64,000 bases of DNA from Pseudomonadota bacterium (GTDB lineage Bacteria > Myxococcota > JACRCW01 > JAFGSX01), in NCBI GenBank assembly GCA_043821645.1, contig JBDRCO010000087.1:1-64000 (forward strand). Reading direction: 5' to 3'. Made by a program: the position numbers and the translations under genes. Below the pieces are notes generated by a model. The model was not told where the DNA came from. It searched no databases and saw only the letters and a program-made list of their open reading frames with translations. Position 1 is the first letter of the stretch. The number at the start of each line of letters is the position of its first letter. Below are positions 1 through 64,000 of this stretch, piece by piece.

Positions 1-1
1 C

Positions 2-535
2 GTGCTGTGGCCAGCTGCTCCTGGCATCGATGCAGAGGGCACCCAGGTCGACGGCGAGGTTGTTGCCTCTCCTGTGCCGAGCTTGCGCGAGCACGCGGAG
101 CACAGATCTGGTGATCTGGAATCGACTCTTCACAACGTGTAGCGCCGACATCCCGATGTGGAACTCGATTCGGCCAACGCTTTACAGGAGGCCAGCCTGG
201 CCCTCACGAAGGTCGGAGTTCGGGTCATCTTCTTCGTGGCGCCGGTGCACCGAACTTTTCTGGAGCGCTACGATGCGAACCTGCGGAAGAAAATGCACAG
301 GCAGCTGCAGGCACTGGCGAACTCGATCCAGGCACCGGTGCTGGACTTCTCGCAATCCGAACAGTTTCTCGACCAGGACGCCCCGTTCGCCAACAGCGAC
401 CATCTCGATCCGGGAGGACTGGCCAAGTTTCACCGTGTCTTGGAGACGTCGCTGCTGACCACTTCGGACGCTGGTTCAAGGCCGACCACGGGGGCGGTGG
501 ATCGATCGCCAGAAAGCTCGCCCGCCGCTCCCTGA
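2..535 (+). CDS. C-terminal part of SGNH/DltD-like acyltransferase or hydrolase (5' truncated; in-frame TAG at 140-142)
   Basis: Frame +2 gives VRVIFFVAPV...PVLDFS...FANSDHLDPGG with a DxH-type SGNH block V motif; the frame is open from base 2 except for one TAG. Confidence 0.5.
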
Positions 536-566
536 ATCCAGGTCGGGACCGCGGAAAAAGTTCGCG

Positions 567-1181
567 CTAGTTCTTGCCCTTTTTCTTGGGCGCGGCCTTC
601 TTCTTGGCCGGCTTGTCCGCCGGGAACAGATCTTCGAGATCGCCGCCCCCGAAATTCATGCCGTCGTCCTTCTTGCCCGAGCCATCACCCTCGTCCTTCT
701 TTTCCTCGCCGTCCTTGCCCTTCCCCTTCTCTTCGTCCTTGCCCTCGTCGGGCTTGGCCTCTTCCGGAGGCTTGGGGGGCGGCCTGAACTGAAAGGGGAA
801 GGTCACGGTGACCACACCACCCTTGGGCTTCGTAAAAGTCCAGCCCCCGATCTCGTCCTTCAGGCAGGCGTGCACGTCCTTGTCGTCGAGGGTCGCCTCG
901 CTGACCTCAACCTGCTGCACCTCGCCCTCGGGGTAGATCTTCCAGCGCAGGGTCACGCTGCCCTCGAGCTCGGGCTTGAGTTCCTGCTGCACCAGGTAGC
1001 AGTGCTTGAGCGCGTCCTTGTGTTCCTTGATGACCTTGATGATCTTTTCCTTCGGCAGCGTGCCCTTGGTCGCATCGGGGGGAGCCTTCTTGCCCTTTTT
1101 ACGAGCCGCATCGGCGCTCGAGACGGTGAGCACAAGGGCAAGCGCCAGCAGCCACGACAGCGTCGAGACGAGTGTGCGCAT
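567..1181 (-). CDS. Secreted AgmX/PglI C-terminal (TonB_C-like) domain protein
   Basis: ATG at 1181 after GAGGAG; signal peptide; LKHCY...LEGSVTLRWKI...GEV...CL...WTF.KPKGG.VTVTFPF; Lys/Glu-rich tail. Confidence 0.8.
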   Translation of the reverse strand: MRTLVSTLSWLLALALVLTVSSADAARKKGKKAPPDATKGTLPKEKIIKVIKEHKDALKHCYLVQQELKPELEGSVTLRWKIYPEGEVQQVEVSEATLDDKDVHACLKDEIGGWTFTKPKGGVVTVTFPFQFRPPPKPPEEAKPDEGKDEEKGKGKDGEEKKDEGDGSGKKDDGMNFGGGDLEDLFPADKPAKKKAAPKKKGKN

Positions 1182-1384
1182 GGTGTCGGACTCCTCGGCA
1201 GCCAGGCTGCCCGGTGGGGATGCGCCGCATTCTAGTGCTGGCGCGCGGCTGCTGCCAGTCCATCGATGCCGCGGTTGCCAGCGACCCGGGACCTCGCCAT
1301 CGGACCTCGTGCCCCGTGCGCTTTTCCGTCGACGTGCAGCACGCTTGCCAAGCACAGCACAGGTCTGCAAGATTCCTGGCGTCC

Positions 1385-1474
1385 GGAGGAGTGGCCGAGC
1401 GGCTGAAGGCACCGGTCTTGAAAACCGGCGTACCCGCAAGGGTACCATGGGTTCAAATCCCATCTCCTCCGCCA
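1385..1474 (+). tRNA. tRNA-Ser(TGA)
   Basis: GGAGGAG/CTCCTCC acceptor stem, anticodon arm CCGGT-CTTGAAA-ACCGG, long variable arm, GGTTCAAATCC T-loop, G discriminator and encoded CCA. Confidence 0.97.
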
Positions 1475-1617
1475 TTTTCGAACCCCTGCGGCCTGCTTTC
1501 TCAGACCTGGCCGACCCTGATCTGGCGCCATTTGCCAGCCGTGATCGAGATCACGTATACTCCGCGCCCAGGTAAAGCCGGGCCCCTTTTCAGGCCCCGG
1601 GCAGAATCGAGACGTCC

Positions 1618-2643
1618 ATGCGTCACACCCTGCGTCGTGTTGCTGGTTCCCTGGTCCTCAGCCTTCTCGCCGTCGCCTGCACGAATCGCATGGCATCTGA
1701 GGTGGACTGCACGCTCGACGACAGCTGCCAGGTCCCCTTCATCGGCGACTACCTCGCGTGCACCGCCGACGCCGAGTGTCCCTCCGGGATGTGTGGTCGT
1801 GACGGCCTGTGCGTGGGCACCCAGCAATGCTTTGTCACGGCAGAGTGCCCCAGCGACATGTACTGCAACATCGCCCTTTCGTCGCCGGTGTGCGCGCCGC
1901 TCGGACCCGGTGCCTGCCGCGAGGCCAGTCACTGCCTGACGGGTGTGTGCTCGGCCGTGGGCGGCGGTCTGGGGACCTGCCTCGAGTGCCTGGTGCACGG
2001 CGACTGTGCGTCGGGCACCTGCAACCTCGACGGCACCTGTGCTGCCGAGTCCTCGACCGCGACCCTGACCTGCCCAGCCCACGCCCACGCCGACGGGGAT
2101 ATCTGCGTCTGCGACGAGGGCTGGGTGATGGAATCGAGCAGCACGGCCTGCGTGGAACAGAGCCCCGAGCCGCCGATCACGACGCCGGAGCCGACGCCAT
2201 CGGGTGACACCTGCGAGCTTGCAGGGCTCTACGGCGATGGCAGCTGCGACCCGGGTTGCCCACAACCCGACCCGGACTGCGAGCCAGACCTGCCCCTGGA
2301 TGAGTGCGCCGAGTATGGCTACTACGGCGACGGCGAGTGCGACACCTGGTGCGATGAGCCGGACCCGGACTGCAGCGCCCAGGGCAGCGGCGACATCTGC
2401 GCCGACCGGGGCTACTACGACGATGGCGTGTGCGATACTTTCTGCGCCGAGCCGGATCCCGACTGCCGGCCCCAGCAGGGGGATCGCTGCGGCGACGTCA
2501 CCTACTATGGCTACTGCGACGACGACACGCTGATCTACTGCTACCAGAACCGCATCGACATCGTCGAGTGCACGGGCACCCACCCGCACTGTGGTCTCGT
2601 CAGCGAGCAGACGGGGTATGACTGCCTGGCCACCTCTGGCTGA
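1618..2643 (+). CDS. Cys-rich lipoprotein with three YxDGxCDxxCxxPDPDC repeats
   Basis: Lipobox LAVAC; CxxDxxC modules; three acidic DPDC repeats. Confidence 0.8.
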   Translation: MRHTLRRVAGSLVLSLLAVACTNRMASEVDCTLDDSCQVPFIGDYLACTADAECPSGMCGRDGLCVGTQQCFVTAECPSDMYCNIALSSPVCAPLGPGACREASHCLTGVCSAVGGGLGTCLECLVHGDCASGTCNLDGTCAAESSTATLTCPAHAHADGDICVCDEGWVMESSSTACVEQSPEPPITTPEPTPSGDTCELAGLYGDGSCDPGCPQPDPDCEPDLPLDECAEYGYYGDGECDTWCDEPDPDCSAQGSGDICADRGYYDDGVCDTFCAEPDPDCRPQQGDRCGDVTYYGYCDDDTLIYCYQNRIDIVECTGTHPHCGLVSEQTGYDCLATSG

Positions 2644-2685
2644 GCACCTGACGCGTGCGCCATCGGTTCCGCCTGAGCGCGGACG

Positions 2686-3090
2686 TCACGGTGCCTCGAT
2701 TCCTGCCAGCAGCAACTGGGCCCGGGCCCACCCCTCGGCTGCCTCGACCGTGGAGAAGGCGCGGCTCGGGTACGTGCTGTCGGCCCGCAGCCAGTTGAAG
2801 GCCGTGTAGGCCGCGCTGAGGATCTTGGAGTTGAGCACCACGGCCTCTGCCACCAGCGTGTCGGGATGGCGCGTGGTGGCCGCGTCCACCTGCTGCGCCA
2901 GGTAGCGGCGCTGCTCGGCACCGGATTGCAGCACCGACACCGCGCGCACGTCGACCACCGTGGCCTGGCGGCCGCGGCACAGCACACGTTCGAGTCGGGT
3001 GCCGTAGGCCTCGATCTCCTCGAGGCTCGCCTGCGCGGGGTAGCTGATGCGAACGAGGGGGAAGCCCGTGTCGTCGATGTCAAAGGACAT
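2686..3090 (-). CDS. STAS/SEC14-like small protein
   Basis: FPLVRI...VVDVR...AEQRR...AVVL...F.TVEAAE.WA pattern; paralog of 6829-7242. Confidence 0.65.
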   Translation of the reverse strand: MSFDIDDTGFPLVRISYPAQASLEEIEAYGTRLERVLCRGRQATVVDVRAVSVLQSGAEQRRYLAQQVDAATTRHPDTLVAEAVVLNSKILSAAYTAFNWLRADSTYPSRAFSTVEAAEGWARAQLLLAGIEAP

Positions 3091-3111
3091 GGTCTGGTCC
3101 TGACTCCGTCG

Positions 3112-4065
3112 TCACCAGCGGACGCTGGCCGTCATGTGCGGCTCGCCACGCTCGGGGTGATAGGCCACGAAGGCTGACAGGTTTTCCTGTGCAGCGGTGG
3201 AGGTCGTTTGCACCGCCACACGGCCAGGCAAAAAGATCGGTCGCTTGAAACTCGCCTCGACCTGAAGGCGCTCGGCGTCCTGCGTCGTCGCGCCGAGCTC
3301 GGCCAGGCTGCGTGCCAGGGTCCAGATGCCATGGGCGATGGGTCGCCGGAAGCCCACCAGGCGCGCGGTCCAGGTGTGCAAGTGGTGCGGGTTGTAGTCG
3401 CCCGAGGCGGCGGCATAGCGCCGCCCCACGTCGGCGGGCGCGTCGAAAAGGTGCTGCGGCGTCGTCGCCGGGCTGTGGTCCGGGCCCCGGGCTGCTTTCT
3501 CGGCCGCTCGGTGGCGCGTGGCGGGATCGCGCGACAGCAGGGTGGCCAGACCCCTCCACACCAGCTCCCCGTCGCTATGCAGGGCCATGGCGCAGTCCAC
3601 CTCGTAGCCGCGTGTGGTGTGTCTCAGCTCGGCCAGGTGACAGCGCAGGTCCAGATTCTCGTCGAGCCGGACCCAGCGCAGCTGCTCGATGCGCTGCACC
3701 ACGTGCACCAGCCCCAGCGGGCTGAAGGGAAAGCGTGGGTGCAGGGCGATGCTGGCCATGGGGCCAATGAACAGGGTCTCGAGAAAGACTGCGGGTGCCA
3801 CACCGTCGCGACCCCGATCCGCGCACACGTCGCGGAAGCGGGTCACGCGCGCGCTGTCCAGGCGCACGCCGCGTTGCACGATGGCGATGGTCCCGAGCTG
3901 CGTCCGCTGCTCGTCGCGCAGCACGCCCTGCTGCCGCCCTCGGGCACGCCACAGGGCGCGGGCCAGCTGCTCCGGAACGCCGGGTGCACGCTCCAGCTCG
4001 ACCTCGACGGCGGGCCCGGTCAGAGCCAGGGCCTCGCGCGTGGTCGTTGCGTCCTTGCTGCTCAA
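3112..4065 (-). CDS. MaoC-family (double hot-dog) dehydratase
   Basis: YAAASGDYNPHH...PIAHGIW hydratase motif and FKRPIFLP; TTG start after GAGGAG. Confidence 0.85.
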   Translation of the reverse strand: MSSKDATTTREALALTGPAVEVELERAPGVPEQLARALWRARGRQQGVLRDEQRTQLGTIAIVQRGVRLDSARVTRFRDVCADRGRDGVAPAVFLETLFIGPMASIALHPRFPFSPLGLVHVVQRIEQLRWVRLDENLDLRCHLAELRHTTRGYEVDCAMALHSDGELVWRGLATLLSRDPATRHRAAEKAARGPDHSPATTPQHLFDAPADVGRRYAAASGDYNPHHLHTWTARLVGFRRPIAHGIWTLARSLAELGATTQDAERLQVEASFKRPIFLPGRVAVQTTSTAAQENLSAFVAYHPERGEPHMTASVRW

Positions 4066-4265
4066 AGCGGTCACTCCTCGTGCTGCGCAGTACTTCGGTA
4101 GAGCCTCGCCCGCCCCTCGAACCGCCGCAAGCCACATCCTGTGCACGCTTTGGGGCAGCCAAGAACAGCGGGGGCGGAGAAAAAAAAGACAAGTTCCTGC
4201 GACGGCGTCGTCCAACCGACGAGCCTGTGGGGAGGGTCTCATTCTTCGAAAAATAGGAGTAAGTC

Positions 4266-5072
4266 ATGAAATATCAGCGTGTTGCATTTTTTGCTCCGGC
4301 TCTCTGCCTGCTCCTGTGCACCCAGATGGGCTGTGTGATCCGGGTAGTCAAGGGCAGCGGTGTAGAGGCCACGGACGAGCGCACTCCCGCCGCATTCAGC
4401 GCCCTGAGCAACGAGACCATGCTCGATGTCGAGCTGGTGGCGGGGAGCGAGCAGCTGGTTCGCGTCACCTGCGATGACAACCTGCTGCAGTACTTGAAGA
4501 CCGAGGTCCGGGACGGCACGCTGGTCATCTACCAGCCCACCGTCATTGACGAGCCCAACACCTTTCTCGAGCTGCAGCCCAGTCAGAACTGCCTGGCCAC
4601 AGTGACCACGGACGCGCTGTCCAGGGTGGACAACACCGGCTCCGGCGAGCTGCGCAGCGACGCGGCCTGGCCTGGTCTCAAACGCCTGAGCAACACAGGT
4701 TCTGGCGGCATCAGGCTGACCTGCGGTCTGCAGCAGCTGGAGGAGATCGAGAACACAGGCTCCGGTGCCGTGTACGCAGCGGGCATCGTCGGCGCCCAGC
4801 TCACGACCCGGCTCACGGGCTCGGGTGATGTGTCCCTGGCCGGCGAGGTGGCCGTGCTCGATCTCGAGGGTACGGGCTCGGGCAAGACCCTGGCGCGTGG
4901 CCTCGGCGTGCAACGCGCCAACGTCGAGATCACGGGATCGGGTGGGGCCGAGATCCACGCCACGGACTGCGTGGACATCACCATCACTGGCTCGGGCAAC
5001 GTGCACGTGGCCGGCAACCCGCGGATCTGCAGCATCGATACTCCCGGGTCTGGCGAGGTGATCTTCGATTGA
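4266..5072 (+). CDS. DUF2807 / head-GIN beta-helix lipoprotein
   Basis: VKGSG...DDNLL...V.DGTL and repeated TGSG motifs. Confidence 0.85.
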   Translation: MKYQRVAFFAPALCLLLCTQMGCVIRVVKGSGVEATDERTPAAFSALSNETMLDVELVAGSEQLVRVTCDDNLLQYLKTEVRDGTLVIYQPTVIDEPNTFLELQPSQNCLATVTTDALSRVDNTGSGELRSDAAWPGLKRLSNTGSGGIRLTCGLQQLEEIENTGSGAVYAAGIVGAQLTTRLTGSGDVSLAGEVAVLDLEGTGSGKTLARGLGVQRANVEITGSGGAEIHATDCVDITITGSGNVHVAGNPRICSIDTPGSGEVIFD

Positions 5073-5234
5073 GTTGCGGATCCTGAGTCTCCGGCCTGGT
5101 TTGCGCTGAAGCGAAAATTCCACCCACGGACAGATCCCCGCCAGCGGCCATGCGTTGCCAGACAGAGGGAGCGGTGTGCCTGCCGCCCGGATTCGGGCTG
5201 CTCCGAGGACAGGTTTGCCAGGTGGAGGGCTCGC

Positions 5235-6671
5235 ATGAGGAAGGTCTTGCTGGTCATCCTGCTGGTTGCCCTCGCAGGCAGTACCGCAGACACCGCATCC
5301 CGACGCAAAGCCGTCATACTCTCCGAGGCGAGCGTGCGGCTTGCCGACGTCCCCCACGTGCAGCAGCGGCCCGATTTTTGCGGTGAGGCCTGCGCCGAGA
5401 TGGTGCTGCGCTGGCGGGGACATGACCTCGATCAGGACGCGGTGTTCTCGGCCACGGCAGTGGACCCGGCGCTGGGTCGGGGCGCGTACACGGCCGAGCT
5501 CGGGCGTGGTCTTGAAGCCCTGGGTTTTGACGTGGGTCCAATCTGGTACCAGGTCCAGGTCGTGGCCGCCGACGCGGAACTGCGTGTACAGTGGCTGGCC
5601 TTGCTCGCGGACCTGCGGCAGGGCATCCCTTCGATCGTGTGCATGCATTACGACGACACACCCGAGACCACCGAGCACTTCCGGCTGGTGGTGGGCTACG
5701 ACGCCGCGCGGGACGAGGTGCTGTACCACGAGCCGGCTAAGGCAGCGGCGGCATACCGGCGCATGGCCCTCGCGCACTTTCTCGAGCTGTGGCCCCTCAA
5801 GTACGAGCCAGCGACCTGGACCGTGATCCGGCTGCGCATGGAGCTCGACGGGGTGCCCGCACCGATGGGCGCAGAGGCGACAGCGCGGGCGGACCTGGCG
5901 CAACACGTTCGAGCCTTGAAGCCGCGTGTGCCCGAGGGTTTCAGCCTGGTGGTGCAGCCCCCCTTCGTGGTGCTAGGCGACGAGGACGCGGCGGTGCTGA
6001 GGCAGCGCAGCCAGCACACCGTGCAGTGGGCGGTCACGCATCTCAAGCGCGATTTTTTTGCGCGCGACCCAGCGCAGATCCTGGACATCTGGCTGTTCAA
6101 GGACGCGCGGAGCTACCAGCGGCACACGCGCAGCCTGTTTGGCCACAGCCCGTCCACCCCTTATGGCTACTACTCGGATAGCGCGCACGCGCTGATCATG
6201 AACATCGAGACCGGCGGCGGTACCCTGGTGCACGAGATCGTGCATCCCTTCGTCGAGGCGAATTTTCCAGCCAGCCCGGCCTGGTTCAACGAGGGCCTGG
6301 GTTCGCTGTACGAGCAGTGTGCCGAGGACGGCGGGCACATCCGGGGCCTGACCAACTGGCGTCTTCCCGGGCTACAACAGGCCATTCGCGCTGGCACGCT
6401 GCCAAGCTTCGAGACCCTGACCCACACCAGCTCGCGCGCGTTCTACGACGAGGACCCGGGCAGCAACTACGCCCAGGCGCGCTACCTGCTGTACTACTTG
6501 CAGGAAAAGAAGCTGCTGCGACGCTACTACCAGCGCTTCGTTGCCGGCCAGGCCGAAGACCCCACCGGGTACCGCACGCTGCAGCAGGTGCTCGAGGTCC
6601 GGGACATGAAGACCTTTCAGCAGGAGTGGCAGCACTGGGTGCTGGGCTTGCACTTCCCGCCGAGCGCCTGA
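5235..6671 (+). CDS. Secreted C39-like cysteine peptidase fused to a zincin (HEXXH) domain
   Basis: Signal peptide; VPHVQQRPDFCGEAC...EHFRLVVGYD...HEP; TLVHEIVH...PAWFNEG. Confidence 0.8.
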   Translation: MRKVLLVILLVALAGSTADTASRRKAVILSEASVRLADVPHVQQRPDFCGEACAEMVLRWRGHDLDQDAVFSATAVDPALGRGAYTAELGRGLEALGFDVGPIWYQVQVVAADAELRVQWLALLADLRQGIPSIVCMHYDDTPETTEHFRLVVGYDAARDEVLYHEPAKAAAAYRRMALAHFLELWPLKYEPATWTVIRLRMELDGVPAPMGAEATARADLAQHVRALKPRVPEGFSLVVQPPFVVLGDEDAAVLRQRSQHTVQWAVTHLKRDFFARDPAQILDIWLFKDARSYQRHTRSLFGHSPSTPYGYYSDSAHALIMNIETGGGTLVHEIVHPFVEANFPASPAWFNEGLGSLYEQCAEDGGHIRGLTNWRLPGLQQAIRAGTLPSFETLTHTSSRAFYDEDPGSNYAQARYLLYYLQEKKLLRRYYQRFVAGQAEDPTGYRTLQQVLEVRDMKTFQQEWQHWVLGLHFPPSA

Positions 6672-6676
6672 TACGA

Positions 6677-6795
6677 AATCGTGTTGATTCGACCACATTG
6701 TGGGGCCCCGCCTTCACCGGCGAGTCTTTTTGTCCTCGCAAGCTCGGAAAAAAAACTCGCCTGGGCCCCCCACACCAGGGCCAATCAACACGATT
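6677..6795. repeat. 119-bp imperfect palindrome (REP/MITE-like; possible bidirectional terminator)
   Basis: Perfect 13-bp terminal inverted repeat AATCGTGTTGATT/AATCAACACGATT with nested stems TGTGGGG/CCCCACA and GGCGAGT/ACTCGCC. Confidence 0.75.
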
Positions 6796-6828
6796 CAGCA
6801 TGAGGTGGCACGGTGGAGTCGAATGCCC

Positions 6829-7242
6829 TCAGGGTTTCGTGCCCTGGTGCCCGGCCAGCTTCTCGCGTGCCCAGTCCTCGGCCTCTTCGGCGCGGGCGAA
6901 GATCTTGTAGGGATAGACCGGCGGCGCGGCCCAGTACACGGCGCTGAGGATGGCGCGCGTGACGGGGTTATTGAGCACGATGGCGGCGCCGAGGCAGTGC
7001 ACCCTGTCGTGGGCGGCGGTCCGCTTTTCGAACTCGGCGAACAGCTTGCGCTGGTAAGCGGTGGCGTGGACCAGGTGGCTCACATCCGACACCCAGGCGA
7101 AGGGCGCGGGGTGTGCTGCCATGTAGGTCTCGGTTGCGGTGATGAAGCTGATCAGGTCCGCGTCGCTGGCCTCGCGCGGGAAGTGCTGGCGAAGCAGGGG
7201 AGCCGCGCTGACGTCCAGCCAGGGATGTTGCCACGCGCTCAT
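6829..7242 (-). CDS. STAS/SEC14-like small protein
   Basis: Same motif layout as 2686-3090 (AYQRK, AIVL, PYKIF...EEAEDWARE). Confidence 0.65.
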   Translation of the reverse strand: MSAWQHPWLDVSAAPLLRQHFPREASDADLISFITATETYMAAHPAPFAWVSDVSHLVHATAYQRKLFAEFEKRTAAHDRVHCLGAAIVLNNPVTRAILSAVYWAAPPVYPYKIFARAEEAEDWAREKLAGHQGTKP

Positions 7243-7292
7243 GGTGCTGTTCTACGCCGCGGTGCCGGGGACGTCGAGGGCAGGTTGTCGCC

Positions 7293-8492
<1,200 letters not shown>

Positions 8493-8610
8493 GGTGGCGT
8501 CCTTTCCAGACGGACCGCAGAGCCTGTGCTCCGGGTTCGCGCCGCATCCGGTGCTGGGCGGCGCAGGCGTGGGGCGAGAGCTTTCGCTTCGTCGCTGACC
8601 CCGACAGCTC

Positions 8611-9381
8611 CTAGCGGTGTTGCCAGGTCGGCGGGCGCTTCTCGAGAAACGAGGCGAGGCCCTCGTTGGCGTCGTGGGTCGCCATCAAGGTCTTCAGATA
8701 GAAGGCCTCGACGGCCTTGAGCTGCTGCGTCAGCACCTGGTTGAACTGCCAGCGCGAGGCGTGCTGGGCCAGGCGAAGCGACGACGCGCTCCTGGGTGCG
8801 AGCTCCCGTGCGGCCCAGGTCTCGATGGCGGCGACCGGGTCGTCGGCGAGTTCGTCCACCAGGCGCAGGCGGTGCGCTTCCTCGGCGCCGACATTGCGTC
8901 CCGTGAGGTTGATGTCGTCGGCCGCGGCCTGCCCCAGCTTGAGCGGCAGGATCAGCGACGCAACGGGAGCCAGCACGCCGAGCTGGATCTCGGGCTGGGC
9001 GAACACCGCGTCGGGGCTGGCCACCACCCGGGTGCAAAAGGCGGCCAGCTCCATGCCGCCGCCGAGGCATCGTCCGCGCACGGCAGCGGCGGTGGGCAGG
9101 CCCAGCTCGACCAGCTTGAGGAACAGGCCATGGAACTGCGCGAGCATGCGCGCCGCGCGGTCACCCACGTGCTCCTCGACGCTGGCGCCGAAGCTGAAGT
9201 GCGGGCCCTCGCCGACGAAGCACAGCAGCTTGAGCTGGGGCTGACTGGCAGCCTGGTCGAGAGCCGCGAGCAGCTCGCTCATCATGGAGCCGTCGAGGAC
9301 ATTGCCCTTGGGCGCGTTGAGCACGATGCGCAGGGCCTGCTCACCGAGAAAGGGTTCGACCCGGATCTTGGAGTCGCTCAT
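8611..9381 (-). CDS. dch: Cyclohexa-1,5-dienecarbonyl-CoA hydratase
   Basis: Crotonase fold with PKGNVLD, GPHFSFGASVEEH, CLGGGMEL, QPEIQLGV; adjacent to oah. Confidence 0.88.
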   Translation of the reverse strand: MSDSKIRVEPFLGEQALRIVLNAPKGNVLDGSMMSELLAALDQAASQPQLKLLCFVGEGPHFSFGASVEEHVGDRAARMLAQFHGLFLKLVELGLPTAAAVRGRCLGGGMELAAFCTRVVASPDAVFAQPEIQLGVLAPVASLILPLKLGQAAADDINLTGRNVGAEEAHRLRLVDELADDPVAAIETWAARELAPRSASSLRLAQHASRWQFNQVLTQQLKAVEAFYLKTLMATHDANEGLASFLEKRPPTWQHR

Positions 9382-9408
9382 GACAGCTCCCGTTTCACGG
9401 CTGGAGGG

Positions 9409-10497
9409 TCAACGGTACTGCGGTGAGATCTCCTTGATCAGCTCCGGGGTCCAGGGCGCACCCTCGGCAAGGCGGCGGCGCAGCAGGAGGAAGTCGACCT
9501 CGCGGGCATCCTTGGGTCCCTCGTTGAAGGCCTGGAAGCCGGCCTTGGCCTCGGTCATCATGTTGAGGCCAAGCCACTGGCGGCTGGACTCGGCGTTCTG
9601 CTGCCAGTGCTCGAGCTTGAACTTGCGCAGCTGCTGCAGGGTCATCACGGTGCAGTTGGGGAAGGTGAGCAGCAGTTTTCCAGCCAGCTTCTCGACGGTC
9701 TCGTCGAGCAGGCCAAGATCGACCTGGCCCTTCTTCAGCAGCTCCTTGCCCTTGGCCAGCTCGTCGCCCTCCTTGGGCTCGCCGTAGACGATGCGCCCCA
9801 TGCCGTCGAGGTAGCGGTCGGTGATGACCAGGGGGTTGGGCAGGTATTTTCCGTCCACCTTGAGGGCGGGCACCACGTCGTGGATCAGGCCGAACTGCTT
9901 GGCCTGGTACGCGGTCCAGGTCTCGCACAGGCTGCCGCTCCACATGGCGCGCTCGATGCCGACGTACAGGGGCAAGAAGTCCGTGGAGCCGCCCACCGGA
10001 GCCGAGCCATGCTTGGGGCCCGCCTGGCCAAAGCGCGCCATGTCCTGGGCGACGGTGAAGTCGCAGGCCATGCCGATCTCCTGACCACCGGCGATGCGCA
10101 TGCCGTTGACGCGGCAGATGACCGGCTTGTCCGCGATCAGGATGTGCGTGACCATGTCGTTGAACAGCCGCATGTACTGCATGTACTCCTGCGGGTTGCC
10201 CGCGTAGTACTCGGCATACTCCTTGGTGTTGCCGCCGGTGCAGAAGGCCTTGTCGCCCACCGCTGTGAAGATGATGGCGTTGACGCTGCGCTCGTTGGAG
10301 GCCTTGCGAAAGGCCATGATCACGGACTTGACCATATCGGTGGTGTAGCTGTTGAACTGGGTCGGGTTGTCGAGCCAGATCCACGCATTGTGCAGACCGT
10401 CGGCAGGCTTGCCGTCCGGCGTCTTGGCGGTGCGCAGTTCGTAGCGGATCCCCTTGAACTCCTGCATCTCGACGATGTCGTGGTTCTTGAGCGTCAT
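9409..10497 (-). CDS. oah: 6-oxocyclohex-1-ene-1-carbonyl-CoA hydrolase (Oah/BamA)
   Basis: DNPTQFNSYTT, AFCTGGNTKEYAEYYAGNPQEY, GQAGPKHGSAP, WLGLNMMTEA. Confidence 0.95.
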   Translation of the reverse strand: MTLKNHDIVEMQEFKGIRYELRTAKTPDGKPADGLHNAWIWLDNPTQFNSYTTDMVKSVIMAFRKASNERSVNAIIFTAVGDKAFCTGGNTKEYAEYYAGNPQEYMQYMRLFNDMVTHILIADKPVICRVNGMRIAGGQEIGMACDFTVAQDMARFGQAGPKHGSAPVGGSTDFLPLYVGIERAMWSGSLCETWTAYQAKQFGLIHDVVPALKVDGKYLPNPLVITDRYLDGMGRIVYGEPKEGDELAKGKELLKKGQVDLGLLDETVEKLAGKLLLTFPNCTVMTLQQLRKFKLEHWQQNAESSRQWLGLNMMTEAKAGFQAFNEGPKDAREVDFLLLRRRLAEGAPWTPELIKEISPQYR

Positions 10498-10640
10498 GGC
10501 GACTTCCTTTCTTTAGGGGGCGTCGGGCGCCCCCTCTGCCATCGGGCGCTGGTCCCGATGGCATTCACCCCGCCAGCACAGTTTTCGACTCCACAGTTCT
10601 CGACTCGGGTCTCGGACTCAAATCCCGCAAAAACATGTCG

Positions 10641-11822
10641 CTATCGAAACGCGTCGAGCCCCGTGATCTCGCGCCCCACGATGAGGGTGTGCATGTTGTG
10701 CGTGCCCTCGTAGGTGATCACGGACTCGAGGTTGAGCATGTGGCGCATCACCGGATACTCGTCGGCCACGCCGTTGGCGCCGAGCATGTCGCGGGCCAGG
10801 CGCGCGATCTGCAGGGCCCAGCTCACATTGTTGCGCTTGGCCATGCTCACGTGGTGCGGCTGGGCCTTGCCCGCGTCCTTGAGCCGGCCGAGGCGCAGGG
10901 TCAACAGCTGGGCCTTGGTGATCTCGGTGAGCATGGTCACCAGGGACTGCTGCACCAGCTGGAAGCCCGCGATGGGCTTGTCGAACTGCACCCGGTCCAG
11001 GGCGTAGGAGCGGGCGCACTCGTAGCAGTCGATGGCTGCGCCGGTGGCACCCCAGGCGATGCCGTAGCGCGCCTGGTTGAGGCAGGACAGGGGCGAGCCC
11101 AGGCCCCGCGACTCGGGCAAAAGATTGTCCGCCGGGATGCGACAATTCTCGAACACCAGCTCGCTGGTGGTCGAGGCGCGCAGGCTGAACTTGCCCTTGA
11201 TGTCATGGGTGGTGTAGCCCGGCGTGCCTTTCTCGACGAGAAAGCCGCGAATGCTTTCCTGGCCCTCACCGGTCTTGGCCCACACCACGGCCAGGTCGGC
11301 CACGCTGCCGTTGGTGATCCACATCTTGGCACCGTCGAGCACCCAGTGGTCGCCGTCCTTGCGGGCGCGGGTGCGCATGCCACCGGGGTCCGAGCCGAAG
11401 TCGGGCTCGGTCAGGCCAAAGCAGCCGATGACCTCGCCGCGGGCCATGCGCGGCAGCCAGTGTTGCTTCTGTTCCTCGCTGCCGTAGCGCCAGATGGGAA
11501 ACATCACCAGCGAGCCCTGCACGCTGGCAAAGGAGCGCAGACCCGAGTCGCCCCGCTCCAGCTCCTGCAGGATCAAGCCGTAGGCCACACTGTTCATGCC
11601 CGCGCAGCCGTAGCCCTCGAGGTTGGCGCCGAACACACCCAGCTCGGCCAGCTCGGGGATCACCTCGGAGGGGAAGGTGGCGTTGCGAAAGTGCTCGGTG
11701 ATGAGTGGCCTGAAGCGCGCGTCGACCCAGCGCTTGACCGAGTCTCGCGCCAGGCGCTCCTCTTCGGCGAGTTCGTCGTTCAGGTTGTAAAAGTCCCATC
11801 CTTCGAAGGTCATCTTTGCCAC
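10641..11822 (-). CDS. gcdH: Glutaryl-CoA dehydrogenase (decarboxylating type)
   Basis: ELERGDSGLRS, GCFGLTEPDFGSDP, LRASTT, CLNQARYGI, VITYEGT. Confidence 0.9.
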   Translation of the reverse strand: MAKMTFEGWDFYNLNDELAEEERLARDSVKRWVDARFRPLITEHFRNATFPSEVIPELAELGVFGANLEGYGCAGMNSVAYGLILQELERGDSGLRSFASVQGSLVMFPIWRYGSEEQKQHWLPRMARGEVIGCFGLTEPDFGSDPGGMRTRARKDGDHWVLDGAKMWITNGSVADLAVVWAKTGEGQESIRGFLVEKGTPGYTTHDIKGKFSLRASTTSELVFENCRIPADNLLPESRGLGSPLSCLNQARYGIAWGATGAAIDCYECARSYALDRVQFDKPIAGFQLVQQSLVTMLTEITKAQLLTLRLGRLKDAGKAQPHHVSMAKRNNVSWALQIARLARDMLGANGVADEYPVMRHMLNLESVITYEGTHNMHTLIVGREITGLDAFR

Positions 11823-11844
11823 CTCGCGGCGTGAAGGCCGCTGC

Positions 11845-13128
<1,284 letters not shown>

Positions 13129-13156
13129 CGGGGTTCTCCTTTACTGCGCCGCAGGC

Positions 13157-15121
13157 TCATTCATGAAGGAAGCAGGCTGGCACCCGGGGACCGTTCTGCA
13201 TGAAGTTCTTCATGCCGATGTCCATGTCGACCGTGGCCTTGCAGCGGCCAAAGCCCTCGGCCTCTATCTTCAGGCCCTCAGCGAGAGGCTTCTGCAGCCC
13301 CCGCTTGAGCACGTCGACGAGGATCTCATCAATCTTGAGAGAGTGGTGACCGAGGTCGAGCGCCGGCCAGGTGGTCGGCAAGCTGACCGGGTCCGACGAC
13401 ACGGGTCCGATCTTGGCATCGCCCTTGAGCGCGCTGCGGACCAGGACCTTGGCTGCGGAGACAACGTCGTCGGCGGGCTCGCCCTGGGCCCAGCCCCAGG
13501 CACAGGCTTCCCTGGCGCTCACCGGCGCGCCGCTGCGCAGCATCTGGATCGCGCGCTCGGCACCGACCAGGCGTGGCAGGCGCTGGGTGCCGCCATAGCC
13601 CGGGATGATGCCCAGGTTGACCTCGGGCTGGCCGAGCAGGAGCTGCTTGCCCACGACGCGGGCGTGGCAGGCCATGGACAGCTCGGCGCCGCCACCCAGC
13701 ACAGGTCCGTCGACCGCAGCCACCACCGGCTTGTGGAGCCCGGCGATGATGTCGAGCACCTGGTACCCACGCAGGCAGTTCTGCTCGCAGGCTTTGGAAT
13801 CCTTGAGCACGGCGAGCTCGGTGATGTCCGCGCCGGCGAGCGCGCCGTCGAAGCTGCTCAGCACGATGCCCTTGACGCTGGTGTCAGCGCCCAGGTCCTT
13901 CATCACCTGACCGATCTCCGCCATGGTCTGGTCGCTCAGGGCATTCTTGACCTCGGGTCGGCGCACCCGCACCACCGCCACGTCGGCGTCCCGCTCGACG
14001 GTGAGGTTGCGGAAGAAGCGCGCCTGCTTGCCCTCGATAATGCTCACGGGGACCTCGAAGCCCTTGTGGCCACTGGCATACCGGGTGCAAAGATCGCGCA
14101 CGGTGTCGGCGCCGAGCTCCTCGGCCACGTCGAGCAGCCCCTTGCGATAACCCAGGGCATGGCGAGTCAGCCAGTTGAGGTCCGAGGGATCGCACACCTT
14201 GTGGTCGACCACGAACGAAGTTCGACCCATGAGCACGGCCAGGATGCGATCTCGGATCTGGGTGGCGACCGCGGGCGCGCAGTCCGCGCGTTCGGGCTTG
14301 CCGCTCTTGTGCCAGGGGGTGTTGCCCTGGGTGGTGAAGCTGGGGGGCGGCGTGAACCAGTCGCTGCCGGTGGGCGCCGCCTTCATCAGCTCCATGCAGT
14401 GCACGTTGAGCAGGTTGCCCCTGGTGAGGTCCATGACCCAGAAGGGTCCGCCGCCGCCTATGGCCTCGTCGACCACCTTGTCGACCTGGGCCGGCGTGGC
14501 CAGACCCTCGGCCACGATGCGCGCGGCCTCGGCGCAGTAGTTCACGAAGATATCGTCAGCCGCAAAGCAGGCCACGTCGGCGGTGACGATGGGCACCTTG
14601 CCCAGCTGCTTGAGGGTAACCATCATGCGTGCGCCCAGGGCGTCGTCGTCGGACAGCACCACCTCGATGGGCAGGGCACGCCAGGCCGGGAAGAAGGGAT
14701 GGTTGACGAAGCAGCGCGCGGGATGCTTCGCCTTCTGCGCGATCTGGGCCCGCGGGATGCCCGAGGTGGCGAAGCCGATCAGGCACTCCGGGCTCACCAC
14801 GTCTTCGAGCTGGCCCAAGATGAGCTGCTTGATCTTGAGATCCTCGCTGGCGGCTTCGAGGACGTAGTCACAGCCAGCCAGGTCCTTGAGCTGCAGCGAG
14901 GTCGAAAAACCCGCGCGCAGCTTGTCCACGGCCTTGGCGCTCAGCTTTCCACGCTTGAGAGCCTTGCCGATGTACCCCTCGATGCGCGCGCGACCGGCGT
15001 CCAGCGCCTCCGCCTTGATGTCGTGCAGGACCACGCTGCCACCCTGCGGCGCCACCGCCGACAGGAAGCCGTAGGCCAGGTCTGGACCGATGGACCCGGA
15101 ACCGATCACGCCGACTTTCAT
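13157..15121 (-). CDS. 3-hydroxyacyl-CoA dehydrogenase / enoyl-CoA hydratase bifunctional protein
   Basis: N-terminal GSGSIG Rossmann motif and EAASEDLKIK; C-terminal crotonase LGGGAEL, GQPEVNLGIIPGYGGTQRL; ATG after GGAGG. Confidence 0.88.
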   Translation of the reverse strand: MKVGVIGSGSIGPDLAYGFLSAVAPQGGSVVLHDIKAEALDAGRARIEGYIGKALKRGKLSAKAVDKLRAGFSTSLQLKDLAGCDYVLEAASEDLKIKQLILGQLEDVVSPECLIGFATSGIPRAQIAQKAKHPARCFVNHPFFPAWRALPIEVVLSDDDALGARMMVTLKQLGKVPIVTADVACFAADDIFVNYCAEAARIVAEGLATPAQVDKVVDEAIGGGGPFWVMDLTRGNLLNVHCMELMKAAPTGSDWFTPPPSFTTQGNTPWHKSGKPERADCAPAVATQIRDRILAVLMGRTSFVVDHKVCDPSDLNWLTRHALGYRKGLLDVAEELGADTVRDLCTRYASGHKGFEVPVSIIEGKQARFFRNLTVERDADVAVVRVRRPEVKNALSDQTMAEIGQVMKDLGADTSVKGIVLSSFDGALAGADITELAVLKDSKACEQNCLRGYQVLDIIAGLHKPVVAAVDGPVLGGGAELSMACHARVVGKQLLLGQPEVNLGIIPGYGGTQRLPRLVGAERAIQMLRSGAPVSAREACAWGWAQGEPADDVVSAAKVLVRSALKGDAKIGPVSSDPVSLPTTWPALDLGHHSLKIDEILVDVLKRGLQKPLAEGLKIEAEGFGRCKATVDMDIGMKNFMQNGPRVPACFLHE

Positions 15122-15281
15122 AGCTGCCTCCTTGAGTGCCTCGAGAAATGTTCTCGTTGATCCACTTGTCTTCGTCGAGCTGTGTCTGGCTGCGCCGGTG
15201 CTCGGTGGCACCCGTCTTCGGTGGCCCGGCCGACGAACGCTGAGTGTTTGAGCCACTCCCCGCCTGTGGTGATCCGATCAC

Positions 15282-15332
15282 ATCGCACCAAACGAACGTT
15301 CGGTAGGGTAACGGTCCACCCTCGGCAGTCAA
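15282..15332 (-). promoter_or_regulatory. Sigma70-type promoter plus operator, copy 1
   Basis: Minus strand TTGACT-16nt-TACCCT directly followed by ACCGAACGTTCGTT; 24/26 identical to 24256-24281. Confidence 0.75.
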
Positions 15333-15468
15333 GTCAAAACCCCGCCGCTGCTCGTCGCCACGCGGGATCCGGACCCTCTCTCCCTCTAGCCCTTCTCGGG
15401 CCAGTCCACGGCGGGTCGTGCACCTGCAGCAGAGCCCCCGAAGCAGTGTCCGCCGGAACCGTGGCGAC

Positions 15469-16539
15469 TCAGGGCACCAGCACCGCGCGTTCGACCAGCG
15501 AGCCGTGATGCGCGGCGTCGAACACCGCATTGGCCTCGTCGAGGGGGTAGCGCTTGACCAGAGGCGCCACGCGTAGCCGGCCCGCGGCCACCCAGTCCAG
15601 GATCTCGGGGTACAGCACGGGGTCGCAGCCCCAGTTGCCACGCAGGGTGGCGTCGAATGCCATCAGGTTGCTCAGGCGGACCTCGAGCTTGTCCATGGTG
15701 AAGCCGATGATGGCTAGGTAACCGCCGTGATTGAGCAAGGAGAACGCACTCTGCTGGCCGGGCTTGGTGCCCGAGGTCTCGAAGATCTTCCAGCACTGCA
15801 CGGGCGCACCCAGCTGCTTGGCCTCGTTCTTGACCGCTCCCTTGAGTGCCTTCTCGTCGAGCCCGCGCACGTTGAGGGTGGCGCTGGCGCCGAACTGCCG
15901 GGCCAGTTCGAGTTTGCCGTCGTCGATATCGAGGGCGATCACGGTGGCGCCGGTGGCCGCCGCCACCTGCACCGCGTGCACGCCTATGCCGCCGCTGCCG
16001 ATGACGATGGCGAGATCCTTCTTGCCGAGCTCCGCGCGCCGCACGGCCATGAAAGGAGTGCTCACGGCGTCGGCCACGACGGAGAGCTGCCACAGTTCGT
16101 GGCTTTCGAGCGCCTTCGCCGGCACCGGGCACAGGTAGCGCGCAGGCACCACCGCGTGGCTGGCAAAACCGCCGTGCCTGTCGTTGCCGGGCATGATCTG
16201 CGAGGTGCAGATGGGGCGGTGATCCGAGGTGCACAGCGCGCATGTGCCGCAGGGCAACACCGCCGGGACCACCACGGGCTTGTCGACGAGGCTGGCGTCG
16301 GTATCCGGTCCCACGGCGCGCACATACCCGCTGATCTCGTGCCCCAGCACCAGGGGCAGGGGCGCGCGGGTCTTCACCCCCATGTGCAAGAAGGAGATGT
16401 CGGTGTGGCAGACCCCGCAGCCCGCGACCTCGACCAGGGCCTCTCCCGCAGCCAGGGTCGGCGTCTCGTAGTCGCGCTTCTGAAGTGGCTTGCCCACGTC
16501 GGTCATCATCCAGCCGCTGATGGTCTTGACCTCTGCCAT
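15469..16539 (-). CDS. had: 6-hydroxycyclohex-1-ene-1-carbonyl-CoA dehydrogenase
   Basis: Zn-ADH motifs GCGVCHTD, GHE, CxxCxxC; MPGND.HGGFASH; RLSNLMAFDA...GNWGC. Confidence 0.92.
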   Translation of the reverse strand: MAEVKTISGWMMTDVGKPLQKRDYETPTLAAGEALVEVAGCGVCHTDISFLHMGVKTRAPLPLVLGHEISGYVRAVGPDTDASLVDKPVVVPAVLPCGTCALCTSDHRPICTSQIMPGNDRHGGFASHAVVPARYLCPVPAKALESHELWQLSVVADAVSTPFMAVRRAELGKKDLAIVIGSGGIGVHAVQVAAATGATVIALDIDDGKLELARQFGASATLNVRGLDEKALKGAVKNEAKQLGAPVQCWKIFETSGTKPGQQSAFSLLNHGGYLAIIGFTMDKLEVRLSNLMAFDATLRGNWGCDPVLYPEILDWVAAGRLRVAPLVKRYPLDEANAVFDAAHHGSLVERAVLVP

Positions 16540-16607
16540 CTTCTTCTCCTTCGACAGTGGGCCGCGACCGGCCCCGGGTGAGGCGTTTGAAATAGAGCCA
16601 CGCGTCG

Positions 16608-17402
16608 TCACGCGGCGGATTGCACCAGATCCAGACCGATCAAGGCCGCGCCCAGAGCGCCGCTCATGATGGGCTCGGGCAGCACGGCCACGTCATAACC
16701 GCAGCGCTGGGCCAGAGCGCCCATGACGCCGGTGAAGTACTCGCACACGCCGCCCGTGGCGACGATGGGTGGCTCCAGTGCTCCGATTTCCATGATGCGC
16801 TCGGCCACGGAGTGCATGCAGCCCAGGGCGATCTCGTCGACGGTGGCGCCGTTGCGGAGCTGTTCGATGACGTCGACCTCCCCGAAGACCGAGCAGTAGC
16901 TGCCAATGGTCACGGGTTTACTGGCCGAGGTGGCGAGGTCCATGAGTCGGGTCGGGTGCACGTCGAGGTGGCGCGCTGCGAACATCAGAAAGGTACCGAT
17001 GCCCACCGCGCATTTTCGCACGGAACGGCTGGACAGAACCCGGCCCTGCTCGTCGATGCGAATGACCTGAGGATCGCGGCCACCGATGTCGATCAGGGTC
17101 AGCGGTCCCGCGCGATGCCGCATGGCGGACCGGGCATGGCACCGCACCTCGCTCAGGGCCTCCGAGGCCATGGGTGCGCAGGTGGCGCCAAAACCCGTGA
17201 CGCAGCTGGCGCGCAGATCGCTCACGCCGATCTTGGCCTCGCGCAGGGCATTGCCCATGGCTTCCTGGATGCAGTCCTGGAAGTAGCCGCGGGTGGGGAC
17301 CACGGCCTGGCCGACGGGCGTGCCGGCGCTGCTCAGCACAAGCACCTTGATGCACTCGGTGCCAGCGTCGGTGCCGGCGACAAAAACCTCCGTGCTGCTC
17401 AT
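16608..17402 (-). CDS. BadF/BadG/BcrA/BcrD (HgdC-like) activator ATPase
   Basis: GTDAGT, TGFG, SEVRCHA, IDIGG, KCAVGIG, YCSVF, TGGV, GALGAAL; ATGA overlap with the upstream gene. Confidence 0.85.
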   Translation of the reverse strand: MSSTEVFVAGTDAGTECIKVLVLSSAGTPVGQAVVPTRGYFQDCIQEAMGNALREAKIGVSDLRASCVTGFGATCAPMASEALSEVRCHARSAMRHRAGPLTLIDIGGRDPQVIRIDEQGRVLSSRSVRKCAVGIGTFLMFAARHLDVHPTRLMDLATSASKPVTIGSYCSVFGEVDVIEQLRNGATVDEIALGCMHSVAERIMEIGALEPPIVATGGVCEYFTGVMGALAQRCGYDVAVLPEPIMSGALGAALIGLDLVQSAA

Positions 17403-19684
17403 GAGGCCAGCTCCTTGCCCCGCGCACGCCCGTTGCCATCGCGGCCCGAGTTCTCGATGAATTCGCCGAGCTGTCGCTGGATCTGATCCATGGACACCAG
17501 GCGCAGGTCGTGGGTGTCGGCCTCGATGACCAGCGACGGGGTGCCGGTCTCGCGCTCCATGCGATGGTGCAGGCCATAGCGGACATTGCTGTGCTCGGGG
17601 CTGGTGCGGGCGTCGTGATAGATCACGCCGTCGACGCCATAGCGCCGGAACTCGTCGGTGAGGAACTGCACCTTGTGCTCGCGCGAGCGGTTCGGAAAAA
17701 TCGACATGTAGGTGCGGGCCATGCTCTCGATGGGATTGTCGGGGTCGAAGCCGGTGAGCGCGAACACACTGGCGTAGGTCGACCCGACCACGGCAACCTG
17801 TTGATCCAAGAACAGCCGTGCCAGGGGACGCAGCGCACACCAGATCGGAGGACCTTCCCAGTAGAAGCGAAAGCGCTCTCCGGGCACCGCGGGCACCTCG
17901 CTGGCAATGCGCTGCTCCAGCTCGGCCAGCAGGATCTCGTAGTACTGCACGGCCTGGGGTGTGCCTCGCATCAAGATCATGGGTGCCAGGTGCACCACGG
18001 CGTCGAAGGCGGTGAGGGGGCTCGGCACGTGCTCGGCGAGCTTGAGCACCTTCTTCCACAGACGCCCGGCCTGGGCGGAGAGCTCCAGGGTCTGGGCCAG
18101 CTTGTCCATGTCCATCTTGCGACCGGCCTGCCGCTCCAGACGCTTGATCAAGCGCAGCATCTGCTGCACGGCGGCGTCGACGTCGATCTGCTCGATGTCG
18201 TCGAGAAAGGCCGGCGGGTGCAGTCCAAAGACGGGTGTCCAGAAACGATGGTTGTAGTACTCGAACCAGCGCGCCACGAACTGCCCAAAATTGGTCGAGT
18301 ACACCAGCACCTGGGGTCGCGGCACGGCCCGAATTTCGTGCAGGCTGATCAGGGGCGTCTCACCGGCCAGCATGGCGCCGATGTCACTGGTCATCTCCGT
18401 CGACACGAAAGGCGAGAATCCGTCGGCAATGGCACGGCTGATGTACTGCGTGGCCAGGCGGCTGGCGCCGATGAGGGCGGCGTGGTTCTCGGGGAAGTAT
18501 GGGGTGTAGCCCAGGGCGCGCAGCGCCTCGACCGGCGCGAAGCCGGAGCACCAGGCCACGTGGCCGTCCGGGCTGTCGGCGACACGGCCGAGTTCCTGGT
18601 AGGCGCCACGCACCAGTTCCTTGAGCTTGGGTGCACACTCCAGCGGGACGCGGCCGCTGGGCATGCCCCCCAGCCGCCCACGAACGGTCGGATGCGCAGG
18701 CATCATGGGGGGGGCCAGCCTCACCTCTGCCAGGGTGCGCTGGGCGCGTTCCTTGTGGCGCAAGCCCATGCGCTCTCGCGAGTGCATCAGGCGCACGATG
18801 GCCCAGTTGAGCGGGGCCTGGAGCCCCAGGCGGAGCGCCTCGTCGACGATGCCGCCGTTCATGGCGTCGATCTCTGTGCGATAGCCGCGGACCAGGTCCT
18901 GCCACATCGAGGGACGGTTCTTGGCCAGGGCTTGCTGCGATCCGATGACCGGCCGGTACGGATCCTCCTCGTCCTGGATGGGGACGCCGCGGGCACGCAT
19001 CACCGCGACGATCTCCATGCAAACCTCGCGCATGAGCTGCTGGATGTCGTCATCCTCAAGGAGTTCACTGCAGGTCATCCCGGTGAGGGCCGAGATGGGG
19101 TTGACCACGGCATTGTGCAGTAGCTTTTGCCACACCGCGTGATCCACGTTGTCGACGACCTTGGTGTCGAGTCCGGCCTTGCGGAACAGTTCGCCGATGG
19201 CTTCGATCTCCGGTGTAACCTGGCCCTGCACCGGGGCGATCTGCACCGGCTTGATACCTGCGCGGTAGCGGATGCGGTTCGGGCCTGTGTGCTGGATGCT
19301 GTGAATGGTGCTGCCGCTGAGGATGCGCTCGCGCGACACGTGGCGCGCGATCTGCTCGATGTTGCCCACGCCGTTCTGCGTCGACAGCACCCAGGTCTCC
19401 GGGCCCAGCACCGGCAGTACCGTCTGGACCGCGGCCTCGGTCTGGTAGGTCTTGACCGCGACGAACACCAGGTCAAAGGGACGCAGACCGTCGACTGACG
19501 TCACCACCTCGACGGGGACTTGAACCTCACCCTGCTGGCCCTGCGAGATGAACAGGCCAGACTCGTTGAGCAACTTGGCGCGAGCCAGGTTGATCTCGAG
19601 CAGCGTCACATGCTCGCCGTGCAGGGCCAGACGCGCACCGAACAGCCCACCCAGTGCTCCCGCACCCACGATCAAGATTCGCAT
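17399..19684 (-). CDS. Ketopantoate reductase (PanE/ApbA) read in frame with a 2-hydroxyacyl-CoA dehydratase / BcrB-like domain
   Basis: N-terminal GAGALG, VKTYQ, QNG, WQKLLHNAVVNP, SMWQD...TEID; C-terminal YFPENH, PSPLT.FD, ERFRFYWEG, VDGVIYH, PSLVIEAD..D.R. Confidence 0.85.
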   Translation of the reverse strand: MRILIVGAGALGGLFGARLALHGEHVTLLEINLARAKLLNESGLFISQGQQGEVQVPVEVVTSVDGLRPFDLVFVAVKTYQTEAAVQTVLPVLGPETWVLSTQNGVGNIEQIARHVSRERILSGSTIHSIQHTGPNRIRYRAGIKPVQIAPVQGQVTPEIEAIGELFRKAGLDTKVVDNVDHAVWQKLLHNAVVNPISALTGMTCSELLEDDDIQQLMREVCMEIVAVMRARGVPIQDEEDPYRPVIGSQQALAKNRPSMWQDLVRGYRTEIDAMNGGIVDEALRLGLQAPLNWAIVRLMHSRERMGLRHKERAQRTLAEVRLAPPMMPAHPTVRGRLGGMPSGRVPLECAPKLKELVRGAYQELGRVADSPDGHVAWCSGFAPVEALRALGYTPYFPENHAALIGASRLATQYISRAIADGFSPFVSTEMTSDIGAMLAGETPLISLHEIRAVPRPQVLVYSTNFGQFVARWFEYYNHRFWTPVFGLHPPAFLDDIEQIDVDAAVQQMLRLIKRLERQAGRKMDMDKLAQTLELSAQAGRLWKKVLKLAEHVPSPLTAFDAVVHLAPMILMRGTPQAVQYYEILLAELEQRIASEVPAVPGERFRFYWEGPPIWCALRPLARLFLDQQVAVVGSTYASVFALTGFDPDNPIESMARTYMSIFPNRSREHKVQFLTDEFRRYGVDGVIYHDARTSPEHSNVRYGLHHRMERETGTPSLVIEADTHDLRLVSMDQIQRQLGEFIENSGRDGNGRARGKELAS

Positions 19685-19807
19685 GGCAACCCCCACCAGT
19701 TCTCAGGGCGCTCCCGGCGCACCCTTCGAGCGCTCAAAGTCTCCCCCCTCCCGCAGACCTTCACATCACCCCGCCACCATCGCGGCTTCTCTGATAGCAC
19801 GAAGGCC

Positions 19808-20470
19808 TCAGCGCAGGCTCGAACGACCTGGCCTTACCTGGCCAGGCGTGCCCGTGAGGCCGTCCAGGAACAGCTGGCACAGTTCGTCGCCGAGCTTCTC
19901 CACCGGTGCATCCCGGGCCGGGTCGAACCACATGAAGGTCCAGTTGAGCGCCCCGAAGACAAAAAGCACCTGGTGCCTCACCAAAGCGGCTCGTGCCGGG
20001 AGTCCGTGCGCCTTGAGCAGCGAGGTCACCGCGTCGACCATGAGCTTGAAGTAGCGGCGCCGCAGCGCCTCGATGTGCTCGTAGGCATCGCCGCGCAGGG
20101 AATGCAGCTCGAAGGTGCAGACCTTGAGCTCCGCATCGTGGCGCGCGTAGAAACCCAGATGGTTGTGAATCAAGGCGCGCACTCTTTGCTGCTCGTCGCT
20201 GTGGCGGTGCTGCACCTCGACCTGCTCGGCCAGGAGTGACGAGAACACGCGTTGCTGGAGCTGAAACAGCAGGTCTTCCTTGCTCGCGAAGTAGTGGTAC
20301 AAGCCGGCCAGGCTGTACCCCGTCGCCCGCGACACGTCGCGCATGGTGGCCTGGTGATAGCCCTTGTCTGCCATCAAGCGAGCGGCCTTGCCGATGAGCA
20401 CGGCCCGCTTGTCGTCGTTCCCTTCGGTGGCGCTGTGGCCATTCCCCGTGGCGGTGCTCGCGGTGTTCAA
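19808..20470 (-). CDS. TetR/AcrR family regulator (KstR2/PaaR-like C-terminus)
   Basis: GYHQATMRDVSRATGYSLAGLYHYFASKEDLL; FGALNWTFMWFDP. Confidence 0.92.
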   Translation of the reverse strand: MNTASTATGNGHSATEGNDDKRAVLIGKAARLMADKGYHQATMRDVSRATGYSLAGLYHYFASKEDLLFQLQQRVFSSLLAEQVEVQHRHSDEQQRVRALIHNHLGFYARHDAELKVCTFELHSLRGDAYEHIEALRRRYFKLMVDAVTSLLKAHGLPARAALVRHQVLFVFGALNWTFMWFDPARDAPVEKLGDELCQLFLDGLTGTPGQVRPGRSSLR

Positions 20471-23319
20471 GGCCTCCCTCCCTGGTCCCCACCTGCGTCT
20501 CCGCCCTCGGTGCGCGCGCGCAGTCCGCGCAGAATCTTGTCCGGCGTGATGGGCAGCTCGGTCACCCGCACGCCGGTGGCGTCGTACACCGCATTGGCGA
20601 TGGCCCCGAGGACAGGCAGCAGCGAACCCTCACCGATCTCCTTGGCACCGTAGGGGCCGCGCGGCTCGTAGCTCTCGACGGCGTGGGTTGATATCTCGGG
20701 GGTCTCGCCGATGGACGGGATCAGGTAGTCGTGCAGGTTGGGATTGGCGATGCTGCCGTCGGGCAGATGCAGCGTGTTCTCCATCAGGGTCTCGCCTATG
20801 CCCATGACCACCGAGCCCTCGACCTGGGCGTGAAAGGTCATGGGGTTGATCACCGTGCCCGCGTCCGAGTAGTCGGTGACGCGCTCCACCGTGACCAGGC
20901 CGGTCTCGAGATCCACGTCGACCTCGGCCACCACCGTCGAGAAGCTATACGCCGGCGAGGTGCCCACGGTGCCGCCCTTGAAGTCACCGCCCAGGCTCTT
21001 GGGCGGCTGGTAAAAACCCACGCCGACGACGGGGCCACCGCGGGCAAAAGCCAGGCGCGCGGCCTCGTCCCAGGCCATGCCGACGCTCGGATGCTCCTGG
21101 ACGACGATGCGGTTGTCGCGAGCACTCAGGGCCTCGGGCGCACAACCCAGCTCCCGCGCGGCCGCAAGCAGGATCTTGTGCTTGGCGTCGGCCGCGGCCA
21201 TGCGCACCGCGTTTCCGGCCATCAAGGTGACGCGGCTCGAGTAGGAGCCGAGATCGATGGGCGCCAGGGCCGAGTCGCAGTCCACCATGAAGATGTGCTG
21301 GTAGGGGATACCCAGCTCCTCGGCGGCGATCTGCGGCAGCACCGTGTCCGAGCCCTGGCCGATCTCCGACGCTGCGATGGCCAGGGACACGGCGCGGCCA
21401 TCCTCCTGCACCCGGATCACGGCGTTCGAGTGCGGGAAGTCAGAGCGGTAGATGGGATACCCCGCGCCCGACACGAAGCCGCCGCAGCCCACGCCTATGC
21501 CCTTGCCCCGGGGTAGCTTGCCGCGCTTGTCGCGCCAGCCCGAGCTGTCGCGGGCCTTTTCGATGGTGGCGGTGAACTCGCAGGACGAGATGTCCAGGGC
21601 GTTGCAGGTGCGGGTCTCCGGCGTCATGGCGTTGCGCAGCCGCATCTCGACGGGATCGATACTCAGCTCCTCGGCCAGCATGTCCATCATGGACTCGAAG
21701 GCGAAGCGCGGGTGGGGCACGCCGTGGCCGCGGAAGGCGCCGCAGGCCGGCAGGTTGGTGTACATGCGGAAGCCGTCGTAGCGGTAGTGGTCGAACTTGT
21801 AGAGCGTGGGCAGCATCGACCCCGCGTAGTAGGCGGTGATGACACCGAAGGAAGTGTAGGCGCCACCGTCGAGCACACTCTTGAACTGCACTGCGGTGAG
21901 CCGACCGTCCTGCTTGACGCCGACCTTGAGGTCCATGACCTGCTTGTGGCGTCCCCGGAAGTGGTAAAACATCTCCTTGCGGTCGTAGCTCATCATCACC
22001 GGCCGGCCGGTCCTCTTCGCGAACAGCACGGCACAGAAATCCAGCGGTGTGGTCTCGGCCTTGACCCCAAAACCGCCGCCCACAGCGGGACGGATCACGC
22101 GGATGTGACCCTGCGGGATGTCGAGGGTGCGTGCCAGCATGTGTTGCACGTAGTGCGGGGTCTGGGTTGCCGACCACAGGGTGAGCTTGTCGCCGTGGTG
22201 CTCCCACCGCGCCAGCGAGGCATGCGGCTCGATGGGGGCCTGGAAGGTGCGGTTGCCGATGAAGCGTTGCTCGCGCACCAGGTCCGCCTCGGCAAAGCCC
22301 TGTTCGATGTCGCCGAAGTTCCACGACACCTTGGTGTTGATGTTGCGCGCGTAGCGCTTGTCCTCGGGATGTATCAGCGGCGCGTCGGCGTCCATCGCGC
22401 GCTCGGGGTCGAAGACCGCTGGCAGTTCCTCGTACTCGACCTGGATCAGGCGCAGCGCCTCCTCGGCGGTCTGCTCGTCCACGGCCAGCACCGCGGCCAC
22501 CTCGTCACCGACGTAGCGCACGCGCTCCTTGGCCAGGATGTGCTCGTCGTAGCGCGCCGGGCTGACACCGTAGGTGGTGTCGGTCACGTCGGCGCCGGTG
22601 AGCACATCGAGAACGCCGGGATAGCTGCGAGCCTGGCTGACGTCAAGGCGCTTGATCAGGCCGTGGGCGACGGTGCTGACGAGGATCTTGCCGTACACCA
22701 TACCCGGAAGCTGCATGTCGCCGGTGTACACGGCGCGGCCTGTGACCTTGTCGGGGCCGTCATAGCGCGGCACGCCGTGGCTGACCACGCCGAGGTCCCG
22801 GTGCTGATCGCGCTCGCTCTCGTCCAGCGGCCGGGTATCCAGCTTCTCGTCGACGAAGCGACGCCAATCCTGCACCGCCTTGATGACGCGTGGGTAGGAG
22901 CCGCAGCGGCACAGGTTGCCGCCCAGCGCGTCGCGGATGGCCTGCTCGCCGGGCTGGGGATCGCGGTCCAGCAGAGCCTTGGCCGACAGGATCATGCCAG
23001 GAGTACAGAAGCCACATTGCAGGGCGCCGTGCTTGACGAAGCTCTTCTGCAGGGCATGGAGCTCGCCGTCCTGCACCAGGCCCTCGATGCTGGTGACCTG
23101 CGCGCCCTGGACCTCGACCGCGAGGACCATGCATGCGTTGACGGTCTGTCCGTCGACAAGGACCGTGCACGCGCCGCACTCGCCGAGCTCACATCCTTTC
23201 TTGGTCCCGGTCAGTCGAAGCTGGTCGCGCAGCAGACTGAGCAGGGTGGTGTTGGGTTTGACAGCCAGCGCATGACGCGTGCCGTTGACGTGGAGAGTGA
23301 CGAGAACTTCATTGGCCAT
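20467..23319 (-). CDS. 4-hydroxybenzoyl-CoA reductase-like molybdoenzyme with [2Fe-2S] (gamma) and Moco (alpha) subunits fused
   Basis: GCELGECGAC, QCGFC, NLCRC; DKVTG, GGGFG, FRGHG, GSYSSRVT, GAKEIGE; benzoyl-CoA pathway context. Confidence 0.8.
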   Translation of the reverse strand: MANEVLVTLHVNGTRHALAVKPNTTLLSLLRDQLRLTGTKKGCELGECGACTVLVDGQTVNACMVLAVEVQGAQVTSIEGLVQDGELHALQKSFVKHGALQCGFCTPGMILSAKALLDRDPQPGEQAIRDALGGNLCRCGSYPRVIKAVQDWRRFVDEKLDTRPLDESERDQHRDLGVVSHGVPRYDGPDKVTGRAVYTGDMQLPGMVYGKILVSTVAHGLIKRLDVSQARSYPGVLDVLTGADVTDTTYGVSPARYDEHILAKERVRYVGDEVAAVLAVDEQTAEEALRLIQVEYEELPAVFDPERAMDADAPLIHPEDKRYARNINTKVSWNFGDIEQGFAEADLVREQRFIGNRTFQAPIEPHASLARWEHHGDKLTLWSATQTPHYVQHMLARTLDIPQGHIRVIRPAVGGGFGVKAETTPLDFCAVLFAKRTGRPVMMSYDRKEMFYHFRGRHKQVMDLKVGVKQDGRLTAVQFKSVLDGGAYTSFGVITAYYAGSMLPTLYKFDHYRYDGFRMYTNLPACGAFRGHGVPHPRFAFESMMDMLAEELSIDPVEMRLRNAMTPETRTCNALDISSCEFTATIEKARDSSGWRDKRGKLPRGKGIGVGCGGFVSGAGYPIYRSDFPHSNAVIRVQEDGRAVSLAIAASEIGQGSDTVLPQIAAEELGIPYQHIFMVDCDSALAPIDLGSYSSRVTLMAGNAVRMAAADAKHKILLAAARELGCAPEALSARDNRIVVQEHPSVGMAWDEAARLAFARGGPVVGVGFYQPPKSLGGDFKGGTVGTSPAYSFSTVVAEVDVDLETGLVTVERVTDYSDAGTVINPMTFHAQVEGSVVMGIGETLMENTLHLPDGSIANPNLHDYLIPSIGETPEISTHAVESYEPRGPYGAKEIGEGSLLPVLGAIANAVYDATGVRVTELPITPDKILRGLRARTEGGDAGGDQGGRP

Positions 23320-23347
23320 GGGGCAGTGGCTCCCGGGTCGTTTACGT

Positions 23348-24217
23348 TCAGGCCTGCGCGCGCGCCAGGGCCTGGGCGAGGGCGCGCCGGCACAGGGTGT
23401 CGACCAGATCTCGGCGGAAGGGGATGGTTCCTCGCTGGTCGGTGATGGGCATGGCCTCCTGGGCGGCCTGGGTCCCTGCGCGGGTGAACAGCTCCAGTTC
23501 CGGGGGCTGTCCGACGAGCAGGGCTTCGGTCTTGTGGCCGACCAGCGGCGTGGGGGCCACCGAGGACATGGCCACCCGGGCCTGGTCGATGCGACCGTCG
23601 CGTAGCTTCAGCCACGCAGCCACACCGGCCACGGCCAGGCTGGTGTAGCGCCGCCGCGAGAAGCGATGGTAGGCAGCACCGCTGCCAGGGCTGGCTGCGG
23701 GTAAGCGGACCTCGACCAGGATCTCGCCTGGCTTGAGCACGGTCTGCCGCGGACCTACAAAGAACTCCGCCGCGGCCATGCTGCGTTCCCCGTCGGGGCC
23801 AAGCAGGCGCAGGGTGGCGTCGGAGACGATGCAGGTGGGCGGCGTGTCGGCGCAGGGCACCGCTGCGCAGAAGTTGCCACCCAGGGTGGCGCGATTGCGA
23901 ATCTGTACCGCAGCCATGGTGCGCACGGTGTCGACGAGGGCGGGTGCCGCACTCTGCACCAGCGCGCTGTCCGCGATCTCGCTCAGGGTGGTGCTGGCGC
24001 CTAGCCGCAGCACCCCGCCGTCGAGACGGATGCCGCGCAACTCCGCAACGCTGGTCAGGGAGATCAGGTGCTGGGCCTCGATACGGCGCTGCTTCAGATC
24101 GACCAGCAGGTCGGTGCCGCCGGCCAGAAAGCGCGCGCCGGGACCGAGCTGCCTGGCCAGGGCGCTGGCCGTGACCAGGTCAGTGGGGCGGTGATGCTGG
24201 AGATCACTGAGCTGCAT
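23348..24217 (-). CDS. FAD-binding subunit of a xanthine-oxidase-family enzyme (HcrB/PcmR-like)
   Basis: AGGTDL, QIRNRATLGGN, FFVG, PITD.RG...FR. Confidence 0.88.
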   Translation of the reverse strand: MQLSDLQHHRPTDLVTASALARQLGPGARFLAGGTDLLVDLKQRRIEAQHLISLTSVAELRGIRLDGGVLRLGASTTLSEIADSALVQSAAPALVDTVRTMAAVQIRNRATLGGNFCAAVPCADTPPTCIVSDATLRLLGPDGERSMAAAEFFVGPRQTVLKPGEILVEVRLPAASPGSGAAYHRFSRRRYTSLAVAGVAAWLKLRDGRIDQARVAMSSVAPTPLVGHKTEALLVGQPPELELFTRAGTQAAQEAMPITDQRGTIPFRRDLVDTLCRRALAQALARAQA

Positions 24218-24255
24218 GTCGGGACCCTGCTTGCACGTTCATGTCGGGTACGGTG

Positions 24256-24306
24256 ATCGCACTGAACGAACGTTCGGTAGGCTATCTTCCGACCTCCTGA
24301 TGTCAA
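24256..24306 (-). promoter_or_regulatory. Sigma70-type promoter plus operator, copy 2
   Basis: Minus strand TTGACA-16nt-TAGCCT directly followed by ACCGAACGTTCGTT. Confidence 0.78.
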
Positions 24307-24429
24307 GACCGGTGCGGCTGCTGCACCGCGTCGCAGCAAGGAGCCGCTGCGCGAAGTTCTATCTCCGGGGCCAGTGGAGGGATGGCAAAGGTCACAGATC
24401 GAACGCAGCCGTCATACGTTTAAAGGGGG

Positions 24430-25131
24430 ATGACCGCGACACTCGTGCTCGCCACCATCACGCACCTGTGGGCCCTGCCGCCCCCGACCATGCCAGAGGG
24501 GCCGCCGGTGGTGGCGCGGCCCGCCTGGGATCCCAGCCCCGCCCACCCGACCGGCGTGACCCGCTACCACGGTGCCCTGCGCCGCTCCCTGCGCTGGCTG
24601 GTCGTGCACCACTCGTCCTTCGAGGAACCCATCGGGCCGCGGGGCATTCTCGACTACCACCGCCAGGTCTACGGCTGGGCAGATATGGGCTACCACTTTG
24701 TCATCGACCAGGCGGGCACCATCTTCGAAGGTCGCGATATCCACCTCATGGGCGCACATGCCGGGCAGACCCGCGAGTGCAACCGCCAGGTGGCCGCGAT
24801 CCGGGCAGGTAAAAGCAGCGCCAGGGTCGACGAAACACGGCGGCTGGATCCCGACTTTGGCGCCATCGGCATCGTCGTTGATGGGTACTTTGACGAGGGC
24901 CGGACACCCAGCCTGGCACAGCAGACCGCGCTTCGCGCCCTGGTCGATCACCTGCGCGCGCTGTACCGCATCGATCTCGATCACGTCATCACGCATCGCG
25001 AGGTGCGCGCCCGCATCATCGAGGCCAGGGGGCTGACCTCTGTCGGAGAGCCCACGCTGTGCCCGGGTGCCGGGCTACAGGCTGTGGTGGAGCGCTACCG
25101 GCAACACCGAGGTGCTGCCACTCCGCGGTGA
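24430..25131 (+). CDS. N-acetylmuramoyl-L-alanine amidase (Amidase_2/PGRP-like)
   Basis: VVHHS, GWADMGYHFVID..G.IFEGR, GAHA, ITHRE, TLCPG. Confidence 0.9.
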   Translation: MTATLVLATITHLWALPPPTMPEGPPVVARPAWDPSPAHPTGVTRYHGALRRSLRWLVVHHSSFEEPIGPRGILDYHRQVYGWADMGYHFVIDQAGTIFEGRDIHLMGAHAGQTRECNRQVAAIRAGKSSARVDETRRLDPDFGAIGIVVDGYFDEGRTPSLAQQTALRALVDHLRALYRIDLDHVITHREVRARIIEARGLTSVGEPTLCPGAGLQAVVERYRQHRGAATPR

Positions 25132-25143
25132 GCGGCCAGACGC

Positions 25144-25794
25144 CTAATGCTTGGGCATGCGTGGGTCGTACACGCCCGCAGGATCTGTGCCCACCATGCC
25201 GGCATCGAAGCTGCGCCTGTCCATGGGGCGCAGGCGGCGGAGCTGGGCCGGGGAGAAGACCTTGAAGTGGCGGATGCTGTCCAGGCGCTCGGCGAGGACG
25301 TCCATGGCCGCGTCATCGAAGCACCAGTTCAGGGCCTCGTGGCGACGAAGGTCGAGGGGCACCGAGTACTCGCGCAGGCTCTTGACGCCCTCCATGTTGT
25401 AGTAGCTCTCGACGTAGCTCAGGGCCAGCTCACGCAGGTCGCGGTGAATGGGCTCGCGGTAGCGCAGGCCGACGAAGTTACTCTTGGCGATGGCGCCCCA
25501 CAGCCCATCCTTCTGGAACACAGCCAGCACGTGGTCGTCGTCGCGAAAGGCGCGCAGGTCGACCAGCCGGGGCTGGTGGCCGAGGCGCTGCAGGGCCGCC
25601 GCCGCGATGAGGGCGCCGTCGAAGCAGTGCGCCTTGCGGTCGCGCAGCACGCTGCGTGGGCAGCGGTAGATGGGGTCGGCGCTGTAGGGTGTGGCGTCGA
25701 GAAAATCCTGGATGGCGGCAGGGGAGGTGAGCCTGTCGAGGACCTTGCGCTCGGCGGCGGTCCAGGCGTTCGGGACGGGTCGGGATGTGGCCAC
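25144..25794 (-). CDS. Conserved hypothetical protein, probable transglutaminase-like fold
   Basis: AHCFDGAL...DDDHVLAVF...WGAIAKSN; clean GC3 codon bias. Confidence 0.65.
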   Translation of the reverse strand: MATSRPVPNAWTAAERKVLDRLTSPAAIQDFLDATPYSADPIYRCPRSVLRDRKAHCFDGALIAAAALQRLGHQPRLVDLRAFRDDDHVLAVFQKDGLWGAIAKSNFVGLRYREPIHRDLRELALSYVESYYNMEGVKSLREYSVPLDLRRHEALNWCFDDAAMDVLAERLDSIRHFKVFSPAQLRRLRPMDRRSFDAGMVGTDPAGVYDPRMPKH

Positions 25795-25871
25795 GGCAGA
25801 CCTCGTGCGCGACAGCGCGGCGCGTGTCGTAGCACGAGGTCAGGGCGCAGGCCAGGCGAGAGCGAGCGCTG

Positions 25872-28800
25872 CTAGCGCTTTCGTCGGCGCCAGCTCGCAG
25901 CGAACAGAAGCAGACCCAGTAAGGGAAACACAGGGGCCTTGGAAGCGGTGCAGGCGCAGCCCCCTGGCTGGGTGGTGGGGTAGCCCGCATCGTCTTGGTG
26001 GGCAAAGGCGTCCTGTCCCACGCTCCAACCATCGACGGCCATGACATCGTCCCCACCGGCGTCCCGGGCCGAAGCCGCGTCCTGGTCCGACCCGGAGGCG
26101 TCGGTTGCCAGATCCGTCAAGGCCCCGTCCGGCGCGGAGGCGTCCGTGGGCTGGGTCGCATCCGCTGTCCCGTCGACCGACAGGGCATCGGCTGCGCCCC
26201 GGTCGCTCACTCCCGCGTCGCGTGGCGTCACGCTGTCCAGGGCCTGCTGTACCTGCTCGATGGCGGTGGCCACGGCCGCGCGGTGGGCGGCGAGCAGGGC
26301 GGAGTCGTCGGTGTACTCGACGGCGGAGCTGGCGATGGTCGCGGGGACCACCAGCAGGTCGCGTGTCTGCAGCACCAGCGCACTATCGCCGACCAGGGCG
26401 GCCAGGCGATCACTGAGGTCGCGCAGCATCCAGAAGTACTCGTAGTCCTCGATGCCTTCGCGGATCAGCTCCCAGCGCAGCGACGGCGTGGGCCCCTCGA
26501 TGCGCTGCACGTTGTCGGCCCAGGCGCGCGGCGGGTACAGCAGCCGGCCATCGCCATTGCCCCAGGTGCCGACGTTGCCCGTGTCGAAGTTGTAGCTCAT
26601 GGGATCCTGCCAGGGATCCTGAGGCGTCGAGGCTCCCGAGACCTGGTCGTTGGTCCAGTAGTTGGTCTGCCAGTACAGGGAGCCCTGCACACCGTGCTGC
26701 CAGGCCATCCAGAAGCGGACCCGGGTCTCGATGGCCGGGTGGTCGATGAAGTTGTTGGGATAAGGTGCGCGCGGCCCCGTGCACACGTACCACCACACCT
26801 CCTCGCCCAGGGCCTGCCGCTGCTGGGCCCAGCTGTCCGCGAACTGGTCGAGCAGGGGCGTCCAGATGTCGACATGGCCGGCCAGCTCGCTCTCGAACTG
26901 CTCGGTGAGCAGGCGGCGCAGGCGCGGTTCGGCGCTGTGCAGCAGGTCCATGCCCTGGACCACCAGGGTGTAGTCCACGGGTTCAGGCTCGTCGAACCAG
27001 TAGGTATAGGCCTTGCTCAGCCAGCCGCGGTCCGCGAGGTGCGAGGTGATGGCCTGCAGCATTCTCGTGTACAGGCTCTCGTACTCCGGCGTGCCCCAGG
27101 TGAACTGCAGCAGCTGTCCAGGCTGGCCACCCTGGTACGAGCCCCAGGCAAAGAAGGGCAGCGCCAGTCTGAAGGCGTCGAAGCCCAGGCTGTCCAGGGC
27201 CAGGCTCGCCGCCACGTCGAAGTCCGAGAAGTCGACGACAGGCTGAATGGCGTCGGGGGCGATGTCGAAGTTGCCGTTGACCACGAGCTCGGTGCTGTCA
27301 CCCGCTTTCTGCAAGGACACGTCGTCGAACCAGGTGCGGCCTGTCAGCTCGCCGGCCGAGGTCCAGCGCCGGGCATACAGCGTGATGCGCACCTGTGTGG
27401 TCTGGGCCGTGAACTGGCTCGCCGTCAGGGTCAGGCTCTGGTCCTGCCAGGTACCGTCGCCGTCCCGGGTCTGGTCCAGGTTGTGGCCCGAGATCCAGGC
27501 GTCCGTGGCGTCGTACTGGTTCACCGAGACCAGGTAGTCGTGGGCTCCGTCGCTGCGCACGCGCCAGGCGAGAACGTAGTCCTGCCCGGCCTGGATGGGA
27601 ATGGACAGGCTGGTGCGCGCCGAGATCTGCGCCGTGGTGCTGGTGTCGTCGAGCTCGAGCACGGTGCTCGCCGTGCCCACCGGGGCCGGATCGTTGACCA
27701 GGCCGCCGCCCTGCCAGTTCCACTCGGGAAAGGACACGCGAAAGCCGTCGTCACCGAAGGGATCCTGCGGACTCACGCGGTGCGCTGCAAAGTCCTCGAG
27801 GTAACGTTGCAGGGTTTGCCGCCGCAGGTCGCGGTCGCCTTGCAGGTGGTGGTAGCGGTCTATCTCGCGCAGCGACAGATTGTAGGCCGTGCGCAGGTGG
27901 TGCTCGACGGGCAGGGCAAAGTCGTGGACCTGAACGGACAGCGGGATGACGAGGTCGCCGCCCGTCGATCGTTGCAGGGTGACCGAGCCGCTATACACAC
28001 CGGGCGCCTGGGAGCGTGGCACCTCGACGGTGAACCACAGCGCATGCTGCTGGTTCGCACTCAGCACCAGGGGCAGCTCGAGCAGGGGCAGGGGATCGGG
28101 TCGCCAGCCCGTGGCCGAACCCCAGTCCGTGGGCTGCGTGACCTCGACGTCGACCACCTCGCGAAGCACCCAGGCGGAGGGGGCCAGGTTCGCACCGGCC
28201 GGGCCGCTCAACGTCGACACCGAGACCCCAGTCAGGGTCGTTGCCTGCCCTGGGCACAACACCAGCTCGAAGGGCTCGAACTCACCCCGGGCTGCGGCCA
28301 TGGCGATGCCGTTCGCCACCGGCGCGCTGCCTGGCAGCATCTGATCGCGCAGTACGTTCTGCTCGACAGGGGAGCGCCAGACCTGCAGCGCGCCCCCTTG
28401 CACCAGCCACTGTCCGCGCACGCTGTCGGAAATGGAGATGGGCTCGAGGCGCAGGTCGTCGAACCAGGCGCTGCCCAGCAACTCGCCGGCGCTGGTCCAG
28501 CGCACCGGACGCAGGGAGATGCGCACGCCTGCGGTGAGAGGGTTGAAGGAGCGCACGGTGATGCTGAATCGTGTCCACGCGGTGCCCGCGGTGACGACGA
28601 AATCCATGTTGTTGCCGGAGATCCAGGCATCGCTCGCGTCGTACTGGTTGAGGGTGACCAGGGTCTGCTGCCCCTCGACCGGCGCCCGCACCCAGGCCTC
28701 GAAGACATAGGCCTGTCTCTGGGCTATGGCGAGGGTCGCGCTGGTCGCCGCGGCGACGCTGGCGCTGCTGTTGTCGTCGAGCACGAGCAGGCAGCTGCTC

Positions 28801-28952
28801 CCGCCGTGGGGGTTGTCGGCGACCGCGCTGCCACCGTTCCAGCCGCTGGTGCCAGCTTCGAAATCGCCGTTGACCACCAGGTTCTGGGCGCGAACGGGTG
28901 TGACGAGCGCGCAGGCCGCGAGCACCATGAGGCTGCACCGTGTTCTCGACAT
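25872..28952 (-). CDS. Secreted GH123-like (DUF6067/DUF4091) glycoside hydrolase with two CBM4/9-like modules and MYXO-CTERM-like tail
   Basis: NLVVNGDFE...WFDD twice; RGEFEPF, FDEP, WWYVC..P, GDG.LLYP, SLRWE.IREGIEDYEY; GGCAC + hydrophobic stretch + RRRKR. Confidence 0.82.
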   Translation of the reverse strand: MSRTRCSLMVLAACALVTPVRAQNLVVNGDFEAGTSGWNGGSAVADNPHGGSSCLLVLDDNSSASVAAATSATLAIAQRQAYVFEAWVRAPVEGQQTLVTLNQYDASDAWISGNNMDFVVTAGTAWTRFSITVRSFNPLTAGVRISLRPVRWTSAGELLGSAWFDDLRLEPISISDSVRGQWLVQGGALQVWRSPVEQNVLRDQMLPGSAPVANGIAMAAARGEFEPFELVLCPGQATTLTGVSVSTLSGPAGANLAPSAWVLREVVDVEVTQPTDWGSATGWRPDPLPLLELPLVLSANQQHALWFTVEVPRSQAPGVYSGSVTLQRSTGGDLVIPLSVQVHDFALPVEHHLRTAYNLSLREIDRYHHLQGDRDLRRQTLQRYLEDFAAHRVSPQDPFGDDGFRVSFPEWNWQGGGLVNDPAPVGTASTVLELDDTSTTAQISARTSLSIPIQAGQDYVLAWRVRSDGAHDYLVSVNQYDATDAWISGHNLDQTRDGDGTWQDQSLTLTASQFTAQTTQVRITLYARRWTSAGELTGRTWFDDVSLQKAGDSTELVVNGNFDIAPDAIQPVVDFSDFDVAASLALDSLGFDAFRLALPFFAWGSYQGGQPGQLLQFTWGTPEYESLYTRMLQAITSHLADRGWLSKAYTYWFDEPEPVDYTLVVQGMDLLHSAEPRLRRLLTEQFESELAGHVDIWTPLLDQFADSWAQQRQALGEEVWWYVCTGPRAPYPNNFIDHPAIETRVRFWMAWQHGVQGSLYWQTNYWTNDQVSGASTPQDPWQDPMSYNFDTGNVGTWGNGDGRLLYPPRAWADNVQRIEGPTPSLRWELIREGIEDYEYFWMLRDLSDRLAALVGDSALVLQTRDLLVVPATIASSAVEYTDDSALLAAHRAAVATAIEQVQQALDSVTPRDAGVSDRGAADALSVDGTADATQPTDASAPDGALTDLATDASGSDQDAASARDAGGDDVMAVDGWSVGQDAFAHQDDAGYPTTQPGGCACTASKAPVFPLLGLLLFAASWRRRKR

Positions 28953-29040
28953 GTGTCCCTCCCGCTTCGACATGCGTAGCTTAGCACCGCCGCGAGGTGC
29001 TGCGCCGGGGACTGGCCAGGGTGCCGGGATCGGTGACGCG

Positions 29041-30084
29041 TCAGGGGGCACGGGTGTCGAGTGCGCACACCAGGGGCCGGTGATCGAAGTACAGCGCATC
29101 GATCACCGCGGGGTGGCCCTCGCTGACGCCGGCAGCCCAGCAGCTGCCCTCGAGCACGTCGCTGAGCATGTGGTCGATGGTGACCAAGCCGGCATAGGTG
29201 CCGGGTGCGTCATTGCCCACGGGCGAGACGAAGTGAAAGCGCTTGCCGCGTCCCGCGAAATCGGTCCAGCGCCGGGCGCTGGGATCCCAGTCGGCCCAGC
29301 GCCCCGGGTCCGTGTTGAGGTCGCCCAGGACAAAGTTGCGCTCACCGTTGGCGGCTGGCGCTCCGTCCCCGAGGTCCACAAAGACCTGGTCCACCTGCTG
29401 CACCCGGCACTGCATGTCTTCATCGACCATGCCCGACGAGGCGTGCACGTTGACAAGGGTCAGCTCGTCTCCCTCGACCAGGTCGATGACACCGCGACCG
29501 ATGCGCGCGCCTCGGCCGCAGCCCGCAACTTGTGAGCCGGCCAGGCCCTCGAGACAGAAGTCGGCCTCGCAGCCGCGAAAGCGGCCGAAGCTGCGCTTCA
29601 CCGCCGCACACTTGTCGGGATGCCCCGGGTGGCAGGCCACCTGGTAGCCCTCGCCGACGACGATCTGCGCCACTGTCGGATCGCCGGCCTGCCAGGTCTG
29701 GCACACGAAGTCGGTCTGCGCCTCGGCGGGGATCGCCGCGCAGTCCTCGCTGTAGAAGATTTCTTGAAAGCCCACCACGTCGGGCTGCACCTGCTGCAAG
29801 AAGGCGCGGGTGGCGTCCACTGCGGGCTGCCAGGCCAGGCCGTCGCCGTAGTACAGGTCCGAGTAGCCCGCGTGCACGCCGGTGTAGCCGTCGTCGGGGG
29901 GTCCGTCGTGGCCCATGCCCTCGCTGGTGCCGGTGTTGAAGGTGACGGCGGTGAAAGTGAGCGGTGGCTCCTCGACGGGGGGAGCACAGGCCAGGCCGAG
30001 CGCGGCGACCACGGTTGCAGCAGACCACCGAGAGCATGGCTCGAGGCCACGACGCGCGGAACGCGTGGCTCGGGGTCCTGTCAC
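29041..30084 (-). CDS. Endonuclease/exonuclease/phosphatase family lipoprotein (start uncertain)
   Basis: VTFN, PDVVGFQE, NVH, LGDLN, IDHML, FDH; lipobox LGLAC. Confidence 0.82.
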   Translation of the reverse strand: MTGPRATRSARRGLEPCSRWSAATVVAALGLACAPPVEEPPLTFTAVTFNTGTSEGMGHDGPPDDGYTGVHAGYSDLYYGDGLAWQPAVDATRAFLQQVQPDVVGFQEIFYSEDCAAIPAEAQTDFVCQTWQAGDPTVAQIVVGEGYQVACHPGHPDKCAAVKRSFGRFRGCEADFCLEGLAGSQVAGCGRGARIGRGVIDLVEGDELTLVNVHASSGMVDEDMQCRVQQVDQVFVDLGDGAPAANGERNFVLGDLNTDPGRWADWDPSARRWTDFAGRGKRFHFVSPVGNDAPGTYAGLVTIDHMLSDVLEGSCWAAGVSEGHPAVIDALYFDHRPLVCALDTRAP

Positions 30085-30257
30085 CTCGCCATCTCTTTCC
30101 GAGGACGGTCGGGCCGTCCTCCCCGACCCAGGCAAGCTGGGCTGGGGCCCCTCCTCGCCAGCGTCGTGCTCGTCCCTGCGCGCGGCGGGGGTCCCCCTGC
30201 TCGGCGCCACCCCTCGCGCGCGCGCAGCGAAGTTCGCAGCGGGAGAGCGCTCGTCGC

Positions 30258-33102
<2,845 letters not shown>

Positions 33103-33291
33103 GGCAACCCCCGAGATGGTGGATGGGGAATGCTAGACCAGGGCCGCCCAGGCAGCCAGAACCTGTGGCGTGGCCAGGCGCTCCTGGATGGCGGGGGACC
33201 TTCGCCTGGCCTGGTGCAGTCAGGCGTGAAAGCACTCAAAATAATTGAAAGGATCCATCAGAGTATGCATTGCAGTGCTGGAAAACACTTT

Positions 33292-33306
33292 TGGTGCTAG
33301 TTTTGC
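33292..33306 (+). promoter_or_regulatory. Putative sigma54 -24/-12 promoter
   Basis: TGGTGCTAGTTTTGC (GG-N10-GC with TTGC) inside an AT-rich patch about 180 bp upstream of the giant operon. Confidence 0.5.
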
Positions 33307-33483
33307 CCGCGTTTTGAAGACTGATCACTGCCGACAGGCCAGGACGTCCAGCACCTGGCGACTGGCTCCGCTGACACGGGCGCTGGTGATCGCTCGCCGT
33401 TGTCATTGCGCCGAACACAGGTGCCCCAGGCGAGGGGTCCTGACCTGCCTGGCCGCGCCCCTGCATCTCATCGCTGCCCACGA

Positions 33484-36400
33484 ATGAGGTTCGTCATGAC
33501 CCGTGCCCTGAGAGCAACGCTGCGTCGCCGTGTCATCCGGCAAGCTTCGACCTGCCTATCGCTGGGGCTGCTGCTGGCCTGCCCGCCGACACCGCCGGCC
33601 ACGCCCGACGCAGGCGCGCTGGACGCGTCGCGCATGGACGGCAGCGGTGTGGATTCGAGCGTGCTCGACGTCGCCCCCGGTGACGCGGCTGGGGCGGATG
33701 CCCTGCGCGAGGACGCCTGGACCGACCCCTGTCCCGCGGGAACACTGGGCTGTGCCTGCACGCCCGGCGACAGCTGCGACGACCCCCTGCAGTGTGTGCT
33801 CGACGAGTGCCGCGACTGCGAGCGCGGGGCCCTGGACTGCCGCTGCCTGGACAACAACGCTTGCCTGGTGGGCGCGGTCTGCCGGGCCGACAACGTCTGC
33901 GTGCCCTGCACCCGCGGCAGCGAGGCCTGCTTCTGCCAGGACGACGGCAGCTGCGACGGTGGTCTCGCCTGCCAGCAGGGCGTGTGCGTCATCGAGACCT
34001 GTGTGCCGGGCAGCGAGGGCTGCGCCTGTGACCAGGGGAGCTGCGCCGCCGATCTGTACTGCGGCGGCAGCGGCACCTGCCTGGCCTGCTCGTCCGACGT
34101 CATCGGCTGCGCCTGCGAAGGCAGCGCGTGCAGCAACGGTCTGGTGTGTGACCCGCAGAGCGTGCTGTGCCGCGCGCCCCTGGCCTGCGACGAGCTGAGT
34201 TGCCTGCCGCACCAGCTGTGCGAGCACCGCGCCCACGCCGACGCCGTGTGCGTCGAGGACTGCGAGAGTGGCTACCGCTGGGACAGCGGAACGGGCCAGT
34301 GCGAGATCATCCACAGCAGCTGCGATCCCGGCACCGCGGACAGCATCCTGGACAGTTGCGAGGCCCTGCACATGCACTGTGTGAGCGCGGGCGACCTGGC
34401 GGCCTGCATCGGCTGCCAGGCCGGCTTCGTGCTGGCAGATAGCGCGGACCCGACGGCCGGTTGCCGGGCCGTGGTGGACTGCGACACCCTGGGCTGCGCG
34501 GCCAGCGATCGCAGCTGCGTGCCGGCCACCGACAGCTCGGATGCCCACTGCGGCGACTGCCTGCCACCCCTGGTCGAGGGCGACGCTGGCGGCTGCGTCG
34601 CCAACCCCGCCGCCAACTGCAACGCGGGCAACGATCCCGACTCCATCCTGGCCCAGTGCACCACGGCCCATCGCAACTGCGACGACAGTGGTACGGGCGC
34701 GCGCTGCTCGGACTGCATCTCTCCCTTCGTCGAGAGCCCCTACAGCGGTCTGTGCGAGCGAACCGACGACTGCAGCCGGCTGGGCTGCGACACCTGGCAC
34801 CGCGCCTGCACCGATTTTGCCGACGGGCACTGCACGACCTGCCTGCCCGGCTACGTCGACGCGGGTGGCACCTGTCGCCCGGTGCTCACCTTTGCCGAGG
34901 TCAGCTGCGACGCGGGCACGCAGTTCAAGGTGCACGAGACCTCGACCCAGGACGCCCACTGCATCACCAAGCCCTGTCCCGATGGCCAGGCCTCCAACGG
35001 CGCCACCTGCGTCACCAGCTGTCCGGCCAGCTGCAGCGGGACCGGCAAGACCGGGCGCCTGTGGCCGCACACCCTGCAGAACGGGCGCTGCATCTGCGAG
35101 AGCGCGGACGGCTACTACTTTGACACCACGGCCCTGAGCCAGCAGCCCTGCGACGGTGACGACGACGGCTGGACGCGCCTGGGCGCCCGCTCGGCCCTGC
35201 GCTCCACCGACGCCGAGCTCAAGGCCAACGCCCGCTGCGACCTGCGACAGATCGATCGCTACAAGCTGCTCAACGAGTTCGGTCAGTTCAAGACGGTCGT
35301 CTCGTGCAGCGTTGGCGCAGAGACCTTTCGAGGCCCCTTTGACCCCACCTGCGAGGACGAGACCCTGCCCATTGATCTGTACGAGGTCAACTACCTGGAC
35401 GATGACGAGGCGCTAGCCGTGCAGGGCCCCGACCCGTACGGCATCGGCGCGCGGCGGCTCGGCGCACGCGAGCTCAACAGTCTGACCAAGGCCTGCTCGG
35501 CCCCCAACGACGACTTCAACGGCAACGAGCTGGCGGACGTCGGTGAATGGTCGGGCTCCACCTTCACGTTCACCGACCAGGCCAAGAGGGACGCCCTGAG
35601 CCCCTTCCTGGGCTTCACCTACTTCCTCGAGGTCAACCAGGGCCACTTCGAGGCCTCGCCCTACGGGCCCATTGGCACCTGGGTGGTCGCCGAGCGGCCG
35701 CGCTGCAGCAACGACCTCCCCCTGAAGTACAAGGTCGCCGAGGGGACCTACTGGCAGGGTTGCATGCGCAACCGCGCAGCGCGCTTCGACTCGGAGTCGG
35801 GCGCCTCGCTGGCCGGGCTCGACTTTGCCCGCTACTCCTGCGCGGCGACGACAGGCAGCTGCGACGTCCCCTCCCCCGTCCTGGGCGCGACAGTACCCGG
35901 CGCCGAGCGCGAGCACGACCTGTGCGCGGTCTCGGTGCCCAGCGACGGCTGGCTCGGCATGGACCACCACAGCCAGTTCCAGTGTGTGCAGGTGACGGCG
36001 CAGGCGCCATCGGACCCCGCGGCCACGCCCTACGAACACGCGCTGGGCGATCTGTACAACGGCAGCAGCGGCAACTGGCAGTTCAACCGCTGCGACGCCA
36101 CCAGCAGCACCAGCCAGGGCAACGCCAACGCCAGCGATCCGGGCTTCAGCTGCAGCGCCGTGTATCGCGGCAGCGTGGTCGAGGCCGACGTGGGCTTCGC
36201 GGCCCTGCGCTACCAGAACGACAGCCCGGCCTCGGCCTACCAGGCCGGCTGCCTCAACGAGTGCGCGAGCTGGCTCGACATCTGTCCCGGCTACACCAGC
36301 AACCCGAACACCAACGACGCCTCCTGCCACCCTGACCTCGCCAACTTCGGCGAGATCGTGTGCGGCCACTGCGCGCACGAGGGCCAGAGCTGCGACACCG

Positions 36401-37992
36401 GACAGGCCGGGGTTTGCGCGGCCGGAACCTACGTCTGCACCAACGACGTCGAGAGCTGCGTTCGCAACACCAGCCCGACCACGGGGGATGCGCTGGGAGA
36501 CGGAGTGGACCGCAACTGCGATGGCTTCGACGGCGTCCTGTCGGGTGCCTACGTGTACGTGGCCCCCTCGGGCAACGACTCGAACTCGGGCCTTGCCTAC
36601 GACCGTCCGAAGAAATCGCTGCAGGCCGCCATCGACGCGGCCAACACACAGAACCTCGACGTCATTGCCTACGACGGCACCTACTACCTGACCAGCGGCC
36701 CCGTCACCCTGGGCGCTGGCGTCTCGATGACCGGCGGCTACACAACCTCCAATTGTGCGGCGACCCAGGTGCTGTGCCTGAAGAGCAGCGGCGTGGCCAT
36801 TGTGTTGGTCCCGAATACCACGGCCGTGACCGCCACCAACATCACCTCATCGACGACGATCCAGTATTTCAACTTCGTGGCTCAGGATGCGCAGGGGAAC
36901 ACCGGCAAGCAAGGCAAGAGCTCCTACGGCCTGGTCGCAACCGGGTGCAGCTCCAACCTCCAGTTCACCTCCTGCGCCTTCGTGGCAGGCAAGGGGACGC
37001 CAGGTCTGGCCGGGACAGGCTACCCGGCGGGCAATGCCAACCATGTGGCCCAGGCAGGCTGGGTCGGATCGCAGGGTTTCCCGGGTATCCAGGGTGACGG
37101 TCGTCCCGGCGGCATGGGTGGCATCGCCGTCCCCTGCGAGGTCGGTGGACACACGGGCCAGGGAGGCTGGGGAGGCAACTCGGTCAAGGGTAACAACACC
37201 GGTTACGACGGCAATGTCGGGCTGTCGCCCAGCGGCGCCTTCACCGGGGGCGCCGCGGGTCTGGGCGTCGCGCCCAAGCGCGGCCCCCAGTGCCCGCCCA
37301 CCGGAGCTGCGGGTCAGCCTCCGACGACGCCAGTGGCAGCCGCTAGCTCGGGTGCCCCGGTGGCTGCCTCCTTTGCCTCCACAGGCTACACGCCCAATGT
37401 CGGCGGGAATGGCGCCAACGGGGGCAACGGATCCGGTGGCGGCGGTGGCGGTGGAGGTGGCGGCGGTGACCACAACATCGACTCGAGCGGCGCCTCGGGC
37501 GGTGGCGGCGGCGCGGGAGGCTGCGGCGGCCTCGCTGGCCAGGGCGGCGGTGGCGGTGGCGCCTCGATCGCGGTCTACCTCCACAACGCCTCGCCACGAT
37601 TCACGAACTGCGGATTTCTCGCCTATGGCGGTGCGGCAGGAGGCCATGGGGGTGCAGGCCAGGTCGGTGGCGCCGGCGGTCAGGGCGGCCGCTACAACCT
37701 CGGCACCTGTTACGCAGGCTCAGCCTACGGCGGCGCGGGCGATCAGGACGACGGGTCCATGGGCGGCCAGGGGGGCAACGGAGGCAAGGGAGGGGACGGC
37801 GGCCACGGCGCAGGCGGCGCGGGCGGAGCCACTCTCTGCATCTACAAAGGGGGCAGCTCGGCCCCGAGCCTCTCGCCCGTGCCCGTGCTCGGCACGGATT
37901 GCTACTTGGTGACCGAGGCGGCCAGCGGAGGGACCTCGTCCTCGCCCACCGGTGCGGGCGCCACCGGGCTCAGGCAGGAGGTGTACCCATGA
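33484..37992 (+). CDS. Giant Cys-repeat lipoprotein 1 (about 1500 aa): Cys repeats, unknown central domain, MopE-like motif, DUF1565-like beta-helix, Gly-rich tail
   Basis: Lipobox LLLAC; 5 CxxGxxGCxC units; DGVDRNCDG; YVAPSGNDSNSG...PKKSLQAAI; GGGGGGAGGCGG tracts. Confidence 0.85.
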   Translation: MRFVMTRALRATLRRRVIRQASTCLSLGLLLACPPTPPATPDAGALDASRMDGSGVDSSVLDVAPGDAAGADALREDAWTDPCPAGTLGCACTPGDSCDDPLQCVLDECRDCERGALDCRCLDNNACLVGAVCRADNVCVPCTRGSEACFCQDDGSCDGGLACQQGVCVIETCVPGSEGCACDQGSCAADLYCGGSGTCLACSSDVIGCACEGSACSNGLVCDPQSVLCRAPLACDELSCLPHQLCEHRAHADAVCVEDCESGYRWDSGTGQCEIIHSSCDPGTADSILDSCEALHMHCVSAGDLAACIGCQAGFVLADSADPTAGCRAVVDCDTLGCAASDRSCVPATDSSDAHCGDCLPPLVEGDAGGCVANPAANCNAGNDPDSILAQCTTAHRNCDDSGTGARCSDCISPFVESPYSGLCERTDDCSRLGCDTWHRACTDFADGHCTTCLPGYVDAGGTCRPVLTFAEVSCDAGTQFKVHETSTQDAHCITKPCPDGQASNGATCVTSCPASCSGTGKTGRLWPHTLQNGRCICESADGYYFDTTALSQQPCDGDDDGWTRLGARSALRSTDAELKANARCDLRQIDRYKLLNEFGQFKTVVSCSVGAETFRGPFDPTCEDETLPIDLYEVNYLDDDEALAVQGPDPYGIGARRLGARELNSLTKACSAPNDDFNGNELADVGEWSGSTFTFTDQAKRDALSPFLGFTYFLEVNQGHFEASPYGPIGTWVVAERPRCSNDLPLKYKVAEGTYWQGCMRNRAARFDSESGASLAGLDFARYSCAATTGSCDVPSPVLGATVPGAEREHDLCAVSVPSDGWLGMDHHSQFQCVQVTAQAPSDPAATPYEHALGDLYNGSSGNWQFNRCDATSSTSQGNANASDPGFSCSAVYRGSVVEADVGFAALRYQNDSPASAYQAGCLNECASWLDICPGYTSNPNTNDASCHPDLANFGEIVCGHCAHEGQSCDTGQAGVCAAGTYVCTNDVESCVRNTSPTTGDALGDGVDRNCDGFDGVLSGAYVYVAPSGNDSNSGLAYDRPKKSLQAAIDAANTQNLDVIAYDGTYYLTSGPVTLGAGVSMTGGYTTSNCAATQVLCLKSSGVAIVLVPNTTAVTATNITSSTTIQYFNFVAQDAQGNTGKQGKSSYGLVATGCSSNLQFTSCAFVAGKGTPGLAGTGYPAGNANHVAQAGWVGSQGFPGIQGDGRPGGMGGIAVPCEVGGHTGQGGWGGNSVKGNNTGYDGNVGLSPSGAFTGGAAGLGVAPKRGPQCPPTGAAGQPPTTPVAAASSGAPVAASFASTGYTPNVGGNGANGGNGSGGGGGGGGGGGDHNIDSSGASGGGGGAGGCGGLAGQGGGGGGASIAVYLHNASPRFTNCGFLAYGGAAGGHGGAGQVGGAGGQGGRYNLGTCYAGSAYGGAGDQDDGSMGGQGGNGGKGGDGGHGAGGAGGATLCIYKGGSSAPSLSPVPVLGTDCYLVTEAASGGTSSSPTGAGATGLRQEVYP

Positions 37993-40637
37993 CGCGGACC
38001 AGCACCCGAGACCGGCCGGCCAAGGGCTGTGGGTTCAGACTCGACGCGGACGGGCAACGACGCGCCGCGCTCTGCGGGCCCCTCCTCCTGCTCCTCTCCA
38101 CGGCGTGCCCGGAACCACCGCCAGCCAGCGATGCGAGCGCGGTGGATGCCCGGGTCGCGATCGACGCCGCCAGCGATGGAGGCAGTGTCGATGTGGCAAG
38201 CCAGGACAGCGCCACGCCCGACACCACGGCCCCTGACCAGGGTGTCAACGACAGCGCGATCGCTCCCGAGTGCGAGACCTCGGCAGACTGCGACGGCGAG
38301 ACCGCGACCCAGGGCTACCTGTGCCTGGCCGGGACCTGCACGCGCTGCGCCTCCAACAACCAGTGCGCGACCGACGAGCACTACGGCGACCAGGCACGCT
38401 GTTCGAGCGGCCGCTGCAACAGCTGCCCCGACGGCAACCAGGGATGCCCTTGCCTGCAAAGTGGGGCCTGCGCCGGCGTGCTGCAGTGCGTGTCCGGCAC
38501 CTGCCTGGACTGCGCGCGCGGCAGCGAGGGCTGTCGCTGCTACAGCAACGCCAGCTGCGACGGCACCCTGGTGTGCACGTCCGACGTGTGCGTGCCCTGC
38601 ACGCCGGGCAGCCTCGGCTGCCGCTGCGATGCGGGGGCGTGCCAGGGCGACCTGCAGTGCAGCAACGACCTCTGCGCCCCCCGCGCCTGCCCGGCCGGCC
38701 AGGAGGGCTGCGCCTGCGACGGGACCAGCTGCGACAGCGGTCTGTACTGCACCGGCGCTGGCCTGTGCGCCGTCTGCGTCGACGACGTGGTGGGTTGCCC
38801 CTGCACCGAGGGCACCTGCAGCGGAGGCCTGGCGTGCGACGGCACCAGCACCCTGTGCCGCGAACCCGTGCTGTGCGCGGCGGCCGGCTGCGTGGCGCAC
38901 CAGCGCTGCGACGAGCCGCCGGGCGAGGACGCGGTCTGCCTGCCGGATTGTACGGCCGGCTACTTCTGGGACAGCTCGAGCCAGAGCTGCCAGGTCACCC
39001 GCCCCAACTGCGAGCCCGGCGCCGAGGGCAGCATCCTGGCGGTGTGCCAGGCGCTGTACATGACCTGCGTGGCGTCGAGCAGCGGCGCCACCTGCAGCGG
39101 TTGCGAGGACGGAGCCAAGCCGGTGAGCAGCGACGTCACCGCGGGCTGCCGCCCGGTGTGGACCTGTGCCACGCTGTGCACCGCCACGGGGCGGGACTGC
39201 GTGAGCGAGGCCGTGGATGTGACCGACGCCACCTGCGGCGGATGCTTGCAGGACCTGGTGGCGCTGGACCCGGCCCACGTCGAGACGGGATGCACCGACG
39301 CCATCTACGCCGACCCGGCCGCTGCCCCGGGGGGCAAGGGTGGGCGCTGGGCGCCGCTGGCGAACCTGGCGTCGGCGGTGACGGCGGCGGCCAGCCTCGG
39401 CCTCGACGTCAAGCTGGCCACGGGCACCTTCAACCAGAGCGCGCGCATCGTGCTGCGCGATGACTTGGCCCTGCTCGGCGGCTACGACCCTGCGACCTGG
39501 CAGCGAACCTCCGAGCGCACGCGCGTGGTCACGGCCGACAACGTGGTGTTCCAGCTCAACGCGGTCAACGACGTCACCCTGGAGCAGCTCGATGGCGAGA
39601 GCGCTGGCTCCTGGGGCTCGTCCAACGGTTTTGGTCTGCTCGGCCGCAACGGCAGCAACCTGGTCGTCCGCAACTGCCTGCTGCGCGCGCGCGCCGGCAA
39701 CCCGGGCGCCTCCGGGACCGAGCAACACACTCCCGCGCTGGAAGGCGAAGCAGGGAGCCCGGGTACCCTGGGCTATGGCTCGGCCACCGCGTTCACCCTG
39801 ACGGGTGGCGCCGGTGGCGCCTGCCCGTGCGACGCCAGCCACGGCGGCGGGAGGGGCGGCGAGGGCCGCTGGGGTGACAGCACGACCGGAGGCCCAGGCG
39901 AGCAGGCCCCCGGTAGCAGCGCGACCCCGGGCCTGGGCGTGCCCCCGCTGCTCGGCAACCACAACCCCACACTCGAGTATGTGGGTGGCGACGGCGAGCC
40001 CGGCAGCGAGGGCGCTGCGGGCGCGGCCGTGCCGGGCTTGTTCGACGTCACGTACTACCGCGCGCGCGCCGGTGCCGATGGGCAGCCTGGTACGCCTGGC
40101 TTCGGGGGCTGTGGTGGGGGGGGGGGAGGTGGCGGCGTGGCCTCGAGCCTGCAGGCGGCGGGCAGCAGCGGCGGCGGCGGTGGCGGTGGCGGCTGCGGCG
40201 GTCTCGGCGGCGGTGGCGGGAGCGGCGGCGGCGGCAGCTTCGGCATCTACCTCTTCAACTACAGCTTCGTGATCGAGGACTGCCACGTCATCGCCGGCGA
40301 CGGCGGCGCCGGTGGCGACGGAGCGCCAGGTCAGCCCGGCGCTGTCGGTGGTGCGCCGGGACGCGCGGCCGTGGGCACCAACAACAAGAGCGTGGGCTAC
40401 ACCTCGCAGCAGGGCACGGCGTCCAACGGCGGCCGCGGTGGTTTTGGGGGCGCTGGTGGCGGCGGAGGTCCTGGCGCTGGCGGCGCGGGTGGCCCCAGCA
40501 TCGGCATCGTGATCGGCGGCACGGCCAGCGGCACGGTGCTGCACACAACCGTCGAGATAGGACAGGCCGGTGTGGGTGGCGGGGGTCCGGGAACACCCGG
40601 TCCGGACGGCTTCAGCGCCGAGCAGTACACGCCCTGA
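37989..40637 (+). CDS. Cys-repeat lipoprotein 2 (about 880 aa), paralog of protein 1 lacking the central domain
   Basis: ATGA overlap with gene 1; LLSTAC lipobox; colinear Cys modules; LLGGYD...W beta-helix; Gly-rich tail. Confidence 0.85.
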   Translation: MTRTSTRDRPAKGCGFRLDADGQRRAALCGPLLLLLSTACPEPPPASDASAVDARVAIDAASDGGSVDVASQDSATPDTTAPDQGVNDSAIAPECETSADCDGETATQGYLCLAGTCTRCASNNQCATDEHYGDQARCSSGRCNSCPDGNQGCPCLQSGACAGVLQCVSGTCLDCARGSEGCRCYSNASCDGTLVCTSDVCVPCTPGSLGCRCDAGACQGDLQCSNDLCAPRACPAGQEGCACDGTSCDSGLYCTGAGLCAVCVDDVVGCPCTEGTCSGGLACDGTSTLCREPVLCAAAGCVAHQRCDEPPGEDAVCLPDCTAGYFWDSSSQSCQVTRPNCEPGAEGSILAVCQALYMTCVASSSGATCSGCEDGAKPVSSDVTAGCRPVWTCATLCTATGRDCVSEAVDVTDATCGGCLQDLVALDPAHVETGCTDAIYADPAAAPGGKGGRWAPLANLASAVTAAASLGLDVKLATGTFNQSARIVLRDDLALLGGYDPATWQRTSERTRVVTADNVVFQLNAVNDVTLEQLDGESAGSWGSSNGFGLLGRNGSNLVVRNCLLRARAGNPGASGTEQHTPALEGEAGSPGTLGYGSATAFTLTGGAGGACPCDASHGGGRGGEGRWGDSTTGGPGEQAPGSSATPGLGVPPLLGNHNPTLEYVGGDGEPGSEGAAGAAVPGLFDVTYYRARAGADGQPGTPGFGGCGGGGGGGGVASSLQAAGSSGGGGGGGGCGGLGGGGGSGGGGSFGIYLFNYSFVIEDCHVIAGDGGAGGDGAPGQPGAVGGAPGRAAVGTNNKSVGYTSQQGTASNGGRGGFGGAGGGGGPGAGGAGGPSIGIVIGGTASGTVLHTTVEIGQAGVGGGGPGTPGPDGFSAEQYTP

Positions 40638-40695
40638 CGCACACCACGAGCCCATCACGATGGCAGGGGCGTGGTCCCTTGCTGCGGAGAACACC

Positions 40696-43600
40696 ATGAT
40701 GCGACACACCCTGATCCTGGCCTTGCTGGCGTTGGCGACTCTGCTGCCCGGTGCCTGCGACTGCGGTGGGCCGCCGGCCGAGGACGCGGGGCCTGGCAAG
40801 GACGCGACCGTCGCGGTCGACGCGTCCGGCGCCGACAGCGCCGAGGTCGATGCGGGTGGGGCCGACGCGGTGACGCCGGATGCCACGACCGTCGACGCGG
40901 CGGGTTGCACGGCGGGCCACGAGAGCTGCCGCTGCCTGCCCGGCGCGGCCTGCGCGTCCAGCGAGCTGTATTGCGGCGACGGCGTGTGCCGACGGCCGGC
41001 CTGCCGGGTGGGCGAGCTGGGCTGCGCCTGCGACGTGGACTTCACCTGCGGCCAGTCCGACGACGACAGCTGGTTGCTGTGCGAGGCCGGGCTGTGCCGG
41101 CGCCCGAGCTGTCCCGCAGGTAGCGTGGGCTGCGCCTGCACCAGCAGTCACGGCTGCGACCCCGGGCTGAGCTGCGTCGCCGACGCGCAGGGCGAGCGCT
41201 GCCAAATCGACGACTGCCCGGTGGGCGATCTGGGCTGCGCCTGCTACCGCGAGCGCACCTGCAACCCCGATCCCTCGGGAGTGGCCCTGGCCTGCGATGC
41301 CAACCAGTGCGTGCGCTCGGCCTGCGCGCCGGGCAGCGAGGGCTGCCTGTGCCGCGCGGACTACAGCTGCGGCAGCGGCATGATCTGCCGTGACGGCGCG
41401 CGCTGCGAGGTGCTGCGCTGCACCCCCGGCTCGGCCAGCTGCGAGTGCCTGCCCGGCGGCTACTGCAACAGCCCGACCCTGGTGTGCGAGGCGAGCAGCA
41501 GCCAGTGCGTGGAGCAGGCCTGCGATCCCGGCACCGACGGCTGCAGCTGTCTGTCCGACGGGACCTGCGGCCTCTCCAGCGCGGGCACGGCCCTGGTGTG
41601 CGCGGGCGATCGCTGCGTGGCGCCCTCGTGCACGCCCGGCAGCCTTGGCTGCGCCTGCACCGCCCAGGGCAGCTGCGCCTCGGCCAGCGCGATCTGCACG
41701 GCGGGCTGGTGCATGGCGACCAGCTGCACGGCCGGCGGTACCAACTGCACCTGCGGCGGCTCCGGCACCTGCGACGTCGGCCTGGCCTGTCTCAACGGCG
41801 ACATCTGCGTCGACGACACCGGTTACGTGGGTGGCGTCTGTCTACCCAACGGCAGCTGCCGCGCCGGTGGCCGCTGCGTCAGCGGCCTGTGCGTGCCCTG
41901 CCTGGGTGGCAGCCTGGGCTGCAGCTGCGAGTCGGGCTGGTGCCAGACCGGCCTCGCCTGCCTGGCCGGCGCCTGCGTGTCCCAGCAGTCCCTGGCGCGA
42001 TCGCGGCCTGCCAACCCCCGCTGCTACACACCCTGCAAGGCCGACCTGCTGCGCAGCGACAACACGCTCGCGCGCTGTAGCAGCCAGGGCCTGCTCGACG
42101 GCTGCATCGGTGACAACGTCTGCACCGAGGGCTCGTGCGTGCCCAGGACGGTCTCGCCGTTCTGGAACACGGGCTCGACCGCGGTTCCGTTCTGCGCCTC
42201 CGAGCTGGACTGCCCGGACTTCCAGACCTGCATCGAGGGTCACTGCTACTCGGACTGCGAGCGCGACGGCGACTGCGCCCCCGGCCTGGCCTGCAGTCGC
42301 AAGGTCTGCCGCTCGCCCTGCCTGGCCGGTGGCGACGAGTGCCCGGACGGCATGTACTGCGAGGTCGGCAGCGGCGGCAACGCAGGCTTCTGCAGCGCGC
42401 TCGGGACCACGCTGGATACCGAGACCAGCGTCGAGGGCGGCAGCTTCACCCTGAGCAGCCCCGCCCTCAGCTTCTCGCCCGTGCTGGTCGACGGCGCCTT
42501 CCGCGTGTTCAACCGATCCCACAACATGCGCGAGTTCCACGTGCAGAAGAAGTTCCATGGCCTGTACGACGCCAGCGGCGCCGTGCTGGCCCGGGTGGAC
42601 GAGTTCCGCACCACCTGCGACTGGAGCAACCCCGACCCGGACATCTGCCCCCTGTCCTGGCTCGAGCTGAGCGTGGACAACGGTGCCACCACCACCGACG
42701 GCGATCTGGCCTTCGAGCTCGCCGGCAACTGCCCCGATCTGCCGGCCTGCGGCGACAACGACGTGTGCCCCGCGGGGATGTCCTGCGGCCAGGGTCTGTG
42801 CTTCTGCGACGACGCGAGCTGCGGTGACGCCTGGTCCTGCACCGCCACCGTCCACGTGGGCGCCATCGCCGACCGGCCGGGCACGGCGGCCCGGGTCAGC
42901 GGCGTGCTCGAGATCAACGGCCAGGGACTGGGCGCGCAGCGCGTCAGCCTGAGCTACCGCGAGTCACAGGCCGGGCAGTGGAAGGGCACCATGTACTCGT
43001 TCGCCAACTTCGGCGACCAGAACATGGACCTCTGGCTGCAGAGCGACCGCTCCGACGACACGAAGCTCGAGGGCGTCGAGAACGCCTTCCTCAAGCGCTG
43101 GGTCAATTTCAGGCGCGGCATCAACGGTCTGGTCACCCTGGACGAGTTCGAGGCCATGCTCAACGCAACGCTCACCGAGTCGTGGCGCTGGCCCTCGGTC
43201 AAGCAGGCCTGCCAGCAGCAGTATGCGACCGAGAACTGCTACCTGACCCAGCAGGGCCCGGTGGTGTATTCCAACGACAACATCCGCAACCCCGTGCCCT
43301 CGGGCGTGGTGGACATGCCCTTCGCGGTCAACCTGCGGCCCGATCCCGACAACAACCACGCGCTGACCGGCAAGGTCGAGAGCCGCCTGACCCTGCAGTA
43401 CGCGGGCGGCCCGGGCCTGACGCTGGAGTTTGCCGATGCCCCCGGGACCTGCAGCGCGAACTCGCGGCCCGAGAGCTGCACCAGCGTGGTGCTGGCCATG
43501 CGGAGCCCCAGCCAGAGCGGCAACCAGGGCGTCGACATCCGCGTGGGTGGCCGCTACCTCACCGGCGAGAGCGACGCCACCTGCTCGAGGCGAACCAACT

Positions 43601-46600
43601 TCGAGCAGGCCAGCGTGCCCTGGCTGGTGCCGGGCTTCGTGGCACCGGGTTTCGTCTACGCCGACGCGGCACAGCGTCTGGGCGCGCCCCCCTACAGCTA
43701 CGAATGCCGGGACACGCTGCTGCCCTTCTACCCGGCCAACCCGTCCCAGCTGACCGCGCTCAAGCCACTGAACACGAGCATGTCCTCGGCCAACGTGGTG
43801 CCGGACGGCCGCACCCGCCAGCGCCGGCTCGAGCTGATCGACGGCTTCATGGTCAACGGCCGGGATCTCTATCTGCTGGTGCGCGAGACCTTCTCGGTGC
43901 CCACCAGCGGCATCACCGAGCGCAGCTTCGCCGGCTACAGCCTGATCGCGCTCCGACGCGCGCCGGCGACACTCGAGACAGCCGACGCGAACCAGAACGG
44001 CGTGGCCGACGTGTTCGACGGCGCCGACTACAGCGCCGACATCCGCCCCACGCCCACCGACGACCTGCTCTCGAGCGCCTGCAGCGCCGCCGTGATCGGC
44101 CCCATCCCGGGCATCAACCAGGTCACCAACGGCAACGCCGGCACCGTGGCCATGACCATCCTCGACGGCATCAAGCCTGGCGGCACGCTGCAGCAGGTCT
44201 ACCCGCGCGGGGCCTATACCGGGCCGTGGGAGCCGCACTACTGGTGCGAGGACACGGGGCTGCTCGACGGTGGCATCGCCGACAAGGGACTCAATGGCAC
44301 GCCCATCTCGCCCAACACGGACACCTGCAGCGAGACGCAGGACAGCCGCGGGCGCACGGTCAAGCCCAACAACGGATGGTGCGAGGACGGGGGGCCGGGT
44401 TCGGTGAGCGATGGCTGCGCCCTGGCCACCGATGCCACGGACTGCGGGCTTCGCTACTTCGGCGACTTCCGCGAGCCCTGCCCTGGCGGTAGCCGTGTCG
44501 TGTACTTCTTGCTCAACAAGGACACGGCGGGCGACCAGAACTGGGTCGCCAACACCCCCTGCCAGATCGACGAGAGCATGTCCTGCTGGGACGTGTTGCT
44601 GCACTGGGTCGCCACCGGGTCCGCGGTCCTGGACCCGCCCTGGACCTGCGCCGACCCCGACCAGGTGCTGTGCAGCGGAAACCGCGTGGACCTGCGCTCG
44701 CAGAAGAAGTTCTATCTGGCCTCGGGCAGCCCGGCCGCGGTGTTCGAGCCCCTGGACTCCGTCATCGAAAGCGGCTTCCGCTACAAGACGCGCTTCCAGT
44801 CGCGTGGCGGACAGAGCCTGGGCTTCGCGCCTGACCTCTGCGATACAGCCTCCGACAGCATCCCCTACTGCTACGACCCGGCCAGCATCGAGACGGTGCA
44901 GCAGCGGGTGGACTGCCTGGTGGACATCTACAAGAACCGCTACGACAACCTGACCGTCGACCAGCAGGGCAAGCTCAAGGCTTTTCTCACCCGCGATCTG
45001 GCCTACGACACGACCAGCGGCCGCGACGGCTTCGAGCGCCTCAACGCCGAGCTGCTGATCATGCTGGGCGACGAGATGTACACCCGCGCTTTCTCGTCGC
45101 GCTTCGACCTGGCGCAGACGCGCATGCGCAGCTTCGAGGGCTCGGCCTTCGAGGCCGGCGGCATCAACCTGTCGGGGGGCGCTGGCGACGAGATGTACAG
45201 CCTGTACCTGGCGGTGCAGTACGATCAGATGGTGCTCGACCGCTTCAACCGCCTGGGCCCAGCGCTGTGGGCCAGCCTGGACGGGTCCGCGGACCGGCGC
45301 TTCGTGACCCAGGAGACCGTGTCCAGCTACCTGGTCAAGGTGGCCAGGGCCTCGACGCAGAAGTCCAAGGCCATGAGCGAGATCGCCGCCCGCTACCAGG
45401 GCTTCAACCGCTCGGACCTGGCGCGGCGCGTGGTCGAGCGCGCCTACACGGCCACCTACCTCGAGTCCATCCTGATCGGGCGCATGATGGACGCGCTCAT
45501 GGACACCCTGGCCCCGGACGACAAGCCGCAGGTGGCCCTGCTCAAGGAGGAGATCGCCCGCAGCTACCGCGTGGCCATGAGCGACATGCGCAACGTCTAC
45601 CTGCAGATCACCGACGAGATCACGTACTTCGGCTTCGCCCCTGACTACGTCCCGTTCCCGGCGCTGGACAACGTGTTCTTGACCAACAACGCCTTCGAGG
45701 TGCTGTACGACGCGGCGGCCGAGAAGGTCGATCTTGCCGCCGAGCGCGAGGCCACGGCGCTTGCCGACAACCGGGACTTCGAGACCGACAGCCAGGCTTT
45801 CCAGCGCGAGCTGGTGACCCTGCGCACCAGCTACAACTCACAGCTCGGCGACCTTTGCGGCACTTTTGTTGGCGACGACGGAGGCGTCTACGCCGCCACC
45901 AGCGACAACGCCTCCCACAACGAGGCTGCCGCCAGGTACGGCGATCCCTGCGGTCTGATCGGCAACGGCGCGCTGTTCCAGGCCATGGGAGATGTCGACC
46001 TCAAGGGGCTGGACCTGCAGGCGGTGATAGGCACGCAGGAGAAGATCACCGAGCAGATCAAGATAGAGATGCAGCGGGTGGCCGATTACTGCGACGAGGT
46101 GCGCGAGACCGTCGACTTCGAGTACCAGCAGGCGGGCGCCAAGATCGCCCTCAACACCCTCATCGGCATCACCCAGGGCACCATCGAGGAGGCGCGCAAC
46201 GTCTACGAGATGACCCGCGACTTCGGAGACGCCACCAAGTGCAACGTCGGCACCGCCACAGACTGCTGGCAGGTGCCGGTGGCCGTGGCCTCGCTGACCG
46301 TGGCCGGCGGGGTGCTGCTGACGGCCGAGATCATCGGCAAGGCCGCCATCCTGGCGATGCAGGAGGGCATCGAGGGCATCGACCGCACCACGGCCAGGTT
46401 CGTGGGCATGCAGCAGTGCGACTACGCCCAGGTTGACAGCCAGGCCACGGTCATGAACCTGGTGCTCGACCTGCTGGGCACCGACGTCGACCGCGTGCGC
46501 GCCGAGTACGAGATCAAGCTGGCCCTGAGCGAGGTGCAGAGGCTGCGCAACCAGGCCACGGCCCTGCAGGCCGAGATGAAGGAGCAGGAGCAGCTGTTGA

Positions 46601-47421
46601 TCAACGTCGAGGCCGCGCGCAACGACCCCAACGTGCGCATCTACCGCAACGACGCCATCCTCAATGCCGACGTCGCGTTCAAGGATGCGCTGGCCGCGGT
46701 CTACAAGGCCACCAAGATCTACGAGTATTACACCAGCCAGAGCTACGGCGACCTCGACAAGCTGTTCCTGGTGCGGATGGTGGCAGCGGGCGACTACAAC
46801 CTGCAGAACTACCTGATCCAGCTCGGCAACGCCTTCTCGGACTTCCTCGAGCAGTACGGCAACCCCGACACCCGGGTCGAGATCTACTCGCTGCGCGACG
46901 ACATCCTGGGCATCCCACGCACCGGCGAGGACCTGCGGCCGCTCACCGAAGCCCAGCGCATCGCCCTGTTCCGCGCCAAGCTACAGGACGGTTCGCTGCT
47001 GGATCCCCAGGGCTACCTGGTGGCGCCCTTCGCGACCAGCTTCCGCAAGCTGTCGCCGCTGACCCGCAATCACAAGGTGCTGTCGACCGAGGTCGAGCTG
47101 GACGGCGAGGGCGTGGGGGACGAGGTGGCCCGCGTCTACGTTCGGCAGCAGGGCACCAGCACCGTGCGCACGGTCGCGGACGACAAGCTGTACTTCCAGT
47201 TCCCGCCGCGCACCGCCGTCATCAACACCTTCATGAACGGCGAGCGCATCTTCGGCGATCCGCTGTACACGAGCTATCGCCTGCGCGACCGGCCCTTCGT
47301 CAACTCGGCCTGGGCCCTGGTGTTCAACCAGCAGGACGAGGTGAATAACCTCGACGTCGACCTCAATGACATCGACGACATCCGGCTGCTGGTCTACTAC
47401 ACCGACTTCACGGCGTACTGA
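40696..47421 (+). CDS. Giant Cys-repeat lipoprotein 3 (about 2240 aa) with a TcA-like helical/pore and C-terminal module
   Basis: GGAGA RBS; LPGAC lipobox; about 10 CxxGxxGCxC units; helical C-terminal third with a hydrophobic segment; ends DIDDIRLLVYYTD. Confidence 0.85.
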   Translation: MMRHTLILALLALATLLPGACDCGGPPAEDAGPGKDATVAVDASGADSAEVDAGGADAVTPDATTVDAAGCTAGHESCRCLPGAACASSELYCGDGVCRRPACRVGELGCACDVDFTCGQSDDDSWLLCEAGLCRRPSCPAGSVGCACTSSHGCDPGLSCVADAQGERCQIDDCPVGDLGCACYRERTCNPDPSGVALACDANQCVRSACAPGSEGCLCRADYSCGSGMICRDGARCEVLRCTPGSASCECLPGGYCNSPTLVCEASSSQCVEQACDPGTDGCSCLSDGTCGLSSAGTALVCAGDRCVAPSCTPGSLGCACTAQGSCASASAICTAGWCMATSCTAGGTNCTCGGSGTCDVGLACLNGDICVDDTGYVGGVCLPNGSCRAGGRCVSGLCVPCLGGSLGCSCESGWCQTGLACLAGACVSQQSLARSRPANPRCYTPCKADLLRSDNTLARCSSQGLLDGCIGDNVCTEGSCVPRTVSPFWNTGSTAVPFCASELDCPDFQTCIEGHCYSDCERDGDCAPGLACSRKVCRSPCLAGGDECPDGMYCEVGSGGNAGFCSALGTTLDTETSVEGGSFTLSSPALSFSPVLVDGAFRVFNRSHNMREFHVQKKFHGLYDASGAVLARVDEFRTTCDWSNPDPDICPLSWLELSVDNGATTTDGDLAFELAGNCPDLPACGDNDVCPAGMSCGQGLCFCDDASCGDAWSCTATVHVGAIADRPGTAARVSGVLEINGQGLGAQRVSLSYRESQAGQWKGTMYSFANFGDQNMDLWLQSDRSDDTKLEGVENAFLKRWVNFRRGINGLVTLDEFEAMLNATLTESWRWPSVKQACQQQYATENCYLTQQGPVVYSNDNIRNPVPSGVVDMPFAVNLRPDPDNNHALTGKVESRLTLQYAGGPGLTLEFADAPGTCSANSRPESCTSVVLAMRSPSQSGNQGVDIRVGGRYLTGESDATCSRRTNFEQASVPWLVPGFVAPGFVYADAAQRLGAPPYSYECRDTLLPFYPANPSQLTALKPLNTSMSSANVVPDGRTRQRRLELIDGFMVNGRDLYLLVRETFSVPTSGITERSFAGYSLIALRRAPATLETADANQNGVADVFDGADYSADIRPTPTDDLLSSACSAAVIGPIPGINQVTNGNAGTVAMTILDGIKPGGTLQQVYPRGAYTGPWEPHYWCEDTGLLDGGIADKGLNGTPISPNTDTCSETQDSRGRTVKPNNGWCEDGGPGSVSDGCALATDATDCGLRYFGDFREPCPGGSRVVYFLLNKDTAGDQNWVANTPCQIDESMSCWDVLLHWVATGSAVLDPPWTCADPDQVLCSGNRVDLRSQKKFYLASGSPAAVFEPLDSVIESGFRYKTRFQSRGGQSLGFAPDLCDTASDSIPYCYDPASIETVQQRVDCLVDIYKNRYDNLTVDQQGKLKAFLTRDLAYDTTSGRDGFERLNAELLIMLGDEMYTRAFSSRFDLAQTRMRSFEGSAFEAGGINLSGGAGDEMYSLYLAVQYDQMVLDRFNRLGPALWASLDGSADRRFVTQETVSSYLVKVARASTQKSKAMSEIAARYQGFNRSDLARRVVERAYTATYLESILIGRMMDALMDTLAPDDKPQVALLKEEIARSYRVAMSDMRNVYLQITDEITYFGFAPDYVPFPALDNVFLTNNAFEVLYDAAAEKVDLAAEREATALADNRDFETDSQAFQRELVTLRTSYNSQLGDLCGTFVGDDGGVYAATSDNASHNEAAARYGDPCGLIGNGALFQAMGDVDLKGLDLQAVIGTQEKITEQIKIEMQRVADYCDEVRETVDFEYQQAGAKIALNTLIGITQGTIEEARNVYEMTRDFGDATKCNVGTATDCWQVPVAVASLTVAGGVLLTAEIIGKAAILAMQEGIEGIDRTTARFVGMQQCDYAQVDSQATVMNLVLDLLGTDVDRVRAEYEIKLALSEVQRLRNQATALQAEMKEQEQLLINVEAARNDPNVRIYRNDAILNADVAFKDALAAVYKATKIYEYYTSQSYGDLDKLFLVRMVAAGDYNLQNYLIQLGNAFSDFLEQYGNPDTRVEIYSLRDDILGIPRTGEDLRPLTEAQRIALFRAKLQDGSLLDPQGYLVAPFATSFRKLSPLTRNHKVLSTEVELDGEGVGDEVARVYVRQQGTSTVRTVADDKLYFQFPPRTAVINTFMNGERIFGDPLYTSYRLRDRPFVNSAWALVFNQQDEVNNLDVDLNDIDDIRLLVYYTDFTAY

Positions 47422-47565
47422 TCGGCTTCGCGCTTTGAAGCCCGGCTGATCGAAGCTCGCGCGGACCGTTGGCCTGCCCCGGATGCGTGCTCCTCCGGCC
47501 AGGGGTTCACGCGCGGGCCGCGCGTGGTGATCCCGGGCCGTGAAACGCGGTGCTGGTGGCGCTGG

Positions 47566-47640
47566 GCAGACCCCTGAAACGCACGAGCAGAGCCCTGCAG
47601 GGCCACATGCAGACCCTGGAAGAGTCACAGGAAGACCCTG
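47566..47640. repeat. Four degenerate direct repeats with 21-22 bp period
   Basis: Cores GCAGACCCCTG, GCAGAGCCCTG, GCAGACCCTG, GAAGACCCTG at 47566, 47587, 47609, 47631. Confidence 0.55.
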
Positions 47641-47734
47641 GCTTGTGCCCTGGCAACCTTCCGCACCGAGTTCTCAGGCAGGCCAAACGCGCTTCATCGA
47701 CGTGGAGCGGGAAGGTGCAGGCCGGCGTGCTCGC

Positions 47735-50083
47735 TCAGCTGTGCTCGCAGTATGCACCGCGGCACGAGGCGCCGGTGGGACAGTCCACCAGGACGCAGCG
47801 ATCCGCGTTGCCGGGGACGCCATCGTCGCAGTCGCTGTCGGCCCGGCACGCGTTGACGTCGGGCACGCAGATGCCGCCGCTCACGCAGTCCACGTCGCCG
47901 GTGGCACCCGTGGGATCGCTGGTGCAGATCGCGATCTCGCAGTGCTCGCCGGTGACGCAGTCGGCGTCGCCCGCGCAGTTGAGGCTGTTGCTGGGCGGGG
48001 TGCAGAAGCCTCCCACCACGCAGGGCGGACAGGAGCCGCTGAGGCTGTCGCAGGCCGGGCACACGCCGCCGGTGATCTCGCAGGCCCAGCCCGCCGGACA
48101 GTCGGCGGCGCCGCTGCAGGTCCCCGTCGGCGGTGGCACGCACACGCCGCTGGCCACGCAGGGCATGGCCGGGCAGGGCGCGCCGGTCTCGCATACCGGA
48201 CACGAGGCCTCGAACTGGCAGATCAAGCCGGAGGGGCACTCCGCGTCGACGGTGCAGAATCCCGTGGGCACGCACACGGCGCCGCCGTAGCAGTCACCGG
48301 GTTGCGTGGTGCCGCCCTCGCGCACGGCGCAGCCCGCCACCTGGCAGGTGAAGCCCGCCGGGCAGGTCAGGGTGTCATCGCACTCGCCCGTCGACGGAGG
48401 CACGCAGAAGCCACCGACGGAACAGGGCTCGCAGGCCGCACCGGTCGGGCAGGGCGGGCACACCCCGCCGTAGTACTGGCAGGACCAGCCGCTCGGGCAC
48501 TCGCTGTCCGCCTGGCACTCGCCGGTGCTCGGCGTGACGCACACGCCCGCGGACACGCAGGGCATGCCCGTGCTGTCGCCGGCACAGGTCTCGCCGGCCG
48601 GACATTCACGACACACCGGGTTCATGTCGCAGACCATGCCTCGTGGACAGTCCACGTCGGCGCTGCACATGCCCGAGGGCACGCACATCGACCCGCCGTA
48701 GCAATCGCCCGAGACCACGGTGCCGTCGCTGGAGGCGGCGCAGTCGTAGACCTGCTCGCAGGCAAAGCCCGGCGGGCAGGGATGGGTGCCGTCGCATTCG
48801 CCCGTCGTCGGCGGCTGGCAAAAGCCTCCCGCCACGCAGGCATCGCAGGAAGTCGAGCCCGCGTCGCAGGGCGGGCACACGCCGCCGTAATAGGTACAGC
48901 TCCAGCCCGAGGGGCAGTCGCCATCCCCTGTGCACTCGCCCGCTCCGGGGGTGGTGCACACGCCACGGGTCATGCAGGGCATGTCAGGGCAGGTCTCGCC
49001 GCTGGGACACACCGGACAGCTCGCCTCGAGCTGGCACACCATGCCGCGCGGGCAGTCCAGGTCGACGCTGCACTGCGTGTTCGCCGGTGGCTCGCAGAAG
49101 CCACCTGCCACGCAGGGCGGGCACGGGCTGCCAGGTGCGCAGTCCGGGCAGCCGCCGTAGAACGAGCAGGTCCAGCCCATGGGGCATTGGCTGGCGTCGC
49201 TGCACTCGCCGCCCATTGGAGGCACGCACAGACCACCGCTGGTGCAGGTGGTGTCGCAGTCCTCGCCCTCGCGGCAACCCGGGCACGCTCCGGTCATCTG
49301 GCACACGAAGCCGGGCGGGCAGTCGATGTCGGCCGCGCACTCGCTACCCGACGGCGGGGCGCAATAGCCGGCCATGATGCAGGGCGGGCAGGCCTCGCCG
49401 GGCATGCAGTCCGGGCAGGCTCCCGTCCACAGACAGGAGAAGCCCGGGGGACAGTCCGAGGCACCCAGACACTCGCCGCCGATGGGAACGCACATGCTGC
49501 CGCCGTAACAGGGCGTGGGCGGGCAGTCGGCGCCGGCGCAATCCACGGCGGGCGTGTCGCAGCCTCGCGTGGACTGGCAGGCATAGCCCTCGGGGCAGTC
49601 GATGTCGGCGCTGCATTCGCCTGTGGCCGGGGGTACGCACACGCCTCCGCCTATGCAGTAGTCGCCGGTATCGCGCTCGGCCCCGCAGTACGCGATCTCG
49701 CAGGTGAAGCCAGCCGGACACTCGCCGTCGCTCTGGCAGCCCGTGCTCGCCGGCACGCACACCCCGCCCGCGGCACAGCGCTCGTCTCCGCTCGAGGTGG
49801 CCTCGCAATAGAAGACCTCACAGGTGAAGCCCGCGCCGCAGTCGGCATCGGCCTGGCAACCCGTTCCCTGCACCTCGCACACGCCGCCCGAGACGCAGAA
49901 GTCGGCGCCGTCCTCGACGCCGCAGTAGGCCAGGTTGCAGCGCAGCCCCGCGCCGCAGTCCGCATCGACACTGCAGGCCACGCTGTGATGGGTGACGTTG
50001 GGCTTGGTGCCCGGCTCTTCCGGCGGCGGACAGGCCGTCAGGTACAGTGCCCCCAGACTCACAACTGCGATGAGCCACTTCAT
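47735..50083 (-). CDS. Cys-repeat lipoprotein (782 aa, about 17 CxxDxDC..GxxC units)
   Basis: AGGAGG RBS; lipobox LTAC; protein is almost entirely tandem repeats. Confidence 0.85.
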   Translation of the reverse strand: MKWLIAVVSLGALYLTACPPPEEPGTKPNVTHHSVACSVDADCGAGLRCNLAYCGVEDGADFCVSGGVCEVQGTGCQADADCGAGFTCEVFYCEATSSGDERCAAGGVCVPASTGCQSDGECPAGFTCEIAYCGAERDTGDYCIGGGVCVPPATGECSADIDCPEGYACQSTRGCDTPAVDCAGADCPPTPCYGGSMCVPIGGECLGASDCPPGFSCLWTGACPDCMPGEACPPCIMAGYCAPPSGSECAADIDCPPGFVCQMTGACPGCREGEDCDTTCTSGGLCVPPMGGECSDASQCPMGWTCSFYGGCPDCAPGSPCPPCVAGGFCEPPANTQCSVDLDCPRGMVCQLEASCPVCPSGETCPDMPCMTRGVCTTPGAGECTGDGDCPSGWSCTYYGGVCPPCDAGSTSCDACVAGGFCQPPTTGECDGTHPCPPGFACEQVYDCAASSDGTVVSGDCYGGSMCVPSGMCSADVDCPRGMVCDMNPVCRECPAGETCAGDSTGMPCVSAGVCVTPSTGECQADSECPSGWSCQYYGGVCPPCPTGAACEPCSVGGFCVPPSTGECDDTLTCPAGFTCQVAGCAVREGGTTQPGDCYGGAVCVPTGFCTVDAECPSGLICQFEASCPVCETGAPCPAMPCVASGVCVPPPTGTCSGAADCPAGWACEITGGVCPACDSLSGSCPPCVVGGFCTPPSNSLNCAGDADCVTGEHCEIAICTSDPTGATGDVDCVSGGICVPDVNACRADSDCDDGVPGNADRCVLVDCPTGASCRGAYCEHS

Positions 50084-50190
50084 GATAATGCCCTCCTGGA
50101 GTTCCCTCCGCAGCGCATGCTAGCACAGGCGCCGGCACTTCTCATCTGCACCCGTGTCGCTATACTCCGCTCGCCACGCCGGAGGTTCTC

Positions 50191-51840
50191 ATGTCCACGC
50201 TCACGGCTTCGCCCGCCTGGAAAGATCTGACCTCCCACCGTCGAGAGATGGCCACCACGAGCCTGCGCGAGCTGCTCGCCGGGGACCCAGGACGCTTCGA
50301 GACCTTCTCGCGCCAGCTCGACGACATGCTGTTCGACTTCAGCAAGCACCGCGTCACGGCGAGGACCCTGGACCTGCTGTGCGCCCTCGCGGACCAGGTC
50401 GAGCTCAAGACCGCCATCGACCGCATGTTCAGCGGTGCCAGGATCAACAGCACCGAGGGGCGAGCGGTGCTCCACGTGGCCCTGCGCAACCGCAGCAACG
50501 GCCCCATCCTGGTCGACGGCCGCGACGTCATGCCCGACATCAACGCGGTGCTGCGCAAGATGCGGCGCCTGGTCGAGAAGGTGCAGTCCGGTGCCTGGAA
50601 GGGCCACACGGGTCAGGCCATCACCGACGTGGTCAACATCGGCATTGGCGGCAGTGACCTGGGGCCCGTCATGGTGTGCGAGGCGCTGCGGCCCTACTGG
50701 CACCCGCGCATCCGTGCACACTTCGTGAGCAACATCGACGGCACGCACCTGGCGGAAACCCTGAAGCAGGTGTCCCCCGACACCACCCTGTTCACGGTGG
50801 CCAGCAAGACCTTCACCACCCAGGAGACCCTGACCAATGCGCGCTCGGCACGCGCCTGGCTGGTCGACCGGCTCGGCGACGAGAAGGCGGTGGCCCGGCA
50901 CTTCGTGGCCATGTCCACCAACCATCACGCCGTCGGCGAGTTCGGCATCGACGTCGACAACATGTTCGCGTTCTGGGACTGGGTGGGCGGCCGCTACTCG
51001 CTGTGGTCGGCCATCGGCCTGCCCATCGCCCTCACCCTGGGCATGGACCGCTTCGAGGAGCTGCTGCGCGGCGCCCACGACGTGGATCTGCATTTTCGTG
51101 AGAAACCCTGGCGCGAGAACATTCCTGTGCTCATGGCGCTGCTGGGTATCTGGTACCACAACTTCTGGGACGCGCACTCCCACGCCATCCTGCCCTACGA
51201 CCAGTACCTGCACCGCTTCGCCGCCTACTTTCAGCAGGGCGACATGGAATCCAATGGCAAGAGCGTGACCCGCGACGGCGAGTGCATCGCTGACTACAAC
51301 ACGGGTCCCGTGATCTGGGGCGAGCCCGGCACCAACGGGCAGCACGCCTTCTACCAGCTCATCCACCAGGGCACGCGACTGGTCCCCTGCGACTTCTTGG
51401 CCCCGGCCGTCAGTCACAACCCCCTGGGCGATCACCACGCCAAGCTGCTGAGCAACTTCTTCGCCCAGACCGAGGCTCTGGCCCGGGGCAAGACGTCGGA
51501 GGAGGCGCGGGCCGAGCTCGAGAAGTCAGGGCTGCACGGCGAGGCCCTGAACGCCCTACTGCCACACAAGGTGTTCGAGGGCAACAGACCCACGACGTCC
51601 ATCCTGTTCAAGAAGCTCGATCCGCGGACCCTGGGCCGGCTCATCGCCTGCTACGAGCACAAGATCTTCGTGCAGGGCGTGATCTGGAACATCAACAGCT
51701 TCGACCAGTGGGGGGTGGAGCTGGGCAAGCAGCTCGCCAGCAAGATCCTGCCCGAGCTCGACGGCGACGACCCGATCGCCGGGCATGACAGCTCAACCCG
51801 CGGGCTCATCAATTACTACAAGACGCTGCGCGCGAGATAG
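50191..51840 (+). CDS. pgi: Glucose-6-phosphate isomerase
   Basis: [52 protein letters not shown]. Confidence 0.98.
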
Positions 51841-51878
51841 AGCACCGTCGAGGGCAGTGCGCGCACCGAAGCGCGTGT

Positions 51879-52712
51879 TCAGAAAGGCCGGGTCGTGCTC
51901 AGCGTCCCGTCGTCCTTGGCGGCCCGCACCTCGGTGCAGGTGGCGTCGTCGGGCAGGCGCACCTGCTCGAACCACGAGCGCTTGGGGTCCGGGTGCTGCT
52001 TGGCCTGGTCGCTGGGGATGTCGCCGGTGTGCACGGCCAGGGCCACGGTGCTCTCGAGCACGGACCACGACGAGCGCTGGTTCATCAGCCCGAGCACCCG
52101 GTCCGGCCCGGTGGTCACACCGCGGTACCCCGACACCTTGCGGTTGACGAAGTAGTCCTCGCCTTCGAGGATACCGTGGATGCGCGAGGTGCAGCCCAAG
52201 TGTCCGTCGCCGTCGGCGTCGTAGATCCAGTCCTTCTGCGGCGACTCCTTGTAGTTGTCCGGCGTCGGGATGGGGGTGTTCAGAGGGTCTGGCATGTTGC
52301 GCAGGGCCCACATCTGCAGGCCGTCGCGCACCGTGAACTGGCCGGTGGCGTGTTCGACCTCGGCCAGGGTCTCGCTGAAGACCACGCTGTCGCGCGCGGC
52401 ATCCAGGGTCTCGGTGACCAGGCCCGCGGCCTCGTGGTTGATGTCGATGCAAAAGGTCCACTGCTCGCGATACCGGCTCTGTTCGGCATCCCAGTCGCGC
52501 CGCACGAGCAGGTACTGATCCCCGCCGCTCTCGACCTCCTGCGACAGGATGGGCACGTAGGTCACGTAGATGTAGCGCTGGCGGTGAGCGAATCTCCCGG
52601 CCAGAACCCCCTCGTCCGTGGCCACTCCCGGGACGCCGATGTCGTCGTCATAGTAGGGGGCAGGACAGGCGGCGCCGAGAACAAGGACGAGCAAGGCGAG
52701 CATCTCGCGCAC
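51879..52712 (-). CDS. Hypothetical lipoprotein
   Basis: GTG start after AGGAGG; lipobox LGAAC; DADGDG motif. Confidence 0.7.
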   Translation of the reverse strand: MREMLALLVLVLGAACPAPYYDDDIGVPGVATDEGVLAGRFAHRQRYIYVTYVPILSQEVESGGDQYLLVRRDWDAEQSRYREQWTFCIDINHEAAGLVTETLDAARDSVVFSETLAEVEHATGQFTVRDGLQMWALRNMPDPLNTPIPTPDNYKESPQKDWIYDADGDGHLGCTSRIHGILEGEDYFVNRKVSGYRGVTTGPDRVLGLMNQRSSWSVLESTVALAVHTGDIPSDQAKQHPDPKRSWFEQVRLPDDATCTEVRAAKDDGTLSTTRPF

Positions 52713-52741
52713 GCGGACCTCCTGGGCGAGACAGCAGTGTA

Positions 52742-53482
52742 TCAGATGGGGCGCTGCCGGGCTGGCCTGCCAAACCTGTACCTGGGCGGGTCCGCGGCCG
52801 GCATGGCGTTCACGATGCCGTCGGCGAGCAGGCGTCGGAACACCACAGCGAAACGGCGCGCATCGAAGCCCTGTCCCCACACAGCGGCATGCACGTCTCG
52901 CAGCTCGCGACGGGTGAAGGCCCGGGGCACAAGCGGTGCCAGGATGGACGTGTGGGCACTGTCCGCCTGCAACCTGTCTACAGCAGCCCGCAGGATGTCC
53001 GCGTGGTCAAAGGCGAGCGGGAGGCGACAGGCGGAGGCCAGAGGGACCCATTCCGCATGGGCCGCGTCGTCACCGGGCCGGGCTTGGTCCGCCGCAGCGG
53101 GAGGCAAGATGGCCAGGTGGACCACGGTGATCAGGCGCGTGCGGGGATCGCGGTCGGGCGAACCGAACGTTGCGAGCTGGCGCAGGCTCACGCTGCCCGG
53201 CGCGATGCCGCATTCCTCGTGCAGCTCGCGGGAGGCGGCGGCGGCCAGATCCTCGCCCTGGTCGTCAAAGCAGTCGCCCACCTCGACGAAGCCACCAGGA
53301 AAGGCCCAGCTCCCCCGGTGCGGGAAATTGCCACGGCGGATGAGCAGGACGGCCAGTGTCGCGTCGCGCCAGGTGAAGGCAGCGACGTCGGCGCTCACGG
53401 CAGGGCGCGGGTATTTCTTCTTTCGGTAGGCGGCCAGAAAGGCGCGCTCCTCGTCGCTGCTCGGGACATATCGCGGCATCAT
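52742..53482 (-). CDS. NrtR-like Nudix hydrolase/regulator
   Basis: WAFPGGFV...RELHEECG, PDRDPR, LAFDH, C-terminal FT..EL..V winged-helix-like region; ATGA-coupled to nadE. Confidence 0.85.
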   Translation of the reverse strand: MMPRYVPSSDEERAFLAAYRKKKYPRPAVSADVAAFTWRDATLAVLLIRRGNFPHRGSWAFPGGFVEVGDCFDDQGEDLAAAASRELHEECGIAPGSVSLRQLATFGSPDRDPRTRLITVVHLAILPPAAADQARPGDDAAHAEWVPLASACRLPLAFDHADILRAAVDRLQADSAHTSILAPLVPRAFTRRELRDVHAAVWGQGFDARRFAVVFRRLLADGIVNAMPAADPPRYRFGRPARQRPI

Positions 53483-54492
53483 AGCTCCGGCAGATCGTTG
53501 GTCAGGATCCCCGCGGCGAGCAGCTCCCGGCGGATGCCCAGTGCCGGGATGTTGGGGTTGAGCTTGTGCCGGGTCTGGCGCTCGACCTTCTTGGCCGAGC
53601 GCAGAAGGGCCTCGACCTGGTCCCGGTCGAGACCTCGAAAGGCTGGGTGCTCGGCAGCCGGAGCCACGCCGTGGCCAGTGGTGAACTTCTCGACCGCGAC
53701 ACCGTCATCGAACAGGCCGTCATCGATGCTGTCGAGATAGCGCGCCACGCGCTCGATGCTGCCCTGGGTGCGGTACTGCCCGCTGTCCACGTCGATGCGG
53801 CTGTAGGTCCAGGCCACGCCGCCGGTCATGCTCTTGAGCTCGTCCTCGTCGTTGTGCTTCTCGTCGTCGCCCCACAGGTCTGGCGAGGGCCGCACGTCGA
53901 TGACCACCCGGGGCACGCCCAGGGCCAGCGCTAGCTGGTAGACCTCGCCCTTGCTCAGCATGGCGATGGGGTTGGTGTCGACCTCGCCGTCACCGCCCTT
54001 CTGGTAGAAGCGCAGAAATCGGTCCTCGTCCTCGTTGCCGGTGCCGTGGCGAATGCCACCGCCGGTGAGCCTGTTGTAGCCGCGGCCCAGGGGCGCGCGC
54101 ATGCACGAGCGAATGGACCCGAGGATGGTGGGATCGGTGGCCAGGCGCCGCTCCAGTTCGTCGCGGTCGTAGCCGGCGTCGACCAGGCGATCGACCATGT
54201 GCCGCATGCGCAGGTTGAACTCCGCGCTCAGCTCGTCGACCACCAGGCGTGCCCCCAGGCTGTCGGCCACGGCGCGCGCGCGATCCCTGGCCTTGTTCGA
54301 GGAGTTGATGCTGAGAAAGGCCGCGGTCACTTGATCGGCACCCAGGGCACGGACCAGCACGCTGAAGATCACGGCCGAGTCGATGCCCCCGGAGACGTCG
54401 ATCTCGGCGCGCTTCACGCCGGCAGACTGGTGGTAGCGGCGGATGGCCTGGATACGCTCATCGGCGAGGGCGGTGGCGTCGAGGACAGGCAT
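53479..54492 (-). CDS. nadE: NH3-dependent NAD(+) synthetase
   Basis: SGGIDS, GTGNEDE, FYQKGGDG, PIAMLSKGEV, PSPDLW, DEDEL. Confidence 0.9.
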   Translation of the reverse strand: MPVLDATALADERIQAIRRYHQSAGVKRAEIDVSGGIDSAVIFSVLVRALGADQVTAAFLSINSSNKARDRARAVADSLGARLVVDELSAEFNLRMRHMVDRLVDAGYDRDELERRLATDPTILGSIRSCMRAPLGRGYNRLTGGGIRHGTGNEDEDRFLRFYQKGGDGEVDTNPIAMLSKGEVYQLALALGVPRVVIDVRPSPDLWGDDEKHNDEDELKSMTGGVAWTYSRIDVDSGQYRTQGSIERVARYLDSIDDGLFDDGVAVEKFTTGHGVAPAAEHPAFRGLDRDQVEALLRSAKKVERQTRHKLNPNIPALGIRRELLAAGILTNDLPEL

Positions 54493-54594
54493 GCGAACTC
54501 CTGCGAGCGGCACGCGGACACCGCCACGGCGCCACGGCGGCCAGGAGCCTCATCATGCGTCGGGTGGGCAGAGGCTTTCAATATTCGTGTGGAG

Positions 54595-55845
54595 TCAGGC
54601 GCGACGCATCCGCCGCCGGACCAGCAGGAACCAGGGTGCGATCCAGAGACCACACCACCCCGAGTGGCCAGGTCCGAGCACAGCACAGCCGCCAGCCTCG
54701 AGGCGGATCTCCTGTGGACGGAGGGGACCTGTGCCGCCGCCATTCTGTCCAGCTCCGGTGTCTTCGCAAAAATCCGCATCTCGCGCCGATGCGTCGACAT
54801 CTGCAGGAGCAAGGCCGGCGTCGGATGCTGGCGGGGGATCGTTCGGTGCGGGGGCCGAGGCGTCGAGCACCTCGACACAAAGGCTCGCGTCGACGGCCGG
54901 CTGCAAACCGGCATCGGCCAGTGGTTCCACGCGTGCATCTCCCGGCAAAGCGGCGTCGACGGCCGGCGTCCCGGCATCGGCCAGGGGTGGGGTGACGGGT
55001 AGCGGCGGATCGGGATCCGGGGGTGGCGGCGGTGGTGGGAGCTCACACTCGCACCAGTCCGACTGGTGCCCGTTGCTGGCGTCGCAGGCGATGTCGCCAC
55101 TCTCTTGCTGACAGCCAGGTTCGCCGCCGAAGCGCGCCACGCACCAAGCTCCGGCTGCCGCGCAGAAGGCCTGACACCCCGCGCCATTGGTGAACACGCC
55201 CGCGCAGTGCGTTGCGCTGGCCTGGCACAGCTCGAAACCAGGATGGTCGGCGATGCCCTGGCAGGCATTCGGTGCTGGCGGCGGCGTGCTCGCGCCCTCG
55301 CAACGCGTGAGGGTGAAGGTGGTCAGGTCCGCCGCGTCCGAGGCTCCGTCGTCCGTGCCATCGAGGATCAAGCGGCAACTGCCGCCGGCGGCGCAGTAGA
55401 TCTCGCCCAGCTCCTTCCGGGTGCAGTCGCTGCCTCGCTGGTCGACTGAGAAGCGCTGCACCCCACCAAGGTCGTCTCGCAGCACATAGTCCGCATCCGC
55501 GGTGCGGTTCTCGCTGGCGCGATAGCTGGTCACCACCCGGTACCAGCCGGCGCGCGTGATCGTGGGCTGCCACAGGGCCTTGCCGGTGCGCGTGCCATCG
55601 CCCACGGTGTGGCTCAGATAGCGATAGCTGCCGTGACAGGAGGCCACACTGTTGCTAACCCAGTTCTCGGGCTGCTGCTCCGAGTAGCCCGAGCCCGGAA
55701 TGTCGTTGTCGACGCGGATCTCCTGGCCCACCGGGCAGCTGGCAGCGGACCGGGAGGGCCAGGCCAGCGACAGCACACACGCCACGAGAGCCAGAAGCAC
55801 GCGAGGCGTGGACCGCCAGGTCCACCGGATGTGCAGCAGTGGCAT
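54595..55845 (-). CDS. Exported golvesin/CBM-like domain protein with MYXO-CTERM-like tail
   Basis: VDN...W.P.I..AG.YRV...NR..ADY; Pro-rich linker; GGC + hydrophobic stretch + RRRMRR. Confidence 0.7.
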   Translation of the reverse strand: MPLLHIRWTWRSTPRVLLALVACVLSLAWPSRSAASCPVGQEIRVDNDIPGSGYSEQQPENWVSNSVASCHGSYRYLSHTVGDGTRTGKALWQPTITRAGWYRVVTSYRASENRTADADYVLRDDLGGVQRFSVDQRGSDCTRKELGEIYCAAGGSCRLILDGTDDGASDAADLTTFTLTRCEGASTPPPAPNACQGIADHPGFELCQASATHCAGVFTNGAGCQAFCAAAGAWCVARFGGEPGCQQESGDIACDASNGHQSDWCECELPPPPPPPDPDPPLPVTPPLADAGTPAVDAALPGDARVEPLADAGLQPAVDASLCVEVLDASAPAPNDPPPASDAGLAPADVDASARDADFCEDTGAGQNGGGTGPLRPQEIRLEAGGCAVLGPGHSGWCGLWIAPWFLLVRRRMRRA

Positions 55846-55918
55846 GAACAGATTGTCGGTGCCGATCGCGCCATCGACCATCGGTCGTCGGTCCGTCGGA
55901 CGATCAACCGACGACGTT

Positions 55919-56611
55919 TTACAGGACGTCGCGCGCCCAGGCGGTGGACAGGGCGTCCGCGTACTCGTTCCAGCGCGAGCCGTCGTGGGCCTTGATCCAG
56001 GTCAGGCGCAGCTCCGGCCGGGCCTTGACCAGGCTGTAGAGCTCCTGCACCAGCTCGAGGTTCTTGATCGGACCGCCCTTGCGCTTCCAGCCGCGTCGAG
56101 CCCAGGCCTCGGCCCACTCGTTCATGGACTTCACGCACAGCTCGCTGTCGGTGTACACCGTGGCCGCCGTTCCGGCCGGGACCAGACGATAGCCGTGAAT
56201 CAAGGCCAGCAACTCCATGCGGTTGTTGGTGGTGTGCGGGTCGTGACCGTACTCCTGCGCGACGACCTGGTTGTCGACGACGAACACGGTCCCCCAGCCT
56301 CCTGGGCCAGGGTTGGGCTGGGCACTGCCGTCGGTGAAGACCCCGCTTAGAGGTCCACCCTGGTAGCGGCTCAGCACCTCCGCCAGGGGCAGGTTCTCCT
56401 CGATGGTGGCGCTCGGCCTCGGTCGTGCCGCTGCGCGGCGGGGAGTGGCCTTGGCGCCGCCATGGCTTCTCGACGACCCGGCCCCGGGACTCACCTTGTC
56501 CCTGCACGCCATGCAGGTGCGAGGTGTCCAGCCAGGGAAGCGGGCGAGGGTCGCCGGGGGGATGCTGAACCGTGCGCCGCACAGGCTGCAGGTGAAGGAC
56601 GAGGCTGCCAT
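55919..56611 (-). CDS. rnhA: Ribonuclease HI with N-terminal zinc ribbon
   Basis: FTDGSA.PNPGPGGWG, TTNNRMEL, TDS, WIKAH...WNEYAD; N-terminal CSLC...CMAC. Confidence 0.9.
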   Translation of the reverse strand: MAASSFTCSLCGARFSIPPATLARFPGWTPRTCMACRDKVSPGAGSSRSHGGAKATPRRAAARPRPSATIEENLPLAEVLSRYQGGPLSGVFTDGSAQPNPGPGGWGTVFVVDNQVVAQEYGHDPHTTNNRMELLALIHGYRLVPAGTAATVYTDSELCVKSMNEWAEAWARRGWKRKGGPIKNLELVQELYSLVKARPELRLTWIKAHDGSRWNEYADALSTAWARDVL

Positions 56612-56657
56612 GGCGCGACCATAGAGGACGCCGTGGTCTGCTGCAATGTCACCGCGG

Positions 56658-58151
56658 CTATGGGTTGCCGGTCACACCGACGTAGGCGTCGTAGCGGGTC
56701 TGGATCTGCGACACGTAGCGCACCGGCTCCTCACCGCGGCAGTAGCCGTGCTTGGAGGCACTGTAGTAGCGCGGCCTCGACAGCAACAGCATCGCCTTCT
56801 CGGTATTGCCGAACCAGCGGTTCGCGTCATAGCCCAGGCGCCGCGACAGGGCGCGTGCGTCGTCGATATGACCGCGCCCGCAGTTGTACGAGGCCAGGGC
56901 AAAACGAATGCGCTCCTTGAGCTCCAGCTCCTCCGAAAAGCCATCGATCATCTTGCGCAGGTAGCGCGCGCCCGCCTCGATGTTCTGCGCCGGGTCGCCG
57001 AGGTCGGTGACACCCAGCTGGGCGGCGGTCGATGGCATCAGCTGCATCAAGCCTTCGGCGCCCGCCCAGGATCGTGCCGTCGGCTCGAAACGTGACTCCT
57101 GGAACATCTGCGCGGCCAGCAAGCGCCAGTCCAGGTTGTGCTGCTGCGCGGCTTGCTTGAGCAGGTCGTCATAGGGCGACACACGGCCGCCGCGGTCGGC
57201 CCGGACCTCGTCGTCCCGTAGCACGGCAGCGCGCTTGGGGCTGCGGAAGTACTTGGCGTGCAAGGTGTTGAACAGCACGTCCTTGCGGTGGCGGGTGAAG
57301 AAGGCGTCCACCCCCTCCTTGAGCTTGCTGTTCTCGGGGCGCACGGCCCAGGCGATCTCGTCCTCACCGTCGAGGGAGAAGGCCACCTCGATGTCGTCAC
57401 GCCAGGTCAGCTCGGCGTCGATGAAGTCCGAGCGGGCAACGGTCACCGGGATCTCGCCGCTGGCGATCTGCTCGATCAGATCCTCGACCTCCATGTACTC
57501 GGGGACCGCCGCGATGGGGATGGTGTGTCCAAGCAGTTCGCCCAGGGCGCGCAGGCGCTTGAAGGCGGCCGAGTTGCGCCGGACGTGGACGAGTTCGCTG
57601 ACCAGGTCCTCGGGTTTGGTCAGGGGAGGTCGGCGCCCCTTGCGCACCACCACCTGGTTGCGAACGGTCATATAGGGTCGTGTGAACACGACGCGCTCAG
57701 CCCGTGCGGTCGACAGCGGCATGCCCGCAGCGATGAGATCCCCCTTGCCCTCGAGCAGCATGGGGATCATGTCGCGGCGGGTTCGCGCCGGGACCACCTC
57801 GAGCCGCACCCCGAGTTCCTTGGCGAGCTGCAGGGCCAGTTCGTACTCGAAGCCCACCTCGTCGCCCCGGAACAAAAAATACGAGGTCGAGTTGTTGCGC
57901 AGGATGACGCGCAGCACCTTGCGCTTCTTCACCTCGTCGAGGTCGCCGCTGTAAATCAGCTGGCGGTGCCCCGTGAGCGCATCTGCGAAGCTGGCCGCTG
58001 GTGCTGCGTCCTCGCCCCCATCCGCTGCCTCCGCAAGCCCGCGGCTGGCGTCGACGGAGCTGCTCGAGGCACAGCCCTCGCACCCTGTCACACCGCATGC
58101 CAGTGCCAGCGCCACGAACGCTGGAGCCAGGACGAGCTGGTCGTGCCGCAT
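56658..58151 (-). CDS. mltF: Membrane-bound lytic murein transglycosylase F-like (SBP + SLT)
   Basis: GFEYELA, FTRPY; WRLLAAQMFQESRF, GLMQLMP, ALASYN.G. Confidence 0.85.
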   Translation of the reverse strand: MRHDQLVLAPAFVALALACGVTGCEGCASSSSVDASRGLAEAADGGEDAAPAASFADALTGHRQLIYSGDLDEVKKRKVLRVILRNNSTSYFLFRGDEVGFEYELALQLAKELGVRLEVVPARTRRDMIPMLLEGKGDLIAAGMPLSTARAERVVFTRPYMTVRNQVVVRKGRRPPLTKPEDLVSELVHVRRNSAAFKRLRALGELLGHTIPIAAVPEYMEVEDLIEQIASGEIPVTVARSDFIDAELTWRDDIEVAFSLDGEDEIAWAVRPENSKLKEGVDAFFTRHRKDVLFNTLHAKYFRSPKRAAVLRDDEVRADRGGRVSPYDDLLKQAAQQHNLDWRLLAAQMFQESRFEPTARSWAGAEGLMQLMPSTAAQLGVTDLGDPAQNIEAGARYLRKMIDGFSEELELKERIRFALASYNCGRGHIDDARALSRRLGYDANRWFGNTEKAMLLLSRPRYYSASKHGYCRGEEPVRYVSQIQTRYDAYVGVTGNP

Positions 58152-58311
58152 CCGCGCAGAATAACAGGTCCCGGGGGTGTCTGCATCTCGATGTGATCGT
58201 TTCCCGATCTTCGCCCAACCCGACGGTTTCTGCTTGCGGGTAACGGCCGCTTCGGTGCACGTAGCGTCGGCAGGCCGGGCCGCCGCAAGCGCCCGGGTCT
58301 CGAGGCCCCTC

Positions 58312-59085
58312 ATGAGCGAGTCCGCGTCCATCCCCGAGAAAGCCGGTACCGGCAGCGCCGTGGCCACCCCCATGCTTCAGGTTCGTGGCCTGACCAAGCA
58401 CTACCGCGACCTCGTCGCCATCCAGGACATCAGCTTCGAGGTCCAGCGAGGCGAGATCGTGGGATTCCTCGGGCCCAATGGCGCGGGCAAGTCGACGACC
58501 ATGCGCATTCTCACCGGCTGCATCCCGGCCACGGCAGGGAGCGCGCGAGTCGCCGGCCACAACGTGTTCGAGGCGCCGCGGGAGGTCAAGCGCTGCATCG
58601 GCTACCTGCCCGAGATTCCGCCGCTCTACCCCGACCTGAGCGTTCACGACCAGCTTCGCTTCGTGGCATCGCTCAAGAACCTCGACGCCCAGCGCACGCG
58701 CGACGAGATCGAGCGGGTGGCCGCGCGAACCAGCATCGGCGACGTCCTGGAGCGGCTGGTGGGCAACCTGAGCAAGGGATTTCGCCAGCGTGTGGGTATC
58801 GCCCAGGCGCTACTTGGTGATCCGCAGGTTCTGATCCTCGACGAGCCCACCGTGGGTCTGGACCCCAAGCAGATCGGCGAGGTGCGCGCGCTCATTGCGG
58901 CTCTGGCAGGCGACCACACGGTCGTGCTGTCCACGCACATCCTGCAGGAGGTGACGGCCACCTGCCAGCGGGTGCTGATCATCGCTGGCGGGCGCGTGGT
59001 GGCCGACGATGCCATCCCCGCACTCATCGCCCGGCACGAGGGTCAGAGCCTCGAGCAGATCTTCCTGTCGCTGACCGCGGTGTAG
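58312..59085 (+). CDS. ABC transporter ATP-binding protein (GldA-like)
   Basis: GPNGAGKST, LSKGFRQRVG, ILDEP, STH. Confidence 0.93.
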   Translation: MSESASIPEKAGTGSAVATPMLQVRGLTKHYRDLVAIQDISFEVQRGEIVGFLGPNGAGKSTTMRILTGCIPATAGSARVAGHNVFEAPREVKRCIGYLPEIPPLYPDLSVHDQLRFVASLKNLDAQRTRDEIERVAARTSIGDVLERLVGNLSKGFRQRVGIAQALLGDPQVLILDEPTVGLDPKQIGEVRALIAALAGDHTVVLSTHILQEVTATCQRVLIIAGGRVVADDAIPALIARHEGQSLEQIFLSLTAV

Positions 59086-59124
59086 TGGAGCGGGCCAGGT
59101 CGGCGCCTGCAGAAAGGACTCCCC

Positions 59125-59923
59125 ATGCGAACCCTGGCCGGGATCCTGCGCAAGGAACTCATCATCTACTTCACCACGCCCATCGCGTACGTGGTGATGG
59201 CGCTGTTCACCGCGATCGCCAGCATCTTCTTCTGGACCTTCCTGTCGCGGTTCATGGCCGACAGCCAGACCTTCTTGCAGGTGGGGCGTCCCGAGTTGCT
59301 CGACCAGCTCAACTTCAACGACCGCGTGCTCACGCCGCTCTACGTCGGTTACGTGCAGATGATCTTCCTGTTCGTGCTGCCCTTGCTGACCATGCGCCTC
59401 GTCGCCGAGGAGAGGCGCACGCACACCATGGAGCTGTTGCTGTCGACCCCGGTGCAGCCCTGGCAGATCGTGCTGGGCAAGTACCTGGCCGCGCTGACCC
59501 TGGTGCTGGTGCTGTGCAGCATCTGCCTGGTCTACCCGCTGCTCCTTCAGCTCTTCGGTCGCGGCGTCGGCGAGGCCGGGCCGCTGGATTGGGGCTCGGT
59601 GTGGCTCGGGTGGCTGGGCCTGGTGCTGGTGGGCGCGACCTGTGCAGCGGTGGGCCTGTTCACGTCATCCGTCACCGAGAGCCAGATCGTCGCCGCGGTG
59701 CTGGGGATGATGCTGCTGCTGTTCTTCTGGGTGCTGCGCGGTGTGGGCGCTGGTCTCGACGGCGCCACGGGAGCGGCGCTGCATCAGGTCTCGCTCCTGA
59801 CTCATATCGAGTCGTACGCCCGGGGGGCTGTTCTCGGTCCCGGACCTTGTCTATTTTGCCAGCTTCATCTTCCTGTTCCTCTTTCTCTCCCATCGCTCCG
59901 TCGAGGGACTGCGGTGGAGCTGA
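59125..59923 (+). CDS. ABC-2 permease (GldF-like), +1 frameshift at G6 59822-59827
   Basis: KEL..YFTTPIAY, PLLTMRL.AEE...T.ELL...P, LGKYLA; canonical end RGLFSVPDLVYF...RWS* lies in the shifted frame. Confidence 0.85.
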
Positions 59924-60091
59924 TGCGGGAGCGCCCGTCGATGGAGGGCCGCGCAGCCCTCCCGGGTCCAGGATGAGCCTCGCCAGCACCCCCTGCGGGC
60001 CCTGGCGACCCCTGGACCTGCCCTCGGGTGGGTGTCGGGTGCGGACCGTCGTGGTCCCCTGGGTGCGCGCGGAAATCTTCGGGGTTCAGTG

Positions 60092-61645
60092 ATGCGCATT
60101 GCCTCGGTTCTCCTCGGTGTCGTCGGCGGCGTGGTCCTGCTGTCCTGCCTGCTGACGATCTTCCTGTTCCCTCCGGACTCCATGTTGTTGTGGGGCAAGG
60201 TGACCGTCGGCACTCTGATGCTGGTGGCAGCCCTGGTGCTGGACCGGGGTGCGCTGCGCCGGCTCGCCCTGCATCGTGGTACCGCCTTCACCGGCACCAC
60301 CGTGCTGTACGCCGTGGGGTGGCTGGCGGTCCTGGTGGCGCTCAACGTGCTGGCCCGGGAGCACAAGGTCGAGGTCGACCTGACCCGTGACCGCGTCTAC
60401 ACGCTCTCCGAGCAGACCCAGAAGCTGCTGCGTGAGCTCGACAGCGACGTCGAGATCCTCGCCTTCTTCGGCAGCTCGGAACCTGAAACCCAGGTCCTCG
60501 AACACATGATCGGGCGCTACCGGTTGCTGAACTCGCACCTGCACTTCGAGCGGGTCGATCCAGCGCTGCGTCCAGATCTCGTCGAGACCTACAAGATCAC
60601 CGAGGAGAGCCCGCGGGTGCTGGTGCGTTCGGGCGCACACGAGGCCCGGTTCCGGGAGCTGAACGAGCAGGGATTGACCAATGCCCTGCTGCAGGTGACC
60701 CAGACCGCGCAGCGACGGGTGTACTTTTTACTGGGTCACGGGGAGGCCAGCATCGACGATCAGGAGGAGAGCGGCCTGCACGCCACGGCCGAGGACCTGC
60801 GCGCCGAGGGCATCGAGGTGCTGTCGCTGAATCTGATCGAACTCTCCGCGGTGCCGGATGACGCCACCGCCATCGTGGTGGCCGGTCCACGGTCGTCTCT
60901 GCTGGCCCCCGAGCTCGAGGTCCTGAGCACCTATCTTGGCCGTGGCGGTAAGCTGTTGCTCCTGCTCGAGCCCAGCACCGACCCCGGGCTGCGGGAGTGG
61001 TTGCGGCGCTACCACCTAGGTTACCGCGATGACACGGTGCTCGACAGCAGCCCGTATGGAGAGCTGTTCGGGATAGGGCCTGACGCGGCCATCGTCTACT
61101 CCTATGCTGATCACCCGCTGGTGCGGGGCTTCCAGAACAACATGTCCGTTTTTTCGGGTGCACGCTCCGTGCAGACGATCGACGAGGGGGAGGGGGTGGA
61201 CCCGGCGGTGAACGCCCGGGTGCTTTTCGCGTCCTCTGCCAGGTCGTGGGGCGAGACCGATCTTCTCGCCGGGGACTGGACCTGGAACGAAGGCGAGGCC
61301 CGGGGGCCGGTGCCCCTCGCCGCGGTGGCTACCCGGAACACCAGCACCGTGGACGCCGAGCGCAAGCTGTCCGACGAGATGCGCCTGCTGCTGGTCGGTG
61401 ACGCCAGCTTCATCGACAACAAGTTCAGGAGCCTGCAGATCAACCGCGACCTGTTCCTGAGCATGGTGGCCTGGTTGACAGAGCAGGAGAACCACGTGGC
61501 CATCCGACCGCGACAGCGTGGAGCGTCGCGCATCGTGCTCGGGCCAGAACAGGAAGGCTTGATCGCCTTCTTTGCCCTGGATGGGCTGCCCGTCGCTGTG
61601 CTGGCCTCGGGTCTCGCCATCTGGCTGGTGCGCCGCCGCCGCTGA
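60092..61645 (+). CDS. GldG-like ABC auxiliary protein
   Basis: DLT..RVYTLSEQT, YFL.GHGE, GG.LLLL.EP, N.DLF...V.WL; C-terminal TM + RRRR. Confidence 0.88.
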   Translation: MRIASVLLGVVGGVVLLSCLLTIFLFPPDSMLLWGKVTVGTLMLVAALVLDRGALRRLALHRGTAFTGTTVLYAVGWLAVLVALNVLAREHKVEVDLTRDRVYTLSEQTQKLLRELDSDVEILAFFGSSEPETQVLEHMIGRYRLLNSHLHFERVDPALRPDLVETYKITEESPRVLVRSGAHEARFRELNEQGLTNALLQVTQTAQRRVYFLLGHGEASIDDQEESGLHATAEDLRAEGIEVLSLNLIELSAVPDDATAIVVAGPRSSLLAPELEVLSTYLGRGGKLLLLLEPSTDPGLREWLRRYHLGYRDDTVLDSSPYGELFGIGPDAAIVYSYADHPLVRGFQNNMSVFSGARSVQTIDEGEGVDPAVNARVLFASSARSWGETDLLAGDWTWNEGEARGPVPLAAVATRNTSTVDAERKLSDEMRLLLVGDASFIDNKFRSLQINRDLFLSMVAWLTEQENHVAIRPRQRGASRIVLGPEQEGLIAFFALDGLPVAVLASGLAIWLVRRRR

Positions 61646-61653
61646 GGTTGCAC

Positions 61654-63093
61654 GTGAAGCAGGCGCAAAGATCCGCGCTCACGGCTCTGCTCGTCCTTGC
61701 TGCAGGGGCCTTCCTGGTGGCGCTGGCCATCCATGTGCGGACGACGCGGGAGGGGCAGGAGCGAGAAGCCGAAAGCGCCCGCCGACCTCTCGACATCGAC
61801 GTCGACGATATCGAGGAGATGCACCTGCGGCGTGGGGACAGCACCCTCTCGCTACGGCGCGATGCCGAGTCCTGGTTCGTGACCTCCCCGGTTCAGGACC
61901 AGGCCGATGCACTCGTCGTGGCGCGTCTGCTGCAGGGCCTGGAGATGCTGCGCGCTGCGCGTCGCTTCGAGGCCGGTGCGATGCCAGACCCTTCTCAGGT
62001 CGGGCTGCAGCCGCCACAGATCGAGCTCGAACTCCGAGCTGGTGAACGACGCGCCGTGATCCAGGTCGGCTCGGTCAACAGCTTCAACAGGCAGGTCTAC
62101 GTGCGTGCGGGCTCCGATGCGGCTTCGGCAGCGATGTTCATGACCGGAGCCAGCTTTCGCGGAGACCTGATGCAGGACCTGTTTGCGCTGCGGGACAAGA
62201 GACTGGCCCGCTGCCGGGCTCTCGATGTCACACGCCTCGTCGTGGTACCCGCCGCATCGCTGCGGGCACAGGCATACCAGCTCGAGCAGGAGGCCGCTGG
62301 GCACTGGGTGCTTCGCTTGCCTCCCGGCGTCGAGGTGGATCAGGACCTTGCCGCCAGGCTGCGCGACCAGCTGTGCGCGACGCGGTACCTGCGCGTGGTC
62401 GAGGAGAAGGCGTCAGAACTCACGCGCTACCAGCTGGAGCCTCCCCTGGTCGCGATCTCGCTGCGCGAGGGAGAGACAGAGCGACAGCTACGCCTGGGTT
62501 CCGTGATCGAGGGCGAGCCCGACAAGCGCTACGCCCTGCGCGCGGGTGACGACAACGTGGTGGTGGCGGTGGACGCGTCGCTGCTGCTTCGGCTGACCCC
62601 GACCCTGACCGAGCTGCGCGACAAGCGGGTTCTCCCGCTTGACCCGGCGACGGTGGAACGCCTCAAATTCCCGCTCGACGACGGCCGCCTGGTGGTGGTG
62701 GAGCGGCAGCGCGCGGATGGTGGTTCCGACACCTGGGCCGTGCTGGCACCACGCGCATGTCAGGCCGATACCGGTCGCGTGGCTGTCTTCTTGCGAACGC
62801 TGACGCGTCTCGAGGGCGTGCGCGAGGAGGACGTGCAAGGCTCGGATGGCCCGAGCGCGGAGCAACTCCGGCGGCATGGCCTGGATGCGCCGGTGCATGC
62901 GATCAGCCTGTTCAACGCCGAGGACGTCGAGCTGGCCACCCTGCTGGTGGGACCCGAGCGCGGATCGGAGCGCATGGTCTGGCGTCGCGGCGCGAACCGG
63001 TTGCAGGCCATCGCGGGTCGCGCCCTCGATGCCTGGCCGCGGCTGCTCGACGACTTGCTGGAGGAAGCCGGGGACGCTGGCCGTTTCCCCTGA
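61654..63093 (+). CDS. DUF4340 domain protein
   Basis: N-terminal TM; repeated W...P...AD / GL..P / LRDKR modules; typical position after gldG. Confidence 0.8.
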   Translation: MKQAQRSALTALLVLAAGAFLVALAIHVRTTREGQEREAESARRPLDIDVDDIEEMHLRRGDSTLSLRRDAESWFVTSPVQDQADALVVARLLQGLEMLRAARRFEAGAMPDPSQVGLQPPQIELELRAGERRAVIQVGSVNSFNRQVYVRAGSDAASAAMFMTGASFRGDLMQDLFALRDKRLARCRALDVTRLVVVPAASLRAQAYQLEQEAAGHWVLRLPPGVEVDQDLAARLRDQLCATRYLRVVEEKASELTRYQLEPPLVAISLREGETERQLRLGSVIEGEPDKRYALRAGDDNVVVAVDASLLLRLTPTLTELRDKRVLPLDPATVERLKFPLDDGRLVVVERQRADGGSDTWAVLAPRACQADTGRVAVFLRTLTRLEGVREEDVQGSDGPSAEQLRRHGLDAPVHAISLFNAEDVELATLLVGPERGSERMVWRRGANRLQAIAGRALDAWPRLLDDLLEEAGDAGRFP

Positions 63094-63142
63094 GCGGCAG
63101 GCTGGTGCCGGTCGTCCCTGTCCTGGCAGTTTTTCCGGCCCC

Positions 63143-63175
63143 AAAAAACAAAACGGCCGGCACAAGGCCGACCGT
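63143..63175 (-). terminator. Rho-independent terminator
   Basis: Minus strand stem ACGGTCGGC-CTTGT-GCCGGCCGT followed by a T-rich tract, just after the histone-like gene. Confidence 0.8.
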
Positions 63176-63197
63176 CCTGTCAGGCTACAAAGCCCAG

Positions 63198-63359
63198 CTA
63201 CTTCTTCTTGGCCACTTTCTTCTTGGCGGGCTTCTTGGCAGCCTTCTTCTTGGCCGGCTTCTTCGCCGCCTTCTTTGCTGCCTTCTTTGCCACCTTCTTC
63301 TTGGCCACCTTCTTCGCTGGCTTCTTCGCGGCCTTCTTCGCAGTCTTCCTCGTAGCCAT
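63198..63359 (-). CDS. 53-aa Lys/Ala-rich histone H1-like (AlgP/Hc2-type) protein
   Basis: MATRKTAKKAAKKPAKK...; GGAGG RBS; own promoter and terminator. Confidence 0.85.
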   Translation of the reverse strand: MATRKTAKKAAKKPAKKVAKKKVAKKAAKKAAKKPAKKKAAKKPAKKKVAKKK

Positions 63360-63394
63360 CTGTGTCCTCCGCTGCGAATGAAAGAGATGAGTAA

Positions 63395-63422
63395 ATTTTA
63401 AGAGGGTCGCGGATCCTGTCAA
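63395..63422 (-). promoter_or_regulatory. Near-consensus sigma70 promoter
   Basis: TTGACA-16nt-TAAAAT. Confidence 0.75.
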
Positions 63423-63629
63423 CAAAATTCGCGCGACCTTCTTCACATGGTTCCAGGTGAACAAGCCGTCGCGAGGTCCTGGAGTACGAAAATCGAACTT
63501 CTGGAAGAGCCCGTAAAAAACGCACGATGATCTCGTTTTCTCGACGACAGACAAGAAAACATCAGCGGGCGGACAGGCGGAGGTTTCGCCGCCCTTGCTG
63601 CCTCCGTGCAAGCTGCTAAGGTGGCTCGT

Positions 63630-64000
63630 ATGTGGCGGACGATTTCCTTCGCTCTTGCGGTGCTGATGAGCGGCTTGTTGCATGCACAGGTCGATCAGGT
63701 GCTCGCGCGTCGCAGGCCGATTGCCTATCAGGCCGACCGTTGCCGGTACGAGGCGCGCGGTCGGCGAGCTCTGTGCAGCGGTCAGGTCGTCGTCACGCGC
63801 GACGATCTGCGCATCCGCTGCCAGGAACTCGAGGCCGAGATCGACGCCCGCGGGCGCATCGTGCGCCTGGCCTGTCGGCGCGAGGTGGAGATCGTGACCT
63901 CTGACCGCGTGGCCCGAAGCGGTGAGGCGCACTTCGATGCGAGCAGCGACAAGCTGGTGCTGGATGGCGATGCCCGCGTGGCCCAGGGCAGCAGCCGACT
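63630..64000 (+). CDS. lptA: LptA/OstA-family protein, 3' truncated (not in ORF track)
   Basis: Manual translation MWRTISFALAVLMSGLLHAQ...PIAYQAD...SGQVVVTRDDLRIRC...KLVLDGDARVAQG. Confidence 0.75.
   Translation, partial: MWRTISFALAVLMSGLLHAQVDQVLARRRPIAYQADRCRYEARGRRALCSGQVVVTRDDLRIRCQELEAEIDARGRIVRLACRREVEIVTSDRVARSGEAHFDASSDKLVLDGDARVAQGSSR

Follow-up and report, generated by a model that had tools for sequence, protein, structure and literature searches.

A Myxococcota lipoprotein family with a predicted TcA-like fold, usually encoded beside a Tc B/C-like toxin capsule gene

A 2241-aa lipoprotein, p3, encoded in the 64-kb stretch of DNA analyzed here (the window), belongs to a large, unnamed Myxococcota family whose genes usually lie beside a Tc B/C-like toxin capsule gene. 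We propose that p3 is probably the translocator, or A component, of a relative of the Tc (ABC) toxin complexes that is specific to Myxococcota, exported by Sec, and lipid-anchored. Tc toxins are soluble complexes of about 1.7 MDa and have been studied mainly in insect pathogens. The sequence-only reading of this locus had named no characterised equivalent; given that TcB/TcC-like genes are common beside members of the p3 family and that p3 has a predicted TcA fold, the system is a divergent, Sec-exported and lipid-anchored variant of the Tc/ABC kind, and not a wholly new one.

The p3 gene (40696..47421, forward strand) follows two co-oriented, tightly linked genes, as the sequence-only reading had described: p1 (33484..37992, forward strand), encoding a lipoprotein of 1502 aa, and p2 (37989..40637, forward strand), encoding a lipoprotein-like protein of 882 aa. 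The p1/p2 junction is an ATGA overlap (37989-37992), read directly from the letters, and a 58-bp gap (40638-40695) separates p2 from p3, whose ATG is preceded by GGAGA. GC3 is 0.87-0.93 in the frames of p1 and p3, and p2 fell outside the coding-frame composition filter solely owing to its Gly-rich GC2. The locus is flanked by gap-pgk and pgi genes. None of p1, p2, and p3 matched a Pfam or NCBIfam family. A Pfam scan of the 14 neighbouring ORFs found no TcB/TcC, RHS, phage-tail, or holin families, and no B/C gene lies within the 64-kb window; the earlier statement that TcB/TcC genes were missing nearby thus stood for the window but not for the family, whose members have a TcB/TcC-like RHS gene nearby more often than any other, including at a paralogous locus on contig C118 of the same genome. 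A fourth Cys-rich lipoprotein gene that the earlier reading did not include, p4 (47735..50083, reverse strand; 782 aa; LTAC, Cys18), is convergent with p3, carries Cys-rich repeats matching TIGR04201 Myxo_Cys_RPT (E 3.2e-6), and is possibly associated with the p1-p3 system.

All three proteins look Sec/lipoprotein-exported. A positive n-region, a hydrophobic h-region, and a lipobox Cys were recognized in each by eye and regular expression and are predictions only: LLAC with Cys33 in p1, LSTAC with Cys40 in p2, and LPGAC with Cys21 in p3, the latter two lipoboxes being non-canonical at position -3. Directly after the lipobox Cys, each protein has a D/A/S/G-rich linker, followed by CxxGxxxCxC repeats with a period of ~30-36 aa, of which p1 and p2 have four each and p3 has ten. 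Lipobox, linker, and Cys repeat were all present as first described, and the Sec export proposed then is supported as a prediction. The Cys-rich region of p1 spans about residues 83-540, and the ten repeats of p3 span about residues 71-600. Lipobox-type N-termini recur in the family, in 89 of 113 A-like proteins, 43 of 53 p1-like proteins, and 22 of 28 small proteins of the module described below. Among B/C ORFs with complete 5' ends (n=25), to which this count was limited, all 25 have a signal-peptide-like hydrophobic segment just ahead of the SpvB start (19 by regular expression, 6 by eye). Compared with these predicted Sec signals on the p3-family parts, classical Tc components have no signal peptides and are released by lysis; for YenTc, the portion of PMC10847048 available to us describes components without signal sequences and release via T10SS-dependent lysis.

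The evidence for a TcA relationship comes mainly from structure prediction. The C-terminal 1200 residues of p3 (residues 1042-2241), which follow a middle region at residues 600-1041, were modelled with AF2 (pLDDT 72, pTM 0.51), and the model matched TcA subunits of Photorhabdus, Xenorhabdus, Yersinia, and Morganella at all of Foldseek ranks 1-22, with about 850-1000 columns aligned (prob 1.00, E 1.8e-9 to 6e-5). The best match outside TcA had an E of 7.5e-4, leaving the best TcA match (E 1.8e-9) 5-6 orders of magnitude ahead of the next fold, and rank 23 was 6l7i_A, a beta-domain-only chain (TMt 0.50). With VIA-align, model residues 601-1197 (p3 1642-2238; window 45619..47409, forward strand) were placed C-end to C-end onto TcdA1 2006-2516, which we take to be the long-helix channel and the C-terminal beta domain (TcB-binding domain); 395-409 residues were aligned at Z 10.6-10.7, and a Z of 10-11 is within the range of unrelated helical proteins. 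The shell part aligned colinearly but poorly with TcdA1 (552-564 residues, rmsd 36-38 A), designed helical repeats and 14-3-3 proteins outscored TcA on this part, and the global fit of the model to TcA was low (TM 0.14, rmsd 30-45 A). As an independent lead from a language model, the best named ESM Atlas clusters for p3 were PF18276 TcA_TcB_BD, at 0.88 and 0.82. A conserved hydrophobic stretch (p3 1866-1878; window 46291..46329, forward strand), a candidate membrane-inserting tip, is the sole one in the C-terminal 1200 aa with an alignment-averaged hydropathy >1.0; it is placed between the long helices, after a conserved KC.VGT.TDC loop, in a hairpin (model residues 759-869) with a pLDDT below 50.

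At the sequence level, p3 has no detectable similarity to TcA. Pfam returned no match to p3 at E<=0.1, PF18276 included; none of 25 family members matched the TcA Pfam families (PF18276 at E<=1), and a genome-wide search with PF18276 was likewise empty at E<=1. Neither p3 nor family members had a Pfam match to VRP1 (PF03538), the neuraminidase-like domain (PF18413), or receptor-binding domains, and no TcA chain was recovered at E<=10 in a PDB profile search with p3. Against canonical Myxococcota TcA, hhalign found a 33-column C-terminal motif only, of the type RD.R..PF....W.L....D...I.D[IV].L.V.YT (probability 0.5%, E 0.13), as a terminal motif common to both. The model nevertheless shows a TcA architecture in the C-terminal 1200 residues: a helical shell comes first, then a channel of long helices whose tip is hydrophobic, and last a beta docking domain. 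The TcA-type alpha-helical channel with a hydrophobic tip ahead of the docking domain is present in p3 at the fold level only. The toxin- or pore-like fold anticipated for this protein was accordingly found, as a predicted pore and docking module. In this predicted C-terminal ~1200-residue architecture, including the two-helix channel and the beta domain at the chain end, p3 resembles TcdA1, XptA1/XptA2, YenA1/YenA2, and TcaA-TcaB, whereas the lipoprotein signal, the D/A linker, and a stalk of EGF/DPY/EB-like Cys repeats take the place of the N-terminal half of TcA.

The second line of evidence is gene context. The p3 family was found in 41 of 251 sampled Myxococcota genomes, with 227 relatives in genome_contigs, and comprises at least 492 protein clusters; the source names examined were "hypothetical protein" or, once, "EB domain-containing". 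Context was counted in 67 further related loci, with subsets set by flank length. The conserved module has the order TcB/TcC-like RHS capsule gene, small lipoprotein, TcA-like lipoprotein, and p1-mid lipoprotein, p1-mid being a conserved domain of p1 (residues 540-990; window 35101-36453, forward strand). The p1-mid gene was downstream of the A-like gene in 46 of the 50 loci with a flank of at least 3 kb, and adjoined it in 49 of the 67 (46 downstream, 3 upstream). A B/C gene was upstream of the A-like gene in 22 of 39 loci (flank of at least 8 kb) and, at 17 of the 26 loci with both flanks long, lay on one side or the other at a distance of up to about 10 kb; nine of these 26 had no B/C gene, and genome G034 has an A-like gene and no PF12256 match. 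Adjacency to a TcB/TcC-like gene, as in Tc systems, is therefore a feature of many loci of the p3 family but not of the window locus, and the module differs from classical Tc toxins in placing B/C before A and in having two extra conserved lipoprotein partners.

The genome carrying p3 (94.7% complete) has A-like and B/C genes in a ratio of 3 to 1, and its sole TcdB_toxin_midN match is a 2113-aa ORF on contig C118, directly upstream of an A-like gene; no immunity-like gene was evident there between the B/C gene and the small lipoprotein. In a FastTree tree, p3 groups with this B/C-linked paralogue, and the same B/C-containing module is present in other genomes. The C118 ORF contains SpvB, FG-GAP, TcdB_midN, RHS, and Rhs core domains. 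In Tc toxins, the FG-GAP/TcdB_midN region forms a propeller that docks on TcA. The B/C partners at related loci share these domains, with a variable C-terminus, with TcB-TcC capsules and RHS/YD toxins, and differ from TcB-TcC capsules in being a single fused ORF, as in all 25 complete-5' ORFs examined, with a cleavable-type signal peptide. Alignments of the B/C proteins ended near residue 1912 of 2113; 5 of 24 C-termini matched PT-HINT+HNH, Peptidase_C58, Peptidase_M91, or collagen families, and the other 19 had no Pfam match beyond the RHS/YD-shell or one sub-threshold SHD1 match. The TcB-type SpvB/FG-GAP/TcdB_midN layout of the C118 partner also separates it from teneurin-like proteins (TLPs), in which a single chain combines an FN-plug, an NHL propeller, and a YD shell. 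Nor do p1-p3 themselves show this layout: Pfam and NCBIfam detected no RHS/YD repeats in them.

The p1-mid domain gave a confident AF2 model (pLDDT 78.6, pTM 0.81) with no fold match in PDB or BFVD, and 428 representatives of its family were found at E<=1e-3. It is followed in p1 by a beta-helix and Gly-rich tail (residues 991-1502). The p2 protein lacks p1-mid; its Cys-rich region is paralogous to that of p1 (47% identity over 286 aa), and its beta-helix/Gly-rich ("PGRS-like") C-terminal domain (residues 440-882; window 39306-40634, forward strand) shares 36% identity with the p1 tail, in keeping with the endings first described for both proteins. The structural neighbours of the p2 tail in the ESM Atlas are Myxococcota "PGRS family" clusters (TM 0.85-0.91), compared with a TM of only 0.33-0.42 for DUF1565 and right-handed beta-helix clusters; MopE and DUF1565 families occur in clusters related to these neighbours. 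Both C-terminal domains, that of p1 and that of p2, may be likened to Myxococcota "PGRS-like"/DUF1565 beta-helix/MopE-motif surface proteins, except that in p1 and p2 the tails sit behind a Cys-repeat stalk, and in p1 also behind p1-mid. Neither a p2 counterpart nor a beta-helix/Gly-rich tail was found in any of the 67 related loci, and the usual order, A-like and then p1-like, is reversed in the window. Co-occurrence of orthologues held, almost without exception, for the p1-mid and p3 relatives but not for p2 and the tails. Neither of the two outcomes that the sequence-only reading had named as refuting came about. However, the three genes as such are not the conserved unit, and p2 and the tails are lineage-specific additions.

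We propose that the A-like protein, once exported by Sec and lipidated, would form oligomers at the cell envelope, where its D/A linker and its stalk of disulfide-rich repeats would hold it, and that its C-terminal domain would be the docking site of the B/C capsule. When a target membrane is touched, the hydrophobic tip would insert and the payload would be translocated; the p1-mid lipoprotein is a putative obligatory accessory subunit with a part in targeting, triggering, or assembly. The window locus may be a duplicate that has been rearranged and lacks a B/C gene of its own, in which p1 would have gained the beta-helix/Gly-rich surface domain and been partly duplicated as p2; it might use the C118 capsule in trans, or act alone as a pore or adhesion device. 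Roles of p1-p3 in adhesion, contact, or predation are putative.

The latter course is the best of the competing explanations, though an unlikely one: at the window and other B/C-less loci, the A-like lipoprotein would act by itself, either as a pore-forming toxin tethered to the surface or as an adhesin that perturbs membranes, with p1 and p2 adhering via their beta-helix/Gly-rich domains. The B/C-free window, the 3 to 1 excess of A-like genes, the nine long-flank loci without B/C, and the resemblance of the p1/p2 tails to widespread Myxococcota surface-protein modules fit this explanation, as does the retention in p3 of all family-invariant residues and the hydrophobic tip. However, the docking-domain equivalent of p3 (44-52% identity to paralogues) is as conserved as in B/C-linked members, which argues for a retained partner, and the C118 B/C could act in trans. 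We consider it quite improbable that the A-like oligomer is an export conduit, inserting its channel from the periplasm into the producer's own outer membrane and releasing the B/C payload outside: predicted Sec signals on all components imply that they meet in the periplasm, but the long disulfide-rich stalks and accessory lipoproteins fit display better, and it is not obvious how a payload, freed unfolded into the medium, would enter a target. Similarly slight is the chance of a non-toxic surface structure, in which the TcA-like fold would have been recruited to social behaviour, to scaffolding of the envelope, or to adhesion between cells, and RHS adjacency would reflect shared regulation only. 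The lack of sequence similarity to TcA would agree with this, as would the non-toxin roles that RHS/YD proteins also have (PMC13018210, in the part available), but the conserved order with a TcB-type capsule, including its FG-GAP/TcdB_midN region, and the nuclease and protease payloads are hard to explain. It is barely credible that the long helices of a model of medium confidence produced the fold match spuriously and that p3 has no relation to TcA: the pTM is just 0.51, the hairpin pLDDT is below 50, the VIA Z lies in the helical-noise range, and the hhalign probability is 0.5%, but the 22 best Foldseek matches are all of one family from four genera, the beta-domain-only chain matches too, and the independent linkage to TcB/TcC-like genes would be coincidence.

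If p3 is a Tc-type translocator, the translocation principle of Tc toxins would also operate in predatory/social soil bacteria, there as an apparatus bound to the cell, with two uncharacterised conserved partners added. Because the p3 family is invisible to Pfam and NCBIfam, surveys of Tc loci based on domain models probably miss it; the main text of one such survey (PMC7861908) contains no occurrence of "Myxococc". Myxococcota TLPs are described, in the part of PMC13018210 available, as predicted Sec/SPII lipoproteins with no obvious delivery machinery; in p3-family loci, by comparison, a candidate delivery subunit adjoins the capsule, making the family a concrete candidate for delivery of capsule-type toxins in Myxococcota. 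More tentatively, we suggest that Myxococcota may possess a Tc-like injectosome, built extracytoplasmically from Sec-exported parts and lipid-tethered to the outer membrane on disulfide-rich stalks, that fires RHS-encapsulated payloads into prey or rivals on contact, with p1-mid as its targeting or trigger subunit. For some, at the least, of the capsule-type (RHS/TcB-TcC-like) toxins made by social and predatory bacteria, such a device would be the "missing delivery machinery".

The locus comprises three co-oriented long open reading frames, p1 (33484-37992, + strand, 1502 aa), p2 (37989-40637, + strand, 882 aa) and p3 (40696-47421, + strand, 2241 aa). The tight linkage described in an earlier sequence-only reading was reproduced: read from the sequence, the ATGA at 37989-37992 holds both the stop codon of p1 and the start codon of p2, a 58-bp gap lies between p2 and p3, and GGAGA precedes the p3 ATG. 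Third-position GC in the p1 and p3 frames was 0.87-0.93. The lipobox-type start, Asp/Ala-rich linker and cysteine repeats ascribed to each protein were likewise present in all three: a positive stretch leads into a hydrophobic one whose last residue is Cys (LLAC-33, LSTAC-40 and LPGAC-21 in p1, p2 and p3), followed by a D/A/S/G-rich linker and cysteine-rich repeats, in which CxxGxxxCxC occurs 4, 4 and 10 times with a period of 30-36 residues. With 47% identity over 286 aa of the Cys-rich part and 36% identity in the C-terminal part, p1 and p2 are paralogues; p1 has in addition a 450-residue middle domain that is missing from p2. Housekeeping genes flank the locus (gap-pgk, pgi, a GH123-like hydrolase and a xanthine-dehydrogenase-like enzyme), and a promoter and terminator scan of 32700-50300 returned nothing exceeding the shuffle expectation. 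In line with the earlier reading, a Pfam scan of 14 neighbouring ORFs gave no match to RHS, TcB/TcC, phage-tail or holin families. Contractile-injection or phage tail parts were rejected as an identity for p1-p3 because no such neighbours are present, and teneurin-like proteins (TLPs) because YD/RHS repeats are lacking.

Two neighbouring genes were recorded in their own right. Convergent on p3 lies p4 (47735-50083, - strand), a 782-aa Cys-rich lipoprotein (LTAC, Cys18) with 123 cysteines in DCP.G..C-type repeats, which matches TIGR04201 Myxo_Cys_RPT (E 3.2e-6) and has weak paralogues on contigs C26 and C37. At 30258-32726 (- strand), a single 822-aa open frame contains domains of GAPDH (Gp_dh_N, Gp_dh_C) and of phosphoglycerate kinase, and looks like a lineage-specific gap-pgk gene fusion: a single frame without a stop also occurs in two relatives, G001 and G002 (80-81% identity), gap and pgk are separate or stop-separated in other relatives, and the window genome (G000) carries a second, unfused pair on contig C94.

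At E<=0.1, neither Pfam nor NCBIfam named a family for any of the three proteins, and phmmer against PDB sequences gave no match for p3 and a single weak match of p1 to an unrelated viral protein (E 0.097). In a word-indexed search with p3 1270-2241, at least 492 proteins among the 7998 candidates scored were 42-60% identical and aligned over essentially all 972 residues; the source names shown were 'hypothetical protein' throughout, except for one 'EB domain-containing protein', and the named sources were Myxococcota, Polyangia, Bradymonadia, Haliangium, Vulgatibacter and 'Deltaproteobacteria'. Among 25 members of this p3 family (hereafter A-like), Pfam gave matches in the N-terminal repeats only (weak ones to DUF7107, Dumpy_DPY and EB, and some to TSP_3), and no match was obtained in the conserved C-terminal 1600 residues.

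The identity of p3 was approached through its fold. An AlphaFold2 model of residues 1042-2241, built from a 41-row alignment (mean pLDDT 72, pTM 0.51), was compared with the PDB by Foldseek, and ranks 1-22 were all TcA, the pore-forming A subunit of Tc toxins (TcdA1, TcdA4, XptA1, XptA2, YenTcA and TcaA-TcaB; E 1.8e-9 to 6e-5, probability 1.00, 843-1007 columns, 10-13% identity). Rank 23 was 6l7i_A, the TcB-binding fragment of TcdA1 (TMt 0.50), and the first non-TcA fold was ALIX (E 7.5e-4). The Tc-A-like module that had been read at the p3 C-terminus was thus borne out at the level of fold. A low global TM (0.14) and an rmsd of 30-45 A would be expected for a long model whose several domains are arranged differently from those of the assembled toxin. 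VIA-align superposed model residues 601-1197 on TcdA1 2006-2516, which we take to be the linker end, channel helices and TcB-binding domain, matched C-terminus to C-terminus (395-409 residues aligned, Z 10.6-10.7); on the shell part, unrelated helical repeats also attain Z values of this order, so that this comparison adds position rather than significance. In the family alignment, mean hydropathy across the 1200 residues exceeded 1.0 at p3 1866-1878 alone; this stretch sits between long helices, after a conserved KC.VGT.TDC loop, and is a candidate, from its position in the model, for the membrane-inserting tip. An ESM Atlas feature search with p3 gave PF18276 TcA_TcB_BD as the best named clusters (0.88 and 0.82, below the bar of 0.9), an independent lead to TcA only.

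While p3 resembles the C-terminal half of a TcA in fold, and probably in function, at the level of sequence it was found to lie outside the sequence-defined TcA families. PF18276 had no match in the whole G000 genome at E<=1, and a PDB profile search with the p3 family alignment (E<=10) returned no TcA chain among 17 unrelated weak matches (E 0.39-8.8). When the family was compared by hhalign with eight aligned canonical TcA C-termini from Myxococcota genomes, just 33 extreme C-terminal columns aligned (probability 0.5%, E 0.13); the motif RD.R..PF....W.L....D...I.D[IV].L.V.YT stands at the equivalent chain end in both, which is suggestive, not significant. Canonical PF18276-positive TcA genes were observed in 10 of the 251 sampled Myxococcota genomes (loci L020-L029), some ORFs having 3000-4000 aa, and both canonical TcA and the lipoprotein type in G014, G067, G104, G111 and G186.

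Genomic context decides the reading of p3 as TcA-related. G000 (7.07 Mb, 140 contigs, 94.7% complete) encodes two p3 paralogues, one on contig C42 and one on C118, and downstream of each lies a gene whose product has the middle domain of p1 (residues 540-990; hereafter p1-mid). The sole TcdB_toxin_midN match of this genome is a 2113-aa ORF on C118 with SpvB, FG-GAP repeats, TcdB_midN, RHS/YD repeats and an Rhs-associated core, which by its predicted domains is a fused TcB-TcC layout (hereafter B/C). Here, B/C is directly followed by genes for a small lipoprotein, the A-like protein and a p1-like protein. The small lipoprotein (G000:C118:64254-64868; L018:10755-11369, - strand), between B/C and A-like, has one Cys repeat and a ~130-aa domain with no Pfam or NCBIfam match; its conservation across loci (26-37% identity) makes a polymorphic immunity protein unlikely. 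Other large RHS-repeat ORFs (862-2636 aa), without a TcdB_midN match, were noted on contigs C31, C68, C43, C3, C134 and C110; they may encode capsule toxins, of the teneurin-like or another kind.

The C118 order recurred in G002:C120, G014:C13 and G014:C56 within a first set of 11 A-like loci, taken from six relatives and G000; variants occurred in G002:C44 (two divergent copies) and G007:C46, and across the set p1-mid was downstream in 9/11 and B/C present in 7/11. A single-protein search with p3 600-1268 found no relative; an alignment-based search yielded 227 relatives in genome_contigs, and their best 80 matches gave a second set of 67 distinct loci, possibly overlapping the first. In this set, where the downstream flank reached >=3 kb (50 loci), p1-mid followed the A-like gene in 46; relatives of p1, traced through p1-mid, and of p3 thus co-occur, as reading the genes as one system had implied. 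The window-like upstream position was seen in three loci, all from one MAG. B/C preceded the A-like gene in 22 of 39 loci whose upstream flank was >=8 kb long, and lay on one side or the other in 17 of 26 whose flanks were both long; the beta-helix/Gly-rich domain of p1 or p2 matched in 0/67 loci. One of these loci, L077, combines A-like, p1-like and B/C genes in Anaeromyxobacter terrae SG22, a non-pathogenic bacterium that can be cultured. The A-like C-terminus was present in 41/251 sampled Myxococcota genomes and 36/122 genera (40/250 without G195, flagged unpublished). A distant subfamily, in ORFs of ~1240 aa that share 24-28% identity with the final 400-490 residues of p3, may be a shorter A-like form (G192:C103:20216-21469, G114:C102:5182-6618, G109:C23:32449-33525 and G042:C4:370668-371840).

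The p1-mid model was confident (pLDDT 78.6, pTM 0.81) and had no fold match in the PDB by Foldseek (best E 1.8), in a wide VIA-align comparison (0/48,161 chains at Z>=2) or in BFVD (best E 0.83). In a library of 1.84 billion proteins, its family counted 428 representatives with E<=1e-3, of which 152 reached E<=1e-30, with an invariant C-D-x-D-x-D-G-W at the start and D-x-N-x-N-G-x-x-D-x-x-E-W within, both similar to calcium-binding loops. At their C-terminal ends, p1 and p2 have domains like those of a module that is widespread in Myxococcota, the 'PGRS family' clusters of ESM Atlas (TM 0.85-0.91), with DUF1565 and MopE-motif relatives.

The B/C alignments stop near residue 1912 of 2113, and the C-termini vary by locus. 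Among 24 examined by Pfam, PT-HINT with HNH was found in one, Peptidase_C58 in one, Peptidase_M91, just below the cut-off, in one and collagen repeats in two; the other 19 had nothing beyond the RHS/YD-shell, one of them with a sub-threshold SHD1. In L096 and L098, the B/C ORFs end in collagen triple-helix repeats, which are not an enzyme-like payload. The variable ends follow a pattern typical of polymorphic payloads, and among them are a nuclease and protease families better known from effectors aimed at eukaryotes; the targets may be bacterial prey, kin or eukaryotic grazers.

By regular expression, lipobox-type N-termini were present in 89/113 database A-like proteins starting with M, 22/28 small lipoproteins and 43/53 p1-like proteins, and in all 10 p1-like ORFs inspected individually. 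Among the B/C ORFs, all 25 that are complete at the 5' end had a hydrophobic AxA-type signal segment (19 by regular expression, 6 by eye), immediately preceding the conserved SpvB start G-V-S-x-x-R-[VL]-x-L-P-x-G-P-G. According to passages of one report, signal sequences are missing from classical Tc toxins, and YenTc release depends on T10SS-dependent lysis (PMC10847048); the predicted export signals are the main functional difference from these toxins.

In a FastTree phylogeny of 62 A-like C-termini (midpoint-rooted and read from topology alone, five loci with HSPs <900 residues being left out), p3 paired with its closest relative, L040, and the pair was sister to the B/C-linked C118 paralogue. 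We read the window locus as a putative rearranged duplicate of a complete module, in which B/C and the small lipoprotein would have been lost, p1 would have shifted from downstream to upstream of p3 and gained a surface-type beta-helix/Gly-rich tail, and p2 would be a partial duplicate of p1. Beyond the fold, family, synteny and signal-type N-termini demonstrated here, we propose that the A-like protein may oligomerise and be displayed at the surface on its stalk, that B/C would dock on it, in trans for the window locus, and that contact would trigger membrane insertion and translocation.

The locus had been thought to have no characterised equivalent; this does not hold, as the Tc/ABC toxin complex is the closest known system. 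Compared with that complex, the A-like sequence is not recognisable as TcA, a lipid anchor and disulfide-rich stalk take the place of the N-terminal half, all components have Sec signals, TcB and TcC are fused, and two additional conserved lipoprotein subunits are present. The literature yielded no account of a lipoprotein or Myxococcota TcA-like family, although supplementary tables could still list one; 'Myxococc' does not occur in the main text, as distinct from the supplements, of a Tc-locus survey (PMC7861908). Myxococcota TLPs are described, in passages of another study, as Sec/SPII lipoproteins without obvious delivery machinery (PMC13018210). The module provides a candidate delivery subunit for a related capsule toxin class, and is relevant to both Tc-toxin and myxobacterial biology.
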